A stretch of DNA of 64,000 nt from Solirubrobacteraceae bacterium (GCA_049287685.1 JBAQGH010000072.1:2821-66820); one strand, 5' to 3'. Positions 1-64,000 are shown, numbered from the stretch's first letter. Translations and numbers: made by a program. Notes: a model not told the origin generated them from the letters alone.

Positions 1-866
1 ACACTCCGCTGAAGGATCTCAAAGGGCGCACCATCGGCACGGTCACGGCCGCCGAGGAGGGCGTCTTTGGATACGCCGGCACGTTGTATGCGATCACCGA
101 AGCACAGGTCTTCGCGCGCACCGGCGGGCACTCGCTCGGCGGCTCCAGTAGCCCCGAACCAAGCAATATCCCCGAGAAAGGCGAGATCACCTATAAGGCC
201 AAGCGCTACGCTGTCTACTCGTTCCCGGGCGCAGGCTTCCCGCGGAAGAAGCTGCGTGTCTACGTGCTCGCCCCGGTCCCACCGGCCTCCAGCTGCGCAC
301 CCACGTCGGCGGAGACGGCGATCGACGCGATCGGCGAGACAGCCAAGCGGATCTACCGCGAGGAGCAGTCCGGAGCGGCCACGCGCGCTGTGGTACGTGA
401 CTTCGAAAATTCCCGACCCTTCCAGGAAGCGGTCGCCACCGACAACCCAACAGCCGCGCGAGCCGCGATCGTGAAGTTCTTCGAAGGCACGCTGCACGTC
501 GTGCGCGTGCGCGCCACGCTCGGTGAAAAGCTCGTCGCCGACGTCGGCGGCCCGCACGTGCTGGCGCCGATCCGCGGCGAGGTGCGCAACGCTCACGGGC
601 GCATCGTGGGCCACTTCCTGCTGTCGGTGCAAGACGACTTGGGCTATGTGATCCTCGCGCAGCGCTTTGCCGGCGCGCAGGTGTTCCTCTATGAAAGCAA
701 GCAGCTGCTGCTCGGCAGCTCAAGCCCAGCGCCGCTGTCGATCCCAAAGCACGGCGAAATGCTGTTCGACGGCGTCCGCTACCATACGTACTCGTTCACG
801 GCCGAAGCGTTCCCGAAGGGGCGGCTTGAAGTCTCATTGTTGATTCCGCCGGTGCGCGGAACCTGA
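1..866 (+). CDS. hypothetical protein, 5'-truncated by the window edge, with an internally duplicated ~45-aa module
   Basis: Frame 3 is open from nt 3 into ORF 84..866, with stop TGA at 864-866. The module LGGSSSPEPSNIPEKGEITYKAKRYAVYSFPGAGFPRKKLRVYVL recurs as LLGSSSPAPLSIPKHGEMLFDGVRYHTYSFTAEAFPKGRLEVSLL. Confidence 0.6.
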   Translation, partial: TPLKDLKGRTIGTVTAAEEGVFGYAGTLYAITEAQVFARTGGHSLGGSSSPEPSNIPEKGEITYKAKRYAVYSFPGAGFPRKKLRVYVLAPVPPASSCAPTSAETAIDAIGETAKRIYREEQSGAATRAVVRDFENSRPFQEAVATDNPTAARAAIVKFFEGTLHVVRVRATLGEKLVADVGGPHVLAPIRGEVRNAHGRIVGHFLLSVQDDLGYVILAQRFAGAQVFLYESKQLLLGSSSPAPLSIPKHGEMLFDGVRYHTYSFTAEAFPKGRLEVSLLIPPVRGT

Positions 867-962
867 CAGAACAGCCGGGCGGCTGCTACGGGAACGAACA
901 TCGCCGCCCGTAAGGGTGGCCCATCCCCCAAAAAACGCTCCCGAGCAGCCAGCGCCGCCGGA

Positions 963-2756
963 TCAGATCATGCTCGTGGTCATCCGCTCGATCTCAGCGA
1001 TCGATGTCTGACCAGCGCGCACCTTGGCGATGCCGTCGTCGCGCATACGCCGCATGCCCTGACTCATCGCCGCGGCCGCGATGTCGTCAACGGAGGCGCG
1101 GCTCAGCACCAGCGAGCGAACCTCTTCGGTGACAGACATCACCTCGTAGATACCCATGCGCCCCCTGTAACCGGTTGTGGCGCAGCGCGTGCAGCCGACC
1201 GGCTCGAACGCCTCGGACTCATACAGCCCATATTCGGCGAGCAGGGACTCGGGCGCTTTGCTCGGACGCTTGCAGTGTGGGCAAAGCGTGCGCACGAGCC
1301 GCTGTGCGACGACGCAGTCGATCGCCGAGGAGATCAAAAACGGCTCGATGCCCATGTCGATCAGGCGCCCGAGCGCGCTGGGAGCATCGCGGGTGTGCAG
1401 TGTCGAGAGCACAAGGTGGCCGGTGAGCGCCGCCTCGACCGCGATGTGAGCGGTTTCGCGGTCGCGGATCTCGCCGACCATGATCACGTCCGGGTCGGCA
1501 CGCAGCATCGCGCGCAATCCGCCGGCGAAGGTCATGCCGGCCTTGGGCGCAACCTGCATCTGCTTGACCCCGGCGATACGCGACTCGACAGGATCCTCGA
1601 TCGTGAGGATCGAACGACTGCCGTCGTTGACGGCCCCGAGCGCTGCGTACAGCGTCGTAGACTTGCCGCTACCGGTCGGCCCCGTCACGAGCACCGCGCC
1701 ATTGGGGCGCGCGATCGCATAGGCAAAGCGATCCTGCTCGGTGCGCTGCATGCCCAGCGACTCCAAGCCGCGCACGGCCACACCCTTGTCGAGAATGCGC
1801 AGATAGGCGCCCTCGCCGTAGACCAGCGGGAGCGTCGTCACACGCACGTCGACGCGACGTCCGGAGACGGTCAGCGCGAAGCGCCCGTCCTGGGGAACGC
1901 GCCGCTCGGAGATGTCCATCTCCGACATGATCTTTATGCGCGAGATGATGCTCGTGGCCATCGAGCGCTTGAGCGTCGATGTCAGCGAGAGCACGCCGTC
2001 GATGCGGAACGAGACGTGCATGTCGCCCTCGCCGGGGTCGATGTGAATGTCGGAGGCACCCTGCTCGATCGCATCGGCGATGATCGAGTGCACGAGCTTG
2101 ACGACAGGAGCATCCTTGTCGGCCTCGTCCATGACGAAGTCGGACTCGTTATCGCCGTCGTCCTCCTCGACGATCTCTTCGACCGACTGCTCCACGCGCG
2201 AGAGGCGCATGATCAGAATGTTCAGGTCCTCGATCGAAGCCGAGGCCGAGCGAACACGCCTGCCGGTGAGCATCGCGATGTCGTCGATCGTCAGCACGTT
2301 CGTGGGGTCAGCCATCGCCAGCATCAACGTGCCGTCCTCCAGGAAGCCGACCGGGACCGCCTGATAGCGACGGATCGCCTCCATGTCGATCAGGTTCACG
2401 GCACCCATGTCCAGCTCGTACACAGACAGATCGATGTATTCAAGGCCAAAGCGCTCCGCCACCACACGCGCCAGCTGGTCGTGGCGCAGAATGCCCTGCT
2501 CGACGAGGATCTGGCCGGTGGGCTTGCCTTGAGCCCGAGCGATCTCCACGGCTTCCTCGACTTTCTCGCGCGTGGCGAAGCCAAGATCCACGACCACGTC
2601 GCCGATCAGACGACCGGGACGGCCATCGGCGAGTGCTTGCATCAGTGCGTCGCGCTGGATGGTGCCGCTGCGTGCAGACTCGGCCGGCCCCACGGCAGGA
2701 CGCAGCAGCGAGAGCTCGCTCACGGATGCACTGGTTGACGTAGGTCGATCCCCCAC
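963..2756 (-). CDS. GspE/PilB-family type II secretion / type IV pilus assembly ATPase
   Basis: 597-aa ORF with a GTG start at 2756. It has an N-terminal T2SSE_N-like region (LGFATREKVEEAVEIARAQGKPTGQILVEQGIL), Walker A GPTGSGKST, and C-terminal CxxC...CxxC cysteines (CPHC, CTRC). Confidence 0.9.
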   Translation of the reverse strand: MGDRPTSTSASVSELSLLRPAVGPAESARSGTIQRDALMQALADGRPGRLIGDVVVDLGFATREKVEEAVEIARAQGKPTGQILVEQGILRHDQLARVVAERFGLEYIDLSVYELDMGAVNLIDMEAIRRYQAVPVGFLEDGTLMLAMADPTNVLTIDDIAMLTGRRVRSASASIEDLNILIMRLSRVEQSVEEIVEEDDGDNESDFVMDEADKDAPVVKLVHSIIADAIEQGASDIHIDPGEGDMHVSFRIDGVLSLTSTLKRSMATSIISRIKIMSEMDISERRVPQDGRFALTVSGRRVDVRVTTLPLVYGEGAYLRILDKGVAVRGLESLGMQRTEQDRFAYAIARPNGAVLVTGPTGSGKSTTLYAALGAVNDGSRSILTIEDPVESRIAGVKQMQVAPKAGMTFAGGLRAMLRADPDVIMVGEIRDRETAHIAVEAALTGHLVLSTLHTRDAPSALGRLIDMGIEPFLISSAIDCVVAQRLVRTLCPHCKRPSKAPESLLAEYGLYESEAFEPVGCTRCATTGYRGRMGIYEVMSVTEEVRSLVLSRASVDDIAAAAMSQGMRRMRDDGIAKVRAGQTSIAEIERMTTSMI

Positions 2757-2820
2757 GCTTTGATGATCGGCATCCGTGAACGCCGACTTGACTGATTCCG
2801 CGGGGTTTCTCAGCGAATGA

Positions 2821-3831
2821 TCAGCGGCCGAGGCCCTGCTCGAATGCGCCCTTGACGCTGGCGTCGAGCGCGTTCAGTCGCTGCAGGGCAAGCGCCTCGG
2901 CAGAGGCCGGGCGCTGGGCGCCGGCGCCCTCAGCGCCGTGATGGCAGAGCACACAGTGCTCAAGCGACATACGTCGCTCGCTGGGCAACGTCGTAGGGGC
3001 ATGAGCAGCGATCAATCTCAGCCCCAACTCGATGTGGCCCAACATGCGCCCCTCCTCCGTGCGGGTGATCTCCGCGCCGTAGGCGTACTCGCGTATCTTG
3101 CCGATGTCGTGCACGAGCGCCGCGCAAAGCAGCAGGTCACGATCCAAGCGCGGGTGCACCGCGCACAGCTCGACCGCCAGCGTGGCAACCGCGACCGTGT
3201 GCTCCAAGAGCCCACCGAGGAAAGCATGGTGCGAGGAAGCTGAGCGACCCGCTCCGGCGGAGGGCAGCGAGCAGGGTGCGCGGCGCAGCTCGGCACGCAG
3301 CTTGCGATCCTCCAGCAGGCGCTGCAGCAAGCCTTTGAGACCGGGATCGAACACCTCGCGCACAAGGTGCTCGTAGAAGCCCTCCAGCTCCTCGATGTCA
3401 CGATGGGATACGGGCAGGAAGCGGGCGGCATCCTCGTCTGTCAGCTCGACCCGAGCGATCTGCTCAATCGCGAGCTGCAACTGCTCACGAAACAGCTCCG
3501 CACGCCCGCGCACCCGCACGAGCTCGCCGCGCTCGAAGCGCCCGGCGAGAAGGTCGGCGTCGCGGAAGATCCTGCCGGAGAGGCTGCCCGACTGATCGCG
3601 CAGCTCGACTGTGAGGTAGGGGTCGCCGGAGCGGGTGATGAGCCGCTCCTTGCGCACGCAAGCGAAGACGGCATCCACCGTATCGCCGGCGCGCAGGGTG
3701 GCGGTCGTCTGTGCGTCAGCCACCTCCTCGCCGCTCCCCAGCCCACGCGTGGGAGGCGATCCGACCGGATCGGGAAGTGCAAGCGCGTGCCTGCCAGCGG
3801 CCAGTGTAGTTCCAGTGTGCGTCGTGGACAT
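2821..3831 (-). CDS. OB-fold + HD-domain phosphohydrolase (YhaM/Cbf1-like 3'-5' exonuclease family), paralog 1
   Basis: An OB-like N-terminus (LTVELRDQSGSLSGRIF...VRVRGRAELF) is followed by an HD motif (LVHDIGK...CHHG). I chose the ATG at 3831 (MSTTHTG); the track ORF extends to 3912, so the start is uncertain. Confidence 0.7.
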   Translation of the reverse strand: MSTTHTGTTLAAGRHALALPDPVGSPPTRGLGSGEEVADAQTTATLRAGDTVDAVFACVRKERLITRSGDPYLTVELRDQSGSLSGRIFRDADLLAGRFERGELVRVRGRAELFREQLQLAIEQIARVELTDEDAARFLPVSHRDIEELEGFYEHLVREVFDPGLKGLLQRLLEDRKLRAELRRAPCSLPSAGAGRSASSHHAFLGGLLEHTVAVATLAVELCAVHPRLDRDLLLCAALVHDIGKIREYAYGAEITRTEEGRMLGHIELGLRLIAAHAPTTLPSERRMSLEHCVLCHHGAEGAGAQRPASAEALALQRLNALDASVKGAFEQGLGR

Positions 3832-3859
3832 GTGGTGTCCATGATGTACGGTGGGTCGG

Positions 3860-4735
3860 ATGCAGCCACTGATCTGGGATCGTCGCCCCGACGGCCTGCG
3901 GGCCCCTGCCATGGTGTGCTCATTTCAGGGTTGGAACGACGCCGGCGACGCCGCCTCGACCGCGACGGGCTTCCTCGCGCAGGCGCTTGGCGCGCAGCGC
4001 TTTGCGCGGATCGACAGCGAGGAGTTCTACGACTTCCAAGCCAACCGTCCGCACGTCAAGATCGACGAGACCCAGGCGCGAGTCATCTCATGGCCGTCTG
4101 TCGAGATCTTCGAAGCGCGCGCGCCGCGCGCCCACCGCGACCTCGTGATCGTGCAGGGCACCGAGCCCTCGATGCGCTGGCGCTCGTTCAGCTCGCTGAT
4201 CGTCGACCTTGCCGAAGCGCTCGACGTGCAGCTGGTGGTAACGCTCGGAGGGTTGCTCGCCGACGTCCCCCACTCACAGCCGGTGACGATGACCGGCTTT
4301 GCCTCCGATCCAGCATTGATGGCGAGACTCGCATTGAATGCCAGCAGCTACGAGGGCCCAACGGGAATCGTGGGCGTTTTGCATGCCGGCTTCGGCCAGG
4401 CGGGGCTGCCGTCGGCGAGCATTTGGGCAAGCGTGCCCCACTATGTCGCGGCCGCCGCCAGCCCCAAGGCCGCGCTCGCCTTGCTGCGCAGGCTGGAGCT
4501 GATGGTGGGGGTCTCGGTCGATGTTACGGAGCTCGAGGAAGCCGCCGCCGAGTACGAACGCCAAGTGGGTCTAGCCGTGCGATCGGATCCCGACATCCAA
4601 GCGTTCGTCGACCGTTTGGAGCAGCGCGCCGTCGAGGACGGCCAGGCCGAGATCAGCCCGCAGGATTTGCCTTCCGGCGACCTGCTCGCGCGCGAATTCC
4701 AGCGGTTTTTGCGCCAGCGGGGGATCGAGAGCTAG
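3860..4735 (+). CDS. PAC2 (proteasome assembly chaperone 2) family protein
   Basis: The N-terminal signature MVCSFQGWNDAGDAAS is typical of actinobacterial PAC2-family proteins. The first ATG is at 3860; the track ORF starts at GTG 3851. Confidence 0.75.
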   Translation: MQPLIWDRRPDGLRAPAMVCSFQGWNDAGDAASTATGFLAQALGAQRFARIDSEEFYDFQANRPHVKIDETQARVISWPSVEIFEARAPRAHRDLVIVQGTEPSMRWRSFSSLIVDLAEALDVQLVVTLGGLLADVPHSQPVTMTGFASDPALMARLALNASSYEGPTGIVGVLHAGFGQAGLPSASIWASVPHYVAAAASPKAALALLRRLELMVGVSVDVTELEEAAAEYERQVGLAVRSDPDIQAFVDRLEQRAVEDGQAEISPQDLPSGDLLAREFQRFLRQRGIES

Positions 4736-5931
4736 CGCGAGGCGATCCCGTAGGTGACGGCCGAGCCCATCAGCAATTTGTGCGAGCCGTACTGCGCCTC
4801 TGCGCTCGTCGGCTGGAAGCCGGGCGAGAGCTGGAGCTTTTTGGAGAGCGCGTACATGACGAGCTCGATCGTGTCGCTCTTGCCCTTGGCGGGACAGATC
4901 GGCGAGTAGGCGGCCTTACCGGCGGTGTTGGTGCCGACGATCCCGCCGGCAGGAACCTTGCCGGCCGCAACGCCGGCGGAGCTCGGTTCGATCCCACCGA
5001 CCACCCAGCGGATGCCGCCTCCGGAGCCACTGGAGTTGTCGTCAATCACGAACAGGAATAGTTCGGCGGCCTTGGCCGGCACTTTCTGCCAAGAGAGCGC
5101 GGGCGAGATGCCGGCGCCGGCGCAGGTGTAGGAGACGGGAATCGCACCGTTACGTTCGAAGGCGGGGCTGGAAATCGAAAAAGCGCCAGGCGCGGTGTGG
5201 GCCTCGCCGCCGGCGTTCGAGCCGGAGGAGCTCGACGAGGCGCTACTTGACGATGCCGCGGAGCTCGAGGCTTTGCTGGAGGAGCTTTTGGCGGTTAGGT
5301 CTTCCGGCTTGCCTTTGTACTGCTTGCAGTCTTCCATCACATAACCGGGTTCGCAGCTGGTGTAGTTCTTCCAGTGCGTATGGAAGTCGTTCTCGAAAGC
5401 TGTGAGTGACGCGCTGCGCTGCGCTGCGCTCTTGCCAGCACTGACCTTCGCGGCGATCTTGGAGGCCAGCAGTTCGACCTTGATGCGCGCCAGCAGGTCG
5501 GCTTCGGTCTCGCCGGACTTGCCAAGGTACTTCTGCAGTGAGCCAGCCTTGGGAAAGCTCTCGTGCACGAGCTGGGCGAAGCGCTGCTTGACTTCGGCTT
5601 CGGAGACGCTGACGCCGCGCGCCGCGGCCTCGCCCAGCACCCACTCGGAGGTGATCAGAAAGCCAAGTGCCTGATGGGCCGGCGAGCTGGCGGCGCCCAG
5701 CGCCGTCTCCACGGCCAGCCAGTGCTTGAAGCTCGCCTTGGAGATCGGCGTGCGCGAGACGTAGGCGACGGCATCGACACTGGAGGCGCTGCCCTGTGTC
5801 GGCGCCGCCGCGGGGGAACTCGGCACCGAGGCGGTATTCGTCGAGGAAGACCCACCACCGCATCCGGCGACCAGTCCAGCGGCAAGCAGTAGCGAAAGCG
5901 CCGGCAGGCACACACTCGTGCTCTTGCGCAT
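4732..5931 (-). CDS. lipoprotein fusing a SurA-N-like chaperone domain to a C-terminal PEBP/YbhB-family domain
   Basis: Lipobox MRKSTSVCLPALSLLLAAGLVAGC. The middle resembles a SurA/PpiD N-domain (FKHWLAVE...AEVKQRF...LLARIKVELLASKI). A Ser-rich linker follows, then a PEBP motif (NGAIPVSYTCAGAGISPALSW...LFVIDD). The ATG at 5931 was chosen; the ORF is open to 6039. Confidence 0.7.
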   Translation of the reverse strand: MRKSTSVCLPALSLLLAAGLVAGCGGGSSSTNTASVPSSPAAAPTQGSASSVDAVAYVSRTPISKASFKHWLAVETALGAASSPAHQALGFLITSEWVLGEAAARGVSVSEAEVKQRFAQLVHESFPKAGSLQKYLGKSGETEADLLARIKVELLASKIAAKVSAGKSAAQRSASLTAFENDFHTHWKNYTSCEPGYVMEDCKQYKGKPEDLTAKSSSSKASSSAASSSSASSSSSGSNAGGEAHTAPGAFSISSPAFERNGAIPVSYTCAGAGISPALSWQKVPAKAAELFLFVIDDNSSGSGGGIRWVVGGIEPSSAGVAAGKVPAGGIVGTNTAGKAAYSPICPAKGKSDTIELVMYALSKKLQLSPGFQPTSAEAQYGSHKLLMGSAVTYGIASR

Positions 5932-6191
5932 ACGCGAGACCGCCCCTCCCTTCAAGACACTTCTCTTCATCCTCGCGAGAAGGCTATCCACTCGGCCTAA
6001 AGCGCAGTGAAAGTGAGACATGCAACCAGTCGGTTGCATGTCTTGGATTTCCTAGCCGCGAGATCCTTGACTACCGCAGGACTATCCAGAGTCCCGCGGG
6101 CTATCCGTCACGAAAGGCTTATCCGGAGCGGAGGACGCACTCAGAACGAGCACGCGCCCGCGTCTACTAACGACGTACCTAGGAACTACAT

Positions 6192-7856
6192 CTAGCGCTC
6201 CCAAGCAGGACAAGCGATGCGGTAGTCGCACAGCCCACACACGCTCGGCGAGGGCGTCGGCTCGAAGCGCTGCGCCATGATCGCCTCGCCGACCTCGACG
6301 ACAACGCGCGCGATCCAATCGGGATCCATCTCGGCGCTAGGGACCGGCACCTTGAGGTCATCGAGCACGTAGTAATAGGAGAGACGCTCGGCCTCAACTT
6401 CCCAGGACTCGCGGGCGCCCACCGCATACAGCGAGAGCTGTACGTCGTCGGCAAGCTGCTCCGCGGTCTTCGGGCGCGATGTCTTGTAATCGATCAGCTC
6501 GTAGGCCCCGTCGGCAAGCTTGTCGACACGATCGACACGCCCACGCAGGTGATGGGGCCCGAGCTTGAATGAAAAGGAGCGCTCGAACCAAGCCGGCTCG
6601 GCCTCGTGGGCCTCGAGCCGCCGGTGATAGAGCACGAGCGCCGCGCGAGCCTTTACGTGCAGCTCGCGCTCACGATCGCTGCCACCAAAGCCACCGCGGC
6701 GCCAGCAGCTCTCGAACAGCTCCATCATCTGCTCGATCGTCGTGTGCTCAGCGGCGTGGTAGCGCTCGAGCACCTGGTGCACGGCTATCCCAAAGCGCTG
6801 GTGCAAAGTCTGCGCCGAGGGGATCTTCAAGACGCGCCCAAGCTTGTAGCGCAGCGGGCAAGCCCTGTACGTGTCAATGTCCGAGGCCGACAGCACGAGC
6901 CCATCCCCTCGCCTGGGCAGGAAAGCCTGTAGCGACGGTTCCTCGCGACGTGCAAACGCGCCAAGCGCAAGCGCGGCAACAGCAGCTTTGGGGGACGGCG
7001 AAGCAACCGGGGACTCGACATGAGCGGCGTCTGGGGCCTGCACCCCACTTCGCTCGGCGACGCCCGAGTCGGGCCCACCCTGTTCGGCTGCGCCGGCCTC
7101 CGCCTGGCCTCGCTCGCTCGCAAACAGCGCCTCGTCCAACGTCGAGGTCTGGAAGATCTCGCGCTGCAGCGGCGTGCAGGCGGCGAGCAAGCGCTGGTTG
7201 ATGTCGGCAAGCGCCTCGGCCAAGCCCTGCCCGGCCGGCCGGTCCTTGAGCGCCGCGAGCTTCACGAGCTCCAGGTAGCGCACGACGCCGTGGGAGATGT
7301 CCAGGTCGGTATCCAGGCGCAGCTCGCCGAGGCGCCCAGCGATGCGCAGCGCACCGCCGAGCACCTCCTCGCGCATCAGCTCGACCGTTGCCTCCAGTGT
7401 CTGCGCACGCGGCTCGGAAATCGTCTCGCCACCAAGCAGCCTTGCCTCGGAGGCAGCCGTCAACTCCGCCGCCAACTCCTGCGGGCTGCAGCCCAAACGT
7501 GGGCGCAAAGCCTCGAAGGCGATCCTCGCTTCATCGTGCAACGCCTGGAAGCGCTCGATCCGCTCGCGCGCCTCGGGCGGCATCTGCGGCGACTCGATCG
7601 CCGGCCCAAGCGCCGTCACGATGTCAAGCTTGGCCTTGCGCGCCACCTGCACCACGCGCGCGATGTCCACCTGGCGCAGCTCGATCGGTGGACGCCCAAG
7701 CGCGCGCACTACCGCCGAGGAGTCGCTCGGATCGGTAAGCAGACGCAGCCAGGCCAAAACGTCGCGCGCGGCCGCACGCTCGAAGAACGTCCCCGCCGTC
7801 TCCACGTCGCCCGGGCTTTCAGCCGAGGAGGCAAACGCAGTTCGAGAAACGGCCAC
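6192..7856 (-). CDS. PD-(D/E)XK nuclease (RecB/AddB/Cas4-type, 4-Cys) fused to a remnant of a UvrD-like helicase 2B/C-terminal region; the motor domain is absent and this may be a pseudogene
   Basis: The C-terminus has YRACPLRY...GRVDRVD...LIDYKTS...CGLCDYRIAC. The N-terminus has FFERAAARDVLAWLRLLTDPSDSSAVVRALGRPP, resembling the UvrD/PcrA 2B segment. I see no Walker A or helicase motifs I-VI. The only plausible start is GTG 7856. The ORF extension to 8273 is antisense to the next gene and reads as nonsense. Confidence 0.6.
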   Translation of the reverse strand: MAVSRTAFASSAESPGDVETAGTFFERAAARDVLAWLRLLTDPSDSSAVVRALGRPPIELRQVDIARVVQVARKAKLDIVTALGPAIESPQMPPEARERIERFQALHDEARIAFEALRPRLGCSPQELAAELTAASEARLLGGETISEPRAQTLEATVELMREEVLGGALRIAGRLGELRLDTDLDISHGVVRYLELVKLAALKDRPAGQGLAEALADINQRLLAACTPLQREIFQTSTLDEALFASERGQAEAGAAEQGGPDSGVAERSGVQAPDAAHVESPVASPSPKAAVAALALGAFARREEPSLQAFLPRRGDGLVLSASDIDTYRACPLRYKLGRVLKIPSAQTLHQRFGIAVHQVLERYHAAEHTTIEQMMELFESCWRRGGFGGSDRERELHVKARAALVLYHRRLEAHEAEPAWFERSFSFKLGPHHLRGRVDRVDKLADGAYELIDYKTSRPKTAEQLADDVQLSLYAVGARESWEVEAERLSYYYVLDDLKVPVPSAEMDPDWIARVVVEVGEAIMAQRFEPTPSPSVCGLCDYRIACPAWER

Positions 7857-8020
7857 AGAGCAAGGATACGAGTGCGTGTCGGCACGGGCAGTCCGAGCAG
7901 GACCAGGCACGAACTGCGCGCGCGTTGGCTGGGGCCGTCCGAGCACCCAAAGGCACGAACTTTTAATCCAAAAAAACAGCTGCTGGGAGAGCCCCCTTGC
8001 GCGGGGCGTACGCTCTAGCA

Positions 8021-9082
8021 ATGGACGGTATCGACTGGAACGTGGCGCAGCGCGTCGGCGAGATGCTCGCCGGGGGCACGGGTGAGTGGGCATCTCAATC
8101 ACGCTCGGGCGCCGAGGGAGTGCAGTCGCTGGCCGAGCGGTTTGCCGCACGCGTGGGCGACTACACCGGCCTGCAACCCCCAGAGCATCTGCCGACACTG
8201 GAGCTAATCGACCGTCCCCGCTGGATCGAAGCCAACATCGCGACGATGCGCCCGCTGCTGGACCCGCTGACAAAGCGGCTCGGCAACGGCACGGGCCCGC
8301 TCGCGCCGGCGATGCGCTCGATCACCCAACTCTTGCTGGGCGCACAGGTGGGCGCGATCACCGGCATCCTCTCCCAGCGCGTGCTCGGCCAGTACGACAT
8401 CGCGCTGCTTGACCCAGAGCAGCCCCCGCGGCTCTTGCTGCTGGCGCCGAACCTCGCTCAGGCTGCCCGCAACCTGGCCCTCGACCGCGAGGAGTTCACC
8501 GCTTGGGTCGCGATCCACGAGGTAACCCATGCTGTCCAGTTCGGCGGCGCCCCGTGGCTGCGCGACCACCTCGGCGGCATGCTGCGCGAGCTGATCGACG
8601 GCATGCAGGTCGGGGTCAAACTCGGCGCCATCGCAAAAGTCCCCGATCCCTCGGATCTGCGCGCGCTCGTAGGGCGACTACGCGGGGGCGAGCTGTTGCG
8701 TATCGGGCTGGGCGAGGATCGCTGGGCGCTGGTGGAGCGCATGCAGGCCACGATGTCGCTGATCGAGGGCCACGCCGAGCACGTGATGGACGCCGTCGGC
8801 GCTGAAGAGCTACCGACCATGGAGCGCATGCGCGTCGCGATGAACCGCCGCCGGCGCGAGCGCGGCTGGCCATGGCGCATCCTAGAGAAGCTCTTGGGCC
8901 TGGAGATGAAGATGCGCCAGTACGAGATCGGACGCTCGTTCTGCGACGAGGTCGTCGCGCAGGCCGGCCCGAGCGCACTGACGCTCGCCTGGAGCTCGGC
9001 CGAGATGCTCCCCAGCATGAGCGAGCTGGAGGATCCGTCGGCGTGGCTGACGCGAACACGCGTTCGGTTGCTACCAGGCTGA
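8021..9082 (+). CDS. zinc-dependent metalloprotease (DUF2342, F420-biosynthesis-associated hydrolase family)
   Basis: HExxH motif (IHEVTHAVQF) and overall DUF2342-like sequence. The ATG at 8021 (MDGIDWNVAQRVG) was chosen. Confidence 0.75.
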   Translation: MDGIDWNVAQRVGEMLAGGTGEWASQSRSGAEGVQSLAERFAARVGDYTGLQPPEHLPTLELIDRPRWIEANIATMRPLLDPLTKRLGNGTGPLAPAMRSITQLLLGAQVGAITGILSQRVLGQYDIALLDPEQPPRLLLLAPNLAQAARNLALDREEFTAWVAIHEVTHAVQFGGAPWLRDHLGGMLRELIDGMQVGVKLGAIAKVPDPSDLRALVGRLRGGELLRIGLGEDRWALVERMQATMSLIEGHAEHVMDAVGAEELPTMERMRVAMNRRRRERGWPWRILEKLLGLEMKMRQYEIGRSFCDEVVAQAGPSALTLAWSSAEMLPSMSELEDPSAWLTRTRVRLLPG

Positions 9083-9267
9083 GGGCCCTTCCCAGGCCTA
9101 GGGACGAGCATCTCGAAGTTTTCATAGCTTTTCTTTACAGCGTGTTCACGCCGACTTGAGATTGGCGTGTAACCATCCTTCTAGCATGGGTTAGGAACAT
9201 GTGTTCGGTGCTAAAGTCGTACCGACCAGAACAAGTGTGCCCCCCAAATCAGGAGAACCTCTCCCAA

Positions 9268-9735
9268 ATGGCAACAGTCCAGTCAACACCAGCAAGTAGC
9301 GCCAAGCCGCGCCGCTCCACCGCCCCCAAGAGCGCGAGAGCGAAGACCACAGCACGCGCAAGCACTTCCAGCGCCTCCAGCAAGCGCTCCACCACCGCCG
9401 TCAAGAACCCAACGGTCGGCTCCTACGCCGAGCGCGCCGTGCTGATCCCCGTCGGCGCCGCACTGATCGCGCGCGAACAGGTGCTCGCGCGCGTCAACGA
9501 CACGATCGAGAGCTATGCCAGCCCGGCAAAGGCAAATGCGCAGCTGCGCAAGTTCGAGCGCCGCGGCAACACAGCTCGCAACCGCTTCGAGCGCGAGGTG
9601 CGCAAGACGCGCGTCCGCGTCGAACGCGAGGTGCGCCAGACGCGTGCCAGCGTGGAGCGCGAGGCACGTCGTGTCCAACGCGAGGGCGAAGATCTGGCCA
9701 ACAAGGTGCAGGAGCGCATCCTCAACCTCGTATGA
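9268..9735 (+). CDS. basic, coiled-coil protein (HbhA-like/histone-like tail) with three 11-aa repeats
   Basis: An AGGAGA RBS precedes the ATG at 9268. The N-terminus is Lys/Arg/Ser-rich. The repeats are FEREVRKTRVR / VEREVRQTRAS / VEREARRVQRE. A strong terminator follows the gene. Confidence 0.65.
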   Translation: MATVQSTPASSAKPRRSTAPKSARAKTTARASTSSASSKRSTTAVKNPTVGSYAERAVLIPVGAALIAREQVLARVNDTIESYASPAKANAQLRKFERRGNTARNRFEREVRKTRVRVEREVRQTRASVEREARRVQREGEDLANKVQERILNLV

Positions 9736-9834
9736 GCACTACCCCCTTTCCCCGTCCCAGACCGGAGAGGCTGGAGACGAGAAGGCCTGCCGGCCTCATA
9801 TCCCGCCGGTAGTAGAAGCACCCTCTCCCCCCTC

Positions 9835-9876
9835 GCCGCCGGGCGGTCCCCCACCGCCCGGCGGCATTTTCTTTTT
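9835..9876 (+). terminator. rho-independent terminator
   Basis: 12-bp stem GCCGCCGGGCGG (9835-9846) / CCGCCCGGCGGC (9854-9865), 7-nt loop, then ATTTTCTTTTT. Confidence 0.8.
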
Positions 9877-9982
9877 GGCGCTGCCCAACCGTCCCGACGA
9901 CGGCCCACTAACCCGCCACGAGAAGCCGGTGCCGTATGGCGATCCTGGAAGACAACGCCGGTTTGGCAGAATACGAGCAGAC

Positions 9983-11140
9983 ATGAACCGCGATGAAGTC
10001 CTCAAGGCGCTGGAGGTCGTGATCGACCCGGAGCTGCGCCGCTCGATCGTCGAGCTTGAGATGGTGCGCTCGATCGACATCTCCGAGAACGGAGTAGTCG
10101 ACGTGACGGTCTCGCTGACCACGGCCGGCTGCCCGATCCGCGGCCACTTCCAGACCTCCGTCGCTGAGGCCGTCTCAGCGCTGGAGGGCGTCACGCACGT
10201 GAACGTCTACTTCGACGTGCTCAGCGACAGCGAGAAGTCAACCCTGCAGCAGAAGCTCGGGCGCGGCAGCCTCCCCGCCGGCTCCCTCGCCCAGGTCTCC
10301 AACGTGATTTGCATCGGCTCAGGCAAGGGTGGCGTCGGCAAGTCGACGCTGACCGCCAATCTGGCGGCAGCTCTAGTGGCGGACGGCAAGCGCGTGGGCA
10401 TCCTCGACGCCGACGTGTGGGGCTACTCGATCCCGCGCATGTACGGCCTCGGCGCGACCCGCCCGCCAGTCTCGCCACAGCGCAAGATCGTGCCGCTGGA
10501 GTCCCAGGGAGTGAGGATTATGTCGATCGGCTTCTTCCTGGAGGAGGACGCGGCCGTCGTGTGGCGCGGGCCGATGCTGCACAAGGCGCTTGGCCAGTTC
10601 CTGCAAGACGTCGAATGGGGCGTGCTCGATTACTTGCTGATCGACCTGCCGCCAGGCACCGGCGACGTCTCGATGACGCTCGCTCAGATGCTGCCGCAAG
10701 CACAGTTCGTGATCGTAACGACACCGCAAGCAACAGCCCAGAAGGTCGCACGCCGCTCGGCGGAGATGGCCAACAAGGTGTCGCTGGAGATCTGCGGCGT
10801 GATCGAGAACATGTCCGGCTTCACCACGCCAAGTGGCGAGCGCTATGCGATCTTCGGCGAGGGCGGCGGCAAGGAGCTGGCCGACGAGCTCGACGTGCCC
10901 TTGCTCGGCAAGGTGCCGCTGACGATGCCGCTGCGAGCACAGGCCGACAGCGGCCTGCCGCTGGTGATCGAGGACCCAGACGACCCGGCCTCGCAAGCGA
11001 TCCGCCAGGCAGCACGAGGCCTGATCGCTATGGCACCGATGGAGCTGCCAACACTGCCGCTGGTCGAAGTGCCGGCACCGAGCCCCCCGGCGGGCCCGGC
11101 GGGCCCGAAGCCCGCCGGTATGTCATTGCCGATGGCCTGA
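9983..11140 (+). CDS. mrp: Mrp/ApbC/NBP35-family Fe-S cluster carrier ATPase with an N-terminal DUF59/MIP18 domain
   Basis: MNRDEVLKALEVVIDPELRRSIVELEMV (DUF59), deviant Walker A GSGKGGVGKST, and a CxxC-like region. The long upstream ORF extension (from 9515) overlaps the preceding gene and terminator. Confidence 0.9.
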   Translation: MNRDEVLKALEVVIDPELRRSIVELEMVRSIDISENGVVDVTVSLTTAGCPIRGHFQTSVAEAVSALEGVTHVNVYFDVLSDSEKSTLQQKLGRGSLPAGSLAQVSNVICIGSGKGGVGKSTLTANLAAALVADGKRVGILDADVWGYSIPRMYGLGATRPPVSPQRKIVPLESQGVRIMSIGFFLEEDAAVVWRGPMLHKALGQFLQDVEWGVLDYLLIDLPPGTGDVSMTLAQMLPQAQFVIVTTPQATAQKVARRSAEMANKVSLEICGVIENMSGFTTPSGERYAIFGEGGGKELADELDVPLLGKVPLTMPLRAQADSGLPLVIEDPDDPASQAIRQAARGLIAMAPMELPTLPLVEVPAPSPPAGPAGPKPAGMSLPMA

Positions 11141-11249
11141 GAACGTCTCTCTCAAAACAAGCTGCACGTTCAGACCCCCCTTTTATGGGCAAGCCCATCT
11201 TTACGTCCACACCCCTTGACGGACGCTGGGATTGAAAGAAGTTCTGAGG

Positions 11250-11516
11250 CTACTTGGCGTTGGCGAAGTACTCCGCGTTGATCGACGCGAACTTCTGCCA
11301 CTCATCAGGCAGCTGATCCTCGGCAAAGCACGCATCCACGGGGCAAGCCTCGACACACGCGTCGCAGTCGATGCACTCCTCCGGATCGATGTAGAGCATC
11401 TCGGCCGCGTCGTAGCCGGGCTCGTCGGGCGTCGGGTGGATGCAATCCACGGGGCACACCTCGACGCAGGAATTGTCCTTCGTGCCAATGCACGGCTCAG
11501 CGATTACGTAGGCCAT
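11250..11516 (-). CDS. fdxA: 7Fe ferredoxin (FdxA type)
   Basis: MAYVIAEPCIGTKDNSCVEVCPVDCIHP...YIDPEECIDCDACVEACPVDA. Confidence 0.9.
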   Translation of the reverse strand: MAYVIAEPCIGTKDNSCVEVCPVDCIHPTPDEPGYDAAEMLYIDPEECIDCDACVEACPVDACFAEDQLPDEWQKFASINAEYFANAK

Positions 11517-11655
11517 TCGCTTCCTTCTCGATTCGTTGGTGGGGAACTGCAAAGTTGCGGGACGACGAATAGTAGCGAGGCCGCCCAGTCGCACACTAGG
11601 GATGAGTCACACAGGCGCCTGCCGGTTCCCCGGCACACTCCGATAGCTTTGGGCG

Positions 11656-12555
11656 ATGCTCCTGCTCACCGGTGCCACCGGACTCGTCGGCTCCGCCCTG
11701 TTGCGCCGCTTCGTCGTCGAAGGCCACCCCGTACGCTGCCTCGTACGCGACCCGCGCAGGCTCGGCCCGCAGCGCGTGCGCGTGCAGATCGCGCTCGGCG
11801 ACCTGACCGACCCGCCGTCGTTTCGCAACGCGATGCGGGGAGTCGATACGGTGGTGCACCTGGCAGCCTCCACGCGCGACCAGCCGCGCGGCTCGATCGA
11901 GGAGCTGGCGGCGATCGCGACCTGGAGGATGGTCGAGGCGGCCCAGCGCGCTGGGGTGCAACGCTTCGTGTTCTTCTCGACGCTCGGTGCCTCCACACAT
12001 CACCGCACCCGCCTGTTCCGGGCCAAGGCACTGGCAGAACAGGCCGTGCGCGAGTCGGACATGCACTCGACCGTGATCGCACCGTCGCTCGTTTATGCGC
12101 CAGGTGACCGCTGGCTGACGCTGATCGAACGCCTATCGCTGCTGCCGGTAGTGCCGATCTCAGGGCGCGGTCGCGCGGTCTGCCAGCCGATCTGGGCGGA
12201 GGACGTGGCGAGCTGCCTGGTTGCGGCACTGCGCAAGGGCGCAGACGGCAGGGCCACCGGCAACTCCGCCGCCCACAGACGTTACGAACTGGCCGGCCCG
12301 CAGACGATGACCTACAACGAGGTCATCGACACCGTCCTGTCTTCACTCGATCGTGAACGTCCGCTGCTGCCAATCCCCACGCCGATGGTCTCGCGCACGC
12401 TGCGGCTAGTCGAGCGAGCGATGCACACCAACGTACCGATCACATGGGACGAGGCCGAGCTACTGGAGGCGAACATGGTGGCCAAGGGCGGAACTGCCGA
12501 TGCGGAAGCGCTCGGCGTGACACCTGAGCCGATGACCGCAGTCTTGCGAAAATGA
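11656..12555 (+). CDS. NAD(P)H-binding SDR-family protein (NmrA/NDUFA9-like)
   Basis: N-terminal Rossmann motif LLLTGATGLVGSAL; 299 aa. Confidence 0.75.
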   Translation: MLLLTGATGLVGSALLRRFVVEGHPVRCLVRDPRRLGPQRVRVQIALGDLTDPPSFRNAMRGVDTVVHLAASTRDQPRGSIEELAAIATWRMVEAAQRAGVQRFVFFSTLGASTHHRTRLFRAKALAEQAVRESDMHSTVIAPSLVYAPGDRWLTLIERLSLLPVVPISGRGRAVCQPIWAEDVASCLVAALRKGADGRATGNSAAHRRYELAGPQTMTYNEVIDTVLSSLDRERPLLPIPTPMVSRTLRLVERAMHTNVPITWDEAELLEANMVAKGGTADAEALGVTPEPMTAVLRK

Positions 12556-12656
12556 ATTGCTTTGTCCGCAGTTGTGCTACGGTTTTGCTCGGGGTATCAG
12601 CTCGTTCGGGGTTGCTCCCCCTCGCCGCGATCCGTCCACGTGGCGGGTCGCGTTGT

Positions 12657-14099
12657 TTAAGAGACCGGCGCCCGGCGGCCCGCCCATGGCGCGACCGTCT
12701 CGACCTGCGACGCGAGCGCCAGCAGCGCAACCTCGCCGGCAGGCCTGCCCACAAGCTGCACGCCGAGCGGCAGTCCGTCGTGGCCTTCATAGAGCGGCAA
12801 CGAGATCCCCGGCTGGCCGCTTGCGTTGAAAACCGGGGTAAAAGGCGTGAACAGGCCCGAGCGCGTGAACGTCGCCATCGGGTCGGGCGCGGCTGTGTCG
12901 AGCGTGCCGATTGGCAGCGGGCGCTCGGCCAGTGCTGGAGTGAGCAGCGCGTCATAGGGAGCTAGGAACTCGACAAGCTGACGCGTGAGCGCCTGCAGCT
13001 GGATTTCCAGGCCAACCCCCTGCACCGAGTTGAAGCTCTCGGCCATCTTGAGGATCGCCCAGCTCATCGGCTCCATGTCCTCGGCCGTCGGCTCGTGCCC
13101 GGCAACCATGCCGGAGTAGACGATCTGCAGCGCGGTGTGGATCGAGAAGACCGCGCCGAACAGCTCCGAGAGGCCCTCGATGCGCCAGGGAGGATCGATC
13201 TCCTCGACCTCGTGCCCGAGCGAGCGCAGCAGCTCGGCCGCATCTGTGACCCCCTGCTCGCAGATCGGATCGACGACGGCGTCGGCGATCGGTGGGAATG
13301 TGGTTGCCGCGATCCGCAGCTTGCCGGACCGATCAGAGATCGGCCAGCGGCCGGCTGAGACCGCGAACGGCTCGGAGGGTGGCGGCGCCCAGGTGGCGTC
13401 GCCCAGCTCGTAGCCAGCGAGCACGTCGAGGATCGCGGCTGTGTCGCCGACCGTCCGGGTCAGCACGCCATCGACATCCAACGGCGCCTCGCCACGTTCG
13501 GGTGCCGCGGAGATGCGCCCGCGCGCGACCTTCAAGCCGACAAGCCCGCAGCAGGCGGCAGGGATGCGGATCGAGCCGCCGCCGTCGTTGCCGTGCGCGA
13601 CCGGCACCATGCCAGAGGCAACCGCCGCCGCGGCGCCGCCCGAGGAGCCACCCGGCGTGCGCTCGGTGTCCCAAGGATTGCGCGTGGGCCCAAACAGACG
13701 CGCCTCGCTTACCGGCAGGATGCCGTACTCGGGCAGCGTGGTCGTCCCCACGATTACGAACCCCGCGTCCTTGAAGCGGCGTGTGATGTTGCAGTCGTGG
13801 TCGGCCATGTGGTTGGCCAGCAGCGAGCAGCCAATCGTCGCCTTTAGACCAGCCACCGGACGATTGTTCTTGATCGCGATCGGCACACCCGCAAACGGAC
13901 GCCGATCGCCGGATTTGATCCGCTCGGCGGTCGCGAGCGCACGCTCGCCGTCGATCTCGACGAAGGCGTTCAGCCGGGGGTTGAGTTGCTCAATGCGCGC
14001 AAGGGAGATTTCCACAAGCTCACGTGAGGACACCTCCCCGGAGTGCACCATCGCGGCGAGCTCGGTTGCTGGACGGAACATCAGGTCACCGTCGGTCAC
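12657..14099 (-). CDS. amidase (amidase-signature family)
   Basis: GGSSGGAAAAVASG signature with upstream K and Ser-cisSer context; 480 aa. Confidence 0.85.
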   Translation of the reverse strand: MTDGDLMFRPATELAAMVHSGEVSSRELVEISLARIEQLNPRLNAFVEIDGERALATAERIKSGDRRPFAGVPIAIKNNRPVAGLKATIGCSLLANHMADHDCNITRRFKDAGFVIVGTTTLPEYGILPVSEARLFGPTRNPWDTERTPGGSSGGAAAAVASGMVPVAHGNDGGGSIRIPAACCGLVGLKVARGRISAAPERGEAPLDVDGVLTRTVGDTAAILDVLAGYELGDATWAPPPSEPFAVSAGRWPISDRSGKLRIAATTFPPIADAVVDPICEQGVTDAAELLRSLGHEVEEIDPPWRIEGLSELFGAVFSIHTALQIVYSGMVAGHEPTAEDMEPMSWAILKMAESFNSVQGVGLEIQLQALTRQLVEFLAPYDALLTPALAERPLPIGTLDTAAPDPMATFTRSGLFTPFTPVFNASGQPGISLPLYEGHDGLPLGVQLVGRPAGEVALLALASQVETVAPWAGRRAPVS

Positions 14100-14193
14100 T
14101 AGCTCCTCCTCAGATCGCTGGGTCGTTCATCATATGGGTGCGCCCACAAGGCGCCATTCCCGTCAAGCAGCCCAGCCCAGAAAGCAGAGCGCA

Positions 14194-15291
14194 ATGAGCG
14201 AGGTTCAAACACCACCTGAAGTTCAGTCAGGCCTGGAGGGCGTCGTCGCCTTCGCCACCGAGATCGCCGAGCCCGACCGGGCCGGCGGGTCGCTGCGCTA
14301 TCGCGGCGTGGACATCGAGGACCTGGTCGGCACGGTCCCCTACGAGCAGGTCTGGGGCCTGCTGGTCGACGGCCGCTTCAAGCCCGGCCTGCCCCCCGCC
14401 GAACCGCACGTCTTGACCGTGCGCTCGGGCGACCACCGCGTCGACGTGCAGTCGGCGCTCGCGATGCTCGCCCCGGAGTGGGGCTTCAACGCACTGATCG
14501 ACATCTCCGACGAGCAGGCACGCGACAACCTCGCTCGCGCGTCGGTGATGGCGCTCTCCTTCGTCGCGCAGTCCGCGCGCGACGCCGGCCAGCCGCCCGT
14601 GCCCCAGTCGGAGGTGGACAAGGGCCGCTCGATCCCCGAGCGCTTCCTGATCCGCTGGCGCGGAGAGGTCGACCCTGACCACACCAAGGCGATCGACGCC
14701 TATTGGATCTCTGCGGCCGAGCACGGCATGAACGCCTCGACTTTCACAGCTCGGGTGGTTGCATCAACCGGAGCAGACTGTGCCGCGGCGCTGTCCGCCG
14801 CTGTCGGCGCGCTCTCGGGTCCGCTGCACGGGGGCGCCCCATCGCGCGTGCTGAAGATGCTCGACGAAGTGGAACAGACCGGCGACGCCGAGGTATGGGT
14901 CAAGGCGGCGCTCGACCGCGGCGACCGCTTGATGGGCTTCGGCCACCGTGTCTATCGCGCCGAAGATCCACGTGCACGCGTTCTAAGGCGCACCTGCCGG
15001 GAACTGGGCTCGCCGCGCTTCGAGGCCGCCGAGGCGCTCGAGAAGGCAGCGCTTGCCGAGCTCATGGCCCGCAAGCCCGATCGAGTGCTCGCCACTAACG
15101 TCGAGTTCTGGTCGGCGGTAGTGCTCGACTTGGCCGAAGTGACGCCGGACCTGTTCACGCCGATGTTCACCTGCGCGAGGGTGGCTGGCTGGTCAGCTCA
15201 CATCCTCGAGCAGAAGCGCGAGGCCAAGCTGATCCGGCCGACCGCCAAGTACGTGGGCCATGGTCCACGGTCCGTCGCAGCCGTCGAATAG
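14194..15291 (+). CDS. citrate synthase / 2-methylcitrate synthase family (short ~365-aa type)
   Basis: MSEVQTPPEVQSGLEGVVAFATEI..., GPLHGGAP, GFGHRVY and SAHILEQ motifs. The track ORF from 13441 is an antisense extension over the amidase gene. Confidence 0.9.
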   Translation: MSEVQTPPEVQSGLEGVVAFATEIAEPDRAGGSLRYRGVDIEDLVGTVPYEQVWGLLVDGRFKPGLPPAEPHVLTVRSGDHRVDVQSALAMLAPEWGFNALIDISDEQARDNLARASVMALSFVAQSARDAGQPPVPQSEVDKGRSIPERFLIRWRGEVDPDHTKAIDAYWISAAEHGMNASTFTARVVASTGADCAAALSAAVGALSGPLHGGAPSRVLKMLDEVEQTGDAEVWVKAALDRGDRLMGFGHRVYRAEDPRARVLRRTCRELGSPRFEAAEALEKAALAELMARKPDRVLATNVEFWSAVVLDLAEVTPDLFTPMFTCARVAGWSAHILEQKREAKLIRPTAKYVGHGPRSVAAVE

Positions 15292-15304
15292 GTGCTTAAA
15301 AGAC

Positions 15305-15379
15305 GAGGGCCCAGCATCCTGCCGGGCCCTCTGACTGCCTATCGACCGAATGCGCGTGCGGCTGGAGCGCCGCACGCGC
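15305..15379. terminator. two hairpins between the convergent citrate synthase and groEL genes
   Basis: GAGGGCCC (15305-12) / GGGCCCTC (15324-31), and an 11-bp stem GCGCGTGCGGC (15352-62) / GCCGCACGCGC (15369-79). There is no clear U-tract. Confidence 0.45.
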
Positions 15380-15393
15380 CGATATCGGTCTGA

Positions 15394-17055
<1,662 letters not shown>

Positions 17056-17343
17056 TTATGCGACCTTGGCGAGAACGTCGGACTCGCGCAGCACGAGCAG
17101 CTCCTCACCGTCGAGTTTGATCTCGGTGCCGCCGTACTTGCTGTAGAGGACCTCATCGCCCTCGGACACGTCGAGCGGGATGCGCTTGCCGGCATCGTCG
17201 AGCTTGCCGTCGCCGACGGCGAGGACCTTGCCCTTCTGCGGCTTCTCCTTGGCTGTATCGGGAAGGACGAGACCGCTGGCGGTCTTCTCCTCCTCCTCGA
17301 TGGCCCGTACGATCAGACGATCGCCCAGGGGCTTGAGTTTCAT
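17056..17343 (-). CDS. groS: co-chaperonin GroES
   Basis: [44 protein letters not shown]; 95 aa, 15 nt upstream of groEL. Confidence 0.97.
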
Positions 17344-17416
17344 GCTGAAAACCTCCGTTTAGAATGTGCTTCCTGGTCGGTGCCGTCCCTAGAGGCAACG
17401 ACACCCAACGACCTGC

Positions 17417-17443
17417 TTGGCACTCTCGCTACGAGAGTGCCAA
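17417..17443 (-). promoter_or_regulatory. CIRCE-like HrcA operator (proximal)
   Basis: TTGGCACTC-N9-GAGTGCCAA, 74 nt upstream of the groES start. Confidence 0.8.
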
Positions 17444-17489
17444 CGGTCACGGTCAATATATAGAAGAGATTGCGCTCGTCAAGGTTTGC

Positions 17490-17515
17490 TTGGCACTCTC
17501 AAGCTCGAGTGCCAA
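17490..17515 (-). promoter_or_regulatory. CIRCE-like HrcA operator (distal)
   Basis: TTGGCACTC-N8-GAGTGCCAA; a second copy 73 nt from the first. Confidence 0.7.
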
Positions 17516-17534
17516 GCAAATTGCAGCTTCTGCC

Positions 17535-18602
17535 TTAGGTTCCTGCTCCTATCGGCATCTGTGCTTCCACCAGTCGCTCGACTTCGGTCCCCTTCTTCGT
17601 GAGCAGCCAAGCGTTGGGGGCACCGCGAACCAGGCCAACGCCACTGTTGTAGACGAGCCCGAGCTTCTCCAGACGAGCAAGAAGCTTCGATATCTGGCCT
17701 TGATCGTCAATCCCCGAGGCCGCCCCAACCTGCCTGTTGGATGTGCCCGGGTCGGCGGCGATCGCGAGCAGCACACGTACCGTTCGGTAGGTCAAGCGCA
17801 TCCCCAAATCGCGCAAGGGATCTCCGCTCACGCCACTGGGCGGAGACCTGCGCCTGGGTGTCGGGCGCGCCGCCTCCTTGGCGGCGGCCGCAGGGCCAAG
17901 GTACGGGAGCACGATCATCGCCATCAGCGCACCCGTCAGCTCGAGCAGGGAGTCGTCCCGCTCGCCGGTGCGCCCAGGACCCTTCACACGCCCTGTGCTC
18001 TTTGCGCGCGCAGCGCCGCGACCACTTCCCGGATGGGGGATGAGGCGGGTATGCAGAACCGACAGCACGCCCCCCACCACCCCTTCGCTGGTTAGCGGTG
18101 GCAGCGCCTCCGCGGACCTCGATTGCTTGCGTCCTTCGTCCACCGCGGCGACCACGACATTCAGGACCGCCAGGCGCCGCTCGTGCACCCTGAGGCCGGC
18201 GCCGAGCGTCTCCGCGATGCACAGACGCGCCATCGCCGGCTTGTCGTCGAGAAATTCCAGCACCCCGGCCAAGGCGGCCCTGATCCGCGTACGCCACCTC
18301 TCCGACGGCTCATAGACATCGAGCACGTATCGCGAGATCTCCGCGAGCGACTGGTCGAGCGCCGCCAGAAAGCAGTCTTCGAAGTCGTCGAAGACCTCAT
18401 AGAAGGTGCGCCGCGATACGCCCGAGCGCGCCACCACATGTGCCACCGTCGCATTCGCACGACCGCGCTCGGAGACGACGTCGATCATCGCCGCGATCAT
18501 CCGAGCCCGCTGAATATCGGCTACGTGGCCACGCCCAAACCCATCGCGCTCGACAGCGCGAGCACGGCTCTTCAGGCCGGCAGTTTGTCGCTTGGCAGGC
18601 AT
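17535..18602 (-). CDS. transcriptional regulator: an N-terminal TetR-family HTH and ligand domain fused to a C-terminal MarR/ArsR-like winged helix
   Basis: TetR HTH (ATVAHVVARSGVSRRTFYEVFDDFEDCFLAAL). The C-terminus reads RVLLAIAADPGTSNRQVGAASGIDDQGQISKLLARLEKLGLV. Confidence 0.75.
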   Translation of the reverse strand: MPAKRQTAGLKSRARAVERDGFGRGHVADIQRARMIAAMIDVVSERGRANATVAHVVARSGVSRRTFYEVFDDFEDCFLAALDQSLAEISRYVLDVYEPSERWRTRIRAALAGVLEFLDDKPAMARLCIAETLGAGLRVHERRLAVLNVVVAAVDEGRKQSRSAEALPPLTSEGVVGGVLSVLHTRLIPHPGSGRGAARAKSTGRVKGPGRTGERDDSLLELTGALMAMIVLPYLGPAAAAKEAARPTPRRRSPPSGVSGDPLRDLGMRLTYRTVRVLLAIAADPGTSNRQVGAASGIDDQGQISKLLARLEKLGLVYNSGVGLVRGAPNAWLLTKKGTEVERLVEAQMPIGAGT

Positions 18603-18699
18603 AGCTTGGCACCGACAATCCTCCGCCTAACGCGAACCGGTTTCACCCTCTGTTTCCCACTGGCGGGATTTGGCGCCCGGTGCCAGGGCGCTCGCCCAC

Positions 18700-19125
18700 T
18701 TAGTTCTGCGCGCCGCCGAAGCCCTTCATCGCTTCGGTCATGGCTGTCGGCGTATCCAGTATCTGGGAGAAACGCACGACCGTGACGATGTCCTCCGTGG
18801 ACACCGAGCGTCCGTAGATCTGCTCGAGGAAGTTGATCAGCTCCTCGTGGCGGCGGAACTCAGGGTTGTCGTGCTTGATGTCGCGCGGAGAGAGCTCGGA
18901 AACCCTCATCACCTCGACCTGGTCTATCACCGCTTCGAAAATCCGCTGGCGAGGCGAGTACTGGTAGCCGATCGTCACGAGCACCGCCTGGTTCTTGCGG
19001 TACTTGCCCGACTTGTCGCCGAGCCTGATCGTAGCCGTCTTGCGACCCTTCTTCAGCTCGTCGGCGAAGATCGTCGAGTAGAAATTGAGTACCTGCACGA
19101 CGCGCAGGCTATCGGTCTTGCTCAC
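18700..19125 (-). CDS. ASCH-domain protein
   Basis: KKGRKTATIRLGDKSGKYRKNQAVLV... is ASCH-like; 141 aa. It overlaps the upstream NUDIX gene by 17 nt. Confidence 0.6.
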   Translation of the reverse strand: MSKTDSLRVVQVLNFYSTIFADELKKGRKTATIRLGDKSGKYRKNQAVLVTIGYQYSPRQRIFEAVIDQVEVMRVSELSPRDIKHDNPEFRRHEELINFLEQIYGRSVSTEDIVTVVRFSQILDTPTAMTEAMKGFGGAQN

Positions 19126-19537
19126 AGATGGCTAGCGCCCGTGCCACCATCGCTCGCTCGCCCGCATAGCTAAGCGCCTTCTGCGCCTCCGCAAGCCCCA
19201 TCCAGCGCACCTCCAACACCTCATCGTCGTGGTCGTCGAGATCGCCGCCAAGTAGCCGGAAGAGGAAGAAGTGGACGCTCTTGGCCACCCTCTGCCGATC
19301 GCGCATGTACCAGTAGCGCACCTCGCCAAGCTCCTGCACCGGCTCGACCACCATTCCCGTCTCCTCGCGTACCTCGCGGGTAGCGGCCTGCACGATCGTC
19401 TCTCCCTTATCGAGATGGCCCTTGGGCAGCGCGAGCACCTGCGACCCGTCGGCTCCCCGCCTGGTGGGCACGATCACGAGCACCCGACCGTCGTGAACCA
19501 CGACACCGCCGGCCGAGACCTCACGCTCAGAAGACAT
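19109..19537 (-). CDS. NUDIX hydrolase
   Basis: Nudix box LPKGHLDKGETIVQAATREVREETG. The ATG at 19537 was chosen; the ORF is open to 19570. Confidence 0.85.
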   Translation of the reverse strand: MSSEREVSAGGVVVHDGRVLVIVPTRRGADGSQVLALPKGHLDKGETIVQAATREVREETGMVVEPVQELGEVRYWYMRDRQRVAKSVHFFLFRLLGGDLDDHDDEVLEVRWMGLAEAQKALSYAGERAMVARALAICEQDR

Positions 19538-20225
19538 ATCCCTCGAGTGCGCTCGGATCGTGCACCACAAGACGACCGCGACCTTGGGAAATCACGCCCG
19601 CGCGCTCCAAGACCGCAAGGAAACGCGAGGCCGACTCGCGCGAGGAGCCGGCCAGCTTGGCAAGGTCGGCCTGGGTAGCCGTGAGCAGCACCTCCTGCGC
19701 CGGCTCTCCGGCGGCTACCGCCTGGGCGACGAGCTCGCTGAGCACAACGGCCACCCGGCTCTGCACGGTTTGAAAGGACTGTTTGGCCAGACGATCGTTG
19801 GTCTCGCGCAGTCGACGCCCGAGCGCCACGACCAAGCGCATCGATATCTCCGGGTGCTCGACCATCAGCCTGCGCATATCTGGGCCGAGCACTGCCACCA
19901 CGCTCGTCTGCTGCACCGCCTCAACGGTCGCCGAGCGCAACTCGTCCTCGAACATCGCCAGCTCGCCAAATATGTCGCCGAGCCCGAAGGTGGCGAGCGT
20001 GATCGTACGCCCGTCGGCGTGCTCGCGAATGGCGCGGGCACGGCCTGAGCGCACGATGTAGCACGTATCGCTCGCATCGCCCTCTCGGAACACGATCTGT
20101 CCCGACTCAAAGCTGCGAGGAACCGCCAGCTGCTCGATTCGCTCGAGGTCGTCCTGCTCGAGCGTCGAAAACACGGGCACGCGTCCGAGCAACTCCACTA
20201 TCTCCGCAGCCTTGATGGGCGTCAT
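19527..20225 (-). CDS. crp: Crp/Fnr-family cNMP-binding transcriptional regulator
   Basis: cNMP-binding domain (FGELAMFEDELRSATVEA) plus a C-terminal HTH (TQADLAKLAGSSRESASRFLAVLERAGVI). Confidence 0.9.
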   Translation of the reverse strand: MTPIKAAEIVELLGRVPVFSTLEQDDLERIEQLAVPRSFESGQIVFREGDASDTCYIVRSGRARAIREHADGRTITLATFGLGDIFGELAMFEDELRSATVEAVQQTSVVAVLGPDMRRLMVEHPEISMRLVVALGRRLRETNDRLAKQSFQTVQSRVAVVLSELVAQAVAAGEPAQEVLLTATQADLAKLAGSSRESASRFLAVLERAGVISQGRGRLVVHDPSALEGYVF

Positions 20226-20292
20226 GCCCTGGAGATATCACAGGTGGCTCTCAACTCCGCAACTTGCGAGCGTCCAACGCTATCTTCACAGT

Positions 20293-20784
20293 ATGGGTCC
20301 GTTGAGGTCGATCGCGCCGTTCATGCTCGCCGCCGCCTTCGCGTCGACGCCGACACACGCGTTGCTGCACTCACGCGAACTGTGGGCCACCGTGGACGTG
20401 TGCAACCCCAAGGATCAGCCAAACACGGTCGGCATTCGTGGTTCGATGCCGGGCGACGACAACGCCAAGGACCTCATGTACATGCGCTTCCGCGTGCAAT
20501 ACCTCGATGCCACCACCAATCAGTGGATCGACCTCAGCAAGGAAGCGGACTCAGGCTTCGTGAAGGTCGGCACAGCTCAGCTCGCGCGCCAGGCTGGCCG
20601 CAGCTTCACATTTGCGTCAAGCACTTCCAAGTCCGCGTTCACCTTGCGCGGGGAGGTCATCTTCCAGTGGCGCAAGGCGAACACTGTGCTGCTGACGACG
20701 ACCATGCCCACCAGCGCGGGGCACACGAGCCTCGCCGGCGCCGACCCGAAGGGGTTCAGCGCCGCAACGTGCAAGCTTACGTAG
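20293..20784 (+). CDS. secreted hypothetical protein
   Basis: Signal-like N-terminus MGPLRSIAPFMLAAAFASTPTHA. I recognise no domain. Confidence 0.55.
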   Translation: MGPLRSIAPFMLAAAFASTPTHALLHSRELWATVDVCNPKDQPNTVGIRGSMPGDDNAKDLMYMRFRVQYLDATTNQWIDLSKEADSGFVKVGTAQLARQAGRSFTFASSTSKSAFTLRGEVIFQWRKANTVLLTTTMPTSAGHTSLAGADPKGFSAATCKLT

Positions 20785-21520
20785 CGTCAAACAGACGCGG
20801 ATCGTTGGTGATGATGCCGCTCACCCCAAGCGCGGTCAGCTTGGCGATGCGAGCGGCGTCGTCAACCGTCCATACGTAGAGCTCGCCACCCTCGCGCTCG
20901 ACCGCGCTCACCAGCGCCCCCGTGACGACCCTCCAGTGGGCCATGATCGCGTCCACGGTCCCGCTTTGCAGTGCCTCGCCCGCGCGCCGCGGCAGCAGCG
21001 CCCGGTAGCCGGTGAGAATCGCAAGGGCCGGGATCGCGGTGAGCAGATGGCTTGTGTAGTCGCGCCTGACGCGCGGGACCGACCAGCCGAGGCGCAAAGA
21101 CGGCTCGGCTGCGCGCACGCGAGCGAGCGAGGAGGGATACATGCCGCTGATCAGCGTCCTCGCTGTGAGCCCGGCCTCGCGCAGAGCGTCCACCACGCGC
21201 AGCTCATACCCAGGCAGCTTTACGTCGACATCGAAGTCAAGGCCCGCAAAGCGCTCGCCGGCAAGGTGCTCGAGCGCCTGCTCTAGCGTGAGCGGCGTGC
21301 GCGAGCGCATGTCCTCGTAATCGTGGGCGACCATCAACTCGCCGCTACCGTCAGGGTGAACGCTCAGAACGTCGAACTCGATCATGTCCACCCCATGGGT
21401 GAGCGCCGCGTCAAAGCTCGCTGGAGTGTTCCCTTGCACGAGATGAGCCGCGCCCTTGTGACCGACCCGTCGCGGGCGCTCGCCTGCACGGATGATCTCG
21501 TCAGTAGCCACCATCCGCAA
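20777..21520 (-). CDS. glycerophosphodiester phosphodiesterase family protein
   Basis: VGHKGAAHLVQGNTPASFDAALTHGVDMIEFDV (HxG...E.D motif); 247 aa. Confidence 0.8.
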   Translation of the reverse strand: MRMVATDEIIRAGERPRRVGHKGAAHLVQGNTPASFDAALTHGVDMIEFDVLSVHPDGSGELMVAHDYEDMRSRTPLTLEQALEHLAGERFAGLDFDVDVKLPGYELRVVDALREAGLTARTLISGMYPSSLARVRAAEPSLRLGWSVPRVRRDYTSHLLTAIPALAILTGYRALLPRRAGEALQSGTVDAIMAHWRVVTGALVSAVEREGGELYVWTVDDAARIAKLTALGVSGIITNDPRLFDAT

Positions 21521-21542
21521 GGATAGAGGCGAGTCTCGCGTT

Positions 21543-22997
21543 CTAGGAAACCTTCAGCTGCTTGCGCCGGAAGCTGGCGGCTTCGATTGCCTCGACGGCC
21601 GAACGTGCACCAACGTAAGGCGCGAGGATCAGAAATGCCAGATGATCGACCAAGCACGGCAGATAGCGCAAGCGATCGTGCGGGGCGTAGCTCGAGAGGA
21701 TCGCCCAAGCCGCCCCCATGATCGCCTCGCTGGCGACGGCAGGGGCCCGCTCGGGCTCAGGCACTCGTCGGGTCATCACCTTGATGAAGCCATCGAGCAC
21801 GCCGCTGACACGCGCGACCATGCCATTGCCCGCGTCGAATAGGTCGATGAAGGTCAGCTTTACCAGCCCCGGATGCGCGGCGCAGTAGCCGATCAGAGCC
21901 TCCACGCCTTTGTGTACTCCTTCGGCCCACTCGGTGTCGTTGCGAGTGGCGCGCCGCACGGCATCGTGAGCTTCGGCGGCGAACTCGTTGACGACTGCGA
22001 GCAGACACTCTTCCTTGTTTGGGAACTCTCTGTGGAACGCTTCGGTGGAGACGGCCGCGGCACGCGCAATTTCAGAGTCGGTGATGTTCGTGTAGCCCTC
22101 CTCGAGCGCGAGCTGCACCATCGCGTCCATCACGCTCGAGCGCCGATCTTCGCGTGTCAAGAAGCGTGCGCGTTTTGCAAGGAGATGGGGCGGGCGCCCT
22201 GAGCCGAGCGTGCGCAGACGAGTTACCGCCGAGGAGCGATATGAGTTGACCCAGTCGAGCAGTTCGTCGGTGAGGCCGGCCAGCTCCTGATGGCGGCCTT
22301 CGCGCACGCGCCTGAGCACCACGAAACGCACCCCGCCCACGATCGCGCGCGGTGCAAGCGGCGGCAGCGTGATCCCGTCGGGCGTCAGGCTGAAGCCGGT
22401 CGCGACGACGCGCTCGAAGGCGGTGGCGGTCAGCTGCAGGCGCTCGTGGCCACGCGGTCCAATCCCGATCGACTCGACGAGCACCAGATTGGCGCCACGC
22501 GGATCGCCGGCGATCCCTTCGAGGAACACCTGGGTTGCCGCGTACAGGCGGTTGGCCCAGCCGCGCTCGCCCATCCATGCCTGCAGGACCCGTTTGCGCG
22601 AGGCGCCGACATGTGCATCGTAGGTGGCCAGGAAGCAGTCTTCCTTGTTGGAGAACTGCTCATAGAAGGCACGTCGTGAGACGCCGGCCAACGCGATCAC
22701 ATGCGCCACGCTCGTGGCCGCATAGCCGCGCTGATAGACCGACTCGGCCATGCCTCCGTACAGGCGTGCCCGCTGGTGGCGTGTGACGGCCTCGCGACCG
22801 AGTCCGTGGGGCCCATGCGGCAGACGCTTGTACAAGGGCGTGAGTCCGTCATAACGACTCGTCGGACTGGCACCCAGCAACAGCTCCTCGGCTGAGACCT
22901 GGGTATAGACGGGAAGCTCTGGGCAGCCCTCTCCAGGCAAGATCACCGTCGACCTAGCGAGAACAGTCTCCCTACTACTTGTTCCATTCATCCCCAT
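21543..22997 (-). CDS. tandem (double) TetR-family transcriptional regulator
   Basis: Two TetR HTH units: TSVAHVIALAGVSRRAFYEQFSNKEDCFL and ITDSEIARAAAVSTEAFHREFPNKEECLL; 484 aa. Confidence 0.8.
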   Translation of the reverse strand: MGMNGTSSRETVLARSTVILPGEGCPELPVYTQVSAEELLLGASPTSRYDGLTPLYKRLPHGPHGLGREAVTRHQRARLYGGMAESVYQRGYAATSVAHVIALAGVSRRAFYEQFSNKEDCFLATYDAHVGASRKRVLQAWMGERGWANRLYAATQVFLEGIAGDPRGANLVLVESIGIGPRGHERLQLTATAFERVVATGFSLTPDGITLPPLAPRAIVGGVRFVVLRRVREGRHQELAGLTDELLDWVNSYRSSAVTRLRTLGSGRPPHLLAKRARFLTREDRRSSVMDAMVQLALEEGYTNITDSEIARAAAVSTEAFHREFPNKEECLLAVVNEFAAEAHDAVRRATRNDTEWAEGVHKGVEALIGYCAAHPGLVKLTFIDLFDAGNGMVARVSGVLDGFIKVMTRRVPEPERAPAVASEAIMGAAWAILSSYAPHDRLRYLPCLVDHLAFLILAPYVGARSAVEAIEAASFRRKQLKVS

Positions 22998-23201
22998 TAT
23001 TCGGGAAGATAATTCAGGGCTGAACTATTGGCAAGCCACCGCGCGGCCGCTCCAAACGAATGTTTCTGACTCTGGTGGCCAGGTGCGACAATTTGTCTCT
23101 TCCGCATTGTGCGGAGCGTCGAAGACATCACCCTTCCCTTCTACCCCATCCCCAAGACCCGCCTGTTTCCAACTCGATGTTATTCGAGAGGGTCGAGCGA
23201 T

Positions 23202-26200
23202 TCAAGCTCGGAGCGTAAGTCTCCGCGGGCCCTGGCGAAAGCCGAGCTCGACAAGAGCGGGCTCCAGATCCGAGCCGATCGCCGACTCCCCGTCTATTCG
23301 CTCGAGCGCCACCGTGTCTACGCGACCGGTGCGTACTGCGTCCGCCAGCGCGCGCAACGCTTGCGCGAGCGATGTCGACTCAGACGTGAGCGTCAGGATC
23401 CCACGTCCGCGGCGCTCCAGGTAGAGCACAGGCTCATGGGCGACGAACACAACATATGCGCCAGCCACCCGCGCTGGGCGGCCTGTCTGTGCGGCACGCC
23501 GTGGCCAGGACAGCACGGCGCCGTACGGCTGGGCTGGGTCGACGGCCGCGAGCACGAGTGTCGCGTCCTGTCCATCGCTTGCTCGCGCGCGCAGACGCTC
23601 CACTGCTCCTGGCAGGGCAAACTGCGCGCCGCCTAGACCCTCGACGAAATAGCCACGCCGACACACCCCAAGTGTCTCCAGCTCTGTGAGCGCACCGTAC
23701 AGAGCTGAGAAGCCACCGGCGATGCCCTCGGCGGAGACCTGCTCGCGCGTCAGCACGCCATAGCGCTCGAGCAATAGTTCGGCAAGAGCGCGGCGGCGCG
23801 CGCGCAACTCTTCGATTGCGGCCGGGCGAGCACCCTGCTCACGCGCGGCTTCCTCGCCGAAGAGCGCAAGCGTGAGCGACCAGCGACCCTGAACCTGGGC
23901 GCTCGTGCCAAAGCGGCCCGCGCGCAGCGAGGGCCCGCCAAAGCGCCTTCCCGTGCGCAGCCCACCTCCCCGCGCACGAGCCGGCCCCGCAAGCGCGTGT
24001 GCGGCAAGCGTCTGGCGTGGGGCGCGCAAGGGTGCCCAGGCGTCGTTGGTCACCTCGCCGGCCCAGACGAGGTCCCACAGCGCCTGTGTGAGCACGACGC
24101 CAGACAACTCCAACTCGGCAAGCAGGTCGGTGAAGAAGCAGGGTCCGGCCGCCAGGCGCTCGCGTAGCAGTGCGTGCTCGGGCTGCTCAGGCGGCTCCCC
24201 GCGCGCGCCGACAAATGAGCTGGGTCGGCCTAGCAACGCGGCGTCCTCGCGGAAATACAGCGCCACACGCCCCGAGTCGCGGCCGAGCGAGCCCGCACCG
24301 ACCCAGACGACCTCGCCACCGGCGCACAGGCTGTCCAGCCAAGAGGGCGAATAGGAGCCGGTACGAGAGGCGAGCACGTCGCGCTCCCAGGAGGCCACGG
24401 GCAGCGCCAAGCCCTGCAGGGGGACGAGCACTTCGCGCAGGCGCTCCACCCCGCCTGCCCCCCGCCTGTGCCCTTCAGGGTGCGATGGGGGGCCGCCTCG
24501 CTCCGAACCTGGCCGCCAACGATCGACGCCCTGCCACGAGGGCATGAACGCACTCAGCGCACGCTCGTCGACAGGCTCGATCTCCTTGCGCAGCGTCGCC
24601 AGCGAAGCGCGCCGCAGGCGGCGCAGCACCTGGATGTCGCACCACTCGCGCCCGGCGCCGCCGGGGCGCAGCTCTCCTCGCACCAGCTCGCCCGAGCTCT
24701 CCAGCTCACGCAATGCGGAGGAGACGTCCACGCGGTAGCGATCGAGGAACTCCACGCTTGAGAAGGGGCCGTGCGTACGCGCATAGCGCCCCACCAGCTT
24801 GACCAAAGCGTCGGGCACATCTCCCAGAAACACATCGGGCAGGCCACCGGGCGGCGGACAGCCAAGCGCATCGCGATAGAGACCGGCATCGTCGGCGGCG
24901 ATCAGCCGCTCATCTCCGGCGATGCGTATGCGCACCACGCGCCGTTCGTGCTCCAGCGCAGCCAGCATCTCCTGCATATCCAGGCCGACGAGCACGCGCT
25001 CGCTCAGCTCCGCGACGCCCAGGTCGCCGACTGCGCGCAGCACATCTCCGAGCGCGTCGCGGCTCGTGGCCTGCGTGCGCTGTGAGCGGTGCTGGAGATC
25101 TTCCTCGATCTGCTCGAGCGCGGCGGGATCGATCAGCTCGCGCAACTCCTCCTGGCCGAGCAGCTCGCGCAACAGATCGCGGTCGAGCGACAGCGCGGCC
25201 GCCCGGCGCTCGGCGCTCGGCGTGTCCCCCTCGTACATATAGGTGGCCACGTAGTCGAACAGCAGCGAGCCCGCGAACGGAGAAGCGTGCTGTGTCTCCA
25301 CCTCGACCAGCGAGACCTCGCGCGTTGCCAGGCCGCGCAGCAGCTCCTGCAAGCCGGCCAGATCGAGCACGTCGCGCAGGCACTCGCGATAGGTCTCGAG
25401 CACGATCGGAAAGTCGGGGTAGCGACGGGCGACTTGCAGCAGGCCCTGAGCCTTCAGCCGCTGCTGCCACAGCGGCGTGCGCCTACCCGGGTATGCGCGG
25501 GGGATCAAGAGCGCACGACCGGCGTTCTCGCGAAAACGTGCCCCGAACAGTGCCGAGTCACCGAGCTCGGCGACGATCGCCTCCTCCACCTCCTGCGGAT
25601 CGAGCGCCACCAAATCGGCATAAGAGGCGGCGCCGGTGGCGCCGGATGACTCGACACCGCGCGAAGCAAAAGCATCTGCGACTGGCGCGATGGGGGGCTC
25701 GCCGGCACCTGGCACATCGGAAGGGCCATCGCCACCCGGCGTCCACTGCTCCTCGGCCTCGTCCAGATCCATGTCGGGAAGACGCACGACGATCCCGTCG
25801 TCAGACCAGATCGCCTCGCCGTCGACGCCAAAACGCTCGCGCATGCGCGCCGAGATCGCAAGGCCCCAAGCCGCATGGACGCGACCGCCGTAGGGCGAGA
25901 GCACGCACAGACGCCAGTCGCCGATCTCGTCGCGAAAGCGCTCGAGCACGATCGTGCGGTCGCTCGGCAGCACCTGCGTAGCCGCCTGCTGCTCGCGTAG
26001 GTACTCGAGCAGGTTGGCGGCTGAGCGCTCGTCGAGGTCGTAGTCGCGTACGAGCAGATCCGCGTCCTGGTCGACCGCCCAGCGCGTGAACTCGCCGATC
26101 GCCTTGCCCAGCTCCTTGGGCCGGCCGATGCCGTCGCCCTTCCAAAACGGCACAGCGCCCGGCACACCGGGAGCGGGCGTCACGATCACGCGGTCGCGGC

Positions 26201-28289
26201 CGATCTCCTCGATGCGCCAGGAGGAGGCGCCCAGCAGGAACACCTGCCCTGGCCTGGCCTCGTAGACCATCTCCTCATCGAGCTCGCCCACGCGCCGCCC
26301 ATCCGGCAAGGTCACTGCATAAAGGCCGCGATCGGGGATCGTGCCGGCGTTTGCGATCGCCAGCTGGCGAGATCCCCTGCGCGCGCGGATACGACCCGCG
26401 ACACGGTCCCAAACGATGCGCGCGCGCAGCTCGCCGAACTCGCTCGATGGATAGCGCCCGTCGAGCATGTCGAGCACGTTCTCGAGCAGCGTGCGCGGCA
26501 GCTCGGAGTAGGAATGGGTGCGGGTGACGAGCGCGTACAGGTCCTCGACGCCGACACCTCCGTATTGGTCGTCGTCTCCAGGCTGCTGTCCGACTTCGGC
26601 AGACGCGGCAATCGCGACTATCTGCTGGGCGAGCACATCGAGCGCGTTGCGAGGCACGACGGTGGGCTCGATCGCGCCTTCGCGCATACGCCGGCAGACG
26701 ACCGCGCACTCGAGCAGATCGCCGCGGAACTTGGGGAAGATGCGCCCCTTGCTGACATCGCCGACGCCGTGGCCGGCACGCCCGATGCGCTGCAAGCCTC
26801 GCGCCACGGACTTGGGCGACTCGATCTGCAGCACCAGATCGACCGCCCCCATGTCGATCCCGAGCTCCAGCGATGAGGTCGCCACCAGGCAAGGCAGCTC
26901 GCCCGCCTTGAGCTGCTCCTCGATCGTCGTACGCTCCTCGCGGCTGAGCGAGCCGTGGTGGGCTCTTGCGATGTCGCGCAGCGCCACAGGCCCCGGGGGA
27001 TCTACAGGCACGCCCCTCAGGCCGCCCCCAGGGGCGGCCCCATCCAAACCATTCCCCGTGCCTTTGGAGCTGTCGGTGTCATCTGTCTCGGCAGCGGCCA
27101 GCTCGTTGAGACGTAGCGCGACCCGCTCGGCCGAGCGACGGTTGTTGACGAACACGATCGTCGAGCGATGCTCACGCACCAATCGCAACAGCTCGGGGTA
27201 TATGGCCGGCCAGATGGAGTTGCGCGTGGACTCGCTTGTCCCCGCGAGGGGGCTGCCCTGCACGGGCTGAAGCGGATCGTCGCTCTGCGGGCCGGCCGGC
27301 CCGGCCAAGTCGCTCATCGACTCGACCGGCACCTGGATGCGCAGGTCCAGCGGCTTGCGTACGCCCGCATCGAGGATCCGCACCTTGCGCGTGGGGCCCA
27401 CCAGAAAGCGACCAACCTCCTCGAGCGGATTCTGCGTCGCCGAGAGGCCCACACGCTGCACGCCTGGAGCGTCGGGGCCGCGAGCGCTGCGCACCTGCTG
27501 GTCAAGTCGCTCGAGCGTCAGCGCCAGATGAGCGCCACGCTTGACCGAGGCCACCGCATGGATCTCATCGACGATCACCGTCTCGACCGTGCCCAGCATG
27601 GCGCGTGCTCGCGAACCGAGGATCAGGTACAGCGACTCCGGAGTCGTGATCAAGATCTCCGGCGGTTTGCGCGCCATCGCGGCGCGTTCGGCCTGCGAGG
27701 TGTCGCCCGTGCGGATACCAACGCTCACATTCGCCCCGATCCCCCTCAGGGGCGCACGCAGGTTGCGCTCGATGTCGTAGGACAGAGCCTTCAGGGGCGA
27801 GACGTACACGACGCGCACGCCTTCCCCATTACGGGGGGTGTTGTTTGGGTTTGGATTTTTGGGCGTGCCGGTAGGTGTGTGCGAGCCCATCCCATTTTCG
27901 GGTGCCGCTAGGTCTTCCGACGCTGGGTTAGTGCCTCCTTTATTGCCGATGCCCCCCGCGCCCCCTTGCGGGGACAGGCGCGCGGGGGGCATGCCGTTTT
28001 CTTCAACGTCGCCCTGGGCGCTCAGCCGGTCGAGCGCCCACAGAAAGGCGGCGAGCGTCTTACCCGACCCGGTCGGAGCCGACAGCAGCACGTGCTCGCC
28101 ACTGGCGATCGCCGGCCAAGCCTTTGCCTGGGCGGGAGTGGGCTCGGCGAATGAAGCCCCGAACCATGCGCGCGTAGGCGGGCTGAACGCAGCGAGGGGA
28201 TCTGACTTCGCGGTTGCCACGTCCGCCGAGGCTAGCGCGCAAGCGTCTTTCGACTCGGACGCAAACGCCGGCTCAGGCTGCTGGAACAT
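23202..28289 (-). CDS. lhr: Lhr-family ATP-dependent DEAD/DEAH-box helicase (large helicase-related protein), about 1695 aa
   Basis: LLSAPTGSGKTLAAFLWAL (motif I), VIVDEIHA (DExH), ATSSLELGIDMG and QRIGRAGH, plus a long Lhr-type C-terminal extension. The ATG at 28289 (MFQQPEP) was chosen; the ORF is open to 28730. Confidence 0.9.
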   Translation of the reverse strand: MFQQPEPAFASESKDACALASADVATAKSDPLAAFSPPTRAWFGASFAEPTPAQAKAWPAIASGEHVLLSAPTGSGKTLAAFLWALDRLSAQGDVEENGMPPARLSPQGGAGGIGNKGGTNPASEDLAAPENGMGSHTPTGTPKNPNPNNTPRNGEGVRVVYVSPLKALSYDIERNLRAPLRGIGANVSVGIRTGDTSQAERAAMARKPPEILITTPESLYLILGSRARAMLGTVETVIVDEIHAVASVKRGAHLALTLERLDQQVRSARGPDAPGVQRVGLSATQNPLEEVGRFLVGPTRKVRILDAGVRKPLDLRIQVPVESMSDLAGPAGPQSDDPLQPVQGSPLAGTSESTRNSIWPAIYPELLRLVREHRSTIVFVNNRRSAERVALRLNELAAAETDDTDSSKGTGNGLDGAAPGGGLRGVPVDPPGPVALRDIARAHHGSLSREERTTIEEQLKAGELPCLVATSSLELGIDMGAVDLVLQIESPKSVARGLQRIGRAGHGVGDVSKGRIFPKFRGDLLECAVVCRRMREGAIEPTVVPRNALDVLAQQIVAIAASAEVGQQPGDDDQYGGVGVEDLYALVTRTHSYSELPRTLLENVLDMLDGRYPSSEFGELRARIVWDRVAGRIRARRGSRQLAIANAGTIPDRGLYAVTLPDGRRVGELDEEMVYEARPGQVFLLGASSWRIEEIGRDRVIVTPAPGVPGAVPFWKGDGIGRPKELGKAIGEFTRWAVDQDADLLVRDYDLDERSAANLLEYLREQQAATQVLPSDRTIVLERFRDEIGDWRLCVLSPYGGRVHAAWGLAISARMRERFGVDGEAIWSDDGIVVRLPDMDLDEAEEQWTPGGDGPSDVPGAGEPPIAPVADAFASRGVESSGATGAASYADLVALDPQEVEEAIVAELGDSALFGARFRENAGRALLIPRAYPGRRTPLWQQRLKAQGLLQVARRYPDFPIVLETYRECLRDVLDLAGLQELLRGLATREVSLVEVETQHASPFAGSLLFDYVATYMYEGDTPSAERRAAALSLDRDLLRELLGQEELRELIDPAALEQIEEDLQHRSQRTQATSRDALGDVLRAVGDLGVAELSERVLVGLDMQEMLAALEHERRVVRIRIAGDERLIAADDAGLYRDALGCPPPGGLPDVFLGDVPDALVKLVGRYARTHGPFSSVEFLDRYRVDVSSALRELESSGELVRGELRPGGAGREWCDIQVLRRLRRASLATLRKEIEPVDERALSAFMPSWQGVDRWRPGSERGGPPSHPEGHRRGAGGVERLREVLVPLQGLALPVASWERDVLASRTGSYSPSWLDSLCAGGEVVWVGAGSLGRDSGRVALYFREDAALLGRPSSFVGARGEPPEQPEHALLRERLAAGPCFFTDLLAELELSGVVLTQALWDLVWAGEVTNDAWAPLRAPRQTLAAHALAGPARARGGGLRTGRRFGGPSLRAGRFGTSAQVQGRWSLTLALFGEEAAREQGARPAAIEELRARRRALAELLLERYGVLTREQVSAEGIAGGFSALYGALTELETLGVCRRGYFVEGLGGAQFALPGAVERLRARASDGQDATLVLAAVDPAQPYGAVLSWPRRAAQTGRPARVAGAYVVFVAHEPVLYLERRGRGILTLTSESTSLAQALRALADAVRTGRVDTVALERIDGESAIGSDLEPALVELGFRQGPRRLTLRA

Positions 28290-28416
28290 CCCTAAAGAAC
28301 GGACAAGATCGTTTCTCGGGATCGTTCTATTAGACTGCCGCTCCGTGGCCGACGACGAAACGCAACAGTCACCCACTGGGCGCCCGTTTCCCAGACGCCT
28401 GAGACCCCGCGCGTGG

Positions 28417-28785
28417 ATGCGATGGCTCACCGGCACAGCGGATCGCGAAGCGGTGCAGGACGCACAAGACAAAGACGACCACCTCAGCCTGCGCGAGACC
28501 CTGCGCGCGCTACCGACGCTGCTCGACAACACAGGCCTGCCCAACGGTGTCGTGGAGCTGTTGATCGAGGACTTCGAAGCGCCGAGGAGCCAGCTCCTCG
28601 ACATCCACGACGGCCATGTCAAGCTCGCCGAGCCCGGCCAGTGCGTCCCCTGGGCCAGCATCGCCGGCCCACTCACCGCCTGGGCGACGGCGCTCGGGCC
28701 GCAGCGCGACACCACGCAGCTGCGGCTCACCGGCGACGAGTCGCTGGCGCGCAGCGTGCTGGCGGCGCTCCCGCGACCCGACTAA
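28417..28785 (+). CDS. small SCP2/sterol-carrier-like family protein (tentative)
   Basis: In-frame ATG at 28417 within ORF 27838..28785. The C-terminus ...HVKLAEPG...LRLTGDESLARSVLAALP resembles actinobacterial sterol-carrier-family proteins. It is divergent from lhr. Confidence 0.45.
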   Translation: MRWLTGTADREAVQDAQDKDDHLSLRETLRALPTLLDNTGLPNGVVELLIEDFEAPRSQLLDIHDGHVKLAEPGQCVPWASIAGPLTAWATALGPQRDTTQLRLTGDESLARSVLAALPRPD

Positions 28786-28800
28786 GAACGAGAGGCTCGC

Positions 28801-29940
28801 TCAACAGGGCACCAGCTGCCCTGCGCTGGCGACCGCCCGCGGTTCGCCATGAATAACCCAGTCTGTAACCAACTCCCCTATCACCGGCGAGAGCTGGATG
28901 CCCGACCCGCCTGCGCCGCCCGCCACGATCACTGGCAGCCCAGGCACGGGACCTACGAGCGGTCTGCCTGTGACGCTTACCGGATAGAGGCCCGCCCAGC
29001 CTCCAGCCAAAGTCGCCTCCGCCAGCCCCGGCAGGCGGTTGGAAAGCTTGCCGGCAAGCTCTTCCAAAAACCCCTCGTCAGCCTGGCGCACATAGGAGTC
29101 GGGGTCGGCGCTGCGTGCGGAGGCCTCCTCACCATGGAGCCCGGCGATCAACCTGCCACTGCCCTCATGGCGAAAGTACAAGCCGCGCTCACCGCTGCCG
29201 GGCGTGTAGTCCATCACCGATGGCATCGTGTACGGCAGCTCATGTGGGAGATGCACCACACATGCCTGATGACGTTGGGGCGCCAAGCCCAGCTCACAGC
29301 CGAGCAGCCTCGCAACCTTCCCAGCCCAGGGACCGGCCGCGTCGACAGTCAAGTCACACTCGAGCTCGCCGCCGCTTGTCTTTAGACGCAGCCCGCCACC
29401 CGTAAGCGGCTCGGCGCCCTGCAACTCGGTGGCCATGAGTAGTCGTGCGCCTGCCAGCACAGCCAGTTCCGCAAGCAGCCCACAGTAGAGATGGCCGTCG
29501 ATGAAACCATCCCCGCGCCCAAACAGCCCGGCCTTCAGGTCATCCGATCGCATCTCCGGCACCATCCGCGCGATCTCCATTCGGTCGAGCACCTCCGCGC
29601 CCCGCACGCCAAGCTCGCGTTGGATCTCCACGCTGCGCTCGAATGCCACCCGCGACGCGTCGTCGTGGCCGAGCCGTAGATATCCGTTACGTACCACCCT
29701 CAACTCGTGCTCACGCTCGAGCCACGCAAACGTACGCATGGCGCGAACACGCAATTCGATGTCCAACCGCTCGAGATACTGCGTCTCTACGATTCCCACG
29801 GACAAGCCCGAGGACCCGGCGGCGACGTGCCGGGTGTCGATCACTGTCACCTCGCACCCGCGGCGAGCAAGCTCCAGCGCACTCGACAGGCCGATCGCGC
29901 CGGCGCCGATAACGCAGACCACCGGCCCTTCGCCGCTCAC
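28801..29940 (-). CDS. FAD-dependent oxidoreductase (DAO family; sarcosine/amine/D-amino-acid oxidase-like)
   Basis: VVCVIGAGAIGLSSALELARRGCEVTVID dinucleotide fold. The GTG start at 29940 overlaps the upstream TGA (GTGA). Confidence 0.8.
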   Translation of the reverse strand: MSGEGPVVCVIGAGAIGLSSALELARRGCEVTVIDTRHVAAGSSGLSVGIVETQYLERLDIELRVRAMRTFAWLEREHELRVVRNGYLRLGHDDASRVAFERSVEIQRELGVRGAEVLDRMEIARMVPEMRSDDLKAGLFGRGDGFIDGHLYCGLLAELAVLAGARLLMATELQGAEPLTGGGLRLKTSGGELECDLTVDAAGPWAGKVARLLGCELGLAPQRHQACVVHLPHELPYTMPSVMDYTPGSGERGLYFRHEGSGRLIAGLHGEEASARSADPDSYVRQADEGFLEELAGKLSNRLPGLAEATLAGGWAGLYPVSVTGRPLVGPVPGLPVIVAGGAGGSGIQLSPVIGELVTDWVIHGEPRAVASAGQLVPC

Positions 29941-31136
29941 CGAGCCGCGTCCCCGATCCGATCGAATGCCAACAGCACCCTCTCCACGACCCGTTCGTCC
30001 ATCGGTGTAGACATACACAAAAGGCCATTTGCCCCGATCAGAACACCCGTCTCGTAGAGGCGCCACCAAAGCGCCGTCGGATCCTGTGAGCGGATCCGCA
30101 GCAGAGAGCCCTGTCCGCTCACCGGCCAGCCACGCTCGCACAAGCCCTCGCGCAGGCGATCGCCGAGCGCGTTCGTCCTCTCGACCTCGGCGAGGCCGAA
30201 CGCCTCGAGCGCCGCCAACCCAGCGCGCATCGTCACCGGATTGGCCGAAAACGTCCCGCCATGAGCCACCGCGTCAGGGCGGCGTGGGTCGAACACATCC
30301 ATGAACGCGGCCCGCCCACCGACAGCACCGACCGGAAAGCCGCCGCCGATCATCTTGCCGAGCGCGACCAAGTCGCCCTCGATCCCGTACAGCGAGTGCA
30401 TCCCACCGGGCGCCAACCTGAACGTGATCACCTCGTCTAGCACCAGCGCGATCCCGCGACACTCGGTCTGCTCACGCACAAGCCTGACAAACGAAGGCTC
30501 GAGCGGCCGCAGGCCGGCGCGGTTGGGCATCAGGTCAAGCAGCACCGCCGCGATGCGGCCATCATGCTCGTCGAGCGCCTCCACGAAAGACCCCTCGTCG
30601 CCCAGCTCGAGCGTCAGCACGTCCCCCTGAGCCGCCGCCGGCACTCCGTGCGAGCCACGACGCACCACCGCATCCCAACTGCCGTGGTAACAGTTGGCAA
30701 AGCGGAGCAATCCGTCGCGGCCGGTAGCGGCACGAGCAGCCCGTACAGCCATCATCACCGCCTCGGTGCCTGAATTGGCAAAGCGCCAGCGCTCGGCCCA
30801 GCCGACGCGCGCCGCCAAGCACTCGGCCAGCTCTATCTCCGAGAGCGTCGGCAAGCCAAAGGCCGACCCGTCGGCGAGCGCCGCCACAGCCGCCTGCATC
30901 GCCGGTCCAAACGCATGGCCGTGCACGAGCGCCGTGTAGTTGTTCTGCAAGTCGATCGTGCGGTGGCCGTCGACGTCCACGACTTCGCAACCCTCGCCAC
31001 GAGCCGCGTATGGAGGGTGGGGAGCGACAAACAGCGTCGAACGCGTGTTGCCACCAGGCAAGCTGCGCAGTGCCCGCTCGTACAATCCCTGCGTTATCGG
31101 CGCCTCGATGTCAGTGGCGATCGGAGTCTGCTCCAT
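29937..31136 (-). CDS. class-III (PLP) aminotransferase, glutamate-1-semialdehyde aminomutase-like
   Basis: YTALVHGH..., LVLDEVITFR and GKMIGGGFPVGAVGG motifs; 399 aa. Confidence 0.85.
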   Translation of the reverse strand: MEQTPIATDIEAPITQGLYERALRSLPGGNTRSTLFVAPHPPYAARGEGCEVVDVDGHRTIDLQNNYTALVHGHAFGPAMQAAVAALADGSAFGLPTLSEIELAECLAARVGWAERWRFANSGTEAVMMAVRAARAATGRDGLLRFANCYHGSWDAVVRRGSHGVPAAAQGDVLTLELGDEGSFVEALDEHDGRIAAVLLDLMPNRAGLRPLEPSFVRLVREQTECRGIALVLDEVITFRLAPGGMHSLYGIEGDLVALGKMIGGGFPVGAVGGRAAFMDVFDPRRPDAVAHGGTFSANPVTMRAGLAALEAFGLAEVERTNALGDRLREGLCERGWPVSGQGSLLRIRSQDPTALWWRLYETGVLIGANGLLCMSTPMDERVVERVLLAFDRIGDAAR

Positions 31137-31237
31137 CGGCTTGCCATGTTTGCAGCAATTGGGACGCTCGCCGGAGTTCGATCAAGGTTCCGCAATTCAC
31201 AGGCAGTGCCCGCAATCCATACCAGCGTCCCCGAAGC

Positions 31238-32308
31238 TCAAACAAGCGGGACGAGCACCGCCTCCTCCGCCGCCGCGAACAGCTCCAGCTCCATACCCAG
31301 AGCTATCCCCGCGCAATCGCGCGAATCGATCGTCGCCACGATCCTCCCAAGCCCCGGCGTGTCGATCGATATCTCCTGCTCATCGCCAAACAACAGCATC
31401 TCCGCCACCAGCCCAACGATCCTCAGCGATCCTGCCGAGGCGCCGCGACGCAGACTGCGGCGGCGCACGGCCAGCGCAACGCGATCGCCGGCCGTGGCGC
31501 TGGTGGCACAGCGGATCTCGCCCTCCCCGCAACGCACGCGCGCGCTGTCCTCGCCGAGTAGCTCGTGCTCGCTCACAGCCAGCAGGTTCGCATTCGCGAA
31601 AAAGCCCGCCACGAAGCTGTCTGCCGGACGCGCGTACAGCTGCGCCGGCTCCCCTACGCTCGCGACTCGACCCGCACGCATGATCGCGATGCGATCCGAC
31701 AGCGCCAGGGCCTCTTGCTGATCATGGGTGACATACACGATCGTCGCACCCAGTTCACGGTGGACGCCGCGGATCTGCTCCTCCATTTCGAGGCGCAACG
31801 CGCGGTCGAGCGCCCCCAACGGCTCGTCCATCAGGATCACCTCGGGGTCATACGCGAGCGCTCGACCGAGGGCCACGCGCTGTTGCTGGCCACCGGAGAG
31901 CTGTCGCGGATAGCGCCCTTCCAGGCCGTCCAAGTGCAACAGTCCGAGCATCTCGCCCACGCGCCGCTCACGCTCGGCGCGGCCCACGCGTCTGAACTTC
32001 AAGCCATAGCCGACGTTTTGTGCGACGGTCATGTGCGGAAACAGCGCATACTGCTGGAAGACCATCCCCACGCCCCGGCGCGCCGGCGACAATCGCGATA
32101 TATCAAGGCCGCGCAACAGCACCTTTCCCGACGTCGGCGCCTCGAAGCCCGCGATCACCTTCAACAGCGTCGTCTTGCCTGAGCCGCTGGGTCCCAGCAA
32201 CGTCAACAGCTCGCCTTGGCGCACCTGCAGGCTGACCTCTTGCAGGGCGGGCGTCTGGCCGTAGAACTTGCTCAGTCCCTGGATGTCGAGCACCGTGTCC
32301 GCGCTCAC
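31238..32308 (-). CDS. ABC transporter ATP-binding protein (PotA-like)
   Basis: Walker A GPSGSGKTT, signature LSGGQQQRVALGRAL, Walker B ILMDEP. The GTG start at 32308 overlaps the permease stop (GTGA). Confidence 0.9.
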   Translation of the reverse strand: MSADTVLDIQGLSKFYGQTPALQEVSLQVRQGELLTLLGPSGSGKTTLLKVIAGFEAPTSGKVLLRGLDISRLSPARRGVGMVFQQYALFPHMTVAQNVGYGLKFRRVGRAERERRVGEMLGLLHLDGLEGRYPRQLSGGQQQRVALGRALAYDPEVILMDEPLGALDRALRLEMEEQIRGVHRELGATIVYVTHDQQEALALSDRIAIMRAGRVASVGEPAQLYARPADSFVAGFFANANLLAVSEHELLGEDSARVRCGEGEIRCATSATAGDRVALAVRRRSLRRGASAGSLRIVGLVAEMLLFGDEQEISIDTPGLGRIVATIDSRDCAGIALGMELELFAAAEEAVLVPLV

Positions 32309-33126
32309 AGCGACCCCCGCCGTGCCAGTCGCGCCGCAAGCGCCATCGCGAGGCTGGTACCCACCATCAGCAGCGTCGCGATCGCGGTGATAACAGGTTC
32401 GAGGCCGTAGCGCACAGAGTCGAGGATCGACTTGGGCAGCGTTTCGAGCCCGGGCCCGCCGAGGAAGTTGACCAGCACCGCCTCGTCGAGGCTTGTCACG
32501 AACGCGAGCACACCCCCGGCCAGTATCGCGGGCGCGAGCAAGCGCAACGTGATCGCAAACCAAGCTTGCACCCGGCTGGCGCCCGCGACCATCGCGGCCA
32601 GCTCGAGCTCAGGCGGGATGCGGCTCATGGCGGCGCTGGTGACGAGCAGCATTACCGGCACCGCAAGCGTCAGGTTGGCAAGCACCAAGCCCCAGTAGGT
32701 GCCGAGCAGACCGACCTGAGCGTACAACCCGTACATGGCGACCGCATACGCGGATATCGGGAGGATTATCCCGGCGATCCCGCCGGCCTGCAGGGCGTGG
32801 CGCAACGGAAGGCGACTACGGTGGATCGTGAACAGCGTGGGCACCACCACGAGCGCGGCAAGCAGCGCCACCGGCGTGGCGATCTTCACCGACAGCCACA
32901 GCGCCGAGCCCCAGCGCGGGTCTTCGAGCAGCCTGCGGTATTGACCCAGCCCCCACGCGTGCGGAGGAAAATCAAAGAAGCGGTCGTTGGAGAAGGACAG
33001 CACCACAACCAGCGCCGCCGGCACGAGCAGAGCGAAAGCCGTAGCCGAGACCACGACCGCGCTCGCAGCGCCAGTGAAACGGTCGCCGACCAGTGCGCGT
33101 CTCACGCCGCCATCCTCGCGTCTCAC
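32305..33126 (-). CDS. ABC transporter permease (PotC-like)
   Basis: Multi-pass membrane protein with an EAA-like loop (SRIPPELELAAMVAGASRVQAW). Its ATG overlaps the upstream stop (ATGA). Confidence 0.85.
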   Translation of the reverse strand: MRREDGGVRRALVGDRFTGAASAVVVSATAFALLVPAALVVVLSFSNDRFFDFPPHAWGLGQYRRLLEDPRWGSALWLSVKIATPVALLAALVVVPTLFTIHRSRLPLRHALQAGGIAGIILPISAYAVAMYGLYAQVGLLGTYWGLVLANLTLAVPVMLLVTSAAMSRIPPELELAAMVAGASRVQAWFAITLRLLAPAILAGGVLAFVTSLDEAVLVNFLGGPGLETLPKSILDSVRYGLEPVITAIATLLMVGTSLAMALAARLARRGSL

Positions 33127-34037
33127 GCCGCCGCCCTCTGAAGGCGCCCACGCCCGACAAGCGCAAGCGCAAGGCCGAGCGTGAGCAGGGCGACGGCCAG
33201 CAGAATCACCGACGCGGCGCTTGCGATCGGATAGTCGTAGAAGGTGAAGATGTAGTCCTGGATGTAGGAGGCCATGAACGGGGCCTGTGCTCCTCCGAGC
33301 AGGACCGGTGTGACGTAGAAGCCGAGCGATATCGCGAATACGAGCGCACCGCTGGCGACGATCCCGGGCATCGCCAGCGGCAGCATCACAGAGCTGATCG
33401 CGCGCGCGCGCGAAGCTCCCAGGCCACGGGCGGCGTCGAGCAGGGAGCGGTCGATCGTGAGAAACACTCCATACAGGGAGAAGGCCGCATAGGGAACCAT
33501 CGTGTAGACCATCCCCAACGCCACAGCAGTCGAGGTGTAGAGCCAGGAGACCGGTGCCAAGCCAAGCAATTCGAGCCCCTTGTCGAGCGGCCCTTCAGAG
33601 GAGAGCAGGATCACGATCGAGTAGTTCTTCACGACCGTCCCCATCCAGAAGGGAGCCAGCACCGCGAGCCACAGGACGGTCTTTACGAGGGTGCTCTTGC
33701 TGACCTTGATGTGCCAGGCCAGCAGACCGCCAAGCCCCACCGCGACCGCGCTCACGAGCACGCTCGACAGCAGTGTGGTGATCAGCGCGCGCCTGCCCGC
33801 GGGACTTTCCAAGACCGCGGCGTAGTTGCCCAGTCCTTCGCCGGTGGTGAGCGAGTCGATCGTCAGCTTGGCGAGCGGATAGACGACGAAGCCGAGCAAC
33901 ATCGCGAGCAGCGGCAACACCAACAACAGTGCCCAACGGTTGGGCAGGACCGCGCTCCAAGCAGGCGGCCGATGCTCGCTATCCACGCGAGGCAAGACGG
34001 GAAGGCTCGCCATGACGCTCCTTCCCGCCTGCCCCAT
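33123..34037 (-). CDS. ABC transporter permease (PotB-like)
   Basis: Multi-pass membrane protein with an EAA-like loop (IDRSLLDAARGLGASRARA). Confidence 0.85.
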   Translation of the reverse strand: MGQAGRSVMASLPVLPRVDSEHRPPAWSAVLPNRWALLLVLPLLAMLLGFVVYPLAKLTIDSLTTGEGLGNYAAVLESPAGRRALITTLLSSVLVSAVAVGLGGLLAWHIKVSKSTLVKTVLWLAVLAPFWMGTVVKNYSIVILLSSEGPLDKGLELLGLAPVSWLYTSTAVALGMVYTMVPYAAFSLYGVFLTIDRSLLDAARGLGASRARAISSVMLPLAMPGIVASGALVFAISLGFYVTPVLLGGAQAPFMASYIQDYIFTFYDYPIASAASVILLAVALLTLGLALALVGRGRLQRAAA

Positions 34038-34057
34038 CTCAGCAGTCCCGCGCGCGA

Positions 34058-35140
34058 CTAGCCGCGCAGGAAGTTCTCATAAGCGGTGTTCAGTTCGTCG
34101 CTGTGATTGGCGTACCACAGGAAGTTGGGCGTCGCCAACTGCTTGAGGTTCACCGGGTTGTCAGCCAGCTGCGAGCCGATCGAGCTCGGCAGGTAGGTGA
34201 GCGCGAGCGGATTTGGGACCGAGTCGTGCACGATTTCGGCCCACGTCGCCTCCGACTTCGGATGGCTGGCGATGAATTCGAGCAGCTTGGAAGCGTCCGC
34301 CGAGTTGGGGGCGCCTTTCAGCACGGCCCAATAGCTGGGCTCATAGGCGCCACCCAACCACACGACCTTCAATTTCACGCCTTGGGAGATAAGCTGGTAG
34401 GCGCGATCGCTCCACATGATCCCAAGCGGCACTTGGCCGCTGCGCATGATCTGCTGCTGCTGTTCGCCCGACTGCCAGAACACCCTGATGTGAGGCTTGA
34501 GACCTTCGAGCGTCTTGATCACTGCTTTGACGTTCACAGGAGTCGTGGCCGTCTGGGTGATCGGCATGCCCGCCGCGACCTCGGCCGTCGTGACCGCCTC
34601 GATCGGCTCGATCCCCCCGAACATGCGCTGCTGGGGGAATTCCTTGGTGTTGTAGAACTGTGCCATGTTGGACGGGCAGGTCTTCATCTTGTCGGTATTG
34701 CAAACGATCACGTCGCCGAGGCTCCCGTGGGAGAAGCCGAACGGCGTGACCTTCTGAGCGCCGAGTTCTTTTTCGAAGCGCGCCTTGGTGGCGGCCGGCA
34801 ATGGAGCCAGCTGTCCCTTTGCGTAGAGCGTGTATGCCGAGCCTCCGTCGAGCGAATCGACCACGTCCCACTGGATCTGTTTCGCCTGGTTTTGTGCTTC
34901 CACGCGCGCGAGCTGGACGCCGGGAGCATCCACGAATTGAGAAGTCAGGTGGTTTTCCGCGTCGAACTGATTTGTGTAGGCCTTCTGCGTGGCTTCGTCG
35001 ATCGGCGCGCCCCAATCGCCGATCGTCAGCGTGGTCGAGCTTTTACCGCTGCTACCGCATGCGGCGATCCCCAAGCAAATCGAGAGCACCGCAAGCGCCC
35101 CAAGCACCCGGCGGCTCCTACCCCAACTCATTGGCTGCAT
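34058..35140 (-). CDS. ABC transporter substrate-binding lipoprotein (PotD/PotF-like, polyamine-type)
   Basis: Lipobox LSICLGIAAC; 360 aa; positioned with PotABC-like partners. Confidence 0.8.
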   Translation of the reverse strand: MQPMSWGRSRRVLGALAVLSICLGIAACGSSGKSSTTLTIGDWGAPIDEATQKAYTNQFDAENHLTSQFVDAPGVQLARVEAQNQAKQIQWDVVDSLDGGSAYTLYAKGQLAPLPAATKARFEKELGAQKVTPFGFSHGSLGDVIVCNTDKMKTCPSNMAQFYNTKEFPQQRMFGGIEPIEAVTTAEVAAGMPITQTATTPVNVKAVIKTLEGLKPHIRVFWQSGEQQQQIMRSGQVPLGIMWSDRAYQLISQGVKLKVVWLGGAYEPSYWAVLKGAPNSADASKLLEFIASHPKSEATWAEIVHDSVPNPLALTYLPSSIGSQLADNPVNLKQLATPNFLWYANHSDELNTAYENFLRG

Positions 35141-35255
35141 ATTCTTCCTCTCTCATAACTGCGCTCAAGCTCGACGACTCGGCGTGCAATTCCCAAGCAC
35201 GCACAAGCAGGCGCACTCAGAGCATGACCTGGCGAAGGCAACCCGCCCCCTGCAC

Positions 35256-36296
35256 TCAACGGAACACGGCATCCAGGATGTCCCGCGGGATTGACGATTG
35301 AGAGTCGAGCACTCGATGACCGATAACCGTGAGGATCGCGTGCGCCGCATAGCGAGCGGTGCGCCCTCCCCCCACATCGTATTGTGGAATCATCTCGCAT
35401 ACGTCAAATGCTCCGACATTCTCGAACTCGACGAGAACTCCGAGCCCGGCCAGGACCTCGCCCGAGCTGAGTCCGTCCAAGACGATCGAATGAGTCCCCG
35501 GAGCGTAGGCGCCGTCGGTGACATCGATGTCGAAGGTCACATACACGCGATCGGCTCCATCGGAGGCGATCTCCAGTGCCTCGCGCATCGTCTCGAGCAC
35601 GCCGCGGCGGCGAATCGAGCTGGCCGTGTAGGCGGCGAAGCCCCTCTCCTTGCATATGCGCAACTGCTCGGGCTCGGCGATGTTCGTCCCGTTCAAGCCC
35701 CACCAGACCATGTTCCCGACCGCCTCGTGCTCGCTGATCCGGCGCGCGAAGGTGCCGTGATTCAGGCGACCCATGTCGCGGAACTCGTCCCAGAAGTCGA
35801 AATGCCCGTCGATGTTCAGAAACCCGACCTTCGCGCCGGGCGTAGCGGCGCGTAGTCCGCGCGCGAAGCCGATGAAGGAGGGGTAGGGCACGAAGTGGTC
35901 GCCGCCGATCACGACCGGCATCGCACCGCGCGCCGTGATCTCGGCCACAGGTGCGGCGATCGCCTCGATCTGCGCGTGCACATCGCCCTGGTGGATGCGC
36001 ACGTCACCGACGTCGAATAGGCAAGGCTGCTCGGGCACCGTCCACACGCACCCATCGGAGACATCTACATAGCCGACGGGCTCGGTCTGCAGACCGTAGT
36101 AGCCGGCCAGGTACAACGACGCCTCGCGGATCGCGCGAGGCGCATAGCGCTGACCGTTGCGCCCCAGCGTCCAGGAGTCCAGCGGCACGCCCAACACCGC
36201 CACGCTGCCGGCGGCGATCTCCCCCACGTCGAGCGCGGGCGCACGGTAAAAGGTGGTCGGCCCCGCGTACCAATGAACGGTGTCGCGTTGCGGCAT
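35256..36296 (-). CDS. arginase/agmatinase/formiminoglutamase-family ureohydrolase
   Basis: Mn-ligand motifs GGDHFVPYP, NIDGHFDFWD and VTFDIDVTDGAYAPGT. Confidence 0.85.
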   Translation of the reverse strand: MPQRDTVHWYAGPTTFYRAPALDVGEIAAGSVAVLGVPLDSWTLGRNGQRYAPRAIREASLYLAGYYGLQTEPVGYVDVSDGCVWTVPEQPCLFDVGDVRIHQGDVHAQIEAIAAPVAEITARGAMPVVIGGDHFVPYPSFIGFARGLRAATPGAKVGFLNIDGHFDFWDEFRDMGRLNHGTFARRISEHEAVGNMVWWGLNGTNIAEPEQLRICKERGFAAYTASSIRRRGVLETMREALEIASDGADRVYVTFDIDVTDGAYAPGTHSIVLDGLSSGEVLAGLGVLVEFENVGAFDVCEMIPQYDVGGGRTARYAAHAILTVIGHRVLDSQSSIPRDILDAVFR

Positions 36297-36396
36297 CAGT
36301 GCTCGCCCGCTGTCGCACCGCTCGCCGGACCGCCGCGGAGGCGAGCACGCGTCATGTGCCAGCCTGACCTGTGCCCGCCCGCTTGCCAGTGGCCCC

Positions 36397-37551
36397 CTAC
36401 TTGCAAAACAACTCCACGGGCACCTCGTTGAGAACCTCGGGACCCTCCTCGGTAACGAGAACGTTATTGCCGAGCATCATCGTCGCACCGTCGCTGTATG
36501 AGAGCCCCGGCTCCATGGTGATGACCATGCCGGGTTCAATCGTGTGAGGATCGCCCCGCATCAGGCTCAACGCACCGATCCAGATCGGCGGATAGGCGAT
36601 CTCCATGCTGAAGCCGAAGCGACCCCACGTGTTCTGCTCATAGCCGCGGTGACACTCCGCGACGAGCTCCACGATCTCAGAGACGTGTGTGCCTGGCCGC
36701 AGCGCATCGGTGGCGCGATCGAGCGCGTCGCGCACGACCTCGTAGAGCTCGCGCACGCGTGCGGACGGCTCACCGACGACGACAGTCCGCGAGATGTTGC
36801 AGTGATAGCGACGCACGACGCCACTGACCTCCAGATAGACCACGTCGCCGTCGCGGAGCACCTTGCCGATCGGCGTCCCGTGTAGCGTGCCCCGCGCATC
36901 GACCAGTGTCGGGTAGGCCGGGAACTCACCCCCGGCCTGAGCGAGGGCTTGCTGTATTGCCGCCATCACCTCGCGATCGCTGACTCCCGCGCGAACCGCC
37001 TCGATGCCGGCGCTCACCCCAAGGTCGGCGACATGCGCAGCTTCGCGCAGCAGCACGATCTCCGCCGGGCTCTTGACCAGACGCAGATCGTCAAGTCCTT
37101 CGCAGACATCGATCGTCTCAGCGTGGGGCAACTCCCGCATCAACTCCAAGGCGTAGCGCGCCTTGAGGTGGTAGCTAGACAGGTTCAGACCGATGCGTCC
37201 CGCTCTGTGGAGACCTCGCTCGCGCAACACCTCCAGCAAACGTGCGGTTTGATCCTCGTGAGTCCAGACGGGCCTGACGTCGCTCACCCAGCAGGTTTCC
37301 TCGCACAGCAACAGCTCGGCCTTGTTGCAGAGCAGCGTGAGCGGGGCCTCCTGCTCGAGCGGCACGATCAGAACCTGGAAGTAGAAGGCACTCGTCGGCT
37401 CGTAGCCAGACAGCCAGTTGTAGTGCTCGGGCTGGCTCAAGAGCAACAGGTCGAGCCCGCGCGCGGCCATCCATTCGCGCGTCCGGGCGAGCCGCTGCCG
37501 ATACTCATCAATCGCCACGGCCATGCGTGGAGCGTGGCGAACTTCGATCAT
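36397..37551 (-). CDS. M24-family hydrolase (Xaa-Pro peptidase / creatinase / ectoine-hydrolase-like)
   Basis: Creatinase-N-like N-terminus and a pita-bread C-terminus (DGDVVYLEVSGVVRRYHCNISRT...GMVITMEPG). The ATG at 37551 overlaps the ALDH stop (ATGA). Confidence 0.8.
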   Translation of the reverse strand: MIEVRHAPRMAVAIDEYRQRLARTREWMAARGLDLLLLSQPEHYNWLSGYEPTSAFYFQVLIVPLEQEAPLTLLCNKAELLLCEETCWVSDVRPVWTHEDQTARLLEVLRERGLHRAGRIGLNLSSYHLKARYALELMRELPHAETIDVCEGLDDLRLVKSPAEIVLLREAAHVADLGVSAGIEAVRAGVSDREVMAAIQQALAQAGGEFPAYPTLVDARGTLHGTPIGKVLRDGDVVYLEVSGVVRRYHCNISRTVVVGEPSARVRELYEVVRDALDRATDALRPGTHVSEIVELVAECHRGYEQNTWGRFGFSMEIAYPPIWIGALSLMRGDPHTIEPGMVITMEPGLSYSDGATMMLGNNVLVTEEGPEVLNEVPVELFCK

Positions 37552-39092
37552 CTCACGATTGTGCGGCTTTGCTCGCGCATGAACTGCTGGAGATAGTACG
37601 GACCGAGGCCACCCTTGCCGGTCAGGCCGCTGGCCTTCCAGCCGCAGAACGATTGCGACCCCGGCCACGCGCCCGTGGTTGCACCCGCGCGCCGGTTCAC
37701 ATACACCACGCCGGCCTCAATCTCCTGGAGGAATTGCTCGACCTCTTGCTCGACCTCACTGAAGATCCCGGCGCTCAGCCCATAGTCGACGGCGTTGGCC
37801 TCAACGATCGCCTCTGCGAGCCCTTCCACTCGAGTTACGGTGAGAAACGGTAGGAACAGCTCACGCCGACTGAGCACATGGCCCGCGGGAAGATCGCACA
37901 CAACGGTCGGCTCGACGAAGTGTCCGCCAGACAGCTCGATTCGTGCTCCGCCGAGGACGACGCGACCCTCGCGACTGGCTAGGTCGACGCTCTCCTGGAA
38001 GCGAGCCACCGCCTCCACGTCTATAACCGGCCCGAGCGTCGAGGCACGATCGGCGGGGTCCCCGACGATCAACTCGCGTGTGAATGCGCACAGCCGCTCG
38101 ACCAACTCGTCGTAAACCTCCCCCGAGACGATCGCGCGCGAGCAGGCGCTGCACTTCTGTCCGGAGAGCCCGAACGCCGCCCTGGCAATGCCCTCCGCGG
38201 CCTTCTCCAGATCGGCATTGGCGGTGACTATCGCCGGGTTCTTGCCGCCCATCTCAGCCAAAACGGGGCGTGCCCAGCGACCGGAGGCCAAGGTTCGCGC
38301 GATCTCCCGCCCGACGGGCGCAGAGCCGGTGAACGCGATTCCATCTACATTCCCTGCGACGAGGGCGCGACCGGTCTCCGCACCGCCGTGCACGAGGTTG
38401 ATCGCACCAGCTGGCAATTCCCCCGTCGCAAGTACCTCGCCGAGCAGCGCACCCGTCCATGGCGTCGCCTCGGACGGCTTGAGGACCACCGTGTTGCCGG
38501 CAATCAGAGCCGCCGAGAGCATGTTCACCGCCAGCGCCAAGGGAAAATTGAACGGCGCGATCACGCCGAACGTTCCGTAGGGCCTGAGCGTCTCGAAGTT
38601 GCTCTCGCTCGCGGTGAGGCTCACAAGCGGTGCGCTGAACCCTTCGGCCTCCTCGATCGCCGCACAGTAGGTCTCGATCAAGTCGATCGCCTCCTGCGCC
38701 TCGGCGATCGACTCTATGCGCGTCTTGCCCGTCTCCAGGCTCACCACCGATGCGATCTCGATCTGACGCTCGCCAAGCGCCTGCGCAACGGCACGCATAT
38801 GGGCACAACGCTCCACGTATGGTGTGCGACCCCATAGCGGCTGGGCCTCGCGGGCGGCGCGCAAGGCTCTGGCGACGGTTTCCGCCTCGGCGGCGTGCGC
38901 CCGACTGACATGCCCGTTTGCGTCTGAGGGCTCATGTCGCTCGAACACCTCTCCCTGTTGTGAGCGATCTCCTGCAATAAAGTGTGCAAAAGGAGCCTGG
39001 GCGGTGGCGCGCTGCCGCACGAGGCAACGCTCGAACTCTTCGTCGAGCGCGCCGGCGAGTGCGCCGCTGGTGTAGGTCAAACGCTCGCTCAC
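37548..39092 (-). CDS. aldehyde dehydrogenase family protein (P5C-dehydrogenase-like, about 514 aa)
   Basis: ALDH motifs (FTGSAPVGREI, LAEMGGKNP, GQKCSACSR). GTG start at 39092. Confidence 0.85.
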   Translation of the reverse strand: MSERLTYTSGALAGALDEEFERCLVRQRATAQAPFAHFIAGDRSQQGEVFERHEPSDANGHVSRAHAAEAETVARALRAAREAQPLWGRTPYVERCAHMRAVAQALGERQIEIASVVSLETGKTRIESIAEAQEAIDLIETYCAAIEEAEGFSAPLVSLTASESNFETLRPYGTFGVIAPFNFPLALAVNMLSAALIAGNTVVLKPSEATPWTGALLGEVLATGELPAGAINLVHGGAETGRALVAGNVDGIAFTGSAPVGREIARTLASGRWARPVLAEMGGKNPAIVTANADLEKAAEGIARAAFGLSGQKCSACSRAIVSGEVYDELVERLCAFTRELIVGDPADRASTLGPVIDVEAVARFQESVDLASREGRVVLGGARIELSGGHFVEPTVVCDLPAGHVLSRRELFLPFLTVTRVEGLAEAIVEANAVDYGLSAGIFSEVEQEVEQFLQEIEAGVVYVNRRAGATTGAWPGSQSFCGWKASGLTGKGGLGPYYLQQFMREQSRTIVR

Positions 39093-39446
39093 GCCGCCCG
39101 CGCCCCCATGTCATTCGATCCTTGAGTATTCAGTTCTGAACTATCCTGCGTCACACAGCACCTGAAAGACCTTCGGCTTCACACCGACTCGGAAAATTAC
39201 GTACCTTGAACATAAATCCAGCATGGATAAAGGAGATACGTACCACCTATCAACTATCAGAAGGCAGACAGACTGCGATCCACCCTACTTCCGCTTGCGC
39301 CGACTGCGCACCGTGAACAGACAATCGCAGTTCGAGATGGTGCCCTCGATTGAGAATGTCGGCATTCCCAAGTATGATGACTGTTTCAACTTGAGGTGCA
39401 CCAAGTAGAGGCACCTCTGGCACTACGGATAGGGGCCTTAGCAGAG

Positions 39447-40304
39447 ATGCCTAGAGTAAGCTCGAATTCTTCCAAATCAGGCCAAGAGGGCGAGTGGTCG
39501 ATACCAAGCCTTCGTGAGCCACGATACTCCCAGTCGCTTGAGCGCGGACTTGCGATCCTCGGCTGCTTCACGCCGGAGCGTCCCGTGCTCGGCATCGCCG
39601 ACATCGCCGACGACCTCGGAATGAGCCGCTCGACCACGCACCGCTACGTGATCACGCTCGTCGCACTCGGCTTTCTTGAGCAGGGCGCCTCGCGCAAGTA
39701 TCGCCTTGGGCTGCGCGTCACCGATCTGGGTATGTCCGCGCTGAACTCGACCGGGCTGCGTGAGCATTCGCGGCCCTATCTGGAAGAGCTACGCCAGCGC
39801 ACCTCCTACACCGTCAACCTGTCCGTACTCGACGGTCCCGAGATCCTTTACGTCGATCGCGCCCGCAGCTTCCGTCGCGGACAGAACAAGATCGACATGA
39901 ACCTGCGCCCCGGCTCGCGCCTGCCGGCCTACTGCACCTCGATGGGCAAGGTGCTGCTTGCGAACCTGCCAGAGTCAGAGCAGCGCGATCTGATCGGCAA
40001 CATGACGCTCGCGCGGCGTGGACCGAACTCGATCACCAGCAAGAAGGCTCTGCGCACCGAACTCGAGCATGTGCTCGAGGAGGGCATGGCGGTCAACGAC
40101 GAAGAGCTTGCCCAGGGTCTGCACTCGATCTCAGCGCCGGTTCGGACCGAGTCGCGCGAGGTTGTGGCAGCCGTGAACATCGCGGCCCACAGTTCGATGA
40201 TCTCGCTCGAGGAGCTCGTCGACGCGCTTGGACCGCATCTCGTCGCCACCGCGGACAACATTTCCGCGCGGCTCGGCTACCGCCGCGACGACGAGCAAGG
40301 CTAG
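39447..40304 (+). CDS. IclR-family transcriptional regulator
   Basis: SLERGLAILGCF...IADIADDLGMSRSTTHRYVITLVALGFLEQ and a C-terminal IclR effector domain. It is divergent from the catabolic operon. Confidence 0.9.
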   Translation: MPRVSSNSSKSGQEGEWSIPSLREPRYSQSLERGLAILGCFTPERPVLGIADIADDLGMSRSTTHRYVITLVALGFLEQGASRKYRLGLRVTDLGMSALNSTGLREHSRPYLEELRQRTSYTVNLSVLDGPEILYVDRARSFRRGQNKIDMNLRPGSRLPAYCTSMGKVLLANLPESEQRDLIGNMTLARRGPNSITSKKALRTELEHVLEEGMAVNDEELAQGLHSISAPVRTESREVVAAVNIAAHSSMISLEELVDALGPHLVATADNISARLGYRRDDEQG

Positions 40305-40454
40305 AAAGCCGGGAGACTTCCCGCCACTAGGCCGCGCCGGAAGCTGGAGACAGCATCCGGCGCCGGCTTTCGCGGGTCTTAGGGCTCACGACTCTTGAGC
40401 CCTAAAGTCGAGCGCAGACAGCACAGCGTCCGCCGCTCGCATACGCTACCGGCG

Positions 40455-40898
40455 ATGCTCATACCCCTTAGAAGGCGTCTCAGACCACTCCTTGCCGGGA
40501 TCTGCGCGCTTGTGTTCGCCGTCGGCGTTAGCGCCTGCGCCGAAACGGCGTCCACTGGCAAATTCAGCGGCGAAAGCCACAACGTCGCCCAGACGGTCTC
40601 CAATTTTCAGACCGACGCCACCGCGGAGGACGAGAAGAAGCTCTGCGACGACGACCTCGCCGCGACGCTGACCGTCAAGCTAGGCCACGTCGGCGGGTGC
40701 CAGACGGTGTTGAAGTCCCAGCTGCACGAAATCGACGCGCTGGGCTTGACGATCGAATCGATCTCCGTCAGCGGCACGCACGCGCTGGCCCACGTGAAGA
40801 GCACCTATTCGGGCAAGAGCCGAACCTCCACGTTTGCCCTCGTCAAGGAAGGCACTCACTGGAAGATCTCCGGTTTGGGCAGCGCTTTGCACTCCTGA
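40455..40898 (+). CDS. small lipoprotein, hypothetical (NTF2-like C-terminus possible)
   Basis: MLIPLRRRLRPLLAGICALVFAVGVSAC lipobox. The ATG at 40455 was chosen. Confidence 0.6.
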   Translation: MLIPLRRRLRPLLAGICALVFAVGVSACAETASTGKFSGESHNVAQTVSNFQTDATAEDEKKLCDDDLAATLTVKLGHVGGCQTVLKSQLHEIDALGLTIESISVSGTHALAHVKSTYSGKSRTSTFALVKEGTHWKISGLGSALHS

Positions 40899-41021
40899 TC
40901 GCCCGACATTTGCGTTCAGGCTGCAGGCGGGACCGAGTGCCAAGCTGAGCAAGGACGCAACGAGCGCAGCGTGCTAGACGCACGTGAGCGAGTGAGGACG
41001 CAGCTCAGCGCCGGCAATCGG

Positions 41022-42044
41022 TCACGCCAGCGAGCGGCCGTACTGGCGCTCGTAGTACGCCCGGTAGTCGCCTGAGCGAATCGGCTTCCACCACCACTCG
41101 TTCTCGCGATACCACGACACGGTCTGCTCCAGACCCTCGGCGAAGCGCACGCGCGGCTCCCAGCCGAGCGCCCTGACCTTTGCGGAGGACAGCGAGTAGC
41201 GACGGTCGTGGCCAAGGCGATCGGTGACGTGCTCGATCAGCGACTCGTCCGCGCCGGTCAGCTCGATGATGCGCTTGACCACCTCGATGTTGGCGCACTC
41301 GTCTGGGCCGCCGGCGTTGTAGACCTCGCCATGTACCCCGTGCTCGAGCACGTGCCCGATCGCGCGTCCGAAGTCGGTCGCGTGAATCCAGTTGCGCACC
41401 TGCATGCCATCGCCGTAGACAGGCAGCGGATCCCCGTGCAGCGCGTTGAGGATCATCAGCGGGATCAGCTTCTCTGGGTATTGGTAGGCGCCGTAGTTGT
41501 TTGATCCGCGGCAGATCGTGGCCGGCAGGCCATAGGTGTGGAAGTAGCTCTGCACCAGCAGATCCGCGCCGGTCTTCGTAGCCGAGTAGGGCGAGGACGG
41601 GCTTAGCGGCGAGTCCTCGGTAAAAGACCCGTCCTCGATCGAGCCGTACACCTCGTCGGTGGAGACCTGCAGATAACGAAGCTCGCGCTCGCGGGCGGCC
41701 TCCAGCAGGACATAGGTTCCCTGAGCGTGTGTGCGCACGAACGCGTCCGGCTCGGCGATCGAGCGGTCGACGTGCGTCTCGGCGGCGAAGTTGACGATCG
41801 CCTCGATCGGCTTTCCTGCGCGCGCTCCACCGCCATCGAGCGCTCTCGCCACCGCCTGCGGGTCCTCGATCGCGCCGTGCACAAAGCGAAAGCTCGCGTC
41901 CTGCGCGAAGTCGTGGAAGTTCTCTTCGCGACCGGCGTAGGTGAGCTTGTCGAGCACGACCAGCTCGTCGTCGCTCTCGCGCAAGCGCAGGCGCACGAAG
42001 TTGGAGCCGATGAATCCCGCGCCACCGCAGACAAGCAATCTCAT
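41022..42044 (-). CDS. rfbB: dTDP-glucose 4,6-dehydratase
   Basis: MRLLVCGGAGFIGSNF..., YSATKTGADLL (YxxxK), and extended-SDR architecture. Confidence 0.9.
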   Translation of the reverse strand: MRLLVCGGAGFIGSNFVRLRLRESDDELVVLDKLTYAGREENFHDFAQDASFRFVHGAIEDPQAVARALDGGGARAGKPIEAIVNFAAETHVDRSIAEPDAFVRTHAQGTYVLLEAARERELRYLQVSTDEVYGSIEDGSFTEDSPLSPSSPYSATKTGADLLVQSYFHTYGLPATICRGSNNYGAYQYPEKLIPLMILNALHGDPLPVYGDGMQVRNWIHATDFGRAIGHVLEHGVHGEVYNAGGPDECANIEVVKRIIELTGADESLIEHVTDRLGHDRRYSLSSAKVRALGWEPRVRFAEGLEQTVSWYRENEWWWKPIRSGDYRAYYERQYGRSLA

Positions 42045-42071
42045 GCGCGCATCATCCCAGCCCAAGCCCCC

Positions 42072-42941
42072 TCATGAGCGCACGATGCCATTGCGGGCTG
42101 CCATGTAACCGGCAAGACCGTCGCGCCAGTCGGGCATCGGCAGGACGTCCTCGCGCTCTGACTCCATCGCCGACCAGCCCGGGCGCGGCGCGGGACGGGC
42201 CATCTCCGCCGAGGTGGCGGCCTCCACGCGGCAGTTCAGCTCTGCTTGGCGGAAGATCTCCTTGGCAAAGCCGTTCCACGACACCGAGCCGGCCCCAGTG
42301 AGATGCACGAGTCCGCTGACCTGGCGTTCGAGCAATCCCAGGATCGCGGGCGCCAGGTGACCCGACCAGGTGGGCGAGCCGATCTGGTCATCGACCACCT
42401 GCACCGCTTCGCGCTCACCGGCCAGGCGCAGCATTGTGGCTACGAAGTTAGGGCCGTCAAGCCCGTACAGCCAGGCGGTGCGCGCCACGATGTGGCTCGG
42501 AGACGCAGCCAGCACCTGACGCTCACCGGCGAGCTTGGTCTCTCCGTAGACCGACTTGGGACCGGTCGGGTCCGACTCGACGTATGGCCGTGGATGACCG
42601 TCGGCGTCGATCGGGGCGACGCCATCGAAGACGTAGTCGGTGGAGATGTGAAGCAGCGGTGTGTCGATGCCGGCGGCCGCACGAGCCAGGTTGCCCGCAC
42701 CCGCTACGTTGACGGCGTGAGCTGCCTCGCGTTTGCTCTCGGCGCCGTCCACGTCGGTCCAGGCGGCGCAGTTGATCGTCGCCCTGGGTCGCTCGCGCTC
42801 ATAGAAGGCGGTGACAGCCGGCTCGTCGGTTATGTCGAGCTCGGGCAGATCGACGAGGATCAGCTCGTGCCCGGCGCGCTCGCCGACGCGGCGCACGTCG
42901 TGGCCGAGCATTCCCGCGGCGCCTGTGACGAGCAGCTTCAT
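42072..42941 (-). CDS. rfbD: dTDP-4-dehydrorhamnose reductase
   Basis: MKLLVTGAAGMLG..., YGETKLAGE; 289 aa; lies between rmlA and rmlB. Confidence 0.85.
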   Translation of the reverse strand: MKLLVTGAAGMLGHDVRRVGERAGHELILVDLPELDITDEPAVTAFYERERPRATINCAAWTDVDGAESKREAAHAVNVAGAGNLARAAAGIDTPLLHISTDYVFDGVAPIDADGHPRPYVESDPTGPKSVYGETKLAGERQVLAASPSHIVARTAWLYGLDGPNFVATMLRLAGEREAVQVVDDQIGSPTWSGHLAPAILGLLERQVSGLVHLTGAGSVSWNGFAKEIFRQAELNCRVEAATSAEMARPAPRPGWSAMESEREDVLPMPDWRDGLAGYMAARNGIVRS

Positions 42942-43005
42942 CGCCCTGGCGAGCTCACCCTCGCGAGCCGTGTCGCAGCCCTGCTGGGGACGCTCGCGCG
43001 TTTCA

Positions 43006-44097
43006 CTACAGGATCGAGATGTCCGAGTTGTCGCCGACCATGAAGCGATACGCGCGCGGTTGGCGATCGCCGCGACGCACCGTCACGTTGCGCCCCAGCA
43101 GCGAGGACTCCATGCGCCCGTCGAGATCGCACACGGAGGAGCCGCTCAGCAGGATCGAGTGCTCGACCTCGGCGTTGGATATGTGGCAGTCCTTGCCGAT
43201 CGCGGTGTAGGGACCGATGTAGCAGTCACACAACCGAGCACCAGCGCCGACGATCGCCGGCCCACGTACGGTCGTGCGCTCCAGACGCGCGCCCGGCTCG
43301 ATCACGACGCGGCCGTCCACCTGCGAATCGATCAGATCTCCCTCGACACGCTCGCTCAAGCTGTCGAGGATCAGCCGGTTTGCCTCGAGCATGTCCTCTA
43401 GCCGTCCAGTGTCCTTCCACCAGCCGCGCACGATGTGCGGCTCGACGCGTCGGCCACTGTCAACCAGATACTGGATCGCATCGGTGATCTCCAGCTCCCC
43501 GCGCGCGGAGGGCTCGATCGCCCGGGCGGCGGCGTGGACGGCGGAGGTGAACATGTAGACGCCAACGAGGGCCAAGTCGGTAGCCGGCTCAAGTGGCTTC
43601 TCCGCGAGACGAACGACGCGCCCGACCTCTCCATCCGGTGCCGGCGCCAACTCGGCCACACCGTAGTTCTCGGGGTCCGCGACAGGGGTGAGCAGGATCA
43701 GCGCGTCGGGGGCGTTCTCGCGGAAGGCAGCCACAAGGTCCGATATGCCCCCCTGCAGGAGATTGTCGCCGAGGTACATCACGAAGGGGCTGTCGGCCAA
43801 GAACGGCTCGGCCGTCAGCACCGCATGGGCAAGACCGAGCGGCTCGTCCTGGACTATGTATTCGATTCGCACGCCGAACCGCGAACCGTCACCGGCCGCC
43901 TCTCTGATCTCCCCGCCGGTCTCCGGCGCGATGATGATGCCTACCTCCTTCACACCCGCGGCGGCCATCGCTTCGATGCCGTAGAACAGCACAGGCTTGT
44001 TGGCCACCGGCACGAGTTGCTTGGCACTCGTGTGGGTGATCGGGCGCAGACGCGTACCCTTGCCTCCGGAGAGGATCAGCCCCTTCAATGACTCCAT
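43006..44097 (-). CDS. rfbA: glucose-1-phosphate thymidylyltransferase, long form with a C-terminal left-handed beta-helix
   Basis: LKGLILSGGKGTRLRPITHTSAKQLVPVANKP; 363 aa. Confidence 0.85.
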   Translation of the reverse strand: MESLKGLILSGGKGTRLRPITHTSAKQLVPVANKPVLFYGIEAMAAAGVKEVGIIIAPETGGEIREAAGDGSRFGVRIEYIVQDEPLGLAHAVLTAEPFLADSPFVMYLGDNLLQGGISDLVAAFRENAPDALILLTPVADPENYGVAELAPAPDGEVGRVVRLAEKPLEPATDLALVGVYMFTSAVHAAARAIEPSARGELEITDAIQYLVDSGRRVEPHIVRGWWKDTGRLEDMLEANRLILDSLSERVEGDLIDSQVDGRVVIEPGARLERTTVRGPAIVGAGARLCDCYIGPYTAIGKDCHISNAEVEHSILLSGSSVCDLDGRMESSLLGRNVTVRRGDRQPRAYRFMVGDNSDISIL

Positions 44098-44182
44098 CGG
44101 TCGCCAAGCCTATATCGACTGGGCCCGTTTGCGGGAGAAACTTCGCGGGATGAACACAGCTATGCGCAGGTTCGAGCCGGGA

Positions 44183-44722
44183 TTAGTAGACGCCCGCGAG
44201 CTTGCGATGGTCCCAAGTAGCGCGGCGCCGCTCGACGAACTGAAGCGCCACGCGCTTTGCGGCCTGCGCCTGCACCATCGCGCCGACCTCCTGCGGCAGC
44301 TCCTCGACGGGCGTCTCGCTGCGCGGGGTCGCATAGCGCATGAAGATCTCGTGCCCCAGCATGCCGACGGTCTCGATATCGCGATGGATGACAACGTCGC
44401 ACTCGAACATCACCCCGCGCAACTCCTGATATTGCTCGCCGGCCTCAACCTGCAAGCTGGCGCGCGGGTCGCGCTCCAGATTGCGCACCTTCTGAGAGAC
44501 GGCATATGTCCAGGCCCAGATCTGCGGTCGCGAAGCGCTCTCGCTGGCCGCGCCGGCTGCTGCGCGTTGGCCGGCCCGCTCGGATACGCGCAGCACATAC
44601 CAAAGCGGCATCAAATGCGGCCAGCCTCGTGGCCCCGTCGTGGCGCATGTCACCGTCCGCTCTTCTGTCAGGAACGACGCCACCTCGACCTCGCTCATCT
44701 TGATCTGATCTCGACGACTCAC
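44183..44722 (-). CDS. pyridoxamine 5'-phosphate oxidase-family (PPOX class, probably F420-dependent) protein
   Basis: SEVEVASFLTEERTVTCATTGPRGWPHLMPLWYV. The ATG overlaps the pafBC stop (ATGA). Confidence 0.65.
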   Translation of the reverse strand: MSRRDQIKMSEVEVASFLTEERTVTCATTGPRGWPHLMPLWYVLRVSERAGQRAAAGAASESASRPQIWAWTYAVSQKVRNLERDPRASLQVEAGEQYQELRGVMFECDVVIHRDIETVGMLGHEIFMRYATPRSETPVEELPQEVGAMVQAQAAKRVALQFVERRRATWDHRKLAGVY

Positions 44723-46839
44723 GAGACGCCGGCTGGGACCGCGCGCAGCTGTTGCACCGCAGCCAGCACCGCTTCACGCGCGTCCCCAGGCTCGAGCACG
44801 ACCGCGTCGCCGGCCTCCTTCAGCACCTCGCGCACCAGCCAGTCGGTGCCGGCAAAGCTCAGCTGCACGACAATCGACCCGTCCACGAGCTCTTCGACCA
44901 CGCGGCGCTGCTCGCGCGCCCAGCGTGCCCGCTCGGGAGATATCCATACGCGCGCGGCGCGTGAGGCCTGCACCTCGCCGGTGCGCATCCAGCCCTCCAC
45001 TTCGGCGCCCGGGTCGACCTCGGAGCGCGGCTCGAATACCTCGTCGGTCACGTGCGCGCGCCTGATGCGGTCGAGGCGGAAGTGGCGCATCTCCTGCTTG
45101 GTGGGATCGAACGAGGCCACGTACCAGCCCTCCTGTCCGTTCGTGAGCGCATAGGGCTCGACACGGCGCAAGGAGAACTCGTCCTCGTTTGCCTTGTAGT
45201 AGTCGAGCTCCAGCAGGCGGTGCTCCACAATCGCGCGTGAGACGGTGCGGGCGACCTCGGAGTCGTCGCTGGTGGCGTGGGCTACCTGCAAGCCCTGTTC
45301 CATCGGATCCTCGCCGAGCGCAGCCACGATCTTCTCGCGGGCCGAAGAGAGCGAGCCCTCGGGAATGTGCTCGCCCACCAGATCGATCGCCGCGACAAGC
45401 GCCTTGGCCTCGACCGGCAGCAACCTTGCGGGCCGGTCGAAGTTATCGCTGTAGGGCTCGGGGTCGACGTCGATCTCGCCCTCCTCCTCGAGGATTTCGG
45501 CATACAGCACATACGAACCGCCGCCGAAGTTGACGACGTTCAGCACATTTATGTCCTCGCGCAACTCCTCGTCTGAGAGCTGCAGGCTCTCGCACAGCTC
45601 CGCGATCTTCACGCGCTCGCTGCGCCTGCCGGCGTGGATCAAGATGCTCGCCAGCGTCACGAGCCGCGCGAAGCGCTCAGGGCGGATCGCCGTTTCGACC
45701 TGGGGATCGCGCTCCACCGCCGCGGCCCGGCGGTCCGCCCGCGCGGCTGAACGAGTCGGAGCCCCGATCGGCGGCTCCTCGATCGCCGGCACGCTATCGG
45801 CCAGTTCCAGCCCCTCACTGTGGCGCTCCTCGAGCAACGCCAAGCGCCGCGCAAGTTCCTCGACGAGCGCAGACGGGCCGAGCAGGCGCGCGTTCTCGCC
45901 GAGCCCCAGCACCCAAGAGACGAGCATGCGGGCACTCGAATAGCTGGTGCGCAGCAGTCGGTCGCCCGGGTTGTGCCCCTCACCATCGGCGGGTGCCATC
46001 TCTCCGTAGCGGCCGAAGTGGCGTTGGATCTGCCATGCGATGCGCTCAGAGACGAGCACAACGGCTGTGCCCTGCTCGTCGCCGAGCTGCCACTCGGCGC
46101 GCCCCGCATACTCGCGTGGATCGAAGTCGGCGGGACGCCTGAAGTCGTGCTCTGCCTTGGTGGCATAGGAGACCTTGCCGCGAATGCGCGAGAGCCGGAA
46201 TACGCGGATCTGCTCGCGCTCGTGCGCATAGCCGAGCAGGTAGAACTCTCCCCCTTGGAACAGCAGGTGGTAGGGGTCGACACGCCTCGAGCCGGTCTCG
46301 TCGCGTGCCATCGTGTAGTAGTCGAAAGTGATCGTCTTGTTGCGGAAGATCGCTGTCTCGATCTTGGCGAGGCGAATCGAAAGCTCGTGGCCACCGGCCG
46401 ATGCGGTGATACCCAGCGCCGCCGAGCGCTGCTCGGGTGCGCGCAGCGGGCTCGGGCGCCCCCAGGTGATCTGCTGCAACGCAAGCCGCAGTGGCTCGGC
46501 GTAGGCGAACTCGCCGTCGAGAAGATGCAGCGCAGCCTGCAGTGCGGCGAGCTCTTCGTCTGAGAACTCGATTGCGGGCAGATGGAAGTTCTCAGGCCGC
46601 AGCGAATAGTTCTCCTGCTCGGCGGCACCGTCAGCGGGACGGTCGACGGTGAGCTGGATGCGCAGCGACTCGAGCTCGGAGCGATCGGCATAGAAGCGAC
46701 GCGCGAAGGCGTCCTCGTTCATGCCGCTGTAGCCCTCCACGTCGCGCCGGATCTCTAGCGCCGTGACCGGCCTGCGCTCGGCCATCAGGTATGAGATCAG
46801 CGACAACTGGCGGATCAGCTTCTCGGTGTCCTTGGCCAT
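44719..46839 (-). CDS. pafBC: fused PafB-PafC-like regulator (two HTH-WYL-WCX units in one polypeptide)
   Basis: 706 aa. Unit 1 reads LIRQLSLISYLMAERRPVTALEIRRDV...DPYHLLFQGGEFYLLGY. Unit 2 reads FARLVTLASILIHAGR...VEPYALTNGQEGWYVASF. Confidence 0.75.
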   Translation of the reverse strand: MAKDTEKLIRQLSLISYLMAERRPVTALEIRRDVEGYSGMNEDAFARRFYADRSELESLRIQLTVDRPADGAAEQENYSLRPENFHLPAIEFSDEELAALQAALHLLDGEFAYAEPLRLALQQITWGRPSPLRAPEQRSAALGITASAGGHELSIRLAKIETAIFRNKTITFDYYTMARDETGSRRVDPYHLLFQGGEFYLLGYAHEREQIRVFRLSRIRGKVSYATKAEHDFRRPADFDPREYAGRAEWQLGDEQGTAVVLVSERIAWQIQRHFGRYGEMAPADGEGHNPGDRLLRTSYSSARMLVSWVLGLGENARLLGPSALVEELARRLALLEERHSEGLELADSVPAIEEPPIGAPTRSAARADRRAAAVERDPQVETAIRPERFARLVTLASILIHAGRRSERVKIAELCESLQLSDEELREDINVLNVVNFGGGSYVLYAEILEEEGEIDVDPEPYSDNFDRPARLLPVEAKALVAAIDLVGEHIPEGSLSSAREKIVAALGEDPMEQGLQVAHATSDDSEVARTVSRAIVEHRLLELDYYKANEDEFSLRRVEPYALTNGQEGWYVASFDPTKQEMRHFRLDRIRRAHVTDEVFEPRSEVDPGAEVEGWMRTGEVQASRAARVWISPERARWAREQRRVVEELVDGSIVVQLSFAGTDWLVREVLKEAGDAVVLEPGDAREAVLAAVQQLRAVPAGVS

Positions 46840-46971
46840 CCCTCTATGAAAGATAGAACTCGCTGGCGAGACGTATTCGTCCCGGCGTCGATCCGCTCGC
46901 AAATTGCGGCTTTTACAGGACTATTTGGAGCACGTTCAGCGCCGCGCGCGAGCCCCGGTCGGGCCTAACGC

Positions 46972-47961
46972 TCAGGCAGCTTCGCGCGCAGGCTCAGCGG
47001 CGGGCTCTCCCAGCTCCCGTGCGCTGAACCAAGCACCCGATCCGATCGCACGGTCGAAGTTCGACCAGCGCGTTCCCGGCGAGAGCTCCTTCTCGATGCG
47101 GTCGAAGCTGCCGAGACGCCCGCCGAGGTTGTCGATCATGTGCACAAGCGTCGCCTCACGCGTGCATGGCGTTACGGGACTGCCGTGCTCGAGCGAGCCA
47201 TGGTGGGAGAGGATGATGTGCAGCACCGCCCATGCAAGCTCTCGAGGGAAGCCCTCGATGTCCTCGATCGTGCGGCGGATGCGGTAATAGCCGAGCGGTA
47301 TCTCGCCGTGTAGCCGACCCAGATCCGTGAGGTCGATGCTTTGCGCATCGTCGGTGTAGGCGTCGAGCTTGCCGATGTCGTGCAGCAGCGCACCCGTCAC
47401 CGCGACGTCGCGGTCGATACCGGGGAAGGTTGCGGAGATGGCGCTGACGCCCTGGGCCACCCCGAGGCAGTGCTCGAGCAGCCCGTGACGGTAAGCCTGG
47501 TGGTAGTACTTCGCTGCCGGCGCCCCTTGGAAGCGAGCCCATAGCGGTGAGTCCTCGCCGAATACCCTCTCGAGCAGAGTGCTGAGGTGCGGGTTGCGCA
47601 CGGTCCCAAGCAGCTCGCGCAGGTCGGCCTCCATCTGCTCTGGGGAGCGTGCCGGCCCATCGAGCAGGTCGTCGAGCGCGAAGCTTCCCGGCTCGGCGGC
47701 GGTAAGCGTGCGGAGGTTTATCTGCGGGCCGAAACGCGGGTGCACGGTGTAGCGGCCGGTCACATGCACAGGCGCGCCCTGCGTCGCCAGGCGCTCCATC
47801 TCGACGAGCTCCTCCCAAACCATTGAGACCACAGCACCTGTGCGGTCGCCCAATTGCAAGCGCAGGTACTCGCCGCCATCCCGGCGCGAGCGGCGCTCGA
47901 TCGCACGCACCAGCAGAACCTGGTCGATCTCCACACCGTCTGTGAGCTCGTTGACGAGCAT
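46972..47961 (-). CDS. OB-fold + HD-domain phosphohydrolase (YhaM/Cbf1-like), paralog 2
   Basis: LRLQLGDRTGAVVSMVWE...VHVTGRYTVHPRFGPQI (OB), then LLHDIGK...ILSHHG (HD). The ATG at 47961 (MLVNELTDG) was chosen. Confidence 0.7.
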   Translation of the reverse strand: MLVNELTDGVEIDQVLLVRAIERRSRRDGGEYLRLQLGDRTGAVVSMVWEELVEMERLATQGAPVHVTGRYTVHPRFGPQINLRTLTAAEPGSFALDDLLDGPARSPEQMEADLRELLGTVRNPHLSTLLERVFGEDSPLWARFQGAPAAKYYHQAYRHGLLEHCLGVAQGVSAISATFPGIDRDVAVTGALLHDIGKLDAYTDDAQSIDLTDLGRLHGEIPLGYYRIRRTIEDIEGFPRELAWAVLHIILSHHGSLEHGSPVTPCTREATLVHMIDNLGGRLGSFDRIEKELSPGTRWSNFDRAIGSGAWFSARELGEPAAEPAREAA

Positions 47962-48142
47962 GTATTGGACGGTAGTGAGCAGTGCGGACGGTACGCAGCT
48001 GGGAGACCGGGGAGGTTCCGGTGAAGGCGAAATGTTGTGCACGGAAACAGGGGGTGTAACGAGACACCAAGAAATGGTGCACCGCACAGCGTGACGAACA
48101 CCGTGACTTACACCGCGCGCGGTGCGACACAAACAGGGTCGC

Positions 48143-49459
48143 CTACGGCTCCAGCCGGTTGGGGCCGCGGTACAGGAACGTGACCTCACGCACGTTGTCC
48201 TGCCCGAGCATCTGCATCAACAGGCGCGTCAAGCCGAAGCCGAAGCCGCCGTGTGGGGGGGCGCCATAGCGGAAGAAGTCGAGGTAGTACTGGATCGGCT
48301 CGACCTCGACCTGCTTCTCGTGCGCTTGAGCCAGAAGCTGCTCATAGCGGTGCTCGCGCTGTGCTCCGGTCGTAAGCTCGATGCCACGCCAAAGCAAGTC
48401 GAAGCTCTTGGTTAGCGTCGGCCGATCTTCATGGCGCATGTGGTAGAAAGGCCTCACCGATGTCGGGTAGTCGGTAACGAACACGAACTCGCTACCGGAC
48501 TGCTCGGCAATGATCGCCGACAGCGCCCGCTCGCTTGGCGGATCGAGGTCGTGGTCGGGGCCAGGCACATCGTGGCCGTGCTCTGCCAGCAGGGCCTTCG
48601 CGTCGGCGAGCGTGATACGCGGGAACGGGATTGGCGGCCCACCCACCCCGCCTACCTCGACACCGAACGTGCTCGTGATCTGCTCGCCATGCTCGCGGGC
48701 CACGACGGAGAGCATGTGCGCGAGCCAACGCTCCTCGAAGGCCATCACGTCCTCGTGCGAGTCGATCCAGGCTATCTCGACGTCGACACTCGTGAACTCG
48801 GTGTCGTGGCGCGAGGTGAACGACGGGTTGGCGCGGAACACCGGCCCGATCTCGAATACCTTGCCGAAGCCCCCGGCCATCGCCATCTGCTTGTAGAACT
48901 GCGGAGACTGGGCCAGGTAGGCGGTGCGCTCGAAGTAATCGACCTTGAACAACTCGGCTCCAGACTCGCTGGCCGAGCCCATCAGCTTGGGCGTGTGGAT
49001 CTCTATGAATTTTTGTTCGTGCCAGTACTCGCGCATCGCGTGCTCCACGGTCGACTGCACCTCGAAGATCAGGCGCCTGTCGGGACGGCGTAGATCGAGG
49101 TAGCGCCAGTCGATGCGCTTGTCCAAGGCCGAGTCGGGCGTGACGGGAAGTTCGGGCTCGGCGGGCGCATCGACGGTCAGAGACGCAAGCTGGATCTCAA
49201 GGCCACCGAGCTTCACCCGCTCGTCGGCCACCACGAGGCCGGTGACCGTGACCGCCGACTCCGGCGTGAGCGCGGAGATCGCCTCGTTGAGCTCGCTTGG
49301 CTGCTCCTCCTTGCCAAGGATCAGCTGAGCAAGGCCTGTTTCGTCGCGCAGCACCACGAACTGCATGCGCTTCTGGTCGCGGATGGCGTGCACCCACCCG
49401 CGGAGCTCGACGGTCTCCTGCACGTGTGATTTGAGATCGGCTATTGAGGTGCGCGCCAC
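48143..49459 (-). CDS. aspS: aspartate--tRNA ligase, archaeal/eukaryote-like type 2 (about 438 aa)
   Basis: OB anticodon-binding domain (VELRGWVHAIRDQKRMQFVVLRD), class II motifs (FRANPSFTSRH, GFGFGLTRL), and a C-terminal ...YRGPNRLEP. The GTG start at 49459 lies just below the upstream gene's stop (49473). Confidence 0.85.
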   Translation of the reverse strand: MARTSIADLKSHVQETVELRGWVHAIRDQKRMQFVVLRDETGLAQLILGKEEQPSELNEAISALTPESAVTVTGLVVADERVKLGGLEIQLASLTVDAPAEPELPVTPDSALDKRIDWRYLDLRRPDRRLIFEVQSTVEHAMREYWHEQKFIEIHTPKLMGSASESGAELFKVDYFERTAYLAQSPQFYKQMAMAGGFGKVFEIGPVFRANPSFTSRHDTEFTSVDVEIAWIDSHEDVMAFEERWLAHMLSVVAREHGEQITSTFGVEVGGVGGPPIPFPRITLADAKALLAEHGHDVPGPDHDLDPPSERALSAIIAEQSGSEFVFVTDYPTSVRPFYHMRHEDRPTLTKSFDLLWRGIELTTGAQREHRYEQLLAQAHEKQVEVEPIQYYLDFFRYGAPPHGGFGFGLTRLLMQMLGQDNVREVTFLYRGPNRLEP

Positions 49460-49472
49460 GGGGACGGCAATG

Positions 49473-49853
49473 CTATTGCAGCGCTGGACCCGCCGGCTGG
49501 TCGGCCCGTCGATCTTCCACCAGCACCTCGCGCGAATCGCGCTCAGAGCAGTGGGTGGGACAGTAAACCCCGCGCACGCCGCCATCGCTCAGCCCGTATG
49601 CCAACCAAACGCCGTGGCGCCAGGTGAAGTTGAAGAACCCTTCGACGGCGCCGTTGCGGCCCATCTCACGATGCCATGCCTTGACGACGACACTCGCGGG
49701 GATTCGCGCACGACAGTCGCGGTCGTAGTGCGGATGGCCACTCCATACGCACTTCATCGGCTCTGCCGAGGTCTCAGAGGACTGAACCTCGACTAGACGC
49801 GGCTGGTCTGACAGTTTGCGAGGCGGCTCGCTGGGTTGTGACTGTTGCGTCAT
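49473..49853 (-). CDS. hypothetical Cys/His-rich small protein
   Basis: GC3-rich ORF with KCVWSGHPHYDRDC...VYCPTHC. I recognise no family. Confidence 0.5.
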   Translation of the reverse strand: MTQQSQPSEPPRKLSDQPRLVEVQSSETSAEPMKCVWSGHPHYDRDCRARIPASVVVKAWHREMGRNGAVEGFFNFTWRHGVWLAYGLSDGGVRGVYCPTHCSERDSREVLVEDRRADQPAGPALQ

Positions 49854-50001
49854 CGGTCCGTTTGGGACGACGCGCACGTCGTCCGTTTGTGCCTACGAGG
49901 TTCTACGGAGGTCTACGGCAGTCCTTCCTGGGAGGATACATCCACATGTCCACATTGGACGATCGTTCTAGACATAAAACGCAGCAAATGACAGGAGCGG
50001 C

Positions 50002-50349
50002 ATGACCGACACAGCCAACGAGCCCGAGCCTCCCTACCACCTGTTCCTCGATACGGAGGAGGTCGCGCCGACGACCAGCGCGCTGCGACTGCTGATCACC
50101 GACGAGGCCCACGAGCCAGGGATCCGTGGACTGGCGCGCGAGGTGATCGCGAGCTTGGACGCCGAGCCCGACGAGCGCGGCAAGCTGACCGTGACGCTCA
50201 ACCCCGGGCAGATGAAGATCACCCACACCGCGCTGAAGCTGCTGCTCGGCGACCTGCAGCGCGGTCAGGCCGACGAGCGCGCGATCCTGCGGCGTGTCAT
50301 CGAGAAGCTGCCCGACGAGCACACGATGCGGGCGATCCAACTGCCGTAA
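50002..50349 (+). CDS. hypothetical acidic protein
   Basis: An AGGAG-containing RBS precedes the ATG. The 115-aa ORF has host-like codon bias and lies immediately upstream of alaS. Confidence 0.5.
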   Translation: MTDTANEPEPPYHLFLDTEEVAPTTSALRLLITDEAHEPGIRGLAREVIASLDAEPDERGKLTVTLNPGQMKITHTALKLLLGDLQRGQADERAILRRVIEKLPDEHTMRAIQLP

Positions 50350-50370
50350 GCCGGTTAGGCTTAGCTCGCC

Positions 50371-53001
50371 TTGAGCACGAGCCAACCACTCAACGCCGAC
50401 GAGCTGCGGTCGAGCTTTCTCGACTTCTTCGTCGCGCGCGATCACCGGCTGACGGACTCGGCCAGCCTGGTGCCCGAGCATCCCGCCGCACCGTTGTTCA
50501 CGAACGCCGGCATGGTCCAGTTCCTGCCGGTCTTCTTCGGCGAAGAGCCGCCGCTGTCCTCGCGCGCCACCTCGGCGCAGAAGTGTTTGCGCGTGCGCGG
50601 CAAGCACGACGACATCGAGATCGTGGGGCGCAGCACGCGCCACCTGACGTTCTTCGAGATGCTCGGGAACTTCAGCTTCGGCGACTACTTCAAGGAAGGC
50701 GCGATCCAATACGCCTGGGAGTTTCTGACCGAGACGCTCGGTCTCGAGGGCGAGCGCCTGTGGGCCACCGTGCACACCAGCGACGACGAGGCAGCGCAGA
50801 TCTGGCAGGAGCTCGTGGGCCTGCCTGCGGAGCGCATCCAGCGCATGGGCGCGGACAACTTCTGGGAGATGGGCGCCACTGGGCCTTGCGGACCTTCCTC
50901 GGAGATCTTCTATGACAAGGGTCCCGAGCACGGCGCTGACGGCGGTCCGGCGCGCGGCGGCGAGGAACGTTATGTGGAGATCTGGAACCTCGTGTTCATG
51001 GAATCCAACCGCTTGGAGGACGGCAGCCTGACGGCGCTGCCCAAGCGCAACATCGACACCGGCGCGGGGCTCGAGCGTATCCTGCCGGTCGTGCAAGGCA
51101 CCTCCTCGGTGTTCGACACCGACGTGTTGCGCCGTCTAATCGGCTCGGCCGAGGAGCTCACGCGCAGCGTCTACGGACGGGGGGAGGAGGATGACGTGAG
51201 CCTGCGCATCCTGGCCGACCATGCGCGCGCCGTCACGTTCATGCTCGCCGACGGCGTCGTGCCATCGAACCTGGAGCGCGGCTACGTGCTGCGGCGCATC
51301 ATCCGCCGCGCCATCCGCCACGGCCAGCGGGTAGGTGCACGCGAGGGGACGATGGCGGCAATGGCTGCCTCTGTAACAGAGGTGATGGGCGGCGCATACC
51401 CCGAGCTCGGCCGCTCGCTTGGCATGGTCAGCGACATTTTGGAGCGCGAGGAGCACCGGTTCATGGAAACGCTCAGTCTTGGCCTGGGCATGTTGGAGGA
51501 TTTGATCGTCGACGGCGTACCCGTGATTTCAGGGAGTGACGCCTTCAGGTTGCACGACACCTACGGGTTCCCGGTCGAGCTAACGGCCGAAATCGCCGCC
51601 GAGCGAAAAGTTGGGTTGGACATGGAGGGCTTCGAGCATGCGATGGCACATCAGCGCGAGCTTGCGCGCAGCGCAGCCGGGGGTGGAACCGGCGACGAGC
51701 TGCAGGGCCAGGCGGCAAGCCGTCTTGTGACGGAGCTTGCTGGGCTCGGGCCGACAGAGTTCCTCGGCTATGAGCAGCTCGAAGCACAGAGCAAGCTGTT
51801 GCGCGTGCTCAAGACCGAGAGCGATGACTCCGAGCATCCGACACTTGAAGTGTTTTCCGAGCGGACTCCCTTCTATGCGGAAAGCGGCGGACAGGTTGGA
51901 GACACAGGCACGATCGAGAGCGAGACCGGCATGGCGAGCGTGATCGATACCGACAAGCCCCTGGAGGGGATCATCCGCCATCGCGTTCGGCTGGAAAGTG
52001 GCACGCTCTTGGAGGGCCAGGAGGCGACGCTGCGCGTCGACAAAGACCGGCGCGAAGCGATCCGGCGCAGCCACACCGCAACCCACCTGCTGCACTGGGC
52101 TCTGCGCACCACGTTCGGCTCGCAGCTGCAACAGCAGGGCTCGCTGGTAGAGCCTGACTATCTGCGTTTCGATTTCAACCACCATTCGCAGCTCAACGAC
52201 GAGGACATTGCGGGGATCGAAGAGCTTGTTATCGGCGACATCCTCAGCGACGAGCCAGTGCAGACGACCGAGAGCACGCTCGAGGCCGCCCGCGCCGAGG
52301 GGGCGATGTCGTTCTTCGGCGACAAGTACGGAGAGATCGTGCGCGTGGTGCGCGCGGGCGAGCATTCGGTCGAGCTGTGCGGCGGCACGCACGTGCCCGC
52401 GCTCGGGCGCATCGGCGGCTTCGTCGTGCGCAGCGAGTCCTCCGTTGGCGCCAACCTGCGCCGTATCGAGGCACTGACTGGCAAGGCGGCACACGAGGAT
52501 CACCGCCGTGCTCGCGGGCTTTTGCACACAGTGGCGGAGTCGCTGCATGTCACGCCGGACTCGGTGCCAGAGGCAATAACCCGCCTACAGACGTCACTCA
52601 GCCAGGAGGAACGCCAGCGCAAGGCCCTGGCCGCCAGCGCAGACCGCGAACTGGCAGCATCGCTTGCCGACTCCGCTGTGGAAGGCAGCGTCGTGGCACG
52701 GTTGGACGATCGCGACCAGCAAGCATTGCGCGCGATCGCGGCGGAGCTCGTCGGGCGTGCCGGCATCCGCGCCGTGGGTCTGATCGGCTCGCCCGACGGC
52801 GAGGCGGTCGCGCTCGCGGTGGCATTCGCGGGCGACTCCGGCGATGCGCCCGGCGTCGTGCGTACCGTGGCCAAGATCGTCGGCGGTGGCGGTGGCGGCA
52901 AGGATCGGCGATTGGCCGTCGGCGGCGGACGCGACGTGGCGGCGATCGACGGCGCGCTAGACGCTTTGCGCGACGCGTTGAATGTGCCCGCCGGCCCATA
53001 A
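50371..53001 (+). CDS. alaS: alanine--tRNA ligase
   Basis: LRSSFLDFFVARDHR..., FTNAGMVQF, and editing-domain HTATHLLHWAL...CGGTHV; 876 aa with a TTG start. Confidence 0.97.
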   Translation: MSTSQPLNADELRSSFLDFFVARDHRLTDSASLVPEHPAAPLFTNAGMVQFLPVFFGEEPPLSSRATSAQKCLRVRGKHDDIEIVGRSTRHLTFFEMLGNFSFGDYFKEGAIQYAWEFLTETLGLEGERLWATVHTSDDEAAQIWQELVGLPAERIQRMGADNFWEMGATGPCGPSSEIFYDKGPEHGADGGPARGGEERYVEIWNLVFMESNRLEDGSLTALPKRNIDTGAGLERILPVVQGTSSVFDTDVLRRLIGSAEELTRSVYGRGEEDDVSLRILADHARAVTFMLADGVVPSNLERGYVLRRIIRRAIRHGQRVGAREGTMAAMAASVTEVMGGAYPELGRSLGMVSDILEREEHRFMETLSLGLGMLEDLIVDGVPVISGSDAFRLHDTYGFPVELTAEIAAERKVGLDMEGFEHAMAHQRELARSAAGGGTGDELQGQAASRLVTELAGLGPTEFLGYEQLEAQSKLLRVLKTESDDSEHPTLEVFSERTPFYAESGGQVGDTGTIESETGMASVIDTDKPLEGIIRHRVRLESGTLLEGQEATLRVDKDRREAIRRSHTATHLLHWALRTTFGSQLQQQGSLVEPDYLRFDFNHHSQLNDEDIAGIEELVIGDILSDEPVQTTESTLEAARAEGAMSFFGDKYGEIVRVVRAGEHSVELCGGTHVPALGRIGGFVVRSESSVGANLRRIEALTGKAAHEDHRRARGLLHTVAESLHVTPDSVPEAITRLQTSLSQEERQRKALAASADRELAASLADSAVEGSVVARLDDRDQQALRAIAAELVGRAGIRAVGLIGSPDGEAVALAVAFAGDSGDAPGVVRTVAKIVGGGGGGKDRRLAVGGGRDVAAIDGALDALRDALNVPAGP

Positions 53002-53061
53002 AAGCTGACACTTTCGATTCTCTAGCGTGGCCCAAGCGTTTGGTAGGAAGCAGCCCTGTGC

Positions 53062-53580
53062 TCAGGCCGACCGTGGAGCGGCGACCCGCTGGACGAAGTT
53101 GGTGAGGAACGGCAGGGCACCCCGTCGTTCGTAGAGCCGCATCGCGTCGGTGTTCGTCGTGATGACGTCGATCACCATGTCGTCTATCCGCAACTCGCGC
53201 AGCCTTGCTTCCACGGCGTCGAGCAGAGCAGAGCCGACGCCTTTCCCGCGAGCCTCGGGCAGGACGGCCAGGATTGCCAACTCGGCCAACGGGTCTGACG
53301 CACTCCACGACACCGCGAAGAGGGCGCCGGGACGAACTCGCACGAACGCATAGCCGAGATAGCGACCGGCCTCCTCCGCTCCCAGGACAAACGAGTCGGG
53401 CTCGGCGGCCAGCCACTCTTCCATGAGCCGCTCGTGCTCCTCCCAGGCTTGTTCGTACGGACGCACACGGTCGCGTAGGTGCGGCGTCAACGCTATGTGG
53501 TGCTCGTACAGCACGCGCCATAGCGGCTGCAGGTCGTCCAAGCTATCGGTTGACACCGAAACGATGGCGAAGTCGGTCAT
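53062..53580 (-). CDS. GNAT-family N-acetyltransferase
   Basis: LAILAVLPEARGKGVGSALLDAVE (acetyl-CoA-binding motif A). The ATG at 53580 was chosen. Confidence 0.8.
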   Translation of the reverse strand: MTDFAIVSVSTDSLDDLQPLWRVLYEHHIALTPHLRDRVRPYEQAWEEHERLMEEWLAAEPDSFVLGAEEAGRYLGYAFVRVRPGALFAVSWSASDPLAELAILAVLPEARGKGVGSALLDAVEARLRELRIDDMVIDVITTNTDAMRLYERRGALPFLTNFVQRVAAPRSA

Positions 53581-53665
53581 GCCCGAAGACTCGCACAACA
53601 AGCCAACAACGAGTCGCTAACGGAGATCACCGGCAGACCCTCACCTGCGACACAACAAAAAAAGA

Positions 53666-53711
53666 ATGCGCCCGGCGGGAATCGAACCCGCGGCCTGCGG
53701 TTTTAAAGACC
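53666..53711 (-). repeat. distal att repeat: a displaced 3' fragment of the tRNA (anticodon stem/loop to discriminator)
   Basis: It is identical to 57062-57107 except at 53704 (T versus G at 57100). In tRNA sense it is followed by TTCTTTTTTTGTTG, the likely original tRNA 3' flank/terminator. Confidence 0.85.
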
Positions 53712-53872
53712 TGCCGAACTGTCCTTGATTGGCTTGGTTGAGCCAGATTCGGTCCGATTATGTGTCCCGAAACAGCCTTATATTTGCCTACTTGGGGACA
53801 TATTTCGGGACACGGTTTCCGAGTCGAGCCGCGATCTTTGATCCCTGCTGGCAGAAGCGCTACTTTGTGAGC

Positions 53873-54118
53873 ATGACAGCAAAGGAGAAGCTGAGGCAAA
53901 CAGTCGAAGAGCTTTCCGAGGCCGAAGCGCAGGATGCGCTTGGCTTCATCGTTCGTCGGCAAAGCAAGCGCGATGCTCTTGACGAACTACTAGAGCGCGC
54001 CCCACTCGACGATGAGCCGACGGCACCCGACGAGGACGAGGGCGTGCGGGAAGCCAAAGAGCAGATCGCCCGCGGCGAAGTGCTCTCAGCAGACGAGATC
54101 AGGCAAGAGATCGCTTGA
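53873..54118 (+). CDS. type II antitoxin (partner of the RelE/ParE toxin)
   Basis: 81-aa acidic protein (MTAKEKLRQTVEELSEAEAQDALGFI...). Its stop overlaps the toxin start (TTGA). Confidence 0.65.
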   Translation: MTAKEKLRQTVEELSEAEAQDALGFIVRRQSKRDALDELLERAPLDDEPTAPDEDEGVREAKEQIARGEVLSADEIRQEIA

Positions 54119-54375
54119 GCGACGGCGGTTGGGTCTTCTCGGCGCGCGCCGGACGTGACTTCAAGCGCCTCGACCCTCCCGTCCAGCGTCGCATCATTAG
54201 TGCTCTTGACCGACTGACGAGCGATCCACCGGCTGGAGATGTCGTCAAGCTGACGAACACCGACGAATGGCGTCTTCGCGTTGGTGACTGGCGCGTACGC
54301 TTCGAGCGCGATGCCGAGACGGGGATCGTCCACGTCGTGCGTGTGTTGCCTCGCGGCCGTGCCTATCGGGATTGA
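54115..54375 (+). CDS. RelE/ParE-family type II toxin
   Basis: FSARAGRDFKRLDPPVQRRIISALDRLTSDP...WRLRVGDWRVRFERDAETGIVHVVRVLPRGRAYR; 86 aa with a TTG start. Confidence 0.8.
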   Translation: MSDGGWVFSARAGRDFKRLDPPVQRRIISALDRLTSDPPAGDVVKLTNTDEWRLRVGDWRVRFERDAETGIVHVVRVLPRGRAYRD

Positions 54376-54650
54376 CACGACAATCGGACCCAAAACAGGG
54401 TCTCGAGTCGCTTTCGACTGCTCATCTCGTCGTGAGATGGTCGGCTGAAAGCCGACCTAATCGCCGAACAGCGGAGTGTGGTGGGGATGTCAAGAGAGCC
54501 CCGTCAGGGGTGGCCCCGCAGGGGCCAGGCCGAAGGCCCGACCTTGACATCCCCACCACACGGAGCTACAGCCACGCCTCGGGGCGCCACGAACGTTTGC
54601 GCGTAGCTCCAGGGCGCTCCGCACAGCGGAGCTCTTTGGACAGACGCGCT
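54376..54650. other. hairpin-dense non-coding segment (candidate structured ncRNA or cis-acting element of the island)
   Basis: At least eight stem-loops, including a perfect 19-bp stem (54476-54494 / 54543-54561) that encloses three small GC hairpins. See findings. Confidence 0.5.
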
Positions 54651-54911
54651 TTACTGGTCGGCGAGCCAGTTCTCGAGCATGGTCTGTGTAAAGCGGATGT
54701 GGCGTCCCACACGCAGGCACGGCAAGCGTCCCGTGCGCACCGCGTCATAGATCCAACTCGGCTTGACGGCAAGCAGCTCCGCCGCTTGCTCGGGACGCAG
54801 CAGTGGTCCGTCCAGCCGCCTGGGCCCCACGGACCGACCCTCGACGAGCGATCTCGCCGGTGGCCCCTGGCCGGGTGACGCGACAACCTCAGTGTCCCTA
54901 TATGTCCGCAT
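54651..54911 (-). CDS. xis: excisionase-family (MerR/AlpA-like) helix-turn-helix DNA-binding protein
   Basis: LLRPEQAAELLAVKPSWIYDAVRTGRLPCLRVGRHIRFTQTMLENWL. Confidence 0.8.
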   Translation of the reverse strand: MRTYRDTEVVASPGQGPPARSLVEGRSVGPRRLDGPLLRPEQAAELLAVKPSWIYDAVRTGRLPCLRVGRHIRFTQTMLENWLADQ

Positions 54912-55340
54912 AACGCGACCTCCGTACCGCTAGGAAACCGTATACATGCTTAATCCGTCGAACCACGATCAACGGGACACAAGAACAACGCAGGAGACGA
55001 AACACATCGTCGCTCGCGCTTAGCGCCACACATTTCCGCAGCGCGCTCGCAACGCTTCCACGTAACGCGAAAACAAACCACGCCTACAGCGGGACGGAAA
55101 GCCCCCGCGCGTCGGGTCGTCAGGCCACGGGTCCGCGAGGACTCCGTGGCCCGATCGACCCGATCCGTCCCACAACAGCAGACACACCACCAAACACCAA
55201 CAACAACGCACCAGCCATCAACAATCAACAATCACACTTCACACCATCTCTCAACTATCAATATCTCCCACCGATCCAACAACACAACACACCAAACCAT
55301 CCACATGCCATGCCAGCCACCCCACCACCACCTTTCTTCA

Positions 55341-55388
55341 GGTGCTTGACCACCCGCACTCGAAGTTGGGGGCGGGTGGTCAAGCACC
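55341..55388. other. perfect 17-bp stem-loop
   Basis: GGTGCTTGACCACCCGC (55341-57), a 14-nt loop, then GCGGGTGGTCAAGCACC (55372-88). There is no U-tract on either strand. Confidence 0.6.
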
Positions 55389-55584
55389 GACCCCACCCAA
55401 CCCACTTCTGGGTGGCTGGCCTAAAACCGCACAGCCGAGCCACATCCACAGCGCGGTACCGGACCACAACCTGTACCCACCTGTCGCGCTCCGCGACAAC
55501 ATTGCGACACCTGCACGACACCTCAGGATGCAGTTACCCCCACTCCACGGGTGCAGTCACCCATAGGACAGACGAGAAATCCAT

Positions 55585-56841
55585 CTATGCGATATCGACA
55601 GCAGCTGCATCGACGCCATCCACCCGGAATGCTTCTGCCACGAGCCGCGCATCCTCCTCGCGGGGCGCATAGTGCAGGTAGCGCATCGTGGTCTGGATAT
55701 CGGCGTGACCCATCCACTCCTGCACGCGGCGGATGTCGGCCGTGGCGATCATGCGCGTACCGAACGTGTGGCGCAGATCATGGAAGCGAAGCCGGCGCAG
55801 GCCGGCGCGCTTCAGAGCCCGCTTGTAGCGACGACGCAGCGCGGAGTCATCCAGGTAGTCACCGACGGTCCCAGCGAAGACGAGATCATCCTCGCCCGCG
55901 AAAAGCTCGCGCTGGGCCAGCTTCGCCAAGGCCTGCGCAACTTCGGGAGCAAGCGGGACCGAGCGGACCTTGCCGGATTTGGGGGTCGTGAGCGCCCCGA
56001 CGGACCAGCTTGAGCGCACGCGCACGAGCGAGCCGGCGAAATCGATGTCGCGCCAGCGCAAGGCAATCAGCTCTCCGAGGCGCAAGCCGGTGAAGGCGGC
56101 GGTCAGAAACAGTGCGGCGTCCTGCTCTGACTCAGCAGCCCTGACCAAGGCCCAGACCTCCTCGGGCGAGAAGACTTCGATGTCACCGGACAGGCGTGTG
56201 GGATAGCGCTCGACCGCCGCGACCGGGTTGGAGGGCAGCTTCCAGACCCTGCAGGCCCGCGCGAAGACGCCGTGCAGCAAGACCATGATGTGGTTCTTGG
56301 AGTTGTTGCTGAGCGGACGCGGCAGCCGCGAGACGGCCTCTGGACATGCCTCTGAGTCGCCGTGGGTGACCTGTCCCGTCTGTGGGCCATCAACCGCGGA
56401 CAGCCTGGCGCGCCACTGCTCGATGTCTTCGCTTGTTATCTGCTCCAAGGGTCGCTCACCAAAGGCGGGCAGCAGGTGGGCTTGCACGATCGAGCGGTAG
56501 CCACGCAACGTCGAGGGCTTCAGCTGGCGGTCCTGCTCGGCGTAGCGCAAGAACTCGGCGACTGCGTCGGCGAAGGTCGCACCGGTGGCGACCATCCCAA
56601 CCAAGGTCCCGCGCCGCGCCTGATGGAGCACATCATGCAACCAGTCTTCGGCAAGCCGCTTGGTGAAGTATCCGGCCGGTGGGCGCCCGCGCTCGCTCCA
56701 CGCGGGGCCGAGCTTGCGCTGTACCTGGCGACCATCGGGGAGCCGGTACTTGGCATACCAGACCGCCCCACGCTTGCGCTCGACCCGATGGACATGGCCG
56801 CTCGGCGGCTGCGTCCGAAGACGGGGCGCCTCTCGATCCAT
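55585..56841 (-). CDS. int: tyrosine-type site-specific integrase
   Basis: C-terminal catalytic region ...LRFHDLRHTFGTRMIATADIRRVQEWMGHADIQTTMRYLHY, and an N-terminal SAM-like domain. The ATG at 56841 (MDREAP) was chosen; the ORF is open to 56991. Confidence 0.9.
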   Translation of the reverse strand: MDREAPRLRTQPPSGHVHRVERKRGAVWYAKYRLPDGRQVQRKLGPAWSERGRPPAGYFTKRLAEDWLHDVLHQARRGTLVGMVATGATFADAVAEFLRYAEQDRQLKPSTLRGYRSIVQAHLLPAFGERPLEQITSEDIEQWRARLSAVDGPQTGQVTHGDSEACPEAVSRLPRPLSNNSKNHIMVLLHGVFARACRVWKLPSNPVAAVERYPTRLSGDIEVFSPEEVWALVRAAESEQDAALFLTAAFTGLRLGELIALRWRDIDFAGSLVRVRSSWSVGALTTPKSGKVRSVPLAPEVAQALAKLAQRELFAGEDDLVFAGTVGDYLDDSALRRRYKRALKRAGLRRLRFHDLRHTFGTRMIATADIRRVQEWMGHADIQTTMRYLHYAPREEDARLVAEAFRVDGVDAAAVDIA

Positions 56842-57061
56842 CGAAGCACCCGTCGAGGCGCCACCGTGCGACAGCACCCCGGCCCCGGAATGCGAACCGC
56901 CCACACGCGATCGGGAACCCACTGAGTAGGCGCTTCGAGTGGTTTGGAGCATCCTTGCCACGCCCAGAGCGTAGCAACTTCTTCGGGACATATTCGGGAC
57001 ACGGTTACTTTTCTATAGTGCCGCGTGCCGATCCAAAATAGCTTGGATAGAGGTTTTGTGA

Positions 57062-57107
57062 GATGCGCCCGGCGGGAATCGAACCCGCGGCCTGCGGTTT
57101 GAAAGAC
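57062..57107 (-). repeat. proximal att repeat (within the intact tRNA gene)
   Basis: Direct repeat of 53666-53711. Confidence 0.85.
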
Positions 57108-57158
57108 CGCTGCTCTTTGGCTCCCCGAAGAGAACCGTTGACCACTGAGCTACGGGCG
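57063..57158 (-). tRNA. 96-nt tRNA whose anticodon folds as UUC (Glu by anticodon); it has a canonical 73-nt core plus a 23-nt hairpin insertion in the D-loop, and no encoded CCA
   Basis: The manual fold of the reverse complement is as follows. Acceptor GCGCCCG/CGGGCGC with A73, U8 and A9. D-stem GCUC/GAGC. Anticodon stem GCGGU/ACCGC with loop CUUUCAA. Variable loop AGGCC. T-arm GCGGG-UUCGAUU-CCCGC. The D-loop reads AGUGGUC + AACGGUUCUCUUCGGGGAGCCAA + A. Confidence 0.7.
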
Positions 57159-57243
57159 CGCGAAGCTGACGATGGTACTACTTGCGGGGCTCTCGATACG
57201 GCCCCGGCGATGGCCCTCCATGGAGGTCGCGGACGGCCGTCCT

Positions 57244-58539
57244 CTACAGCGAGGGCTCGGGCAGTGGCTGCGCCACCACCGCGGGCTCAGGGGCCGTGGC
57301 CGCCTGTGCCGTCGGGCCGCTGTAGGGATAAGCCTCGCACAGCAACAGCATGTAACCGCTGGTTTGGGCCGCGTATCGCAGCGCGAGCGCGCCGGCATTG
57401 CGCATACCTACAGGCATGCGGCCATTAACCAGACAGGCAAACCAGCCTAGGAGGGCTACGGCCCACAGCAGGCCGCCATAGGCACCGACGAGCAGGAACG
57501 CCGGCAGCACCAGGAATAGACGGAAGAACACCTTCCAGCGATTTTGCGGGCGCGGCCCCTCGATGCGGACGTCGACCGGATAGCTGCCGGCCTGTCCGGT
57601 GAAGCCTGGAAACGGGTCGGCGATCAGAAACAGGTAGGCGTAGACGTGGTTCTGGTAGCGCACATATGCGGCCAAGAAGCGATGCAGCGCGAGCGGTGAT
57701 ACGCCGGTGACAAGCGTGGCGAACCAGTTGACGACCGCGGCGAGGTAGGCGGCGAGCGCCCACAGCGTCAGCCAGATCAGATGCGGGATCGCCAGCAGCA
57801 GGCGAAAGAAGACGGTCAGGCGTGAACGCTGGAGGCCGACATTGAGCTCCAGCTCGATCGGGTCCTCCGCTCGTACAGGCAGATCCGGAAGCGCTGTGAG
57901 CGGGTTGCTGTCTGGATAGACGTCTGTGAGCAAGAACAGGTAAGCGTCGAGCTGGGCGGAATAGGACAATCCGTATGCGATCAGGTCGCGCAGACCACGC
58001 GGCAAGCGAGACTGCGCCAGCGCCACAAACCAGCCGAGCAACGCCGCTATGCCGGCCAGGCCGTAGCTGTAGTTGAGGCCGTAGCTGCGGGCGCTACCGG
58101 AGACGAGCGCGCTGCCGATGATCAGGGCTGGAATCGCCAGCACGATGCGAAAGCCGACCTTCCAACGGTTTTGTGGTTGCGATGGGGCGATCGTTACGTC
58201 GACCGGATAGCCCGGTTTGCCGAGGAAGTCGGGGAACGGCTCGGCCGCCAGCAACAAGTAGGCGCCGACGTGGATCGCGTAGCGGATGTACGTCGCCAGG
58301 AAATCGTGCAGTGCGTCGGGGGATCTGCCGGCGATGAGCGTGGCGAACCAGTTCAGGAGGACCGCCACAGATGCGACGACTCCCCACAGCCCCAGCCAGA
58401 TCAGGTGCGGGATCGCCAGCAGCAGGCGGAAGAAAACAGTTAGGCGCGAGCGTTGCAAGTCGTCGCTGACGATTAGCTGTACGGGACGGCCATTCACAAC
58501 AGGCCCCTCTCTGTAGACGGCACACCAGCTTGCGCTCAA
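57244..58539 (-). CDS. DUF4389-family integral membrane protein with four tandem repeat units
   Basis: LQRSRLTVFFRLLLAIPHLIWL occurs twice and PQNRWKV(G/F)FR...LGWF(V/A) occurs twice, in A-B-A-B order; 431 aa. Confidence 0.7.
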   Translation of the reverse strand: MSASWCAVYREGPVVNGRPVQLIVSDDLQRSRLTVFFRLLLAIPHLIWLGLWGVVASVAVLLNWFATLIAGRSPDALHDFLATYIRYAIHVGAYLLLAAEPFPDFLGKPGYPVDVTIAPSQPQNRWKVGFRIVLAIPALIIGSALVSGSARSYGLNYSYGLAGIAALLGWFVALAQSRLPRGLRDLIAYGLSYSAQLDAYLFLLTDVYPDSNPLTALPDLPVRAEDPIELELNVGLQRSRLTVFFRLLLAIPHLIWLTLWALAAYLAAVVNWFATLVTGVSPLALHRFLAAYVRYQNHVYAYLFLIADPFPGFTGQAGSYPVDVRIEGPRPQNRWKVFFRLFLVLPAFLLVGAYGGLLWAVALLGWFACLVNGRMPVGMRNAGALALRYAAQTSGYMLLLCEAYPYSGPTAQAATAPEPAVVAQPLPEPSL

Positions 58540-58698
58540 GTCAGAGCTATTGGTACCCGCAACAGCGGACGATCAGCGACAAAACGTGCAAATACCGGTT
58601 CGCGGCCTTTGTAGATATGGGATTAAGGGTCGTGCCGGGAGACGCCCCCGGCTCATGGCATGTGCGCCGCGCAGAAGCGGCCCTGTCGGGCGCGGCTT

Positions 58699-59187
58699 TT
58701 AGTCGACCTCGCGCAGCTTGCCACTCTCTGGGTCGAACACAAACCCACGAATGTGGTCGCGGGCGGGCAGCTCCGGGCTCGAGCGCAGCCGCGCGAGGCT
58801 GTGGCGCAAGGTCGCCTCGACGTCGTCGAAGGCCCCGAGTCGCCATGTCGGCAGGACGCCGTCGGCGGCAAGCGCCTGTGCGAACTCATCCTCGGAGGCA
58901 CGGTGCAAACCGCAGCCGTCATGCATCACGACGACGATCTCCTCAGTGCCGAGCTTGCGTTGCGAGACGCTGAGCGAGCGCAGCGCGTCGTCGGTCACAA
59001 GGCCACCGGCGTTGCGGATGATGTGCGCGTCGCCACGCTCCAAACCCAGCATAGGAAAGAGATCGATGCGCGTGTCCATACAGGCCAACACAGCCACACG
59101 ACGGCGCGGCTTCGGACTCAGGCCAGGCGCGGCCAGCACTTGCGCGCGCGAACCGGCGACGGCAAGCATGTCATCGGCGTTTGTCAT
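58699..59187 (-). CDS. beta-class carbonic anhydrase
   Basis: VAVLACMDTRID...HIIRNAGG...VVVMHDGCG (Cys-Asp-Arg...His-x-x-Cys zinc ligands); 162 aa. Confidence 0.85.
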   Translation of the reverse strand: MTNADDMLAVAGSRAQVLAAPGLSPKPRRRVAVLACMDTRIDLFPMLGLERGDAHIIRNAGGLVTDDALRSLSVSQRKLGTEEIVVVMHDGCGLHRASEDEFAQALAADGVLPTWRLGAFDDVEATLRHSLARLRSSPELPARDHIRGFVFDPESGKLREVD

Positions 59188-59338
59188 CAGGTCGCGATCG
59201 TACGTGCTAACGGCGCAGATCGCGACCAGGCACGAACTTTTAATCCTCTCTCTACGCCCAATACGGGTTGGAAGCCCATGTTGCTACGAGCGCGGGAAGC
59301 GCAGGTCGCACGCCATTTCTGCGAGCTCAGAAGCCCTC

Positions 59339-60235
59339 CTACGGCGCGGGCTCAGTCTCCGGCGCGGCCTCCTCCGGCGGCGCCCCTGTGAGCGTAAGGC
59401 TCATCTTGATCGCCCTGACCGCGCCGGTGGCACCCGCTTGCAGCGTGAAGCCGAATGTCAGCAGGACAATGCCCGGAATCAAGAGCACCTTGGATCCAAG
59501 CATCAGGATGCCCAGCCGTCCGAGCAGATATGGAGGCGTGCACACGGTCGTGCCGAGCGCGGCTCCGAGCGCTGAGGCTGTCAGCTTCTCGCGCCGGGAG
59601 CGCTCCGGCTTGACGCCGATCAGCCGCGACGGCACGGCCACGTAGCAGACCATCATCAGGCCTATCACCGCGCCAAGGGCAAGGGCAAACCAAGGGCTGC
59701 CCCAGCGGGGAGCAATTGTTGTCGCGATAGCCAGCAGCGCACCGACCGCAGCCCCCCAAGCGAGGATCGGGCGCAGATTGGAGCGCGCCAGGACGTAGGC
59801 CGGTCTGATCTTGGGCGGAGGCGGGCGCGTGATCGAAAACGCGAACAGCGCGTTGAGGAAGAAACAGGCCATCGTGATCGCAACTATCGCAAGCGCGATT
59901 GGGATCAGGACCGGGCCACGCAAGGCGGGGAACGACTTGTCGCGCAGGACTCGCGCCTTGAGGTCGAACATCGCGAGCCAGATCCATACGGCGGGAAGGA
60001 TCTGCACGAGCGTCAGCCGCCAGTTGGACAACAGCAGCTTGAGCCCGTCGAGCAGCATCACAAACGCCCCCACGGTGAAAGCAAGCGGAGCGAACAGACG
60101 CCGCGATTGGCTGAGGCGGACGATGCTCTCCACGACCGCCTCGTCTTCGTCCTGGATGGCGCGTACCAGCCGCTCGATCCGGGACGAGAGGCTTGCAAGG
60201 CTTTTGCGCGGGCCGGTCATCGCTAGCGCGAGCAT
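59339..60235 (-). CDS. hypothetical integral membrane protein
   Basis: Several hydrophobic spans (e.g. LFAPLAFTVGAFVMLLDGL, ILPAVWIWLAMF). The ATG at 60235 was chosen; the ORF is open to 60379. Confidence 0.55.
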   Translation of the reverse strand: MLALAMTGPRKSLASLSSRIERLVRAIQDEDEAVVESIVRLSQSRRLFAPLAFTVGAFVMLLDGLKLLLSNWRLTLVQILPAVWIWLAMFDLKARVLRDKSFPALRGPVLIPIALAIVAITMACFFLNALFAFSITRPPPPKIRPAYVLARSNLRPILAWGAAVGALLAIATTIAPRWGSPWFALALGAVIGLMMVCYVAVPSRLIGVKPERSRREKLTASALGAALGTTVCTPPYLLGRLGILMLGSKVLLIPGIVLLTFGFTLQAGATGAVRAIKMSLTLTGAPPEEAAPETEPAP

Positions 60236-60366
60236 TCCACAGGCGCGCCACTTGTCGTGCTTGCGGGTTGCGTCGCCATGCGCGAAGCTGCCAGAAGGCT
60301 CGACCCGCACGATGAGCTTTGACCGCCCTTGGCGGCCCCCACCAACCCGGAAATCAGGAGGACAGG

Positions 60367-60750
60367 ATGAGCGACACACGCATCAGCCAAGTGGGAACCG
60401 TGATGGTCCCAGTCAGCGACCAGGACAAGGCGATCGAGTTCTATGTCGGCAAGCTCGGCTTCGAATTGCGCTCCGACACCCCTTTCGGCAGGGGCGACCG
60501 TTGGGTCGAAGTCGGGCCCACCGGCGCCGACACGACGCTCTCACTCGTTGTCCCGCGCGAAGGGGAAACGACCGGCATCGACACACGCGTGGCCTTCACA
60601 ACCGAGGACATCGACGCCGACCATGCCGGTCTGCTGGCGCAGGAAGTGGACGCCGACGCCGAGGTGATGCGCATGGGAGACCCGGTGCCACCGATGTTCT
60701 TCTTCCGCGACCAAGACGACAACCGCCTGCTGATCGTCCAGCGCGGCTGA
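60367..60750 (+). CDS. VOC/glyoxalase/bleomycin-resistance family protein
   Basis: A GGAGGA RBS precedes MSDTRISQVGTVMVPVSDQDKAIEFYVGKLGFEL. Confidence 0.8.
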   Translation: MSDTRISQVGTVMVPVSDQDKAIEFYVGKLGFELRSDTPFGRGDRWVEVGPTGADTTLSLVVPREGETTGIDTRVAFTTEDIDADHAGLLAQEVDADAEVMRMGDPVPPMFFFRDQDDNRLLIVQRG

Positions 60751-60838
60751 ACGACAGACGGTTTGCCGCCGCGACAAGCTTGCGGCTGCCGCGGCACCCG
60801 GCGATCGGTGGCCGCCAACCGGCTACCCTTAGGCTGGG

Positions 60839-61519
60839 ATGAGGGGACGTATCGCGATGATGATCACGATGTTCGTGTTCGGGGTTGCTCCGTCCACGGC
60901 CCTGGGCACGCCACAGGACATCGCCTCGACGCATGCCTACATTCGCGCCAACTACGCGCTCAATCGCGCCACGCAGGCAAAGGTCAAAGTGGCACAGGCA
61001 AGCATCGAGGCGACAATCCACAAACTCGGCCAGGAATGCCCGAAGCTGGGCGTAGGCTCACCCCAGGACGAAGAATCCCAGCACCTAAGCTACGAGGTAG
61101 TGGTGGCGCTTTGGTCGGCTTCCTACGCGACCGACGCGGGCCCGATCCGCACATTCGCTCACACCGTGCGGCACTTGCACTGGAGCAATCCGAAGCTCAC
61201 CCATATGACACAGCGCTACGCGACCGACCTGCAGGATCTCGCCAGCTTGCAGATGCCTAATGTCTGCGGCGATGTGACCGCCTGGAAGGAAACCGGTTTC
61301 AAGACGGTCCCGGCGACATCGATCCAACTCGATCGGCGCGTGGAAGCGATCGAACTCAAAGCGATCCCGCCGTCGCTGTTGGCTGCATATGAGCAGCCGG
61401 CAGACAAGGCGATCTTGGCCACCACGACGCGCATCGAAAGCCATCTACAGCAGATAGAAACCATGGAGGGCTTCAACGATTGGGACCAGGCGCTTGAAAC
61501 GGTGGGACTCAATCAGTAG
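60839..61519 (+). CDS. secreted hypothetical protein
   Basis: Signal-like MRGRIAMMITMFVFGVAPSTALG. I recognise no domain. GC is somewhat lower than in neighbouring genes. Confidence 0.5.
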   Translation: MRGRIAMMITMFVFGVAPSTALGTPQDIASTHAYIRANYALNRATQAKVKVAQASIEATIHKLGQECPKLGVGSPQDEESQHLSYEVVVALWSASYATDAGPIRTFAHTVRHLHWSNPKLTHMTQRYATDLQDLASLQMPNVCGDVTAWKETGFKTVPATSIQLDRRVEAIELKAIPPSLLAAYEQPADKAILATTTRIESHLQQIETMEGFNDWDQALETVGLNQ

Positions 61520-61548
61520 TGGCACGCTACTGCTAGCGTGGCCGCATC

Positions 61549-62148
61549 TTGAAGTCGGCTCCGCACATACAGGTGATCCTCGGCAGCACTCGCGAGGGAC
61601 GCTTCAGCGAGAAGGCTGCCGCCTGGGTCATGGATCGACTCGGCGCTCGCGAGGACCTGCGGACCGAGCTGGTCGACCTGCGCGACTACCCGATGCCGTT
61701 CTTCGAGCAGGCGGTCGCGCCGGCCTACGGTCGTCGCGATTATCCAGAGGATGTCGCGCGCTGGGCGAGCAAGGTCGAGCAGGCAGACGGCTACCTCATC
61801 ATCACATCCGAGTACAACCACGGCTACCCAGCGGTATTGAAGAACGCGCTCGACCAGATCTTCCCGGAGCTGAACAGAAAGCCGGTGAGCTTCGTCGGCT
61901 ACGGCAATACCGGCGGAGCCCGCGCGATCGAGCAGCTTCGCCTGGTAGCGGTGGAGCTCGAAATGGCTCCGCTGCGCCACGCGGTGCACATCCTGCCGTC
62001 GGTGATGATCGAGGCGCGCAACGCCGAGCAACCGCTCGACCTCGAGATCTTCGCCTCGCTCGACCAGCGCCTGGACATGGCTGCGAGCGATCTCGCGTGG
62101 TGGGCACAGGCGCTTGCGCGAGCACGGGCCGCGGATCAACCTGTCTGA
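61549..62148 (+). CDS. NADPH-dependent FMN reductase family protein
   Basis: IQVILGSTREGRFSEKAA...YLIITSEYNHGYPAVLKNALD. The TTG start is uncertain. Confidence 0.75.
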   Translation: MKSAPHIQVILGSTREGRFSEKAAAWVMDRLGAREDLRTELVDLRDYPMPFFEQAVAPAYGRRDYPEDVARWASKVEQADGYLIITSEYNHGYPAVLKNALDQIFPELNRKPVSFVGYGNTGGARAIEQLRLVAVELEMAPLRHAVHILPSVMIEARNAEQPLDLEIFASLDQRLDMAASDLAWWAQALARARAADQPV

Positions 62149-62208
62149 GGCTATCCGGGCTTGTCCAGGCCCGCATGGTTTGCTCGGATCGTGCCAGCCC
62201 TTACTAGG

Positions 62209-63072
62209 TCACGATGACTGCGGCAGCTTGACCGAACCTCGCTTGACGGTCTGGGCGGAGGGCGGTGGGACGAGTGGCCCGATGTCCCCGTCCGGCGCCT
62301 CGTCCAGATCGACGATCACGGGAGCGTGATCGCTTGGCTTGGTGCCCTTGCGCGCCTGCCGGTCAATCCAAGCTGCCCGGGCCCGCTCGGCCACCGGTGT
62401 GCTGGCAAGCACCAGGTCGATCCGCATCCCTAGGTCTTGATGGAACATGCCAGCGCGGTAGTCCCAGTAGGTGAACACGCGCTCAGCGGGCCAATGATCG
62501 CGCACAACGTCGTGCAGGCCCAGCCTTTGTAGGCGCGCCAGCGCGGCCCGCTCCGGCGGCGTGACGTGGGTCTGGCCGACATAGGCTTTGGGATCGAACA
62601 CGTCGATGTCGGCGGGCGCGATGTTCATGTCCCCGCACACAATCGCGTCCTCGGGCCCACCGCGAACCAGCTCTCCCAGGGCATCGAGCCAAGCGAGCTT
62701 GTAGTGGTAGTGCTCGGAGTCGGGCGTGCGCCCGTTCGGCACGTAGACGCAGTGCACCCGAATTCCGCCGCAAGTCGCGGACACCGCACGCGCCTCTTGG
62801 TGGGGGAAACCCGGCCCACCTGGGATCCCGGCAACCGCATCGTCCAGTCCCACGCGGGAGAGGATCGCCACCCCGTTCCACTGCGCCTCGCCGTGACGCG
62901 CAATCTCGTAGCCCCGATTTGTCAGCTCCTCGCCGAGTAGCTGATCGAACGCTTCGTCGGCGAGCTTGGTCTCCTGCAGGCAGACGACGTCCGGTCGGCG
63001 TTCGTCGAGCCACGGCAGCAGGCGCGGCACGCGTTGCTTAGCGGAGTTCACGTTCCAGGTGGCTACTCGCAT
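62209..63072 (-). CDS. xthA: exodeoxyribonuclease III
   Basis: MRVATWNVNSAKQRVPRLLPWLDERRPDVVCLQETK...SDHAPV. Confidence 0.9.
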   Translation of the reverse strand: MRVATWNVNSAKQRVPRLLPWLDERRPDVVCLQETKLADEAFDQLLGEELTNRGYEIARHGEAQWNGVAILSRVGLDDAVAGIPGGPGFPHQEARAVSATCGGIRVHCVYVPNGRTPDSEHYHYKLAWLDALGELVRGGPEDAIVCGDMNIAPADIDVFDPKAYVGQTHVTPPERAALARLQRLGLHDVVRDHWPAERVFTYWDYRAGMFHQDLGMRIDLVLASTPVAERARAAWIDRQARKGTKPSDHAPVIVDLDEAPDGDIGPLVPPPSAQTVKRGSVKLPQSS

Positions 63073-63177
63073 GGCGCGTACGGTAGCGGGCCTTGTCGGA
63101 TGCATGGCCCGTCGGATAGGAGGGATTGGTCACAGCAGGCCCGTACGGTTTCGTGTCCTCATGCTGACAGCACGCGG

Positions 63178-63618
63178 TCAGGCGTCAACCACCTGACCGT
63201 TGGCGGTCAGCGCTACCTCGATGTTGCCGCGCGTGGCGTTGGAGTAAGGGCAAACCTGATGCGCAGCACGGACCAGCTCTGCTGCCTGGGCTAGGTCGGT
63301 CACCGGGGGAAGCGTCACATTCAATCCGACGGTAAGGAAGAAGCCACCCTGTCCGTTCGGGGTGAGACTGACGCTGCTGTCGATGCCGACCTCGCCGGTG
63401 TCCACCTTGGCCCGTCGAGCGACCACACCGAGTGCCCCCTCGAAGCATGCGGCGTATCCGACCGCGAATAGCTGCTCGGGGTTGGTCCCTCCTCCCTGGC
63501 CACCCATCTCCGGCGGCAGTCGCAAGTCGACCTCCAGAGCACCGTCGCTGGTCTTGCCGTGGCCGTCGGCGCGGCCGCCGGTGACGTGGGCCTCTGCGGT
63601 GTAGATGGGATCGGGCAT
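63178..63618 (-). CDS. ohr: OsmC/Ohr-family organic hydroperoxide resistance protein
   Basis: TNPEQLFAVGYAACFEGAL and HQVCPYSNATRGNI (the two catalytic Cys); 146 aa. Confidence 0.85.
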   Translation of the reverse strand: MPDPIYTAEAHVTGGRADGHGKTSDGALEVDLRLPPEMGGQGGGTNPEQLFAVGYAACFEGALGVVARRAKVDTGEVGIDSSVSLTPNGQGGFFLTVGLNVTLPPVTDLAQAAELVRAAHQVCPYSNATRGNIEVALTANGQVVDA

Positions 63619-63674
63619 GGGAAATCTCCTCGTTCGTTGGAGCCGAGACAGGCGGCGATAGATGTCTTCGCCTG

Positions 63675-63932
63675 ATGCTAGAAGCCCAGGGCGAAGGGCT
63701 ATGTCGTAGCCAAACGATCAGGGAGAAGCGCCCAGAGGCGGAGCGAGAGGCGGAGACGGCACGCCTCGCCCCAGAGGAGCGAGAGCGTCAATGGCATCAG
63801 TTGATGGCTAACGCCAGGGAGCGCCTGTTCGATGATCATCGTGCTGCTTATGCCAGCCGGCAAGTCGAGTCATGGCAGAGAGCAAGGGATCTTCCTCAGT
63901 ACTGCAATGCGATCGAGGACTCCACGGTCTGA
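63675..63932 (+). CDS. hypothetical ORF, possibly a gene fragment
   Basis: 85-aa charged ORF in a lower-GC stretch at the window end. A different frame continues protein-like after the stop (AEWISWMRDYSTRITLVQP). Confidence 0.25.
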   Translation: MLEAQGEGLCRSQTIREKRPEAEREAETARLAPEERERQWHQLMANARERLFDDHRAAYASRQVESWQRARDLPQYCNAIEDSTV

Positions 63933-64000
63933 GCTCGGCTTCTGCGGAATGGATCAGTTGGATGCGCGACTACTCCACCCGCATCACCCTCGTCCAACCG

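Follow-up and report, generated by a model that had tools for sequence, protein, structure and literature searches.

The locus and its island

The sequence considered here lies in a 64,000-nucleotide stretch of Solirubrobacteraceae DNA (the window, from whose first letter all positions are counted), within a 3,397-bp integrative island that ends on either side in a copy of a 46-nt direct repeat (53666-53711 and 57063-57108) and is flanked by alaS, a GNAT gene and a DUF4389 gene. The island carries a toxin-antitoxin (TA) pair as cargo, an HTH_17 excisionase-like gene (xis) whose product gave no record in an exact-protein lookup, and a tyrosine integrase gene (int), with 670 nt of non-coding DNA between xis and int; its right-hand repeat belongs to a tRNA gene (Table 1). 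Between the toxin gene and xis is a gap that had been described, in a first-pass annotation of this DNA, as a run of back-to-back hairpins, and for which two kinds of role had been put forward: a structured non-coding RNA, possibly an extra antitoxin-like RNA for the adjacent TA pair, or a DNA site acting in cis, for example a transfer or replication origin.

Table 1. Features of the island and of the gap between the toxin gene and xis (window coordinates).
Feature	Position	Strand	Remarks
Left 46-nt direct repeat (att site; duplicates tRNA 3′ part)	53666-53711	n/a	98% identity to 57063-57108
Antitoxin, cargo TA pair	53873-54118	+	Partner of ParE/RelE toxin
ParE/RelE toxin, cargo TA pair	54115-54375	+	Pfam ParE_toxin 1.9e-10
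275-nt gap under study	54376-54650		Between toxin gene and xis
Two small hairpins just 3′ of the relE stop	54387-54419	+	TA cargo side, outside the conserved element
Hairpin 1, CATCTC-gtcgt-GAGATG	54421-54439	+	Variable position in the family
Hairpin 2, GGTCGGC-TGAAA-GCCGACC	54439-54457	+	Conserved and covarying across the family
Linker, 3′ end = conserved CAGCGGA	54458-54475	+	Model pairs 45-147, 46-146, 47-145
Long-stem 5′ arm	54476-54494	+	Outer part covaries; inner TGTCAAG invariant
Mini-hairpins GCCCC-GTCA-GGGGT, GGCCCC-GCA-GGGGCC, GGCC-GAA-GGCC	54498-54538	+	Stacked, four-way junction
Long-stem 3′ arm and GGAGCTAC	54543-54569	+	TTGACA 54544-54549, 17-nt spacer, TA 54567-54568
3′ hairpin GGAGCTAC...GTAGCTCC	54562-54610	+	Stem kept only in window-type copies
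Hairpin GCTCCGC-aca-GCGGAGC	54616-54632	+	Conserved in neither L001 nor L090
HTH_17 excisionase-like gene (xis)	54651-54911	-	Pfam HTH_17 6.2e-13; convergent with the element
Tyrosine integrase (int) of the island	55585-56991	-	Pfam Phage_integrase 6.7e-35
tRNA gene with right 46-nt repeat copy (57063-57108)	57064-57159	-	Right copy = tRNA 3′ part

Hairpins of the gap and the part that is conserved

All the stems that had been listed are present in 54376-54650 at the positions given; the 19-bp stem is a perfect inverted repeat (54476-54494 / 54543-54561) enclosing three hairpins (54498-54511, 54512-54526 and 54528-54538), and the direct repeat ACAGCGGAG occurs, as described, at 54468-76 and 54623-31. 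The + strand of the gap folds at -151.7 kcal/mol, against -108.5 +/- 5.1 in 200 dinucleotide shuffles (z = -8.5), none of which (0/200) equals its fold energy; the - strand has a fold z of -7.3, and the core defined below, with DNA parameters, one of -7.0. The earlier annotation had seen no credible ORF in the gap, and we likewise reject a coding reading, because the ORFs found there have no Pfam match and the stems covary, as would not be expected of coding sequence. It had also remarked that so much structure exceeds the needs of a terminator: 54376-54650 holds neither a T-run terminator nor a canonical promoter, an intrinsic (bidirectional) terminator, looked for as a GC-rich hairpin with a T-run, is found there on neither strand, and both identities were accordingly dropped. 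Membership in a REP-like repeat family, which had been named as a possible objection, is countered by the single copy in the 64-kb window, where the 19-mer arm also occurs once, and related loci carry one copy per element, with L114 and L127 as exceptions. The proposed comparison with Rfam (Rfam 15) returned only the tRNA at gathering score, and at E <= 10 the segment drew only sub-threshold miRNA-like hairpin matches, which removed a known RNA family from the candidate identities.

The description of the gap as back-to-back hairpins holds for the hairpins themselves but not for a single unit, as only 54421-54569 is conserved. Comparison with relatives shows a composite, in which an element at 54421-54569 is accompanied by a lineage-specific hairpin (54562-54610) and by unrelated small stems on either side. 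Among 80 loci collected by an integrase-anchored genome scan, nearly all of them titled Solirubrobacterales or related MAGs, blastn of the core matched L001 only, so that a covariance model was needed. L001 occupies the same chromosomal site as the window island and has a 91% identical integrase, and in it the window's TA module is swapped for an unrelated toxin-antitoxin pair, one member of which is a putative VapC-like toxin, judged by eye alone. The block conserved in L001 begins at 54421 and ends at about 54612 in window coordinates, and identity over 54421-54563 is 97.9%, compared with 87% for xis, 90% for int and 82-84% for other non-coding DNA. Against L090 the core is 98.6% identical and the neighbouring genes 88.5%; against L089 and L134 the figures are about 90% and 79-81%. 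The core is more conserved than the adjoining genes in all four of these comparisons.

Of the remaining hairpins of the gap, those at 54387-54419 travel with the TA module, being shared only with L090 (same TA, 97.8%) and replaced by unrelated sequence in L001; the 3′ hairpin has a variable interior among the window-type copies compared (L001, L090, L089 and L134); and the hairpin at 54616-54632 probably lies outside the element. Module breakpoints fall at the core edges. The core stays with xis and int where the TA module is swapped (L001, VapBC-like) or absent, for which reason a TA-associated RNA was rejected; in L021, the window's TA module adjoins int without the hairpin motif. The earlier idea of a non-coding RNA or extra antitoxin RNA serving the RelE pair is not favoured, given these TA swaps, the lack of a conserved upstream promoter, and the features and contexts, described below, that resemble those of single-stranded DNA (ssDNA) signals.

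A family of related elements

A covariance model of the core (R1) found diverged copies beside integrases in L002, L003, L019, L022 and L034. Three common blocks gave a scan pattern, TGTCAAG-N6-CCGTCAGG-N20-50-CTTGACA, which returned 2 viral and 54 metagenomic stretches, about 45 of these being full-length one-strand matches. The first-pass annotation had tied its claim to conservation outside this genome, and such conservation is found in these roughly 45 diverged copies, which come from Solirubrobacterales MAGs and soil metagenomes. TGTCAAG, CCGTCAGG and CTTGACA are invariant by construction of the pattern in the 56 scan-derived loci (L081-L136), and GTCAA/TTGAC is retained in the pattern-independent copies L031, L033 and L034. 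Among the pattern matches, L081/L124 and L121 are AT-rich and poorly folded, and we regard them as probable chance hits; L084 is an uncertain family member. By blastn, the core had no match among 50,697 phage records or, at word 11, among 72,556 PLSDB plasmids, and a viral scan with the window's own arm sequence returned nothing.

Compensatory changes, on which the earlier claim had also been staked, uphold the stems. Over 36 copies other than the window's near relatives, the model-fitted alignment has 91.7% of its cells paired and double-sided changes in 32 of 50 pairs; no shuffle out of 500 (0/500) attains these figures, and slid controls are 32-52% paired. As this first alignment had been fitted to the covariance model, the comparison was repeated with structure-agnostic MAFFT and RNAalifold on 16 diverse copies, which recovered the same fold with double changes in 22 of 38 pairs. 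Substitutions of this kind show that the fold is real and under selection, and the 140-nt core represents a previously undescribed family with covariation support.

Anatomy of the fold and the strand that folds

Read along the + strand, the element starts with two small hairpins, and both evolve by paired substitution: helix 1 (R1/R2) has double changes in 6/6 pairs with 76% of cells paired, and helix 2 in 7/7 pairs with 96% paired. At the base of the long stem, AGC of the linker pairs with GCT at 54565-54567, and GGA then stands opposite GGA in a symmetric 3x3 internal loop, which is replaced by Watson-Crick GGG/TCC in the L019 subfamily. Above the GGA loop, the composite stem includes a covarying 7-bp helix. 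A five-position segment of the stem reads GGGGA/TCCCC in the window, GGTTC/GAACC in L136, CCGGG/CCCGG in L127 and, in most copies, GGTTC/GGTTC (G.T, T.T, T.G). Toward the tip come the invariant TGTCAAG/CTTGACA and usually four extra pairs, and the stem ends in the junction with its mini-hairpins, where hairpins B and C carry C-GNA-G triloops (GCA, GAA or GTA, the middle base being free) in nearly all members. TTGACA occurs in 41/41 copies, a count that is partly due to ascertainment; T at -12 is found in 36/41 and A at -11 in 37/41, and at the -10 position the window and the main family read TA(C/T)nnG, with G at -7 in 28/41.

On the strand equivalent to the window's +, G.T/G.U pairs number 133 and A.C pairs 20, and this strand is the stabler one in 36/43 copies with RNA parameters (p = 2.5e-7) and in 37/43 with DNA parameters (p = 1e-7). 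By this wobble excess and this stability bias, the fold is strand-specific, belonging to one defined strand, the window + equivalent.

The same data bear on the possibility that the conserved signal is a site in duplex DNA, whether an operator or bidirectional promoter for HTH_17/Xis acting through TGTCAAG/CTTGACA, or a cruciform or cargo-exchange recombination hot spot. Retention of GTCAA/TTGAC in the pattern-independent L031, L033 and L034, the nearly constant presence of an adjacent HTH_17 gene and the match between module breakpoints and core edges would all suit such a site. It would, however, leave unexplained the compensatory changes in six other helices, the strand asymmetry and the conserved triloops, and its half-sites would be 48 nt apart, so that we regard it as highly unlikely.

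Genomic contexts of the relatives

Many loci share a gene order in which a divergent gene for a coupling protein (a T4SS-DNA_transf/TraG-D_C protein) is followed by a small HTH gene, an M48-like peptidase gene, the element, an HTH_17 gene and the integrase gene. In 17 loci, the start codon of the opposite-strand HTH_17 gene adjoins the 5′ end of the element, at about 25 nt where measured. This arrangement invites a reading in which the opposite strand acts within an mRNA, as an intercistronic or 5′-leader element that joins M48 or xis to a following HTH_17 or VapB gene and serves processing, stability or translational control: on the reverse strand the element always follows M48 or xis and usually precedes a start codon some 25-80 nt away, and in L019 a canonical promoter is seen upstream of the HTH-M48 operon and no separate one for HTH_17. 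Such a role is nevertheless highly improbable, considering that the reverse strand folds worse in 36-37/43 copies, that the conserved GGTTC/GGTTC turns on it into unpairable GAACC/GAACC, and that in the window it has only relE antisense downstream, yet the core is about 98% conserved.

Links to conjugation are found in several relatives. A TrwC relaxase-helicase is encoded a few kb away in L107 and L101, and TrwC homologues are also present in L019, L088, L113 and L122. In L107 and L101, the sequence GCACC-N3-GGTGCGTATAGTCT/GC, with a hairpin, lies 130-150 nt upstream of the relaxase gene; it agrees with the essential R388 nic sequence GGTGCGTATTGTCT (PMC4176350) at 13/14 positions and has a purine after the cut, and by this likeness it is the oriT of these two elements. 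As this R388-like oriT sits elsewhere, the element studied here is not the oriT of the associated TrwC relaxases. The strand transferred from that oriT would be + in L107 and - in L101, in both cases the element's folding strand, although the two loci share one conserved synteny and amount effectively to one observation. The element lies 5′ of nic by 7.7 kb (L107) and 9.4 kb (L101) and would therefore be exposed late.

Neither the window island nor its closest relatives carry a relaxase, a coupling protein, phage genes or an oriT of the TrwC type. A search of the whole window for a MOB_F oriT (IR2 hairpin plus GGTGCGTATTGTCT / purine) gave no match within 2 mismatches, and the two 3-mismatch matches to the oriT reverse-complement 14-mer are far outside the island and at chance level. 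Could the element instead be an oriT, nicked by a relaxase that acts in trans, and so allow the mini-island to be mobilized? The island consists only of int, xis, cargo and the element, a mobilizable-island layout, and the succession of a hairpin and a conserved single-stranded stretch recalls the build of an oriT, whether in hairpin 2 with TAAGTGCC... (L003 and L118) or in the long stem with GCTAC. We hold this extremely improbable: full elements that bear TrwC have a textbook R388-like oriT elsewhere, the window has no R388-like sequence, and no second relaxase is seen. An oriT identity for the element was rejected because L101 and L107 have their R388-like oriT upstream of the relaxase gene and the window has none.

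A different setting is provided by L098 (which contains L082, an IMG/VR contig), an inovirus-like contig with co-directional ORFs. It encodes a Zot/pI morphogenesis protein (Pfam 4e-16, PHROG 2.4e-24) and a gpII-like Rep whose assignment is weak (Pfam E = 6e-4). The element occupies a 130-nt intergenic region between the Zot/pI and Rep-like genes, on the coding (virion) strand, and has the same junction strands as the window (AGA / A / CGAC); its folding strand is also the mRNA strand. Outside the 69-nt core, the contig shows no further similarity.

The third setting is that of a two-hairpin subfamily, found in seven loci at 70 nt upstream of RadC-like JAB genes. In L114, RadC and DUF932 are each preceded by a copy of their own, and in L103 a diverged second copy precedes DUF932. 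Throughout this RadC/DUF932 subfamily, the folding strand is the template strand of the gene. Its 3′ arm carries TTGACA, 15 nt, and then TAGACT, TAGGAT, TAGAGT, TACCCT or CACAAT, with the -10 inside a mismatched bubble of a longer hairpin whose template arm exceeds the other by 2 nt over the spacer. Read from sequence, this promoter would point away from the gene in its duplex form, and toward the gene only in its fold-back form, which is how Frpo is described as working (PMC11541004).

DNA or RNA as the folded form

Several features favour DNA as the folded material, namely the C-GNA-G triloops, the lack of GNRA or UNCG tetraloops among the family copies, the flanks of the folding strand, which have no conserved promoter upstream and no terminator downstream, and the negative Rfam comparison. 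Two reports describe C-GNA-G mini-hairpins that melt above 80 C as DNA and are far weaker as RNA, bind SSB poorly, and are found at the G4 complementary-strand origin, in RSF1010 ssiA (CCGAAGG) and in the N4 single-stranded promoters (PMC13037366; PMC3201870). Pointing the other way, the GGTTC/GGTTC segment (G.U, U.U, U.G) would be more helix-like as RNA than as DNA. Natural single-stranded DNA folds beyond a hairpin are rare, and covariation or sequence analysis alone cannot separate ssDNA folds from RNA folds (Weinberg et al., PMC5737381); we infer that the active form is DNA, and this limit is the main one on our conclusion.

The corresponding alternative is a gene for a structured small RNA that would be transcribed from the window + strand, divergently from the HTH_17 genes of relatives and as antisense of xis or M48; it could regulate excision or transfer, or act on neighbouring genes. 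The covariation, the tolerance of G.U pairs and the G.U/U.U/U.G segment on the + strand would be natural in an RNA, the conserved symmetric GGA/GGA internal loop is typical of RNA-protein sites, the folding strand of the inovirus copy is the mRNA strand, and mini-islands without transfer genes retain the element under selection. Even so, the 5′ flank offers no conserved promoter, being taken up in most loci by a divergent start codon about 25 nt off and otherwise by unrelated cargo, and a separate promoter would have to serve an RNA gene in every one of the three unrelated contexts. No terminator was found, nothing in Rfam matches even at E <= 10, and the loops, being GNA triloops, differ from the GNRA/UNCG tetraloops that RNAs usually have (PMC13037366). 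On these grounds, we consider a small RNA unlikely.

A candidate single-strand origin or promoter

With a confidence only a little above even, we propose that 54421-54569 is a copy of a conserved cis-acting element that works as single-stranded + strand DNA. Its sequence features tip the balance slightly toward a single-strand origin or ssDNA promoter of the Frpo/ssi, sso or M13-minus-origin kind as the best reading. The earlier suggestion of a cis-acting DNA site, a transfer or replication origin, comes close to this conclusion, and fails only if it is taken to mean the TrwC oriT, which lies elsewhere. The proposal builds on the observed fold, conservation, strand bias and genomic contexts, and adds polymerase recruitment and a direction of synthesis, both of which we infer from the model that follows.

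When single-stranded, the + strand would form two small hairpins and, after them, a long stem (about 29 bp) that is predicted to end in a four-way junction with three very stable C-GNA-G or GTCA mini-hairpins. This mini-hairpin cap would nucleate the stem and shield it from SSB. The folded stem would restore a duplex promoter-like site, with TTGACA beside the junction on the 3′ arm and, 17 nt past it, GCTA (54565-54568) where the stem opens. Host RNA polymerase (or a primase) could initiate there, with the 5′ arm (54476-54494) as template, and run toward 54420 and the 5′ flank. The product would be a primer for complementary-strand synthesis and, in relatives, might also be the first transcript of the flank gene (HTH_17, VapB-like, RadC or DUF932).

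Some features of the window fit this scheme less well. The main-family -10 in the window is without the near-universal T at -7, and a sigma-70-type promoter thus appears only half present in the main family. In the window, the predicted direction of synthesis holds no gene, only relE antisense. A single-stranded stage of window-type mini-islands is, moreover, assumed, and either a helper supplies it or the element has another role in them. One version of the helper idea, which we think decidedly unlikely, would make the island a minimal integrative hitch-hiker, a satellite of the mobile ssDNA elements of Actinomycetota whose replication, packaging or transfer as ssDNA would depend on an inovirus or MOB_F helper from the same community. 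Beyond its integrase, excisionase and addiction module, a hitch-hiker of this kind would have kept only a single-strand-origin-like signal, one that a filamentous phage and relaxase-bearing elements also have.

Significance and relation to known systems

Promoters active in ssDNA and single-strand origins determine the establishment of incoming conjugative or phage DNA. To our knowledge, such signals are known in detail only from a few enterobacterial plasmids, Ff phages, Gram-positive rolling-circle plasmids and ICEBs1. The family described here is common to integrative mobilizable elements, mini-islands and one inovirus of soil Actinomycetota, and, if our reading is right, it would extend the biology of ssDNA promoters and single-strand origins to a new phylum, offer a marker by which the transferred strand of poorly known elements could be searched for, and count among the few natural ssDNA folds more complex than a hairpin (cf. 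PMC5737381). It also raises the question of what use relaxase-less mini-islands make of such a signal.

An R388-type oriT, with its TrwC nic, occurs in the same mobile elements as the family and likewise combines a hairpin with a single-stranded recognition region, but the relatives have it at a separate locus and the window not at all, and the element studied here is without GGTGCGTATNGTCT. In the G4 oric and RSF1010 ssiA, C-GNA-G or C-GNNA-G mini-hairpins mark the place where priming of ssDNA starts (PMC13037366). The ssiA sequence CCGAAGG is identical to a hairpin sequence in this family; however, the G4 and ssiA signals are simple hairpins of 40-140 nt recognised by dedicated primases, and no primase gene was identified in these elements.

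In the minus origin of the Ff phages (M13/f1), hairpins of the virion strand form a promoter-like template on which RNA polymerase holoenzyme makes the primer (PMC7948647). The family member of the inovirus-like contig occupies the equivalent intergenic region, but the architecture is another one, the core has no match in 50,697 phage records, and the contig's Rep assignment is weak. The sso of rolling-circle plasmids, and likewise sso1 of ICEBs1, is a folded, orientation-specific, non-coding sequence of 150-250 nt that primes second-strand synthesis and does so only in single-stranded form; it lies upstream of the nick and is usually exposed late, and with ICEBs1 it is present in an integrative conjugative element (PMC4595007). 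This family, too, is strongly folded, strand-specific and non-coding. In L107 (7.7 kb) and L101 (9.4 kb) the element lies 5′ of nic; the window has no known nick site. It differs from sso in having no detectable homology to phage or plasmid records, and the window island is without a relaxase or rolling-circle initiator.

A further comparison is with Frpo/ssi, ssDNA promoters in the leading regions of F and ColIb-P9. In Frpo, one strand folds back and rebuilds the -35 TTGACA and the -10 in its stem (PMC11541004), the -10 lying in a mismatched or open part; the transferred strand is the template, and several copies occur, each preceding a leading-region gene (PMC11541004). The present family also folds back with TTGACA in the stem, where the window's copy (54544-54549) pairs with TGTCAA of the 5′ arm beside the junction, and the RadC/DUF932 copies have a bubble -10. 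The T-strand that the oriT defines in L107 and L101 is the one that folds, and the HTH_17, RadC and DUF932 genes of relatives are templated by the folding strand; the window has neither an oriT nor a gene in that direction. Differences are nonetheless several: blastn of the core against 72,556 plasmids gave no match, the tip is a four-way junction with GNA mini-hairpins where Frpo/ssi have a simple hairpin, the main-family -10 is incomplete, the hosts are integrative elements of Actinomycetota, and in L107 and L101 the element lies far 5′ of nic, so that it enters late and outside the leading region. By analogy, then, the element would be functionally akin to Frpo/ssi, sso and the Ff minus origin, with a sequence and shape that are new and belong to no described family.

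Module boundaries and cargo

The edges of the conserved folded core between the relE toxin gene and xis are module boundaries when the window is compared with L090 and L001, the loci of two close relatives of its integrative island. Against L090, identity is 95-98% in the part running from att site to core and drops to 84-88% beginning with the 3' hairpin. With L001 the core and the right side are held in common, and the left-side cargo is unrelated. Crossovers that exchange cargo seem to fall at the element. Cargo of defence or conflict type in related islands comprises a TIR-STAND NTPase, AIPR (abortive infection), Fic/DOC and RHS-repeat proteins (Table).

Other candidate sites of the island

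The gap of ~670 nt between xis and the tyrosine integrase gene int is non-coding, with a G-poor + strand, and contains blocks that are 100% identical among four islands despite 12-20% divergence in xis. One surrounds the hairpin GGGCCACGG...CCGTGGCCC and another contains a perfect 17-bp hairpin, GGTGCTTGACCACCCGC / GCGGGTGGTCAAGCACC. The CTTGACC...GGTCAAG hairpin of this gap, which may be a second cis element of the island, is also found in L001, L003, L022, L029, L060, L078, L090 and L134, and in these relatives it mostly lies immediately downstream of int. GGGAC/GTCCC motifs recur in the same gap, and the sequence (C)T(A/T)CTT(G/C)GGGACATATTTCGGGACACGGTT forms a second direct repeat just within the two island ends; both are candidates for integrase arm-type or Xis binding sites.

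The island's target tRNA is 96 nt long and scores 68 bits as a tRNA in Rfam. ARAGORN assigns it no amino acid, reads its anticodon as the four bases 'ggag', and makes the identical call in the related loci L002 and L003. The target is probably a long-arm tRNA-Ser, because neighbouring loci carry a 94-nt tRNA-Ser(GGA).

Table. Positions of features in the window and in related loci
Feature	Locus	Position	Strand
Second direct repeat	window	53788-53817 and 56978-57006	
xis-int gap	window	54912-55584	
Identical block 1	window	about 55120-55150	
Identical block 2	window	about 55300 to 55440	
17-bp hairpin	window	55341-55388	
Target tRNA	window	57064-57159	
Defence- or conflict-type cargo	L019	10978-12501	
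Defence- or conflict-type cargo	L101	8737-10752	
Defence- or conflict-type cargo	L123	7159-8361 and 9930-13991	
Hairpin GGGGCGGGATTGCCC	L103	about 2290-2305 and 4040-4055	
Hairpin GGGGCGGGATTGCCC	L114	both copies	
Inovirus-like contig	L098	1-7096	
Truncated element, interrupted M48-like gene	L004	9560-9820	
Truncated element, interrupted M48-like gene	L004	9700-11940	
Full element copy	L127	1876-2013	-
Full element copy	L127	2211-2344	+
R388-type nic region	L107	9523-9552	+
R388-type nic region	L101	about 4530-4560	-
R388-type nic region	L067	8521-8534	
R388-type nic region	L073	11005-11018	

Variant and unusual copies of the element

Between the gene start and each element of the RadC/DUF932 type (L103, L114) lies a small conserved hairpin, GGGGCGGGATTGCCC, which pairs with GCAAGCCCGCCCC across the element, and the entire unit is therefore a hairpin of ~135 nt. 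One element copy occupies an intergenic region of L098 (within which L082 is contained), an inovirus-like contig whose source is a soil metagenome of high GC content. This contig has genes for Zot/pI and, by a weak match, for a gpII-like Rep. L127 has two full copies inverted relative to each other, their 5' ends facing across ~200 nt. L004 is a relative in decay: its element is cut off directly after GGTTCT, and the M48-like gene beside it is interrupted by an insertion of ~1.3 kb.

A TrwC nic region in related integrative elements

Integrative elements of Solirubrobacterales possess a near-perfect R388-type TrwC nic region, GGTGCGTATAGTCT/GC, following a GCACC...GGTGC hairpin. Compared with the oriT of an IncW plasmid, this nic region is identical at 13 of 14 positions, across phyla.

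What the first reader, a model, noticed from the sequence alone, without database searches (positions are those of the whole stretch)
57063..57158. tRNA with an intact canonical core but a 23-nt C(UUCG)G-capped hairpin inserted in the D-loop
On the minus strand the sequence folds as a textbook cloverleaf. It has a 7-bp acceptor stem, U8/A9, a 4-bp D-stem, G18G19, a 5-bp anticodon stem, a 5-nt variable loop, a UUCGAUU T-loop and A73. Between D-loop nucleotide 20a and A21 there are 23 extra nucleotides (plus strand 57115-57137). These form a 7-bp stem, GGUUCUC/GGGAGCC, closed by a cUUCGg tetraloop. Removing them leaves exactly 73 nt. Known bacterial tRNA insertions are large group I introns in the anticodon loop. 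I know of no bacterial tRNA class with a small, stable helix inside the D-loop. The optimal tetraloop suggests selection at the RNA level rather than decay. It could be a new type of expansion or intron, a protein or integrase recognition handle, or a tRNA-like regulatory RNA. The body (4-bp GCUC/GAGC D-stem, A73) also does not look like the usual bacterial tRNA-Glu architecture despite the UUC anticodon.
Basis: partly seen in the sequence, partly recalled or inferred. Interest (0 to 1): 0.8.

Follow-up and report, generated by a model that had tools for sequence, protein, structure and literature searches.

The report
Bacterial tRNA with extra D-loop hairpin
A soil-bacterium transfer RNA that reads the glutamate codon GAA carries a conserved extra mini-helix in its D-loop; a whole bacterial order and many phage tRNAs share this feature, I found no published description of it, and it may point to a new way tRNAs are shielded or tuned.

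Summary
It has a canonical core plus an 18-nt C(UUCG)G-capped hairpin, flanked by CAAC and AAA, in the D-loop after G18G19U20.

It is not a pseudogene. The gene is identical in six genomes whose flanks and neighbouring proteins have diverged. It occurs in at least 55 species-level Solirubrobacterales genomes. The hairpin shows compensatory base changes, and each subgroup keeps a -10-like box upstream.

It is not an archaeal-type intron (no bulge-helix-bulge) or an integrase handle (the att core is the 3' 45 nt; the hairpin lies outside). GAA is read as Glu (two independent tests), so a codon reassignment is rejected.

The same scaffold occurs with other anticodons in IS1595-linked cassettes. 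D-loop mini-hairpins are frequent in phage tRNA arrays, especially Lys(UUU).

Best reading: a working Glu-inserting GAA decoder that keeps a structural expansion. The helix probably alters access to the elbow/D-loop face (nuclease evasion) and/or tunes GAA decoding. GAA is specifically enriched in exported-protein genes.

Not testable here: whether a canonical tRNA-Glu(UUC) co-exists, how the RNA matures, and which amino acid it carries.

The parts
57064..57159 (-). 96-nt tRNA(UUC) gene with a canonical 7/5 cloverleaf plus a D-loop hairpin
   Evidence: Rfam RF00005 68.3 bits over model positions 1-71. Identical in L001-L005.
57137..57146 (-). 5' part of the D-loop, A14 G15 U16 G18 G19 U20 + CAAC hinge (AGUGGUCAAC). 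Invariant across the family.
   Evidence: Invariant columns 14-23 in alignment A3.
57119..57136 (-). Inserted hairpin GGUUCUC-UUCG-GGGAGCC (7-bp stem 57130-57136 / 57119-57125; loop 57126-57129)
   Evidence: Pair 26:39 occurs as UG/CG/GC/GU and pair 27:38 as AU/UA/UG. The MFE alternative is not supported. dG -10.2 kcal/mol, z -3.15.
57116..57118 (-). AAA: two-nucleotide 3' hinge plus A21. Invariant.
   Evidence: Invariant columns 42-44 in A3.
57101..57103 (-). Anticodon UUC within the invariant loop CUUUCAA (57099-57105)
   Evidence: The loop is invariant in all 12 UUC variants.
57169..57181 (-). Conserved upstream block GTAGTA(C/G)CATCGT containing a -10-like TACCAT (57172-57177), 12 nt before the tRNA 5' end
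   Evidence: Conserved while the surrounding flank diverges. Other subgroups have their own TANNNT boxes. Function is inferred, not shown.
57063..57108 (-). attL: 3' 45 nt of the tRNA (from anticodon-stem position ~29) plus 1 nt, repeated at the far end of the island
53666..53711 (-). attR: displaced copy of the tRNA 3' part with 1 mismatch (loop CUUUAAA). It is a remnant, not a gene.
   Evidence: The sister element in L002 has a perfect copy.
53712..57062 (.). 3.4-kb integrated element: tyrosine integrase 55585-56991(-), HTH_17 excisionase-like 54651-54911(-), ParE toxin 54115-54375(+) with an upstream antitoxin-like ORF 53729-54118(+)
   Evidence: Pfam/NCBIfam. L103 shows the empty site, with the tRNA followed directly by GNAT.

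Best explanation
This is a genuine, vertically inherited tRNA of Solirubrobacterales (Actinomycetota, Thermoleophilia). It looks transcribed, reads GAA and delivers glutamate. It keeps an extra ~7-bp helix in the mature molecule. The helix is inserted in the variable beta region of the D-loop (after G18 G19 U20) and joined by fixed hinges (CAAC on the 5' side, AA on the 3' side).

This region faces solvent at the outer corner of the L-shape, so the helix can project outwards without disturbing the G18/G19-T-loop elbow. That would explain why the canonical core is intact.

Selection acts on the presence, length and hinges of the helix, not on its sequence. So it works as a steric or structural appendage rather than a sequence-specific site.

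Its most likely role is to change which proteins can dock on the D-loop/elbow face. The leading idea is protection from tRNA-targeting nucleases, because the same device is frequent in phage tRNA arrays, above all in tRNA-Lys(UUU), the classic nuclease target. A second possible effect is on how GAA is decoded. The scaffold looks like a generic Arg/Lys/Thr-type body, not a Glu body.

Separately, the gene's 3' half serves as the attachment site for integrative elements, one of which (3.4 kb) is inserted here.

Shown: the structure, its conservation, covariation, distribution, the att architecture, and GAA = Glu. Inferred: transcription, retention of the helix, charging with Glu by (probably non-discriminating) GluRS, and the shielding or tuning role.
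For: - It scores as a real tRNA: 68.3 bits, full length.
- All 96 nt, insert included, are identical in 6 genomes. Their neighbouring DUF4389 orthologues are only 75-88% identical to the window's, and their flanks have diverged.
- The family is present in 55 GTDB species-representative genomes, nearly all labelled Solirubrobacterales/Solirubrobacteraceae (two labelled more broadly: Thermoleophilia, Actinomycetes).
- The genomic context differs between subgroups and no co-travelling gene exists, so the tRNA is conserved in its own right.
- Covariation: 99.1% of cells are paired, against 38-53% in slid registers. The hairpin has 2 pairs with double-sided changes and 4 pair types at 26:39. The acceptor, anticodon and T stems also covary. 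The alternative fold is unsupported.
- All 12 insert variants fold in the same register, z -2.3 to -4.6.
- Every subgroup has a -10-like box upstream.
- GAA makes up 15% of Glu codons, so a UUC decoder is needed.
- GAA = Glu. Its exchange profile over 760 orthologous gene pairs matches that of GAG. Near-invariant Glu sites 504 and 617 of AlaRS are GAA.
- D-loop mini-hairpins at the same position occur in 50 unique viral tRNAs. Of these, 21 are Lys(UUU), inside arrays of up to 38 tRNAs, and sometimes the hairpin gene is the only Lys(UUU) in the stretch of array held.
- The AriB tRNase is reported to contact the D-loop (PMC12409363).
Against: - The body lacks the bacterial Glu identity set. It has a 4-bp GCUC/GAGC D-stem, no U13-G22..A46, nucleotide 47 present, and A73. 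So charging by GluRS is an assumption.
- I could not test whether the same genomes also hold a canonical tRNA-Glu(UUC). If they do, this gene may be accessory.
- The same scaffold carries CCU, UGC, UUU, GCG and ACC anticodons on mobile cassettes with an unchanged acceptor stem. This hints that identity might be set by the scaffold rather than the anticodon.
- Nobody has shown that a ribosome, EF-Tu, RNase P or the CCA enzyme tolerates a 7-bp helix at this position.
- There are no RNA-level data, so excision of the insert cannot be excluded.
- The nuclease-shield idea rests on association only.
Confidence: 0.55

Rival explanations
1. Accessory, MGE-derived back-up tRNA. The genomes also have a canonical tRNA-Glu(UUC) that does the routine decoding. 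The hairpin tRNA is a domesticated copy of a mobile or phage-type tRNA, kept as a nuclease-resistant spare or for a special subset of GAA codons.
For: - Near-identical scaffolds occur on IS1595-linked cassettes and viral contigs with other anticodons.
- Some phage arrays carry hairpin and normal Lys(UUU) genes side by side.
- The body is unlike tRNA-Glu.
- GAA shows gene-class-specific use.
Against: - An accessory gene would not be expected to stay 100% identical across species whose proteins are ~75% identical, or to be present in every sampled species representative with an invariant anticodon loop.
- No canonical tRNA-Glu was seen, but only ~8-13 kb per genome could be inspected.
Confidence: 0.25
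2. Scaffold-defined identity. The hairpin scaffold is charged with one fixed amino acid whatever the anticodon (for example Lys, by LysRS or a paralogue). The UUC copy then causes low-level or conditional mis-incorporation at GAA, as with the ProRSx/tRNAProX or allo-tRNA systems.
For: - The acceptor stem, discriminator and D-arm stay constant across six different anticodons.
- The UGC copy lacks G3:U70, so it cannot be an Ala tRNA.
- A LysRS gene lies directly upstream in one Solirubrobacterales subgroup.
- A divergent LysRS-like gene lies 5 kb from the UGC copy in L129.
- An allo-tRNA-like gene lies next to the CCU copy.
Against: - GAA behaves as Glu in codon exchange and at invariant Glu sites.
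- GAA never exchanged with AAG/AAA in the near-tRNA genes.
- Fixation of a mistranslating tRNA with an invariant anticodon across an order is unlikely.
- The LysRS next to the tRNA looks like an ordinary full-length housekeeping enzyme, and that synteny holds in only 7 loci.
Confidence: 0.08
3. The insert is a small intervening sequence that is removed (cut and religated, or cut to leave a two-piece tRNA), so the mature tRNA is a normal ~73-nt molecule.
For: - Removing the insert leaves a perfect 71-73-nt tRNA.
- Archaeal tRNAs fetched by the same pattern carry D-loop introns at similar positions.
- Insert length varies from 16 to 32 nt while the flanks stay fixed.
Against: - There is no bulge-helix-bulge. 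The stem is a continuous 6-9 bp with no 3-nt bulges 4 bp apart.
- It is a bacterial genome (bacterial AlaRS), and no bacterial tRNA splicing endonuclease pathway is known.
- It is far too small for group I or II introns, and a 7-bp stem is too short for RNase III.
- Stable UUCG/UACG/GNRA caps suit a retained structural element.
Confidence: 0.07
4. A non-translational tRNA-like RNA (regulator, primer, enzyme cofactor or mere attachment site), or a pseudogene or assembly artefact.
For: - ARAGORN cannot type it.
- It is used as an integration site.
Against: - All tRNA tertiary-interaction nucleotides and a 7-nt anticodon loop with U33 and A37 are kept, and the stems covary as in working tRNAs.
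- It was assembled independently in more than 55 genomes, including long-read complete chromosomes, so it is not an artefact.
- The D-loop part is not needed for integration.
Confidence: 0.05

Closest known systems
Archaeal (and nucleomorph/red-algal) tRNA introns at non-canonical positions, including the D-loop, removed by the bulge-helix-bulge splicing endonuclease
   Same: A short (about 12-40 nt) helical insertion inside the D-loop of an otherwise canonical tRNA. My own genome scan retrieved such archaeal genes with the same search pattern.
   Different: The host is a bacterium. The insert is a plain hairpin with no BHB motif. The hinges are conserved and the stem covaries as a stable structural element. 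No splicing machinery is known.
Natural extra or extended helices tolerated in bacterial translation: the long variable arm of class II tRNAs (Leu/Ser/Tyr) and the 6-bp D-stem of tRNASec
   Same: An additional or extended helix emerging from the tRNA core that stays in the mature tRNA and serves as a recognition element (reviewed in PMC7609411).
   Different: The location. The helix here emerges from the D-loop beta region next to the elbow, not from the variable region, and it is separate from the 4-bp D-stem.
allo-tRNAs (8/4 or 9/3 acceptor/T-stem tRNAs with many anticodons in soil bacteria; Mukai et al. 2017, PMC5389517)
   Same: Non-canonical tRNA architecture found in soil metagenomes, with one scaffold carrying many anticodons and partly linked to mobile DNA. 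An allo-tRNA/tRNASec-like gene lies 1.7 kb from a CCU hairpin tRNA.
   Different: The acceptor/T geometry here is the canonical 7/5, and the oddity is a D-loop helix. The window's member is a fixed chromosomal gene with one invariant anticodon across an order.
Phage-encoded tRNAs that escape tRNA-targeting defence nucleases (e.g. T5 tRNA-Lys(UUU) against PARIS AriB; PMC11464382, PMC12409363)
   Same: Structural variants of tRNAs, above all Lys(UUU), carried in phage tRNA arrays. AriB is reported to contact the D-loop as well as the anticodon stem.
   Different: The documented escape mutations are base substitutions in the anticodon stem. No hairpin insertion has been described, and no nuclease has been linked to the tRNAs found here.
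bldA tRNA-Leu(UAA) and the TTA codon in Streptomyces (from general knowledge)
   Same: In a high-GC actinobacterium, an A-ending codon read by a single special tRNA is used preferentially in one class of genes.
   Different: GAA is not rare (15% of Glu codons). No regulation of the tRNA has been shown. The link between the hairpin tRNA and GAA enrichment in exported-protein genes is only a correlation.

Membership tests
tRNA (Rfam RF00005) | Cloverleaf with 7-bp acceptor, D-arm, 5-bp anticodon stem with 7-nt loop, and 5-bp T-stem with 7-nt loop, scoring above the gathering threshold | tested here: met
   68.3 bits against a gathering score of 29, model positions 1-71. All stems 96-100% paired across 12 variants.
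tRNA (Rfam RF00005) | Conserved tertiary-interaction nucleotides (U8, A14, G18 G19, U33, T-loop UUCRAnY, purine 15 / pyrimidine 48) | tested here: met
   Read from the sequence. These columns are invariant in A3.
tRNA (Rfam RF00005) | Is transcribed, processed, aminoacylated and used on the ribosome | not testable with these tools
   Only indirect support: conserved -10-like boxes and purifying selection.
Bacterial tRNA-Glu | Anticodon YUC with A37 | tested here: met
   Loop CUUUCAA, invariant.
Bacterial tRNA-Glu | Augmented D-helix (3-bp D-stem with U13-G22..A46, nucleotide 47 missing), as defined for E. coli GluRS (established knowledge) | tested here: not met
   The D-stem is a 4-bp GCUC/GAGC and the V-loop is the 5-nt AGGCC. 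Body similarity to Glu-type tRNAs ranks 14th of 21.
Bacterial tRNA-Glu | The codon it reads is translated as Glu | tested here: met
   The GAA exchange profile equals that of GAG. Near-invariant Glu sites of AlaRS are GAA. This is indirect: it shows what GAA means, not which tRNA delivers it.
Archaeal-type BHB tRNA intron | Two 3-nt bulges separated by a 4-bp helix at the exon-intron junctions | tested here: not met
   A continuous 6-9-bp stem in all 12 variants; the junctions are single-stranded CAAC and AA(A).
Archaeal-type BHB tRNA intron | The host encodes a splicing endonuclease (EndA) and ligase | not tested
   Only 64 kb of the genome was available. The context is bacterial.
Bacterial group I tRNA intron | A >200-nt ribozyme inserted in the anticodon loop | tested here: not met
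   The insert is 23-25 nt and in the D-loop. There is no Rfam intron hit in the window.
allo-tRNA | 8/4 or 9/3 acceptor/T-stem configuration with a long V-arm | tested here: not met
   7/5 configuration and a 5-nt V-loop.
tRNA pseudogene | Relaxed constraint: mismatches in stems, patchy distribution, faster divergence than the flanks | tested here: not met
   The gene is identical while the flanks diverge. It has compensatory changes only and is present in 55 species representatives.
tRNA gene used as attB by a tyrosine-integrase element | Direct repeat of the tRNA 3' part bounding an island that encodes an integrase next to the tRNA | tested here: met
   A 46-nt repeat with 1 mismatch, 3.4 kb apart. 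Integrase 72 nt downstream. Empty site in L103 and a sister element in L002.

The most novel reading that the evidence does not exclude
D-loop hairpin tRNAs form a previously unrecognised structural class of translationally active bacterial and phage tRNAs. The extra helix would act as a shield or tag at the elbow/D-loop face that blocks tRNA-targeting nucleases (or redirects partner proteins). Solirubrobacterales would have fixed one such tRNA as their only GAA decoder. That would make GAA a kinetically distinct codon, which selection exploits in exported-protein genes.
Probability: 0.2. Interest if true: 0.88.

Novelty: new variant of a known kind. Interest (0 to 1): 0.72.

Why it matters
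Bacterial elongator tRNAs are thought to keep a nearly invariant architecture, because dozens of partners read the same shape: RNase P, the CCA enzyme, modification enzymes, aaRS, EF-Tu and three ribosomal sites. The accepted exceptions are few: tRNASec, tRNAPyl and allo-tRNAs.

A fifth helix in the D-loop that is conserved and covarying across an order, and recurs in phage tRNA arrays and mobile cassettes, would add a new structural class. It would raise three testable questions:
1. How do the ribosome and processing enzymes accommodate it?
2. Is it a counter-measure in the tRNA-nuclease arms race between phages and hosts?
3. Does it make GAA a specially decoded codon?

It also has practical consequences. 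ARAGORN mis-types these genes, so tRNA inventories and codon-capacity estimates for these abundant soil bacteria and for viromes may be wrong. A naturally tolerated insertion site for a hairpin would also be useful for engineering tagged or orthogonal tRNAs.

Tried and rejected
1. **Codon reassignment of GAA.** A small sample suggested that GAA does not interchange with GAG. I rejected this with 760 orthologous gene pairs and 148 distant AlaRS homologues.
2. **The single-sequence MFE fold,** which pairs G18/G19 into an extended D-arm. Covariation does not support it.
3. **Integrase handle.** The hairpin lies outside the att repeat.
4. **The 'UUA anticodon' in the attR remnant as a clue to a suppressor ancestor.** It is a private point mutation; the sister element has a perfect copy.
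5. **DUF4389, AlaRS or ND-AspRS as functional partners.** The synteny is limited to the closest relatives, and the aaRS is AspRS, not LysRS.
6. **'Specifically Lys-like body'.** The body is equally close to Arg- and Thr-type tRNAs, and the comparison set is biased.
7. **Exact-protein lookup of the window's AlaRS** found nothing.
8. **A probe for GluRS in all held loci,** to reach a canonical tRNA-Glu through gltX synteny, found nothing.
9. **The E. coli-type promoter scan** found nothing. This was expected for Actinomycetota, so I used conserved TANNNT boxes instead.
10. **GenBank phage records** contain nothing like the window tRNA over its full length.
11. **Literature searches** for D-loop insertions or hairpins in bacterial or phage tRNAs found no description.

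Full report
**The observation**

The minus strand of window 57064-57159 encodes a 96-nt RNA that Rfam's tRNA model matches end to end at 68.3 bits (gathering 29). The only anomaly is a 25-nt insertion in the D-loop. Read directly, it has:
- a 7-bp acceptor stem (GCGCCCG/CGGGCGC), U8 A9 and a 4-bp D-stem (GCUC/GAGC);
- a D-loop of A14 G15 U16 G18 G19 U20, followed by CAAC, the hairpin GGUUCUC-UUCG-GGGAGCC, and AA before A21;
- an anticodon arm GCGGU-CUUUCAA-ACCGC (anticodon UUC), V-loop AGGCC, T-arm GCGGG-UUCGAUU-CCCGC and A73.

ARAGORN finds the gene but calls it 'tRNA-???', because it mistakes the inserted hairpin for an anticodon arm. It does the same, or calls 'tRNA-Pro(ggg)', for relatives.

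**Organism and context**

The window is bacterial, 65% GC, with a bacterial AlaRS. Homologues of the upstream DUF4389 gene are labelled Solirubrobacteraceae. A tyrosine integrase starts 72 nt downstream of the tRNA.

The last 45 nt of the tRNA (from anticodon-stem position ~29) plus one base are repeated 3.4 kb away, at 53666-53711. These repeats bound a small island encoding the integrase, an HTH_17 excisionase-like protein and a ParE toxin pair. L103 shows the empty site, and L002 carries a sister element.

The hairpin lies outside the repeat, so it belongs to the chromosomal tRNA gene and is not an integrase handle. The single mismatch in the displaced copy (CUUUAAA) is a private mutation of a dead remnant.

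**It is selected, not decaying**

Five syntenic loci from relatives carry exactly the same 96 nt. Their DUF4389 orthologues are 75-88% identical to the window's and their intergenic flanks have diverged. Two of these loci (L003, L005) have no tyrosine integrase beside the tRNA.

I scanned one genome per GTDB species with a general pattern: any anticodon, and at least 13 extra D-loop bases. Nearly all are labelled Solirubrobacterales or Solirubrobacteraceae; two carry broader labels (Thermoleophilia, Actinomycetes). There are 12 distinct UUC sequences.

Across them the hinges UGGUCAAC and AAA and the loop CUUUCAA are invariant, while the hairpin changes:
- GGUUCUC/GGGAGCC
- GGGACUC/GGGUUCC
- GGCAACC/GGGUGCC
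- GGGUCCU/GGGGCCC
- GGUUCCU/GGGGGCC and others

The loops are UUCG, UACG or UUUG.

Pair counting gives 99.1% paired cells, against 38-53% in slid registers. Pair 26:39 has four pair types and pair 27:38 has three. There are also compensatory changes in the acceptor, anticodon and T stems.

The thermodynamic MFE of the single sequence proposes a different D-arm pairing. It has mismatches in 4-5 of 12 sequences and no double-sided changes. Each insert variant folds alone into the hairpin in the same register (z -2.3 to -4.6).

The tRNA sits in different gene neighbourhoods in different subgroups, and no gene travels with it. Each subgroup keeps its own -10-like TANNNT box upstream.

Downstream regions are variable and rich in mobile-element genes, which marks the gene as an integration hotspot.

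**What the tRNA decodes**

GAA makes up 15% of Glu codons in the window's genes, so a UUC decoder is needed. The body is unlike bacterial tRNA-Glu, so I tested whether GAA is reassigned.

A first small sample looked odd. Two better tests then settled it:
- Over 760 orthologous gene pairs, GAA's main partner is GAG (24.5%). Its non-synonymous partners (GAC 6.7%, CAG 3.3%, GCG 2.9%, GAT 2.4%) mirror those of GAG.
- Against 148 AlaRS homologues of 39-62% identity, Glu is the commonest residue at the 15 GAA sites. Two nearly invariant Glu positions (504 and 617) are GAA.

So GAA means Glu, and the tRNA that reads it must carry Glu. Whether this tRNA is the only reader could not be tested. The genome-wide scans were exhausted, and only 8-13 kb per genome could be inspected.

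**A codon-usage oddity that may be connected**

GAA is retained between orthologues about twice as often (45%) as other rare synonymous codons (AAA 23%, CAA 20%, GAT 21.5%).

In the window, seven genes have 62% GAA, against 12% in the remaining 39 genes. Other A-ending codons do not shift. Six of the seven plainly encode lipoproteins, secreted proteins or a permease; the seventh (84-866) has an unclear start. Next-base context does not explain the pattern.

An a-priori classification of 390 ORFs from the other Solirubrobacterales loci reproduces it. GAA is 43-49% of Glu codons in predicted exported proteins and 16% in cytoplasmic ones. AAA is also raised, but CAA, GCA, ACA, GTA and GAT are not. 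The link to the tRNA is only a correlation. I have not shown that the pattern is specific to this order.

**The wider class**

With position 36 restricted to non-C, the metagenome scan and a viral-contig scan found the same scaffold (same acceptor stem, D-arm hinges, T-arm and A73) with other anticodons:

| Anticodon | Loci |
|---|---|
| CCU | L126/L128/L130/L131 |
| UGC | L129 |
| UUU | L132 |
| GCG | L133 |
| ACC | L033 (from the genome scan) |
| UUC with longer hairpins | L127; L241, L143 and L222 came from the general viral scan |

These copies sit in 43-66% GC backgrounds. Three of them (ACC, UGC, GCG) lie next to homologues of an IS1595-type Zn-ribbon ORF. L033 and L129 share 86% identity over the tRNA plus flanks even though their anticodons differ. 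The CCU copy has an allo-tRNA/tRNASec-like 91-nt gene 1.7 kb upstream. The UGC copy has a divergent LysRS-like gene 5 kb away.

Running the general D-loop-insert pattern on viral contigs gave 116 loci. After filtering out artefacts (a truncated 5' fragment followed by a full tRNA), 50 unique tRNAs remain. Of these, 21 are Lys(UUU) with 2-4-bp GNRA-capped mini-hairpins right after G18G19UU. They sit in arrays of up to 38 tRNAs per 13 kb.

In some arrays the hairpin gene is the only Lys(UUU) in the stretch held; in others normal copies lie beside it. tRNA-Val(CAC) with 37-41-nt inserts on high-GC viral contigs, Gly(CCC), Arg(UCU) and others also occur.

Several non-actinobacterial chromosomal tRNAs with D-loop inserts score 50-60 bits with Rfam (L084, L080, L125, L059). 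Archaeal hits from the same scan are the expected D-loop introns.

**Mechanism**

The insert enters at the beta variable region of the D-loop (positions 20a/20b). From established tRNA structures, these nucleotides point into solvent at the outer corner of the L. A helix hinged there can project away while G18/G19 still dock on the T-loop, which fits the intact core.

Selection preserves the helix, its approximate length and its hinges, but not its sequence. That argues for a steric or structural role rather than a sequence-specific binding site.

It is not an archaeal-type intron (no bulge-helix-bulge). It is too small for a group I intron or for RNase III. I therefore infer that it is retained.

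The same device is concentrated in phage tRNA arrays, especially in tRNA-Lys(UUU), the classic target of anticodon nucleases. The AriB tRNase is reported to contact the D-loop as well as the anticodon stem (PMC12409363). So the best functional guess is protection from, or altered recognition by, tRNA-targeting enzymes. A possible side effect is on decoding kinetics of GAA. This last step is inference.

**Novelty**

Reviews of non-canonical tRNAs (PMC7609411), the allo-tRNA paper (PMC5389517), the aptamer-tagged tRNA paper (PMC7590224), the phage-tRNA/defence papers and several keyword searches contain no description of hairpin insertions in bacterial or phage tRNA D-loops. The library is incomplete, so prior description elsewhere cannot be excluded.

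I rate it a new structural variant of a known kind (tRNA). It is of clear interest to tRNA and phage-defence specialists. The main open points are co-existence with a canonical tRNA-Glu(UUC), maturation and charging.

Noticed in passing
window 53666-57108: A 3.4-kb integrative element is inserted into the tRNA's 3' half. It encodes a tyrosine integrase (55585-56991), an HTH_17 excisionase-like protein (54651-54911) and a ParE toxin (54115-54375) with an upstream antitoxin-like ORF (53729-54118). It is bounded by 46-nt att repeats. The empty site is seen in L103 and a sister element in L002.
   Followed up: yes
window genes 84-866, 4732-6039, 20212-20784, 33123-34037, 34058-35140, 40395-40898, 60839-61519; also ORFs of loci L006-L124: Exported-protein genes (lipoproteins, signal-peptide proteins, a permease) use GAA for 43-62% of Glu codons, against 12-16% in cytoplasmic genes. 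AAA is also raised, but other A-ending codons are not. Next-base context does not explain it. An a-priori test on independent loci reproduces it (odds ratio 4.1).
   Followed up: partly
orthologous genes across about 60 Solirubrobacterales loci: GAA is retained between orthologues about twice as often (45%) as other rare synonymous codons (AAA 23%, CAA 20%, GAT 21.5%). This suggests codon-level selection on GAA.
   Followed up: partly
window 57064-57159 and all family loci: ARAGORN mis-types the family as 'tRNA-???(ggag)', 'tRNA-Pro(ggg)' or 'tRNA-Val(gac)', or misses it entirely. Public tRNA annotations for these genomes and for viromes are therefore likely to be wrong.
   Followed up: yes
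L128:1723-1813 (+): A 91-nt tRNASec/allo-tRNA-like gene (Rfam tRNA-Sec 39.1 bits, below the gathering score of 47; anticodon loop CCUUCAU) lies 1.7 kb upstream of the CCU-anticodon hairpin tRNA, on a contig flagged as viral.
   Followed up: partly
L129:1361-1951, L033:6487-7071, L133:1148-1702 (weaker: L205, L125): An IS1595-type Zn-ribbon ORF accompanies the hairpin tRNAs with UGC, ACC and GCG anticodons. L033 and L129 share 86% identity over the tRNA plus flanks although their anticodons differ. This suggests a mobile cassette with a variable anticodon.
   Followed up: partly
L129:4462-4535 and L129:7748-9154: On a 33-56% GC contig, near the UGC hairpin tRNA, there is a 74-nt tRNA (Rfam 54 bits). 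ARAGORN calls it tRNA-Ser(GGA) although it lacks a long variable arm. There is also a divergent LysRS-like protein (400.8 bits, below NCBIfam's cutoff of 468).
   Followed up: no
viral loci L134-L244 (e.g. L166, L189, L152, L194, L183, L216): Phage tRNA arrays (up to 38 tRNAs per 13 kb) often contain tRNA-Lys(UUU) genes with a GNRA-capped mini-hairpin in the D-loop. They also contain other over-long class I tRNAs (Pro 96 nt, Thr 85-86, Gly 87, Gln 87, Arg 87).
   Followed up: partly
L138, L169, L191, L195, L199, L209, L236: tRNA-Val(CAC) genes on 66-70% GC viral contigs carry 37-41-nt inserts in the alpha region of the D-loop (before G18G19). The flanks are conserved (CAGCGC...GGCCGGAU) and the interior is variable.
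   Followed up: no
L084:1134-1229, L080:1109-1207, L125:3539-3625, L059:6188-6296: Chromosomal tRNAs from Acidobacteriaceae (anticodon ACU), an Enterobacterales MAG (ACG), Xanthobacteraceae (UGU) and a gammaproteobacterial MAG also have D-loop inserts. They score 50-60 bits with Rfam's tRNA model.
   Followed up: no
L066, L072, L086, L090 and 3 more loci: In one Solirubrobacterales subgroup a full-length LysRS gene lies directly upstream of the hairpin tRNA(UUC) on the same strand (111 nt away in L090).
   Followed up: partly
window 2821-3912, 46972-48189, 48143-49585, 23202-28730: The window holds two YhaM-like HD + OB-fold proteins, an archaeal-type non-discriminating AspRS (which implies the tRNA-dependent Asn pathway), and an unannotated 1842-aa ORF.
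   Followed up: no
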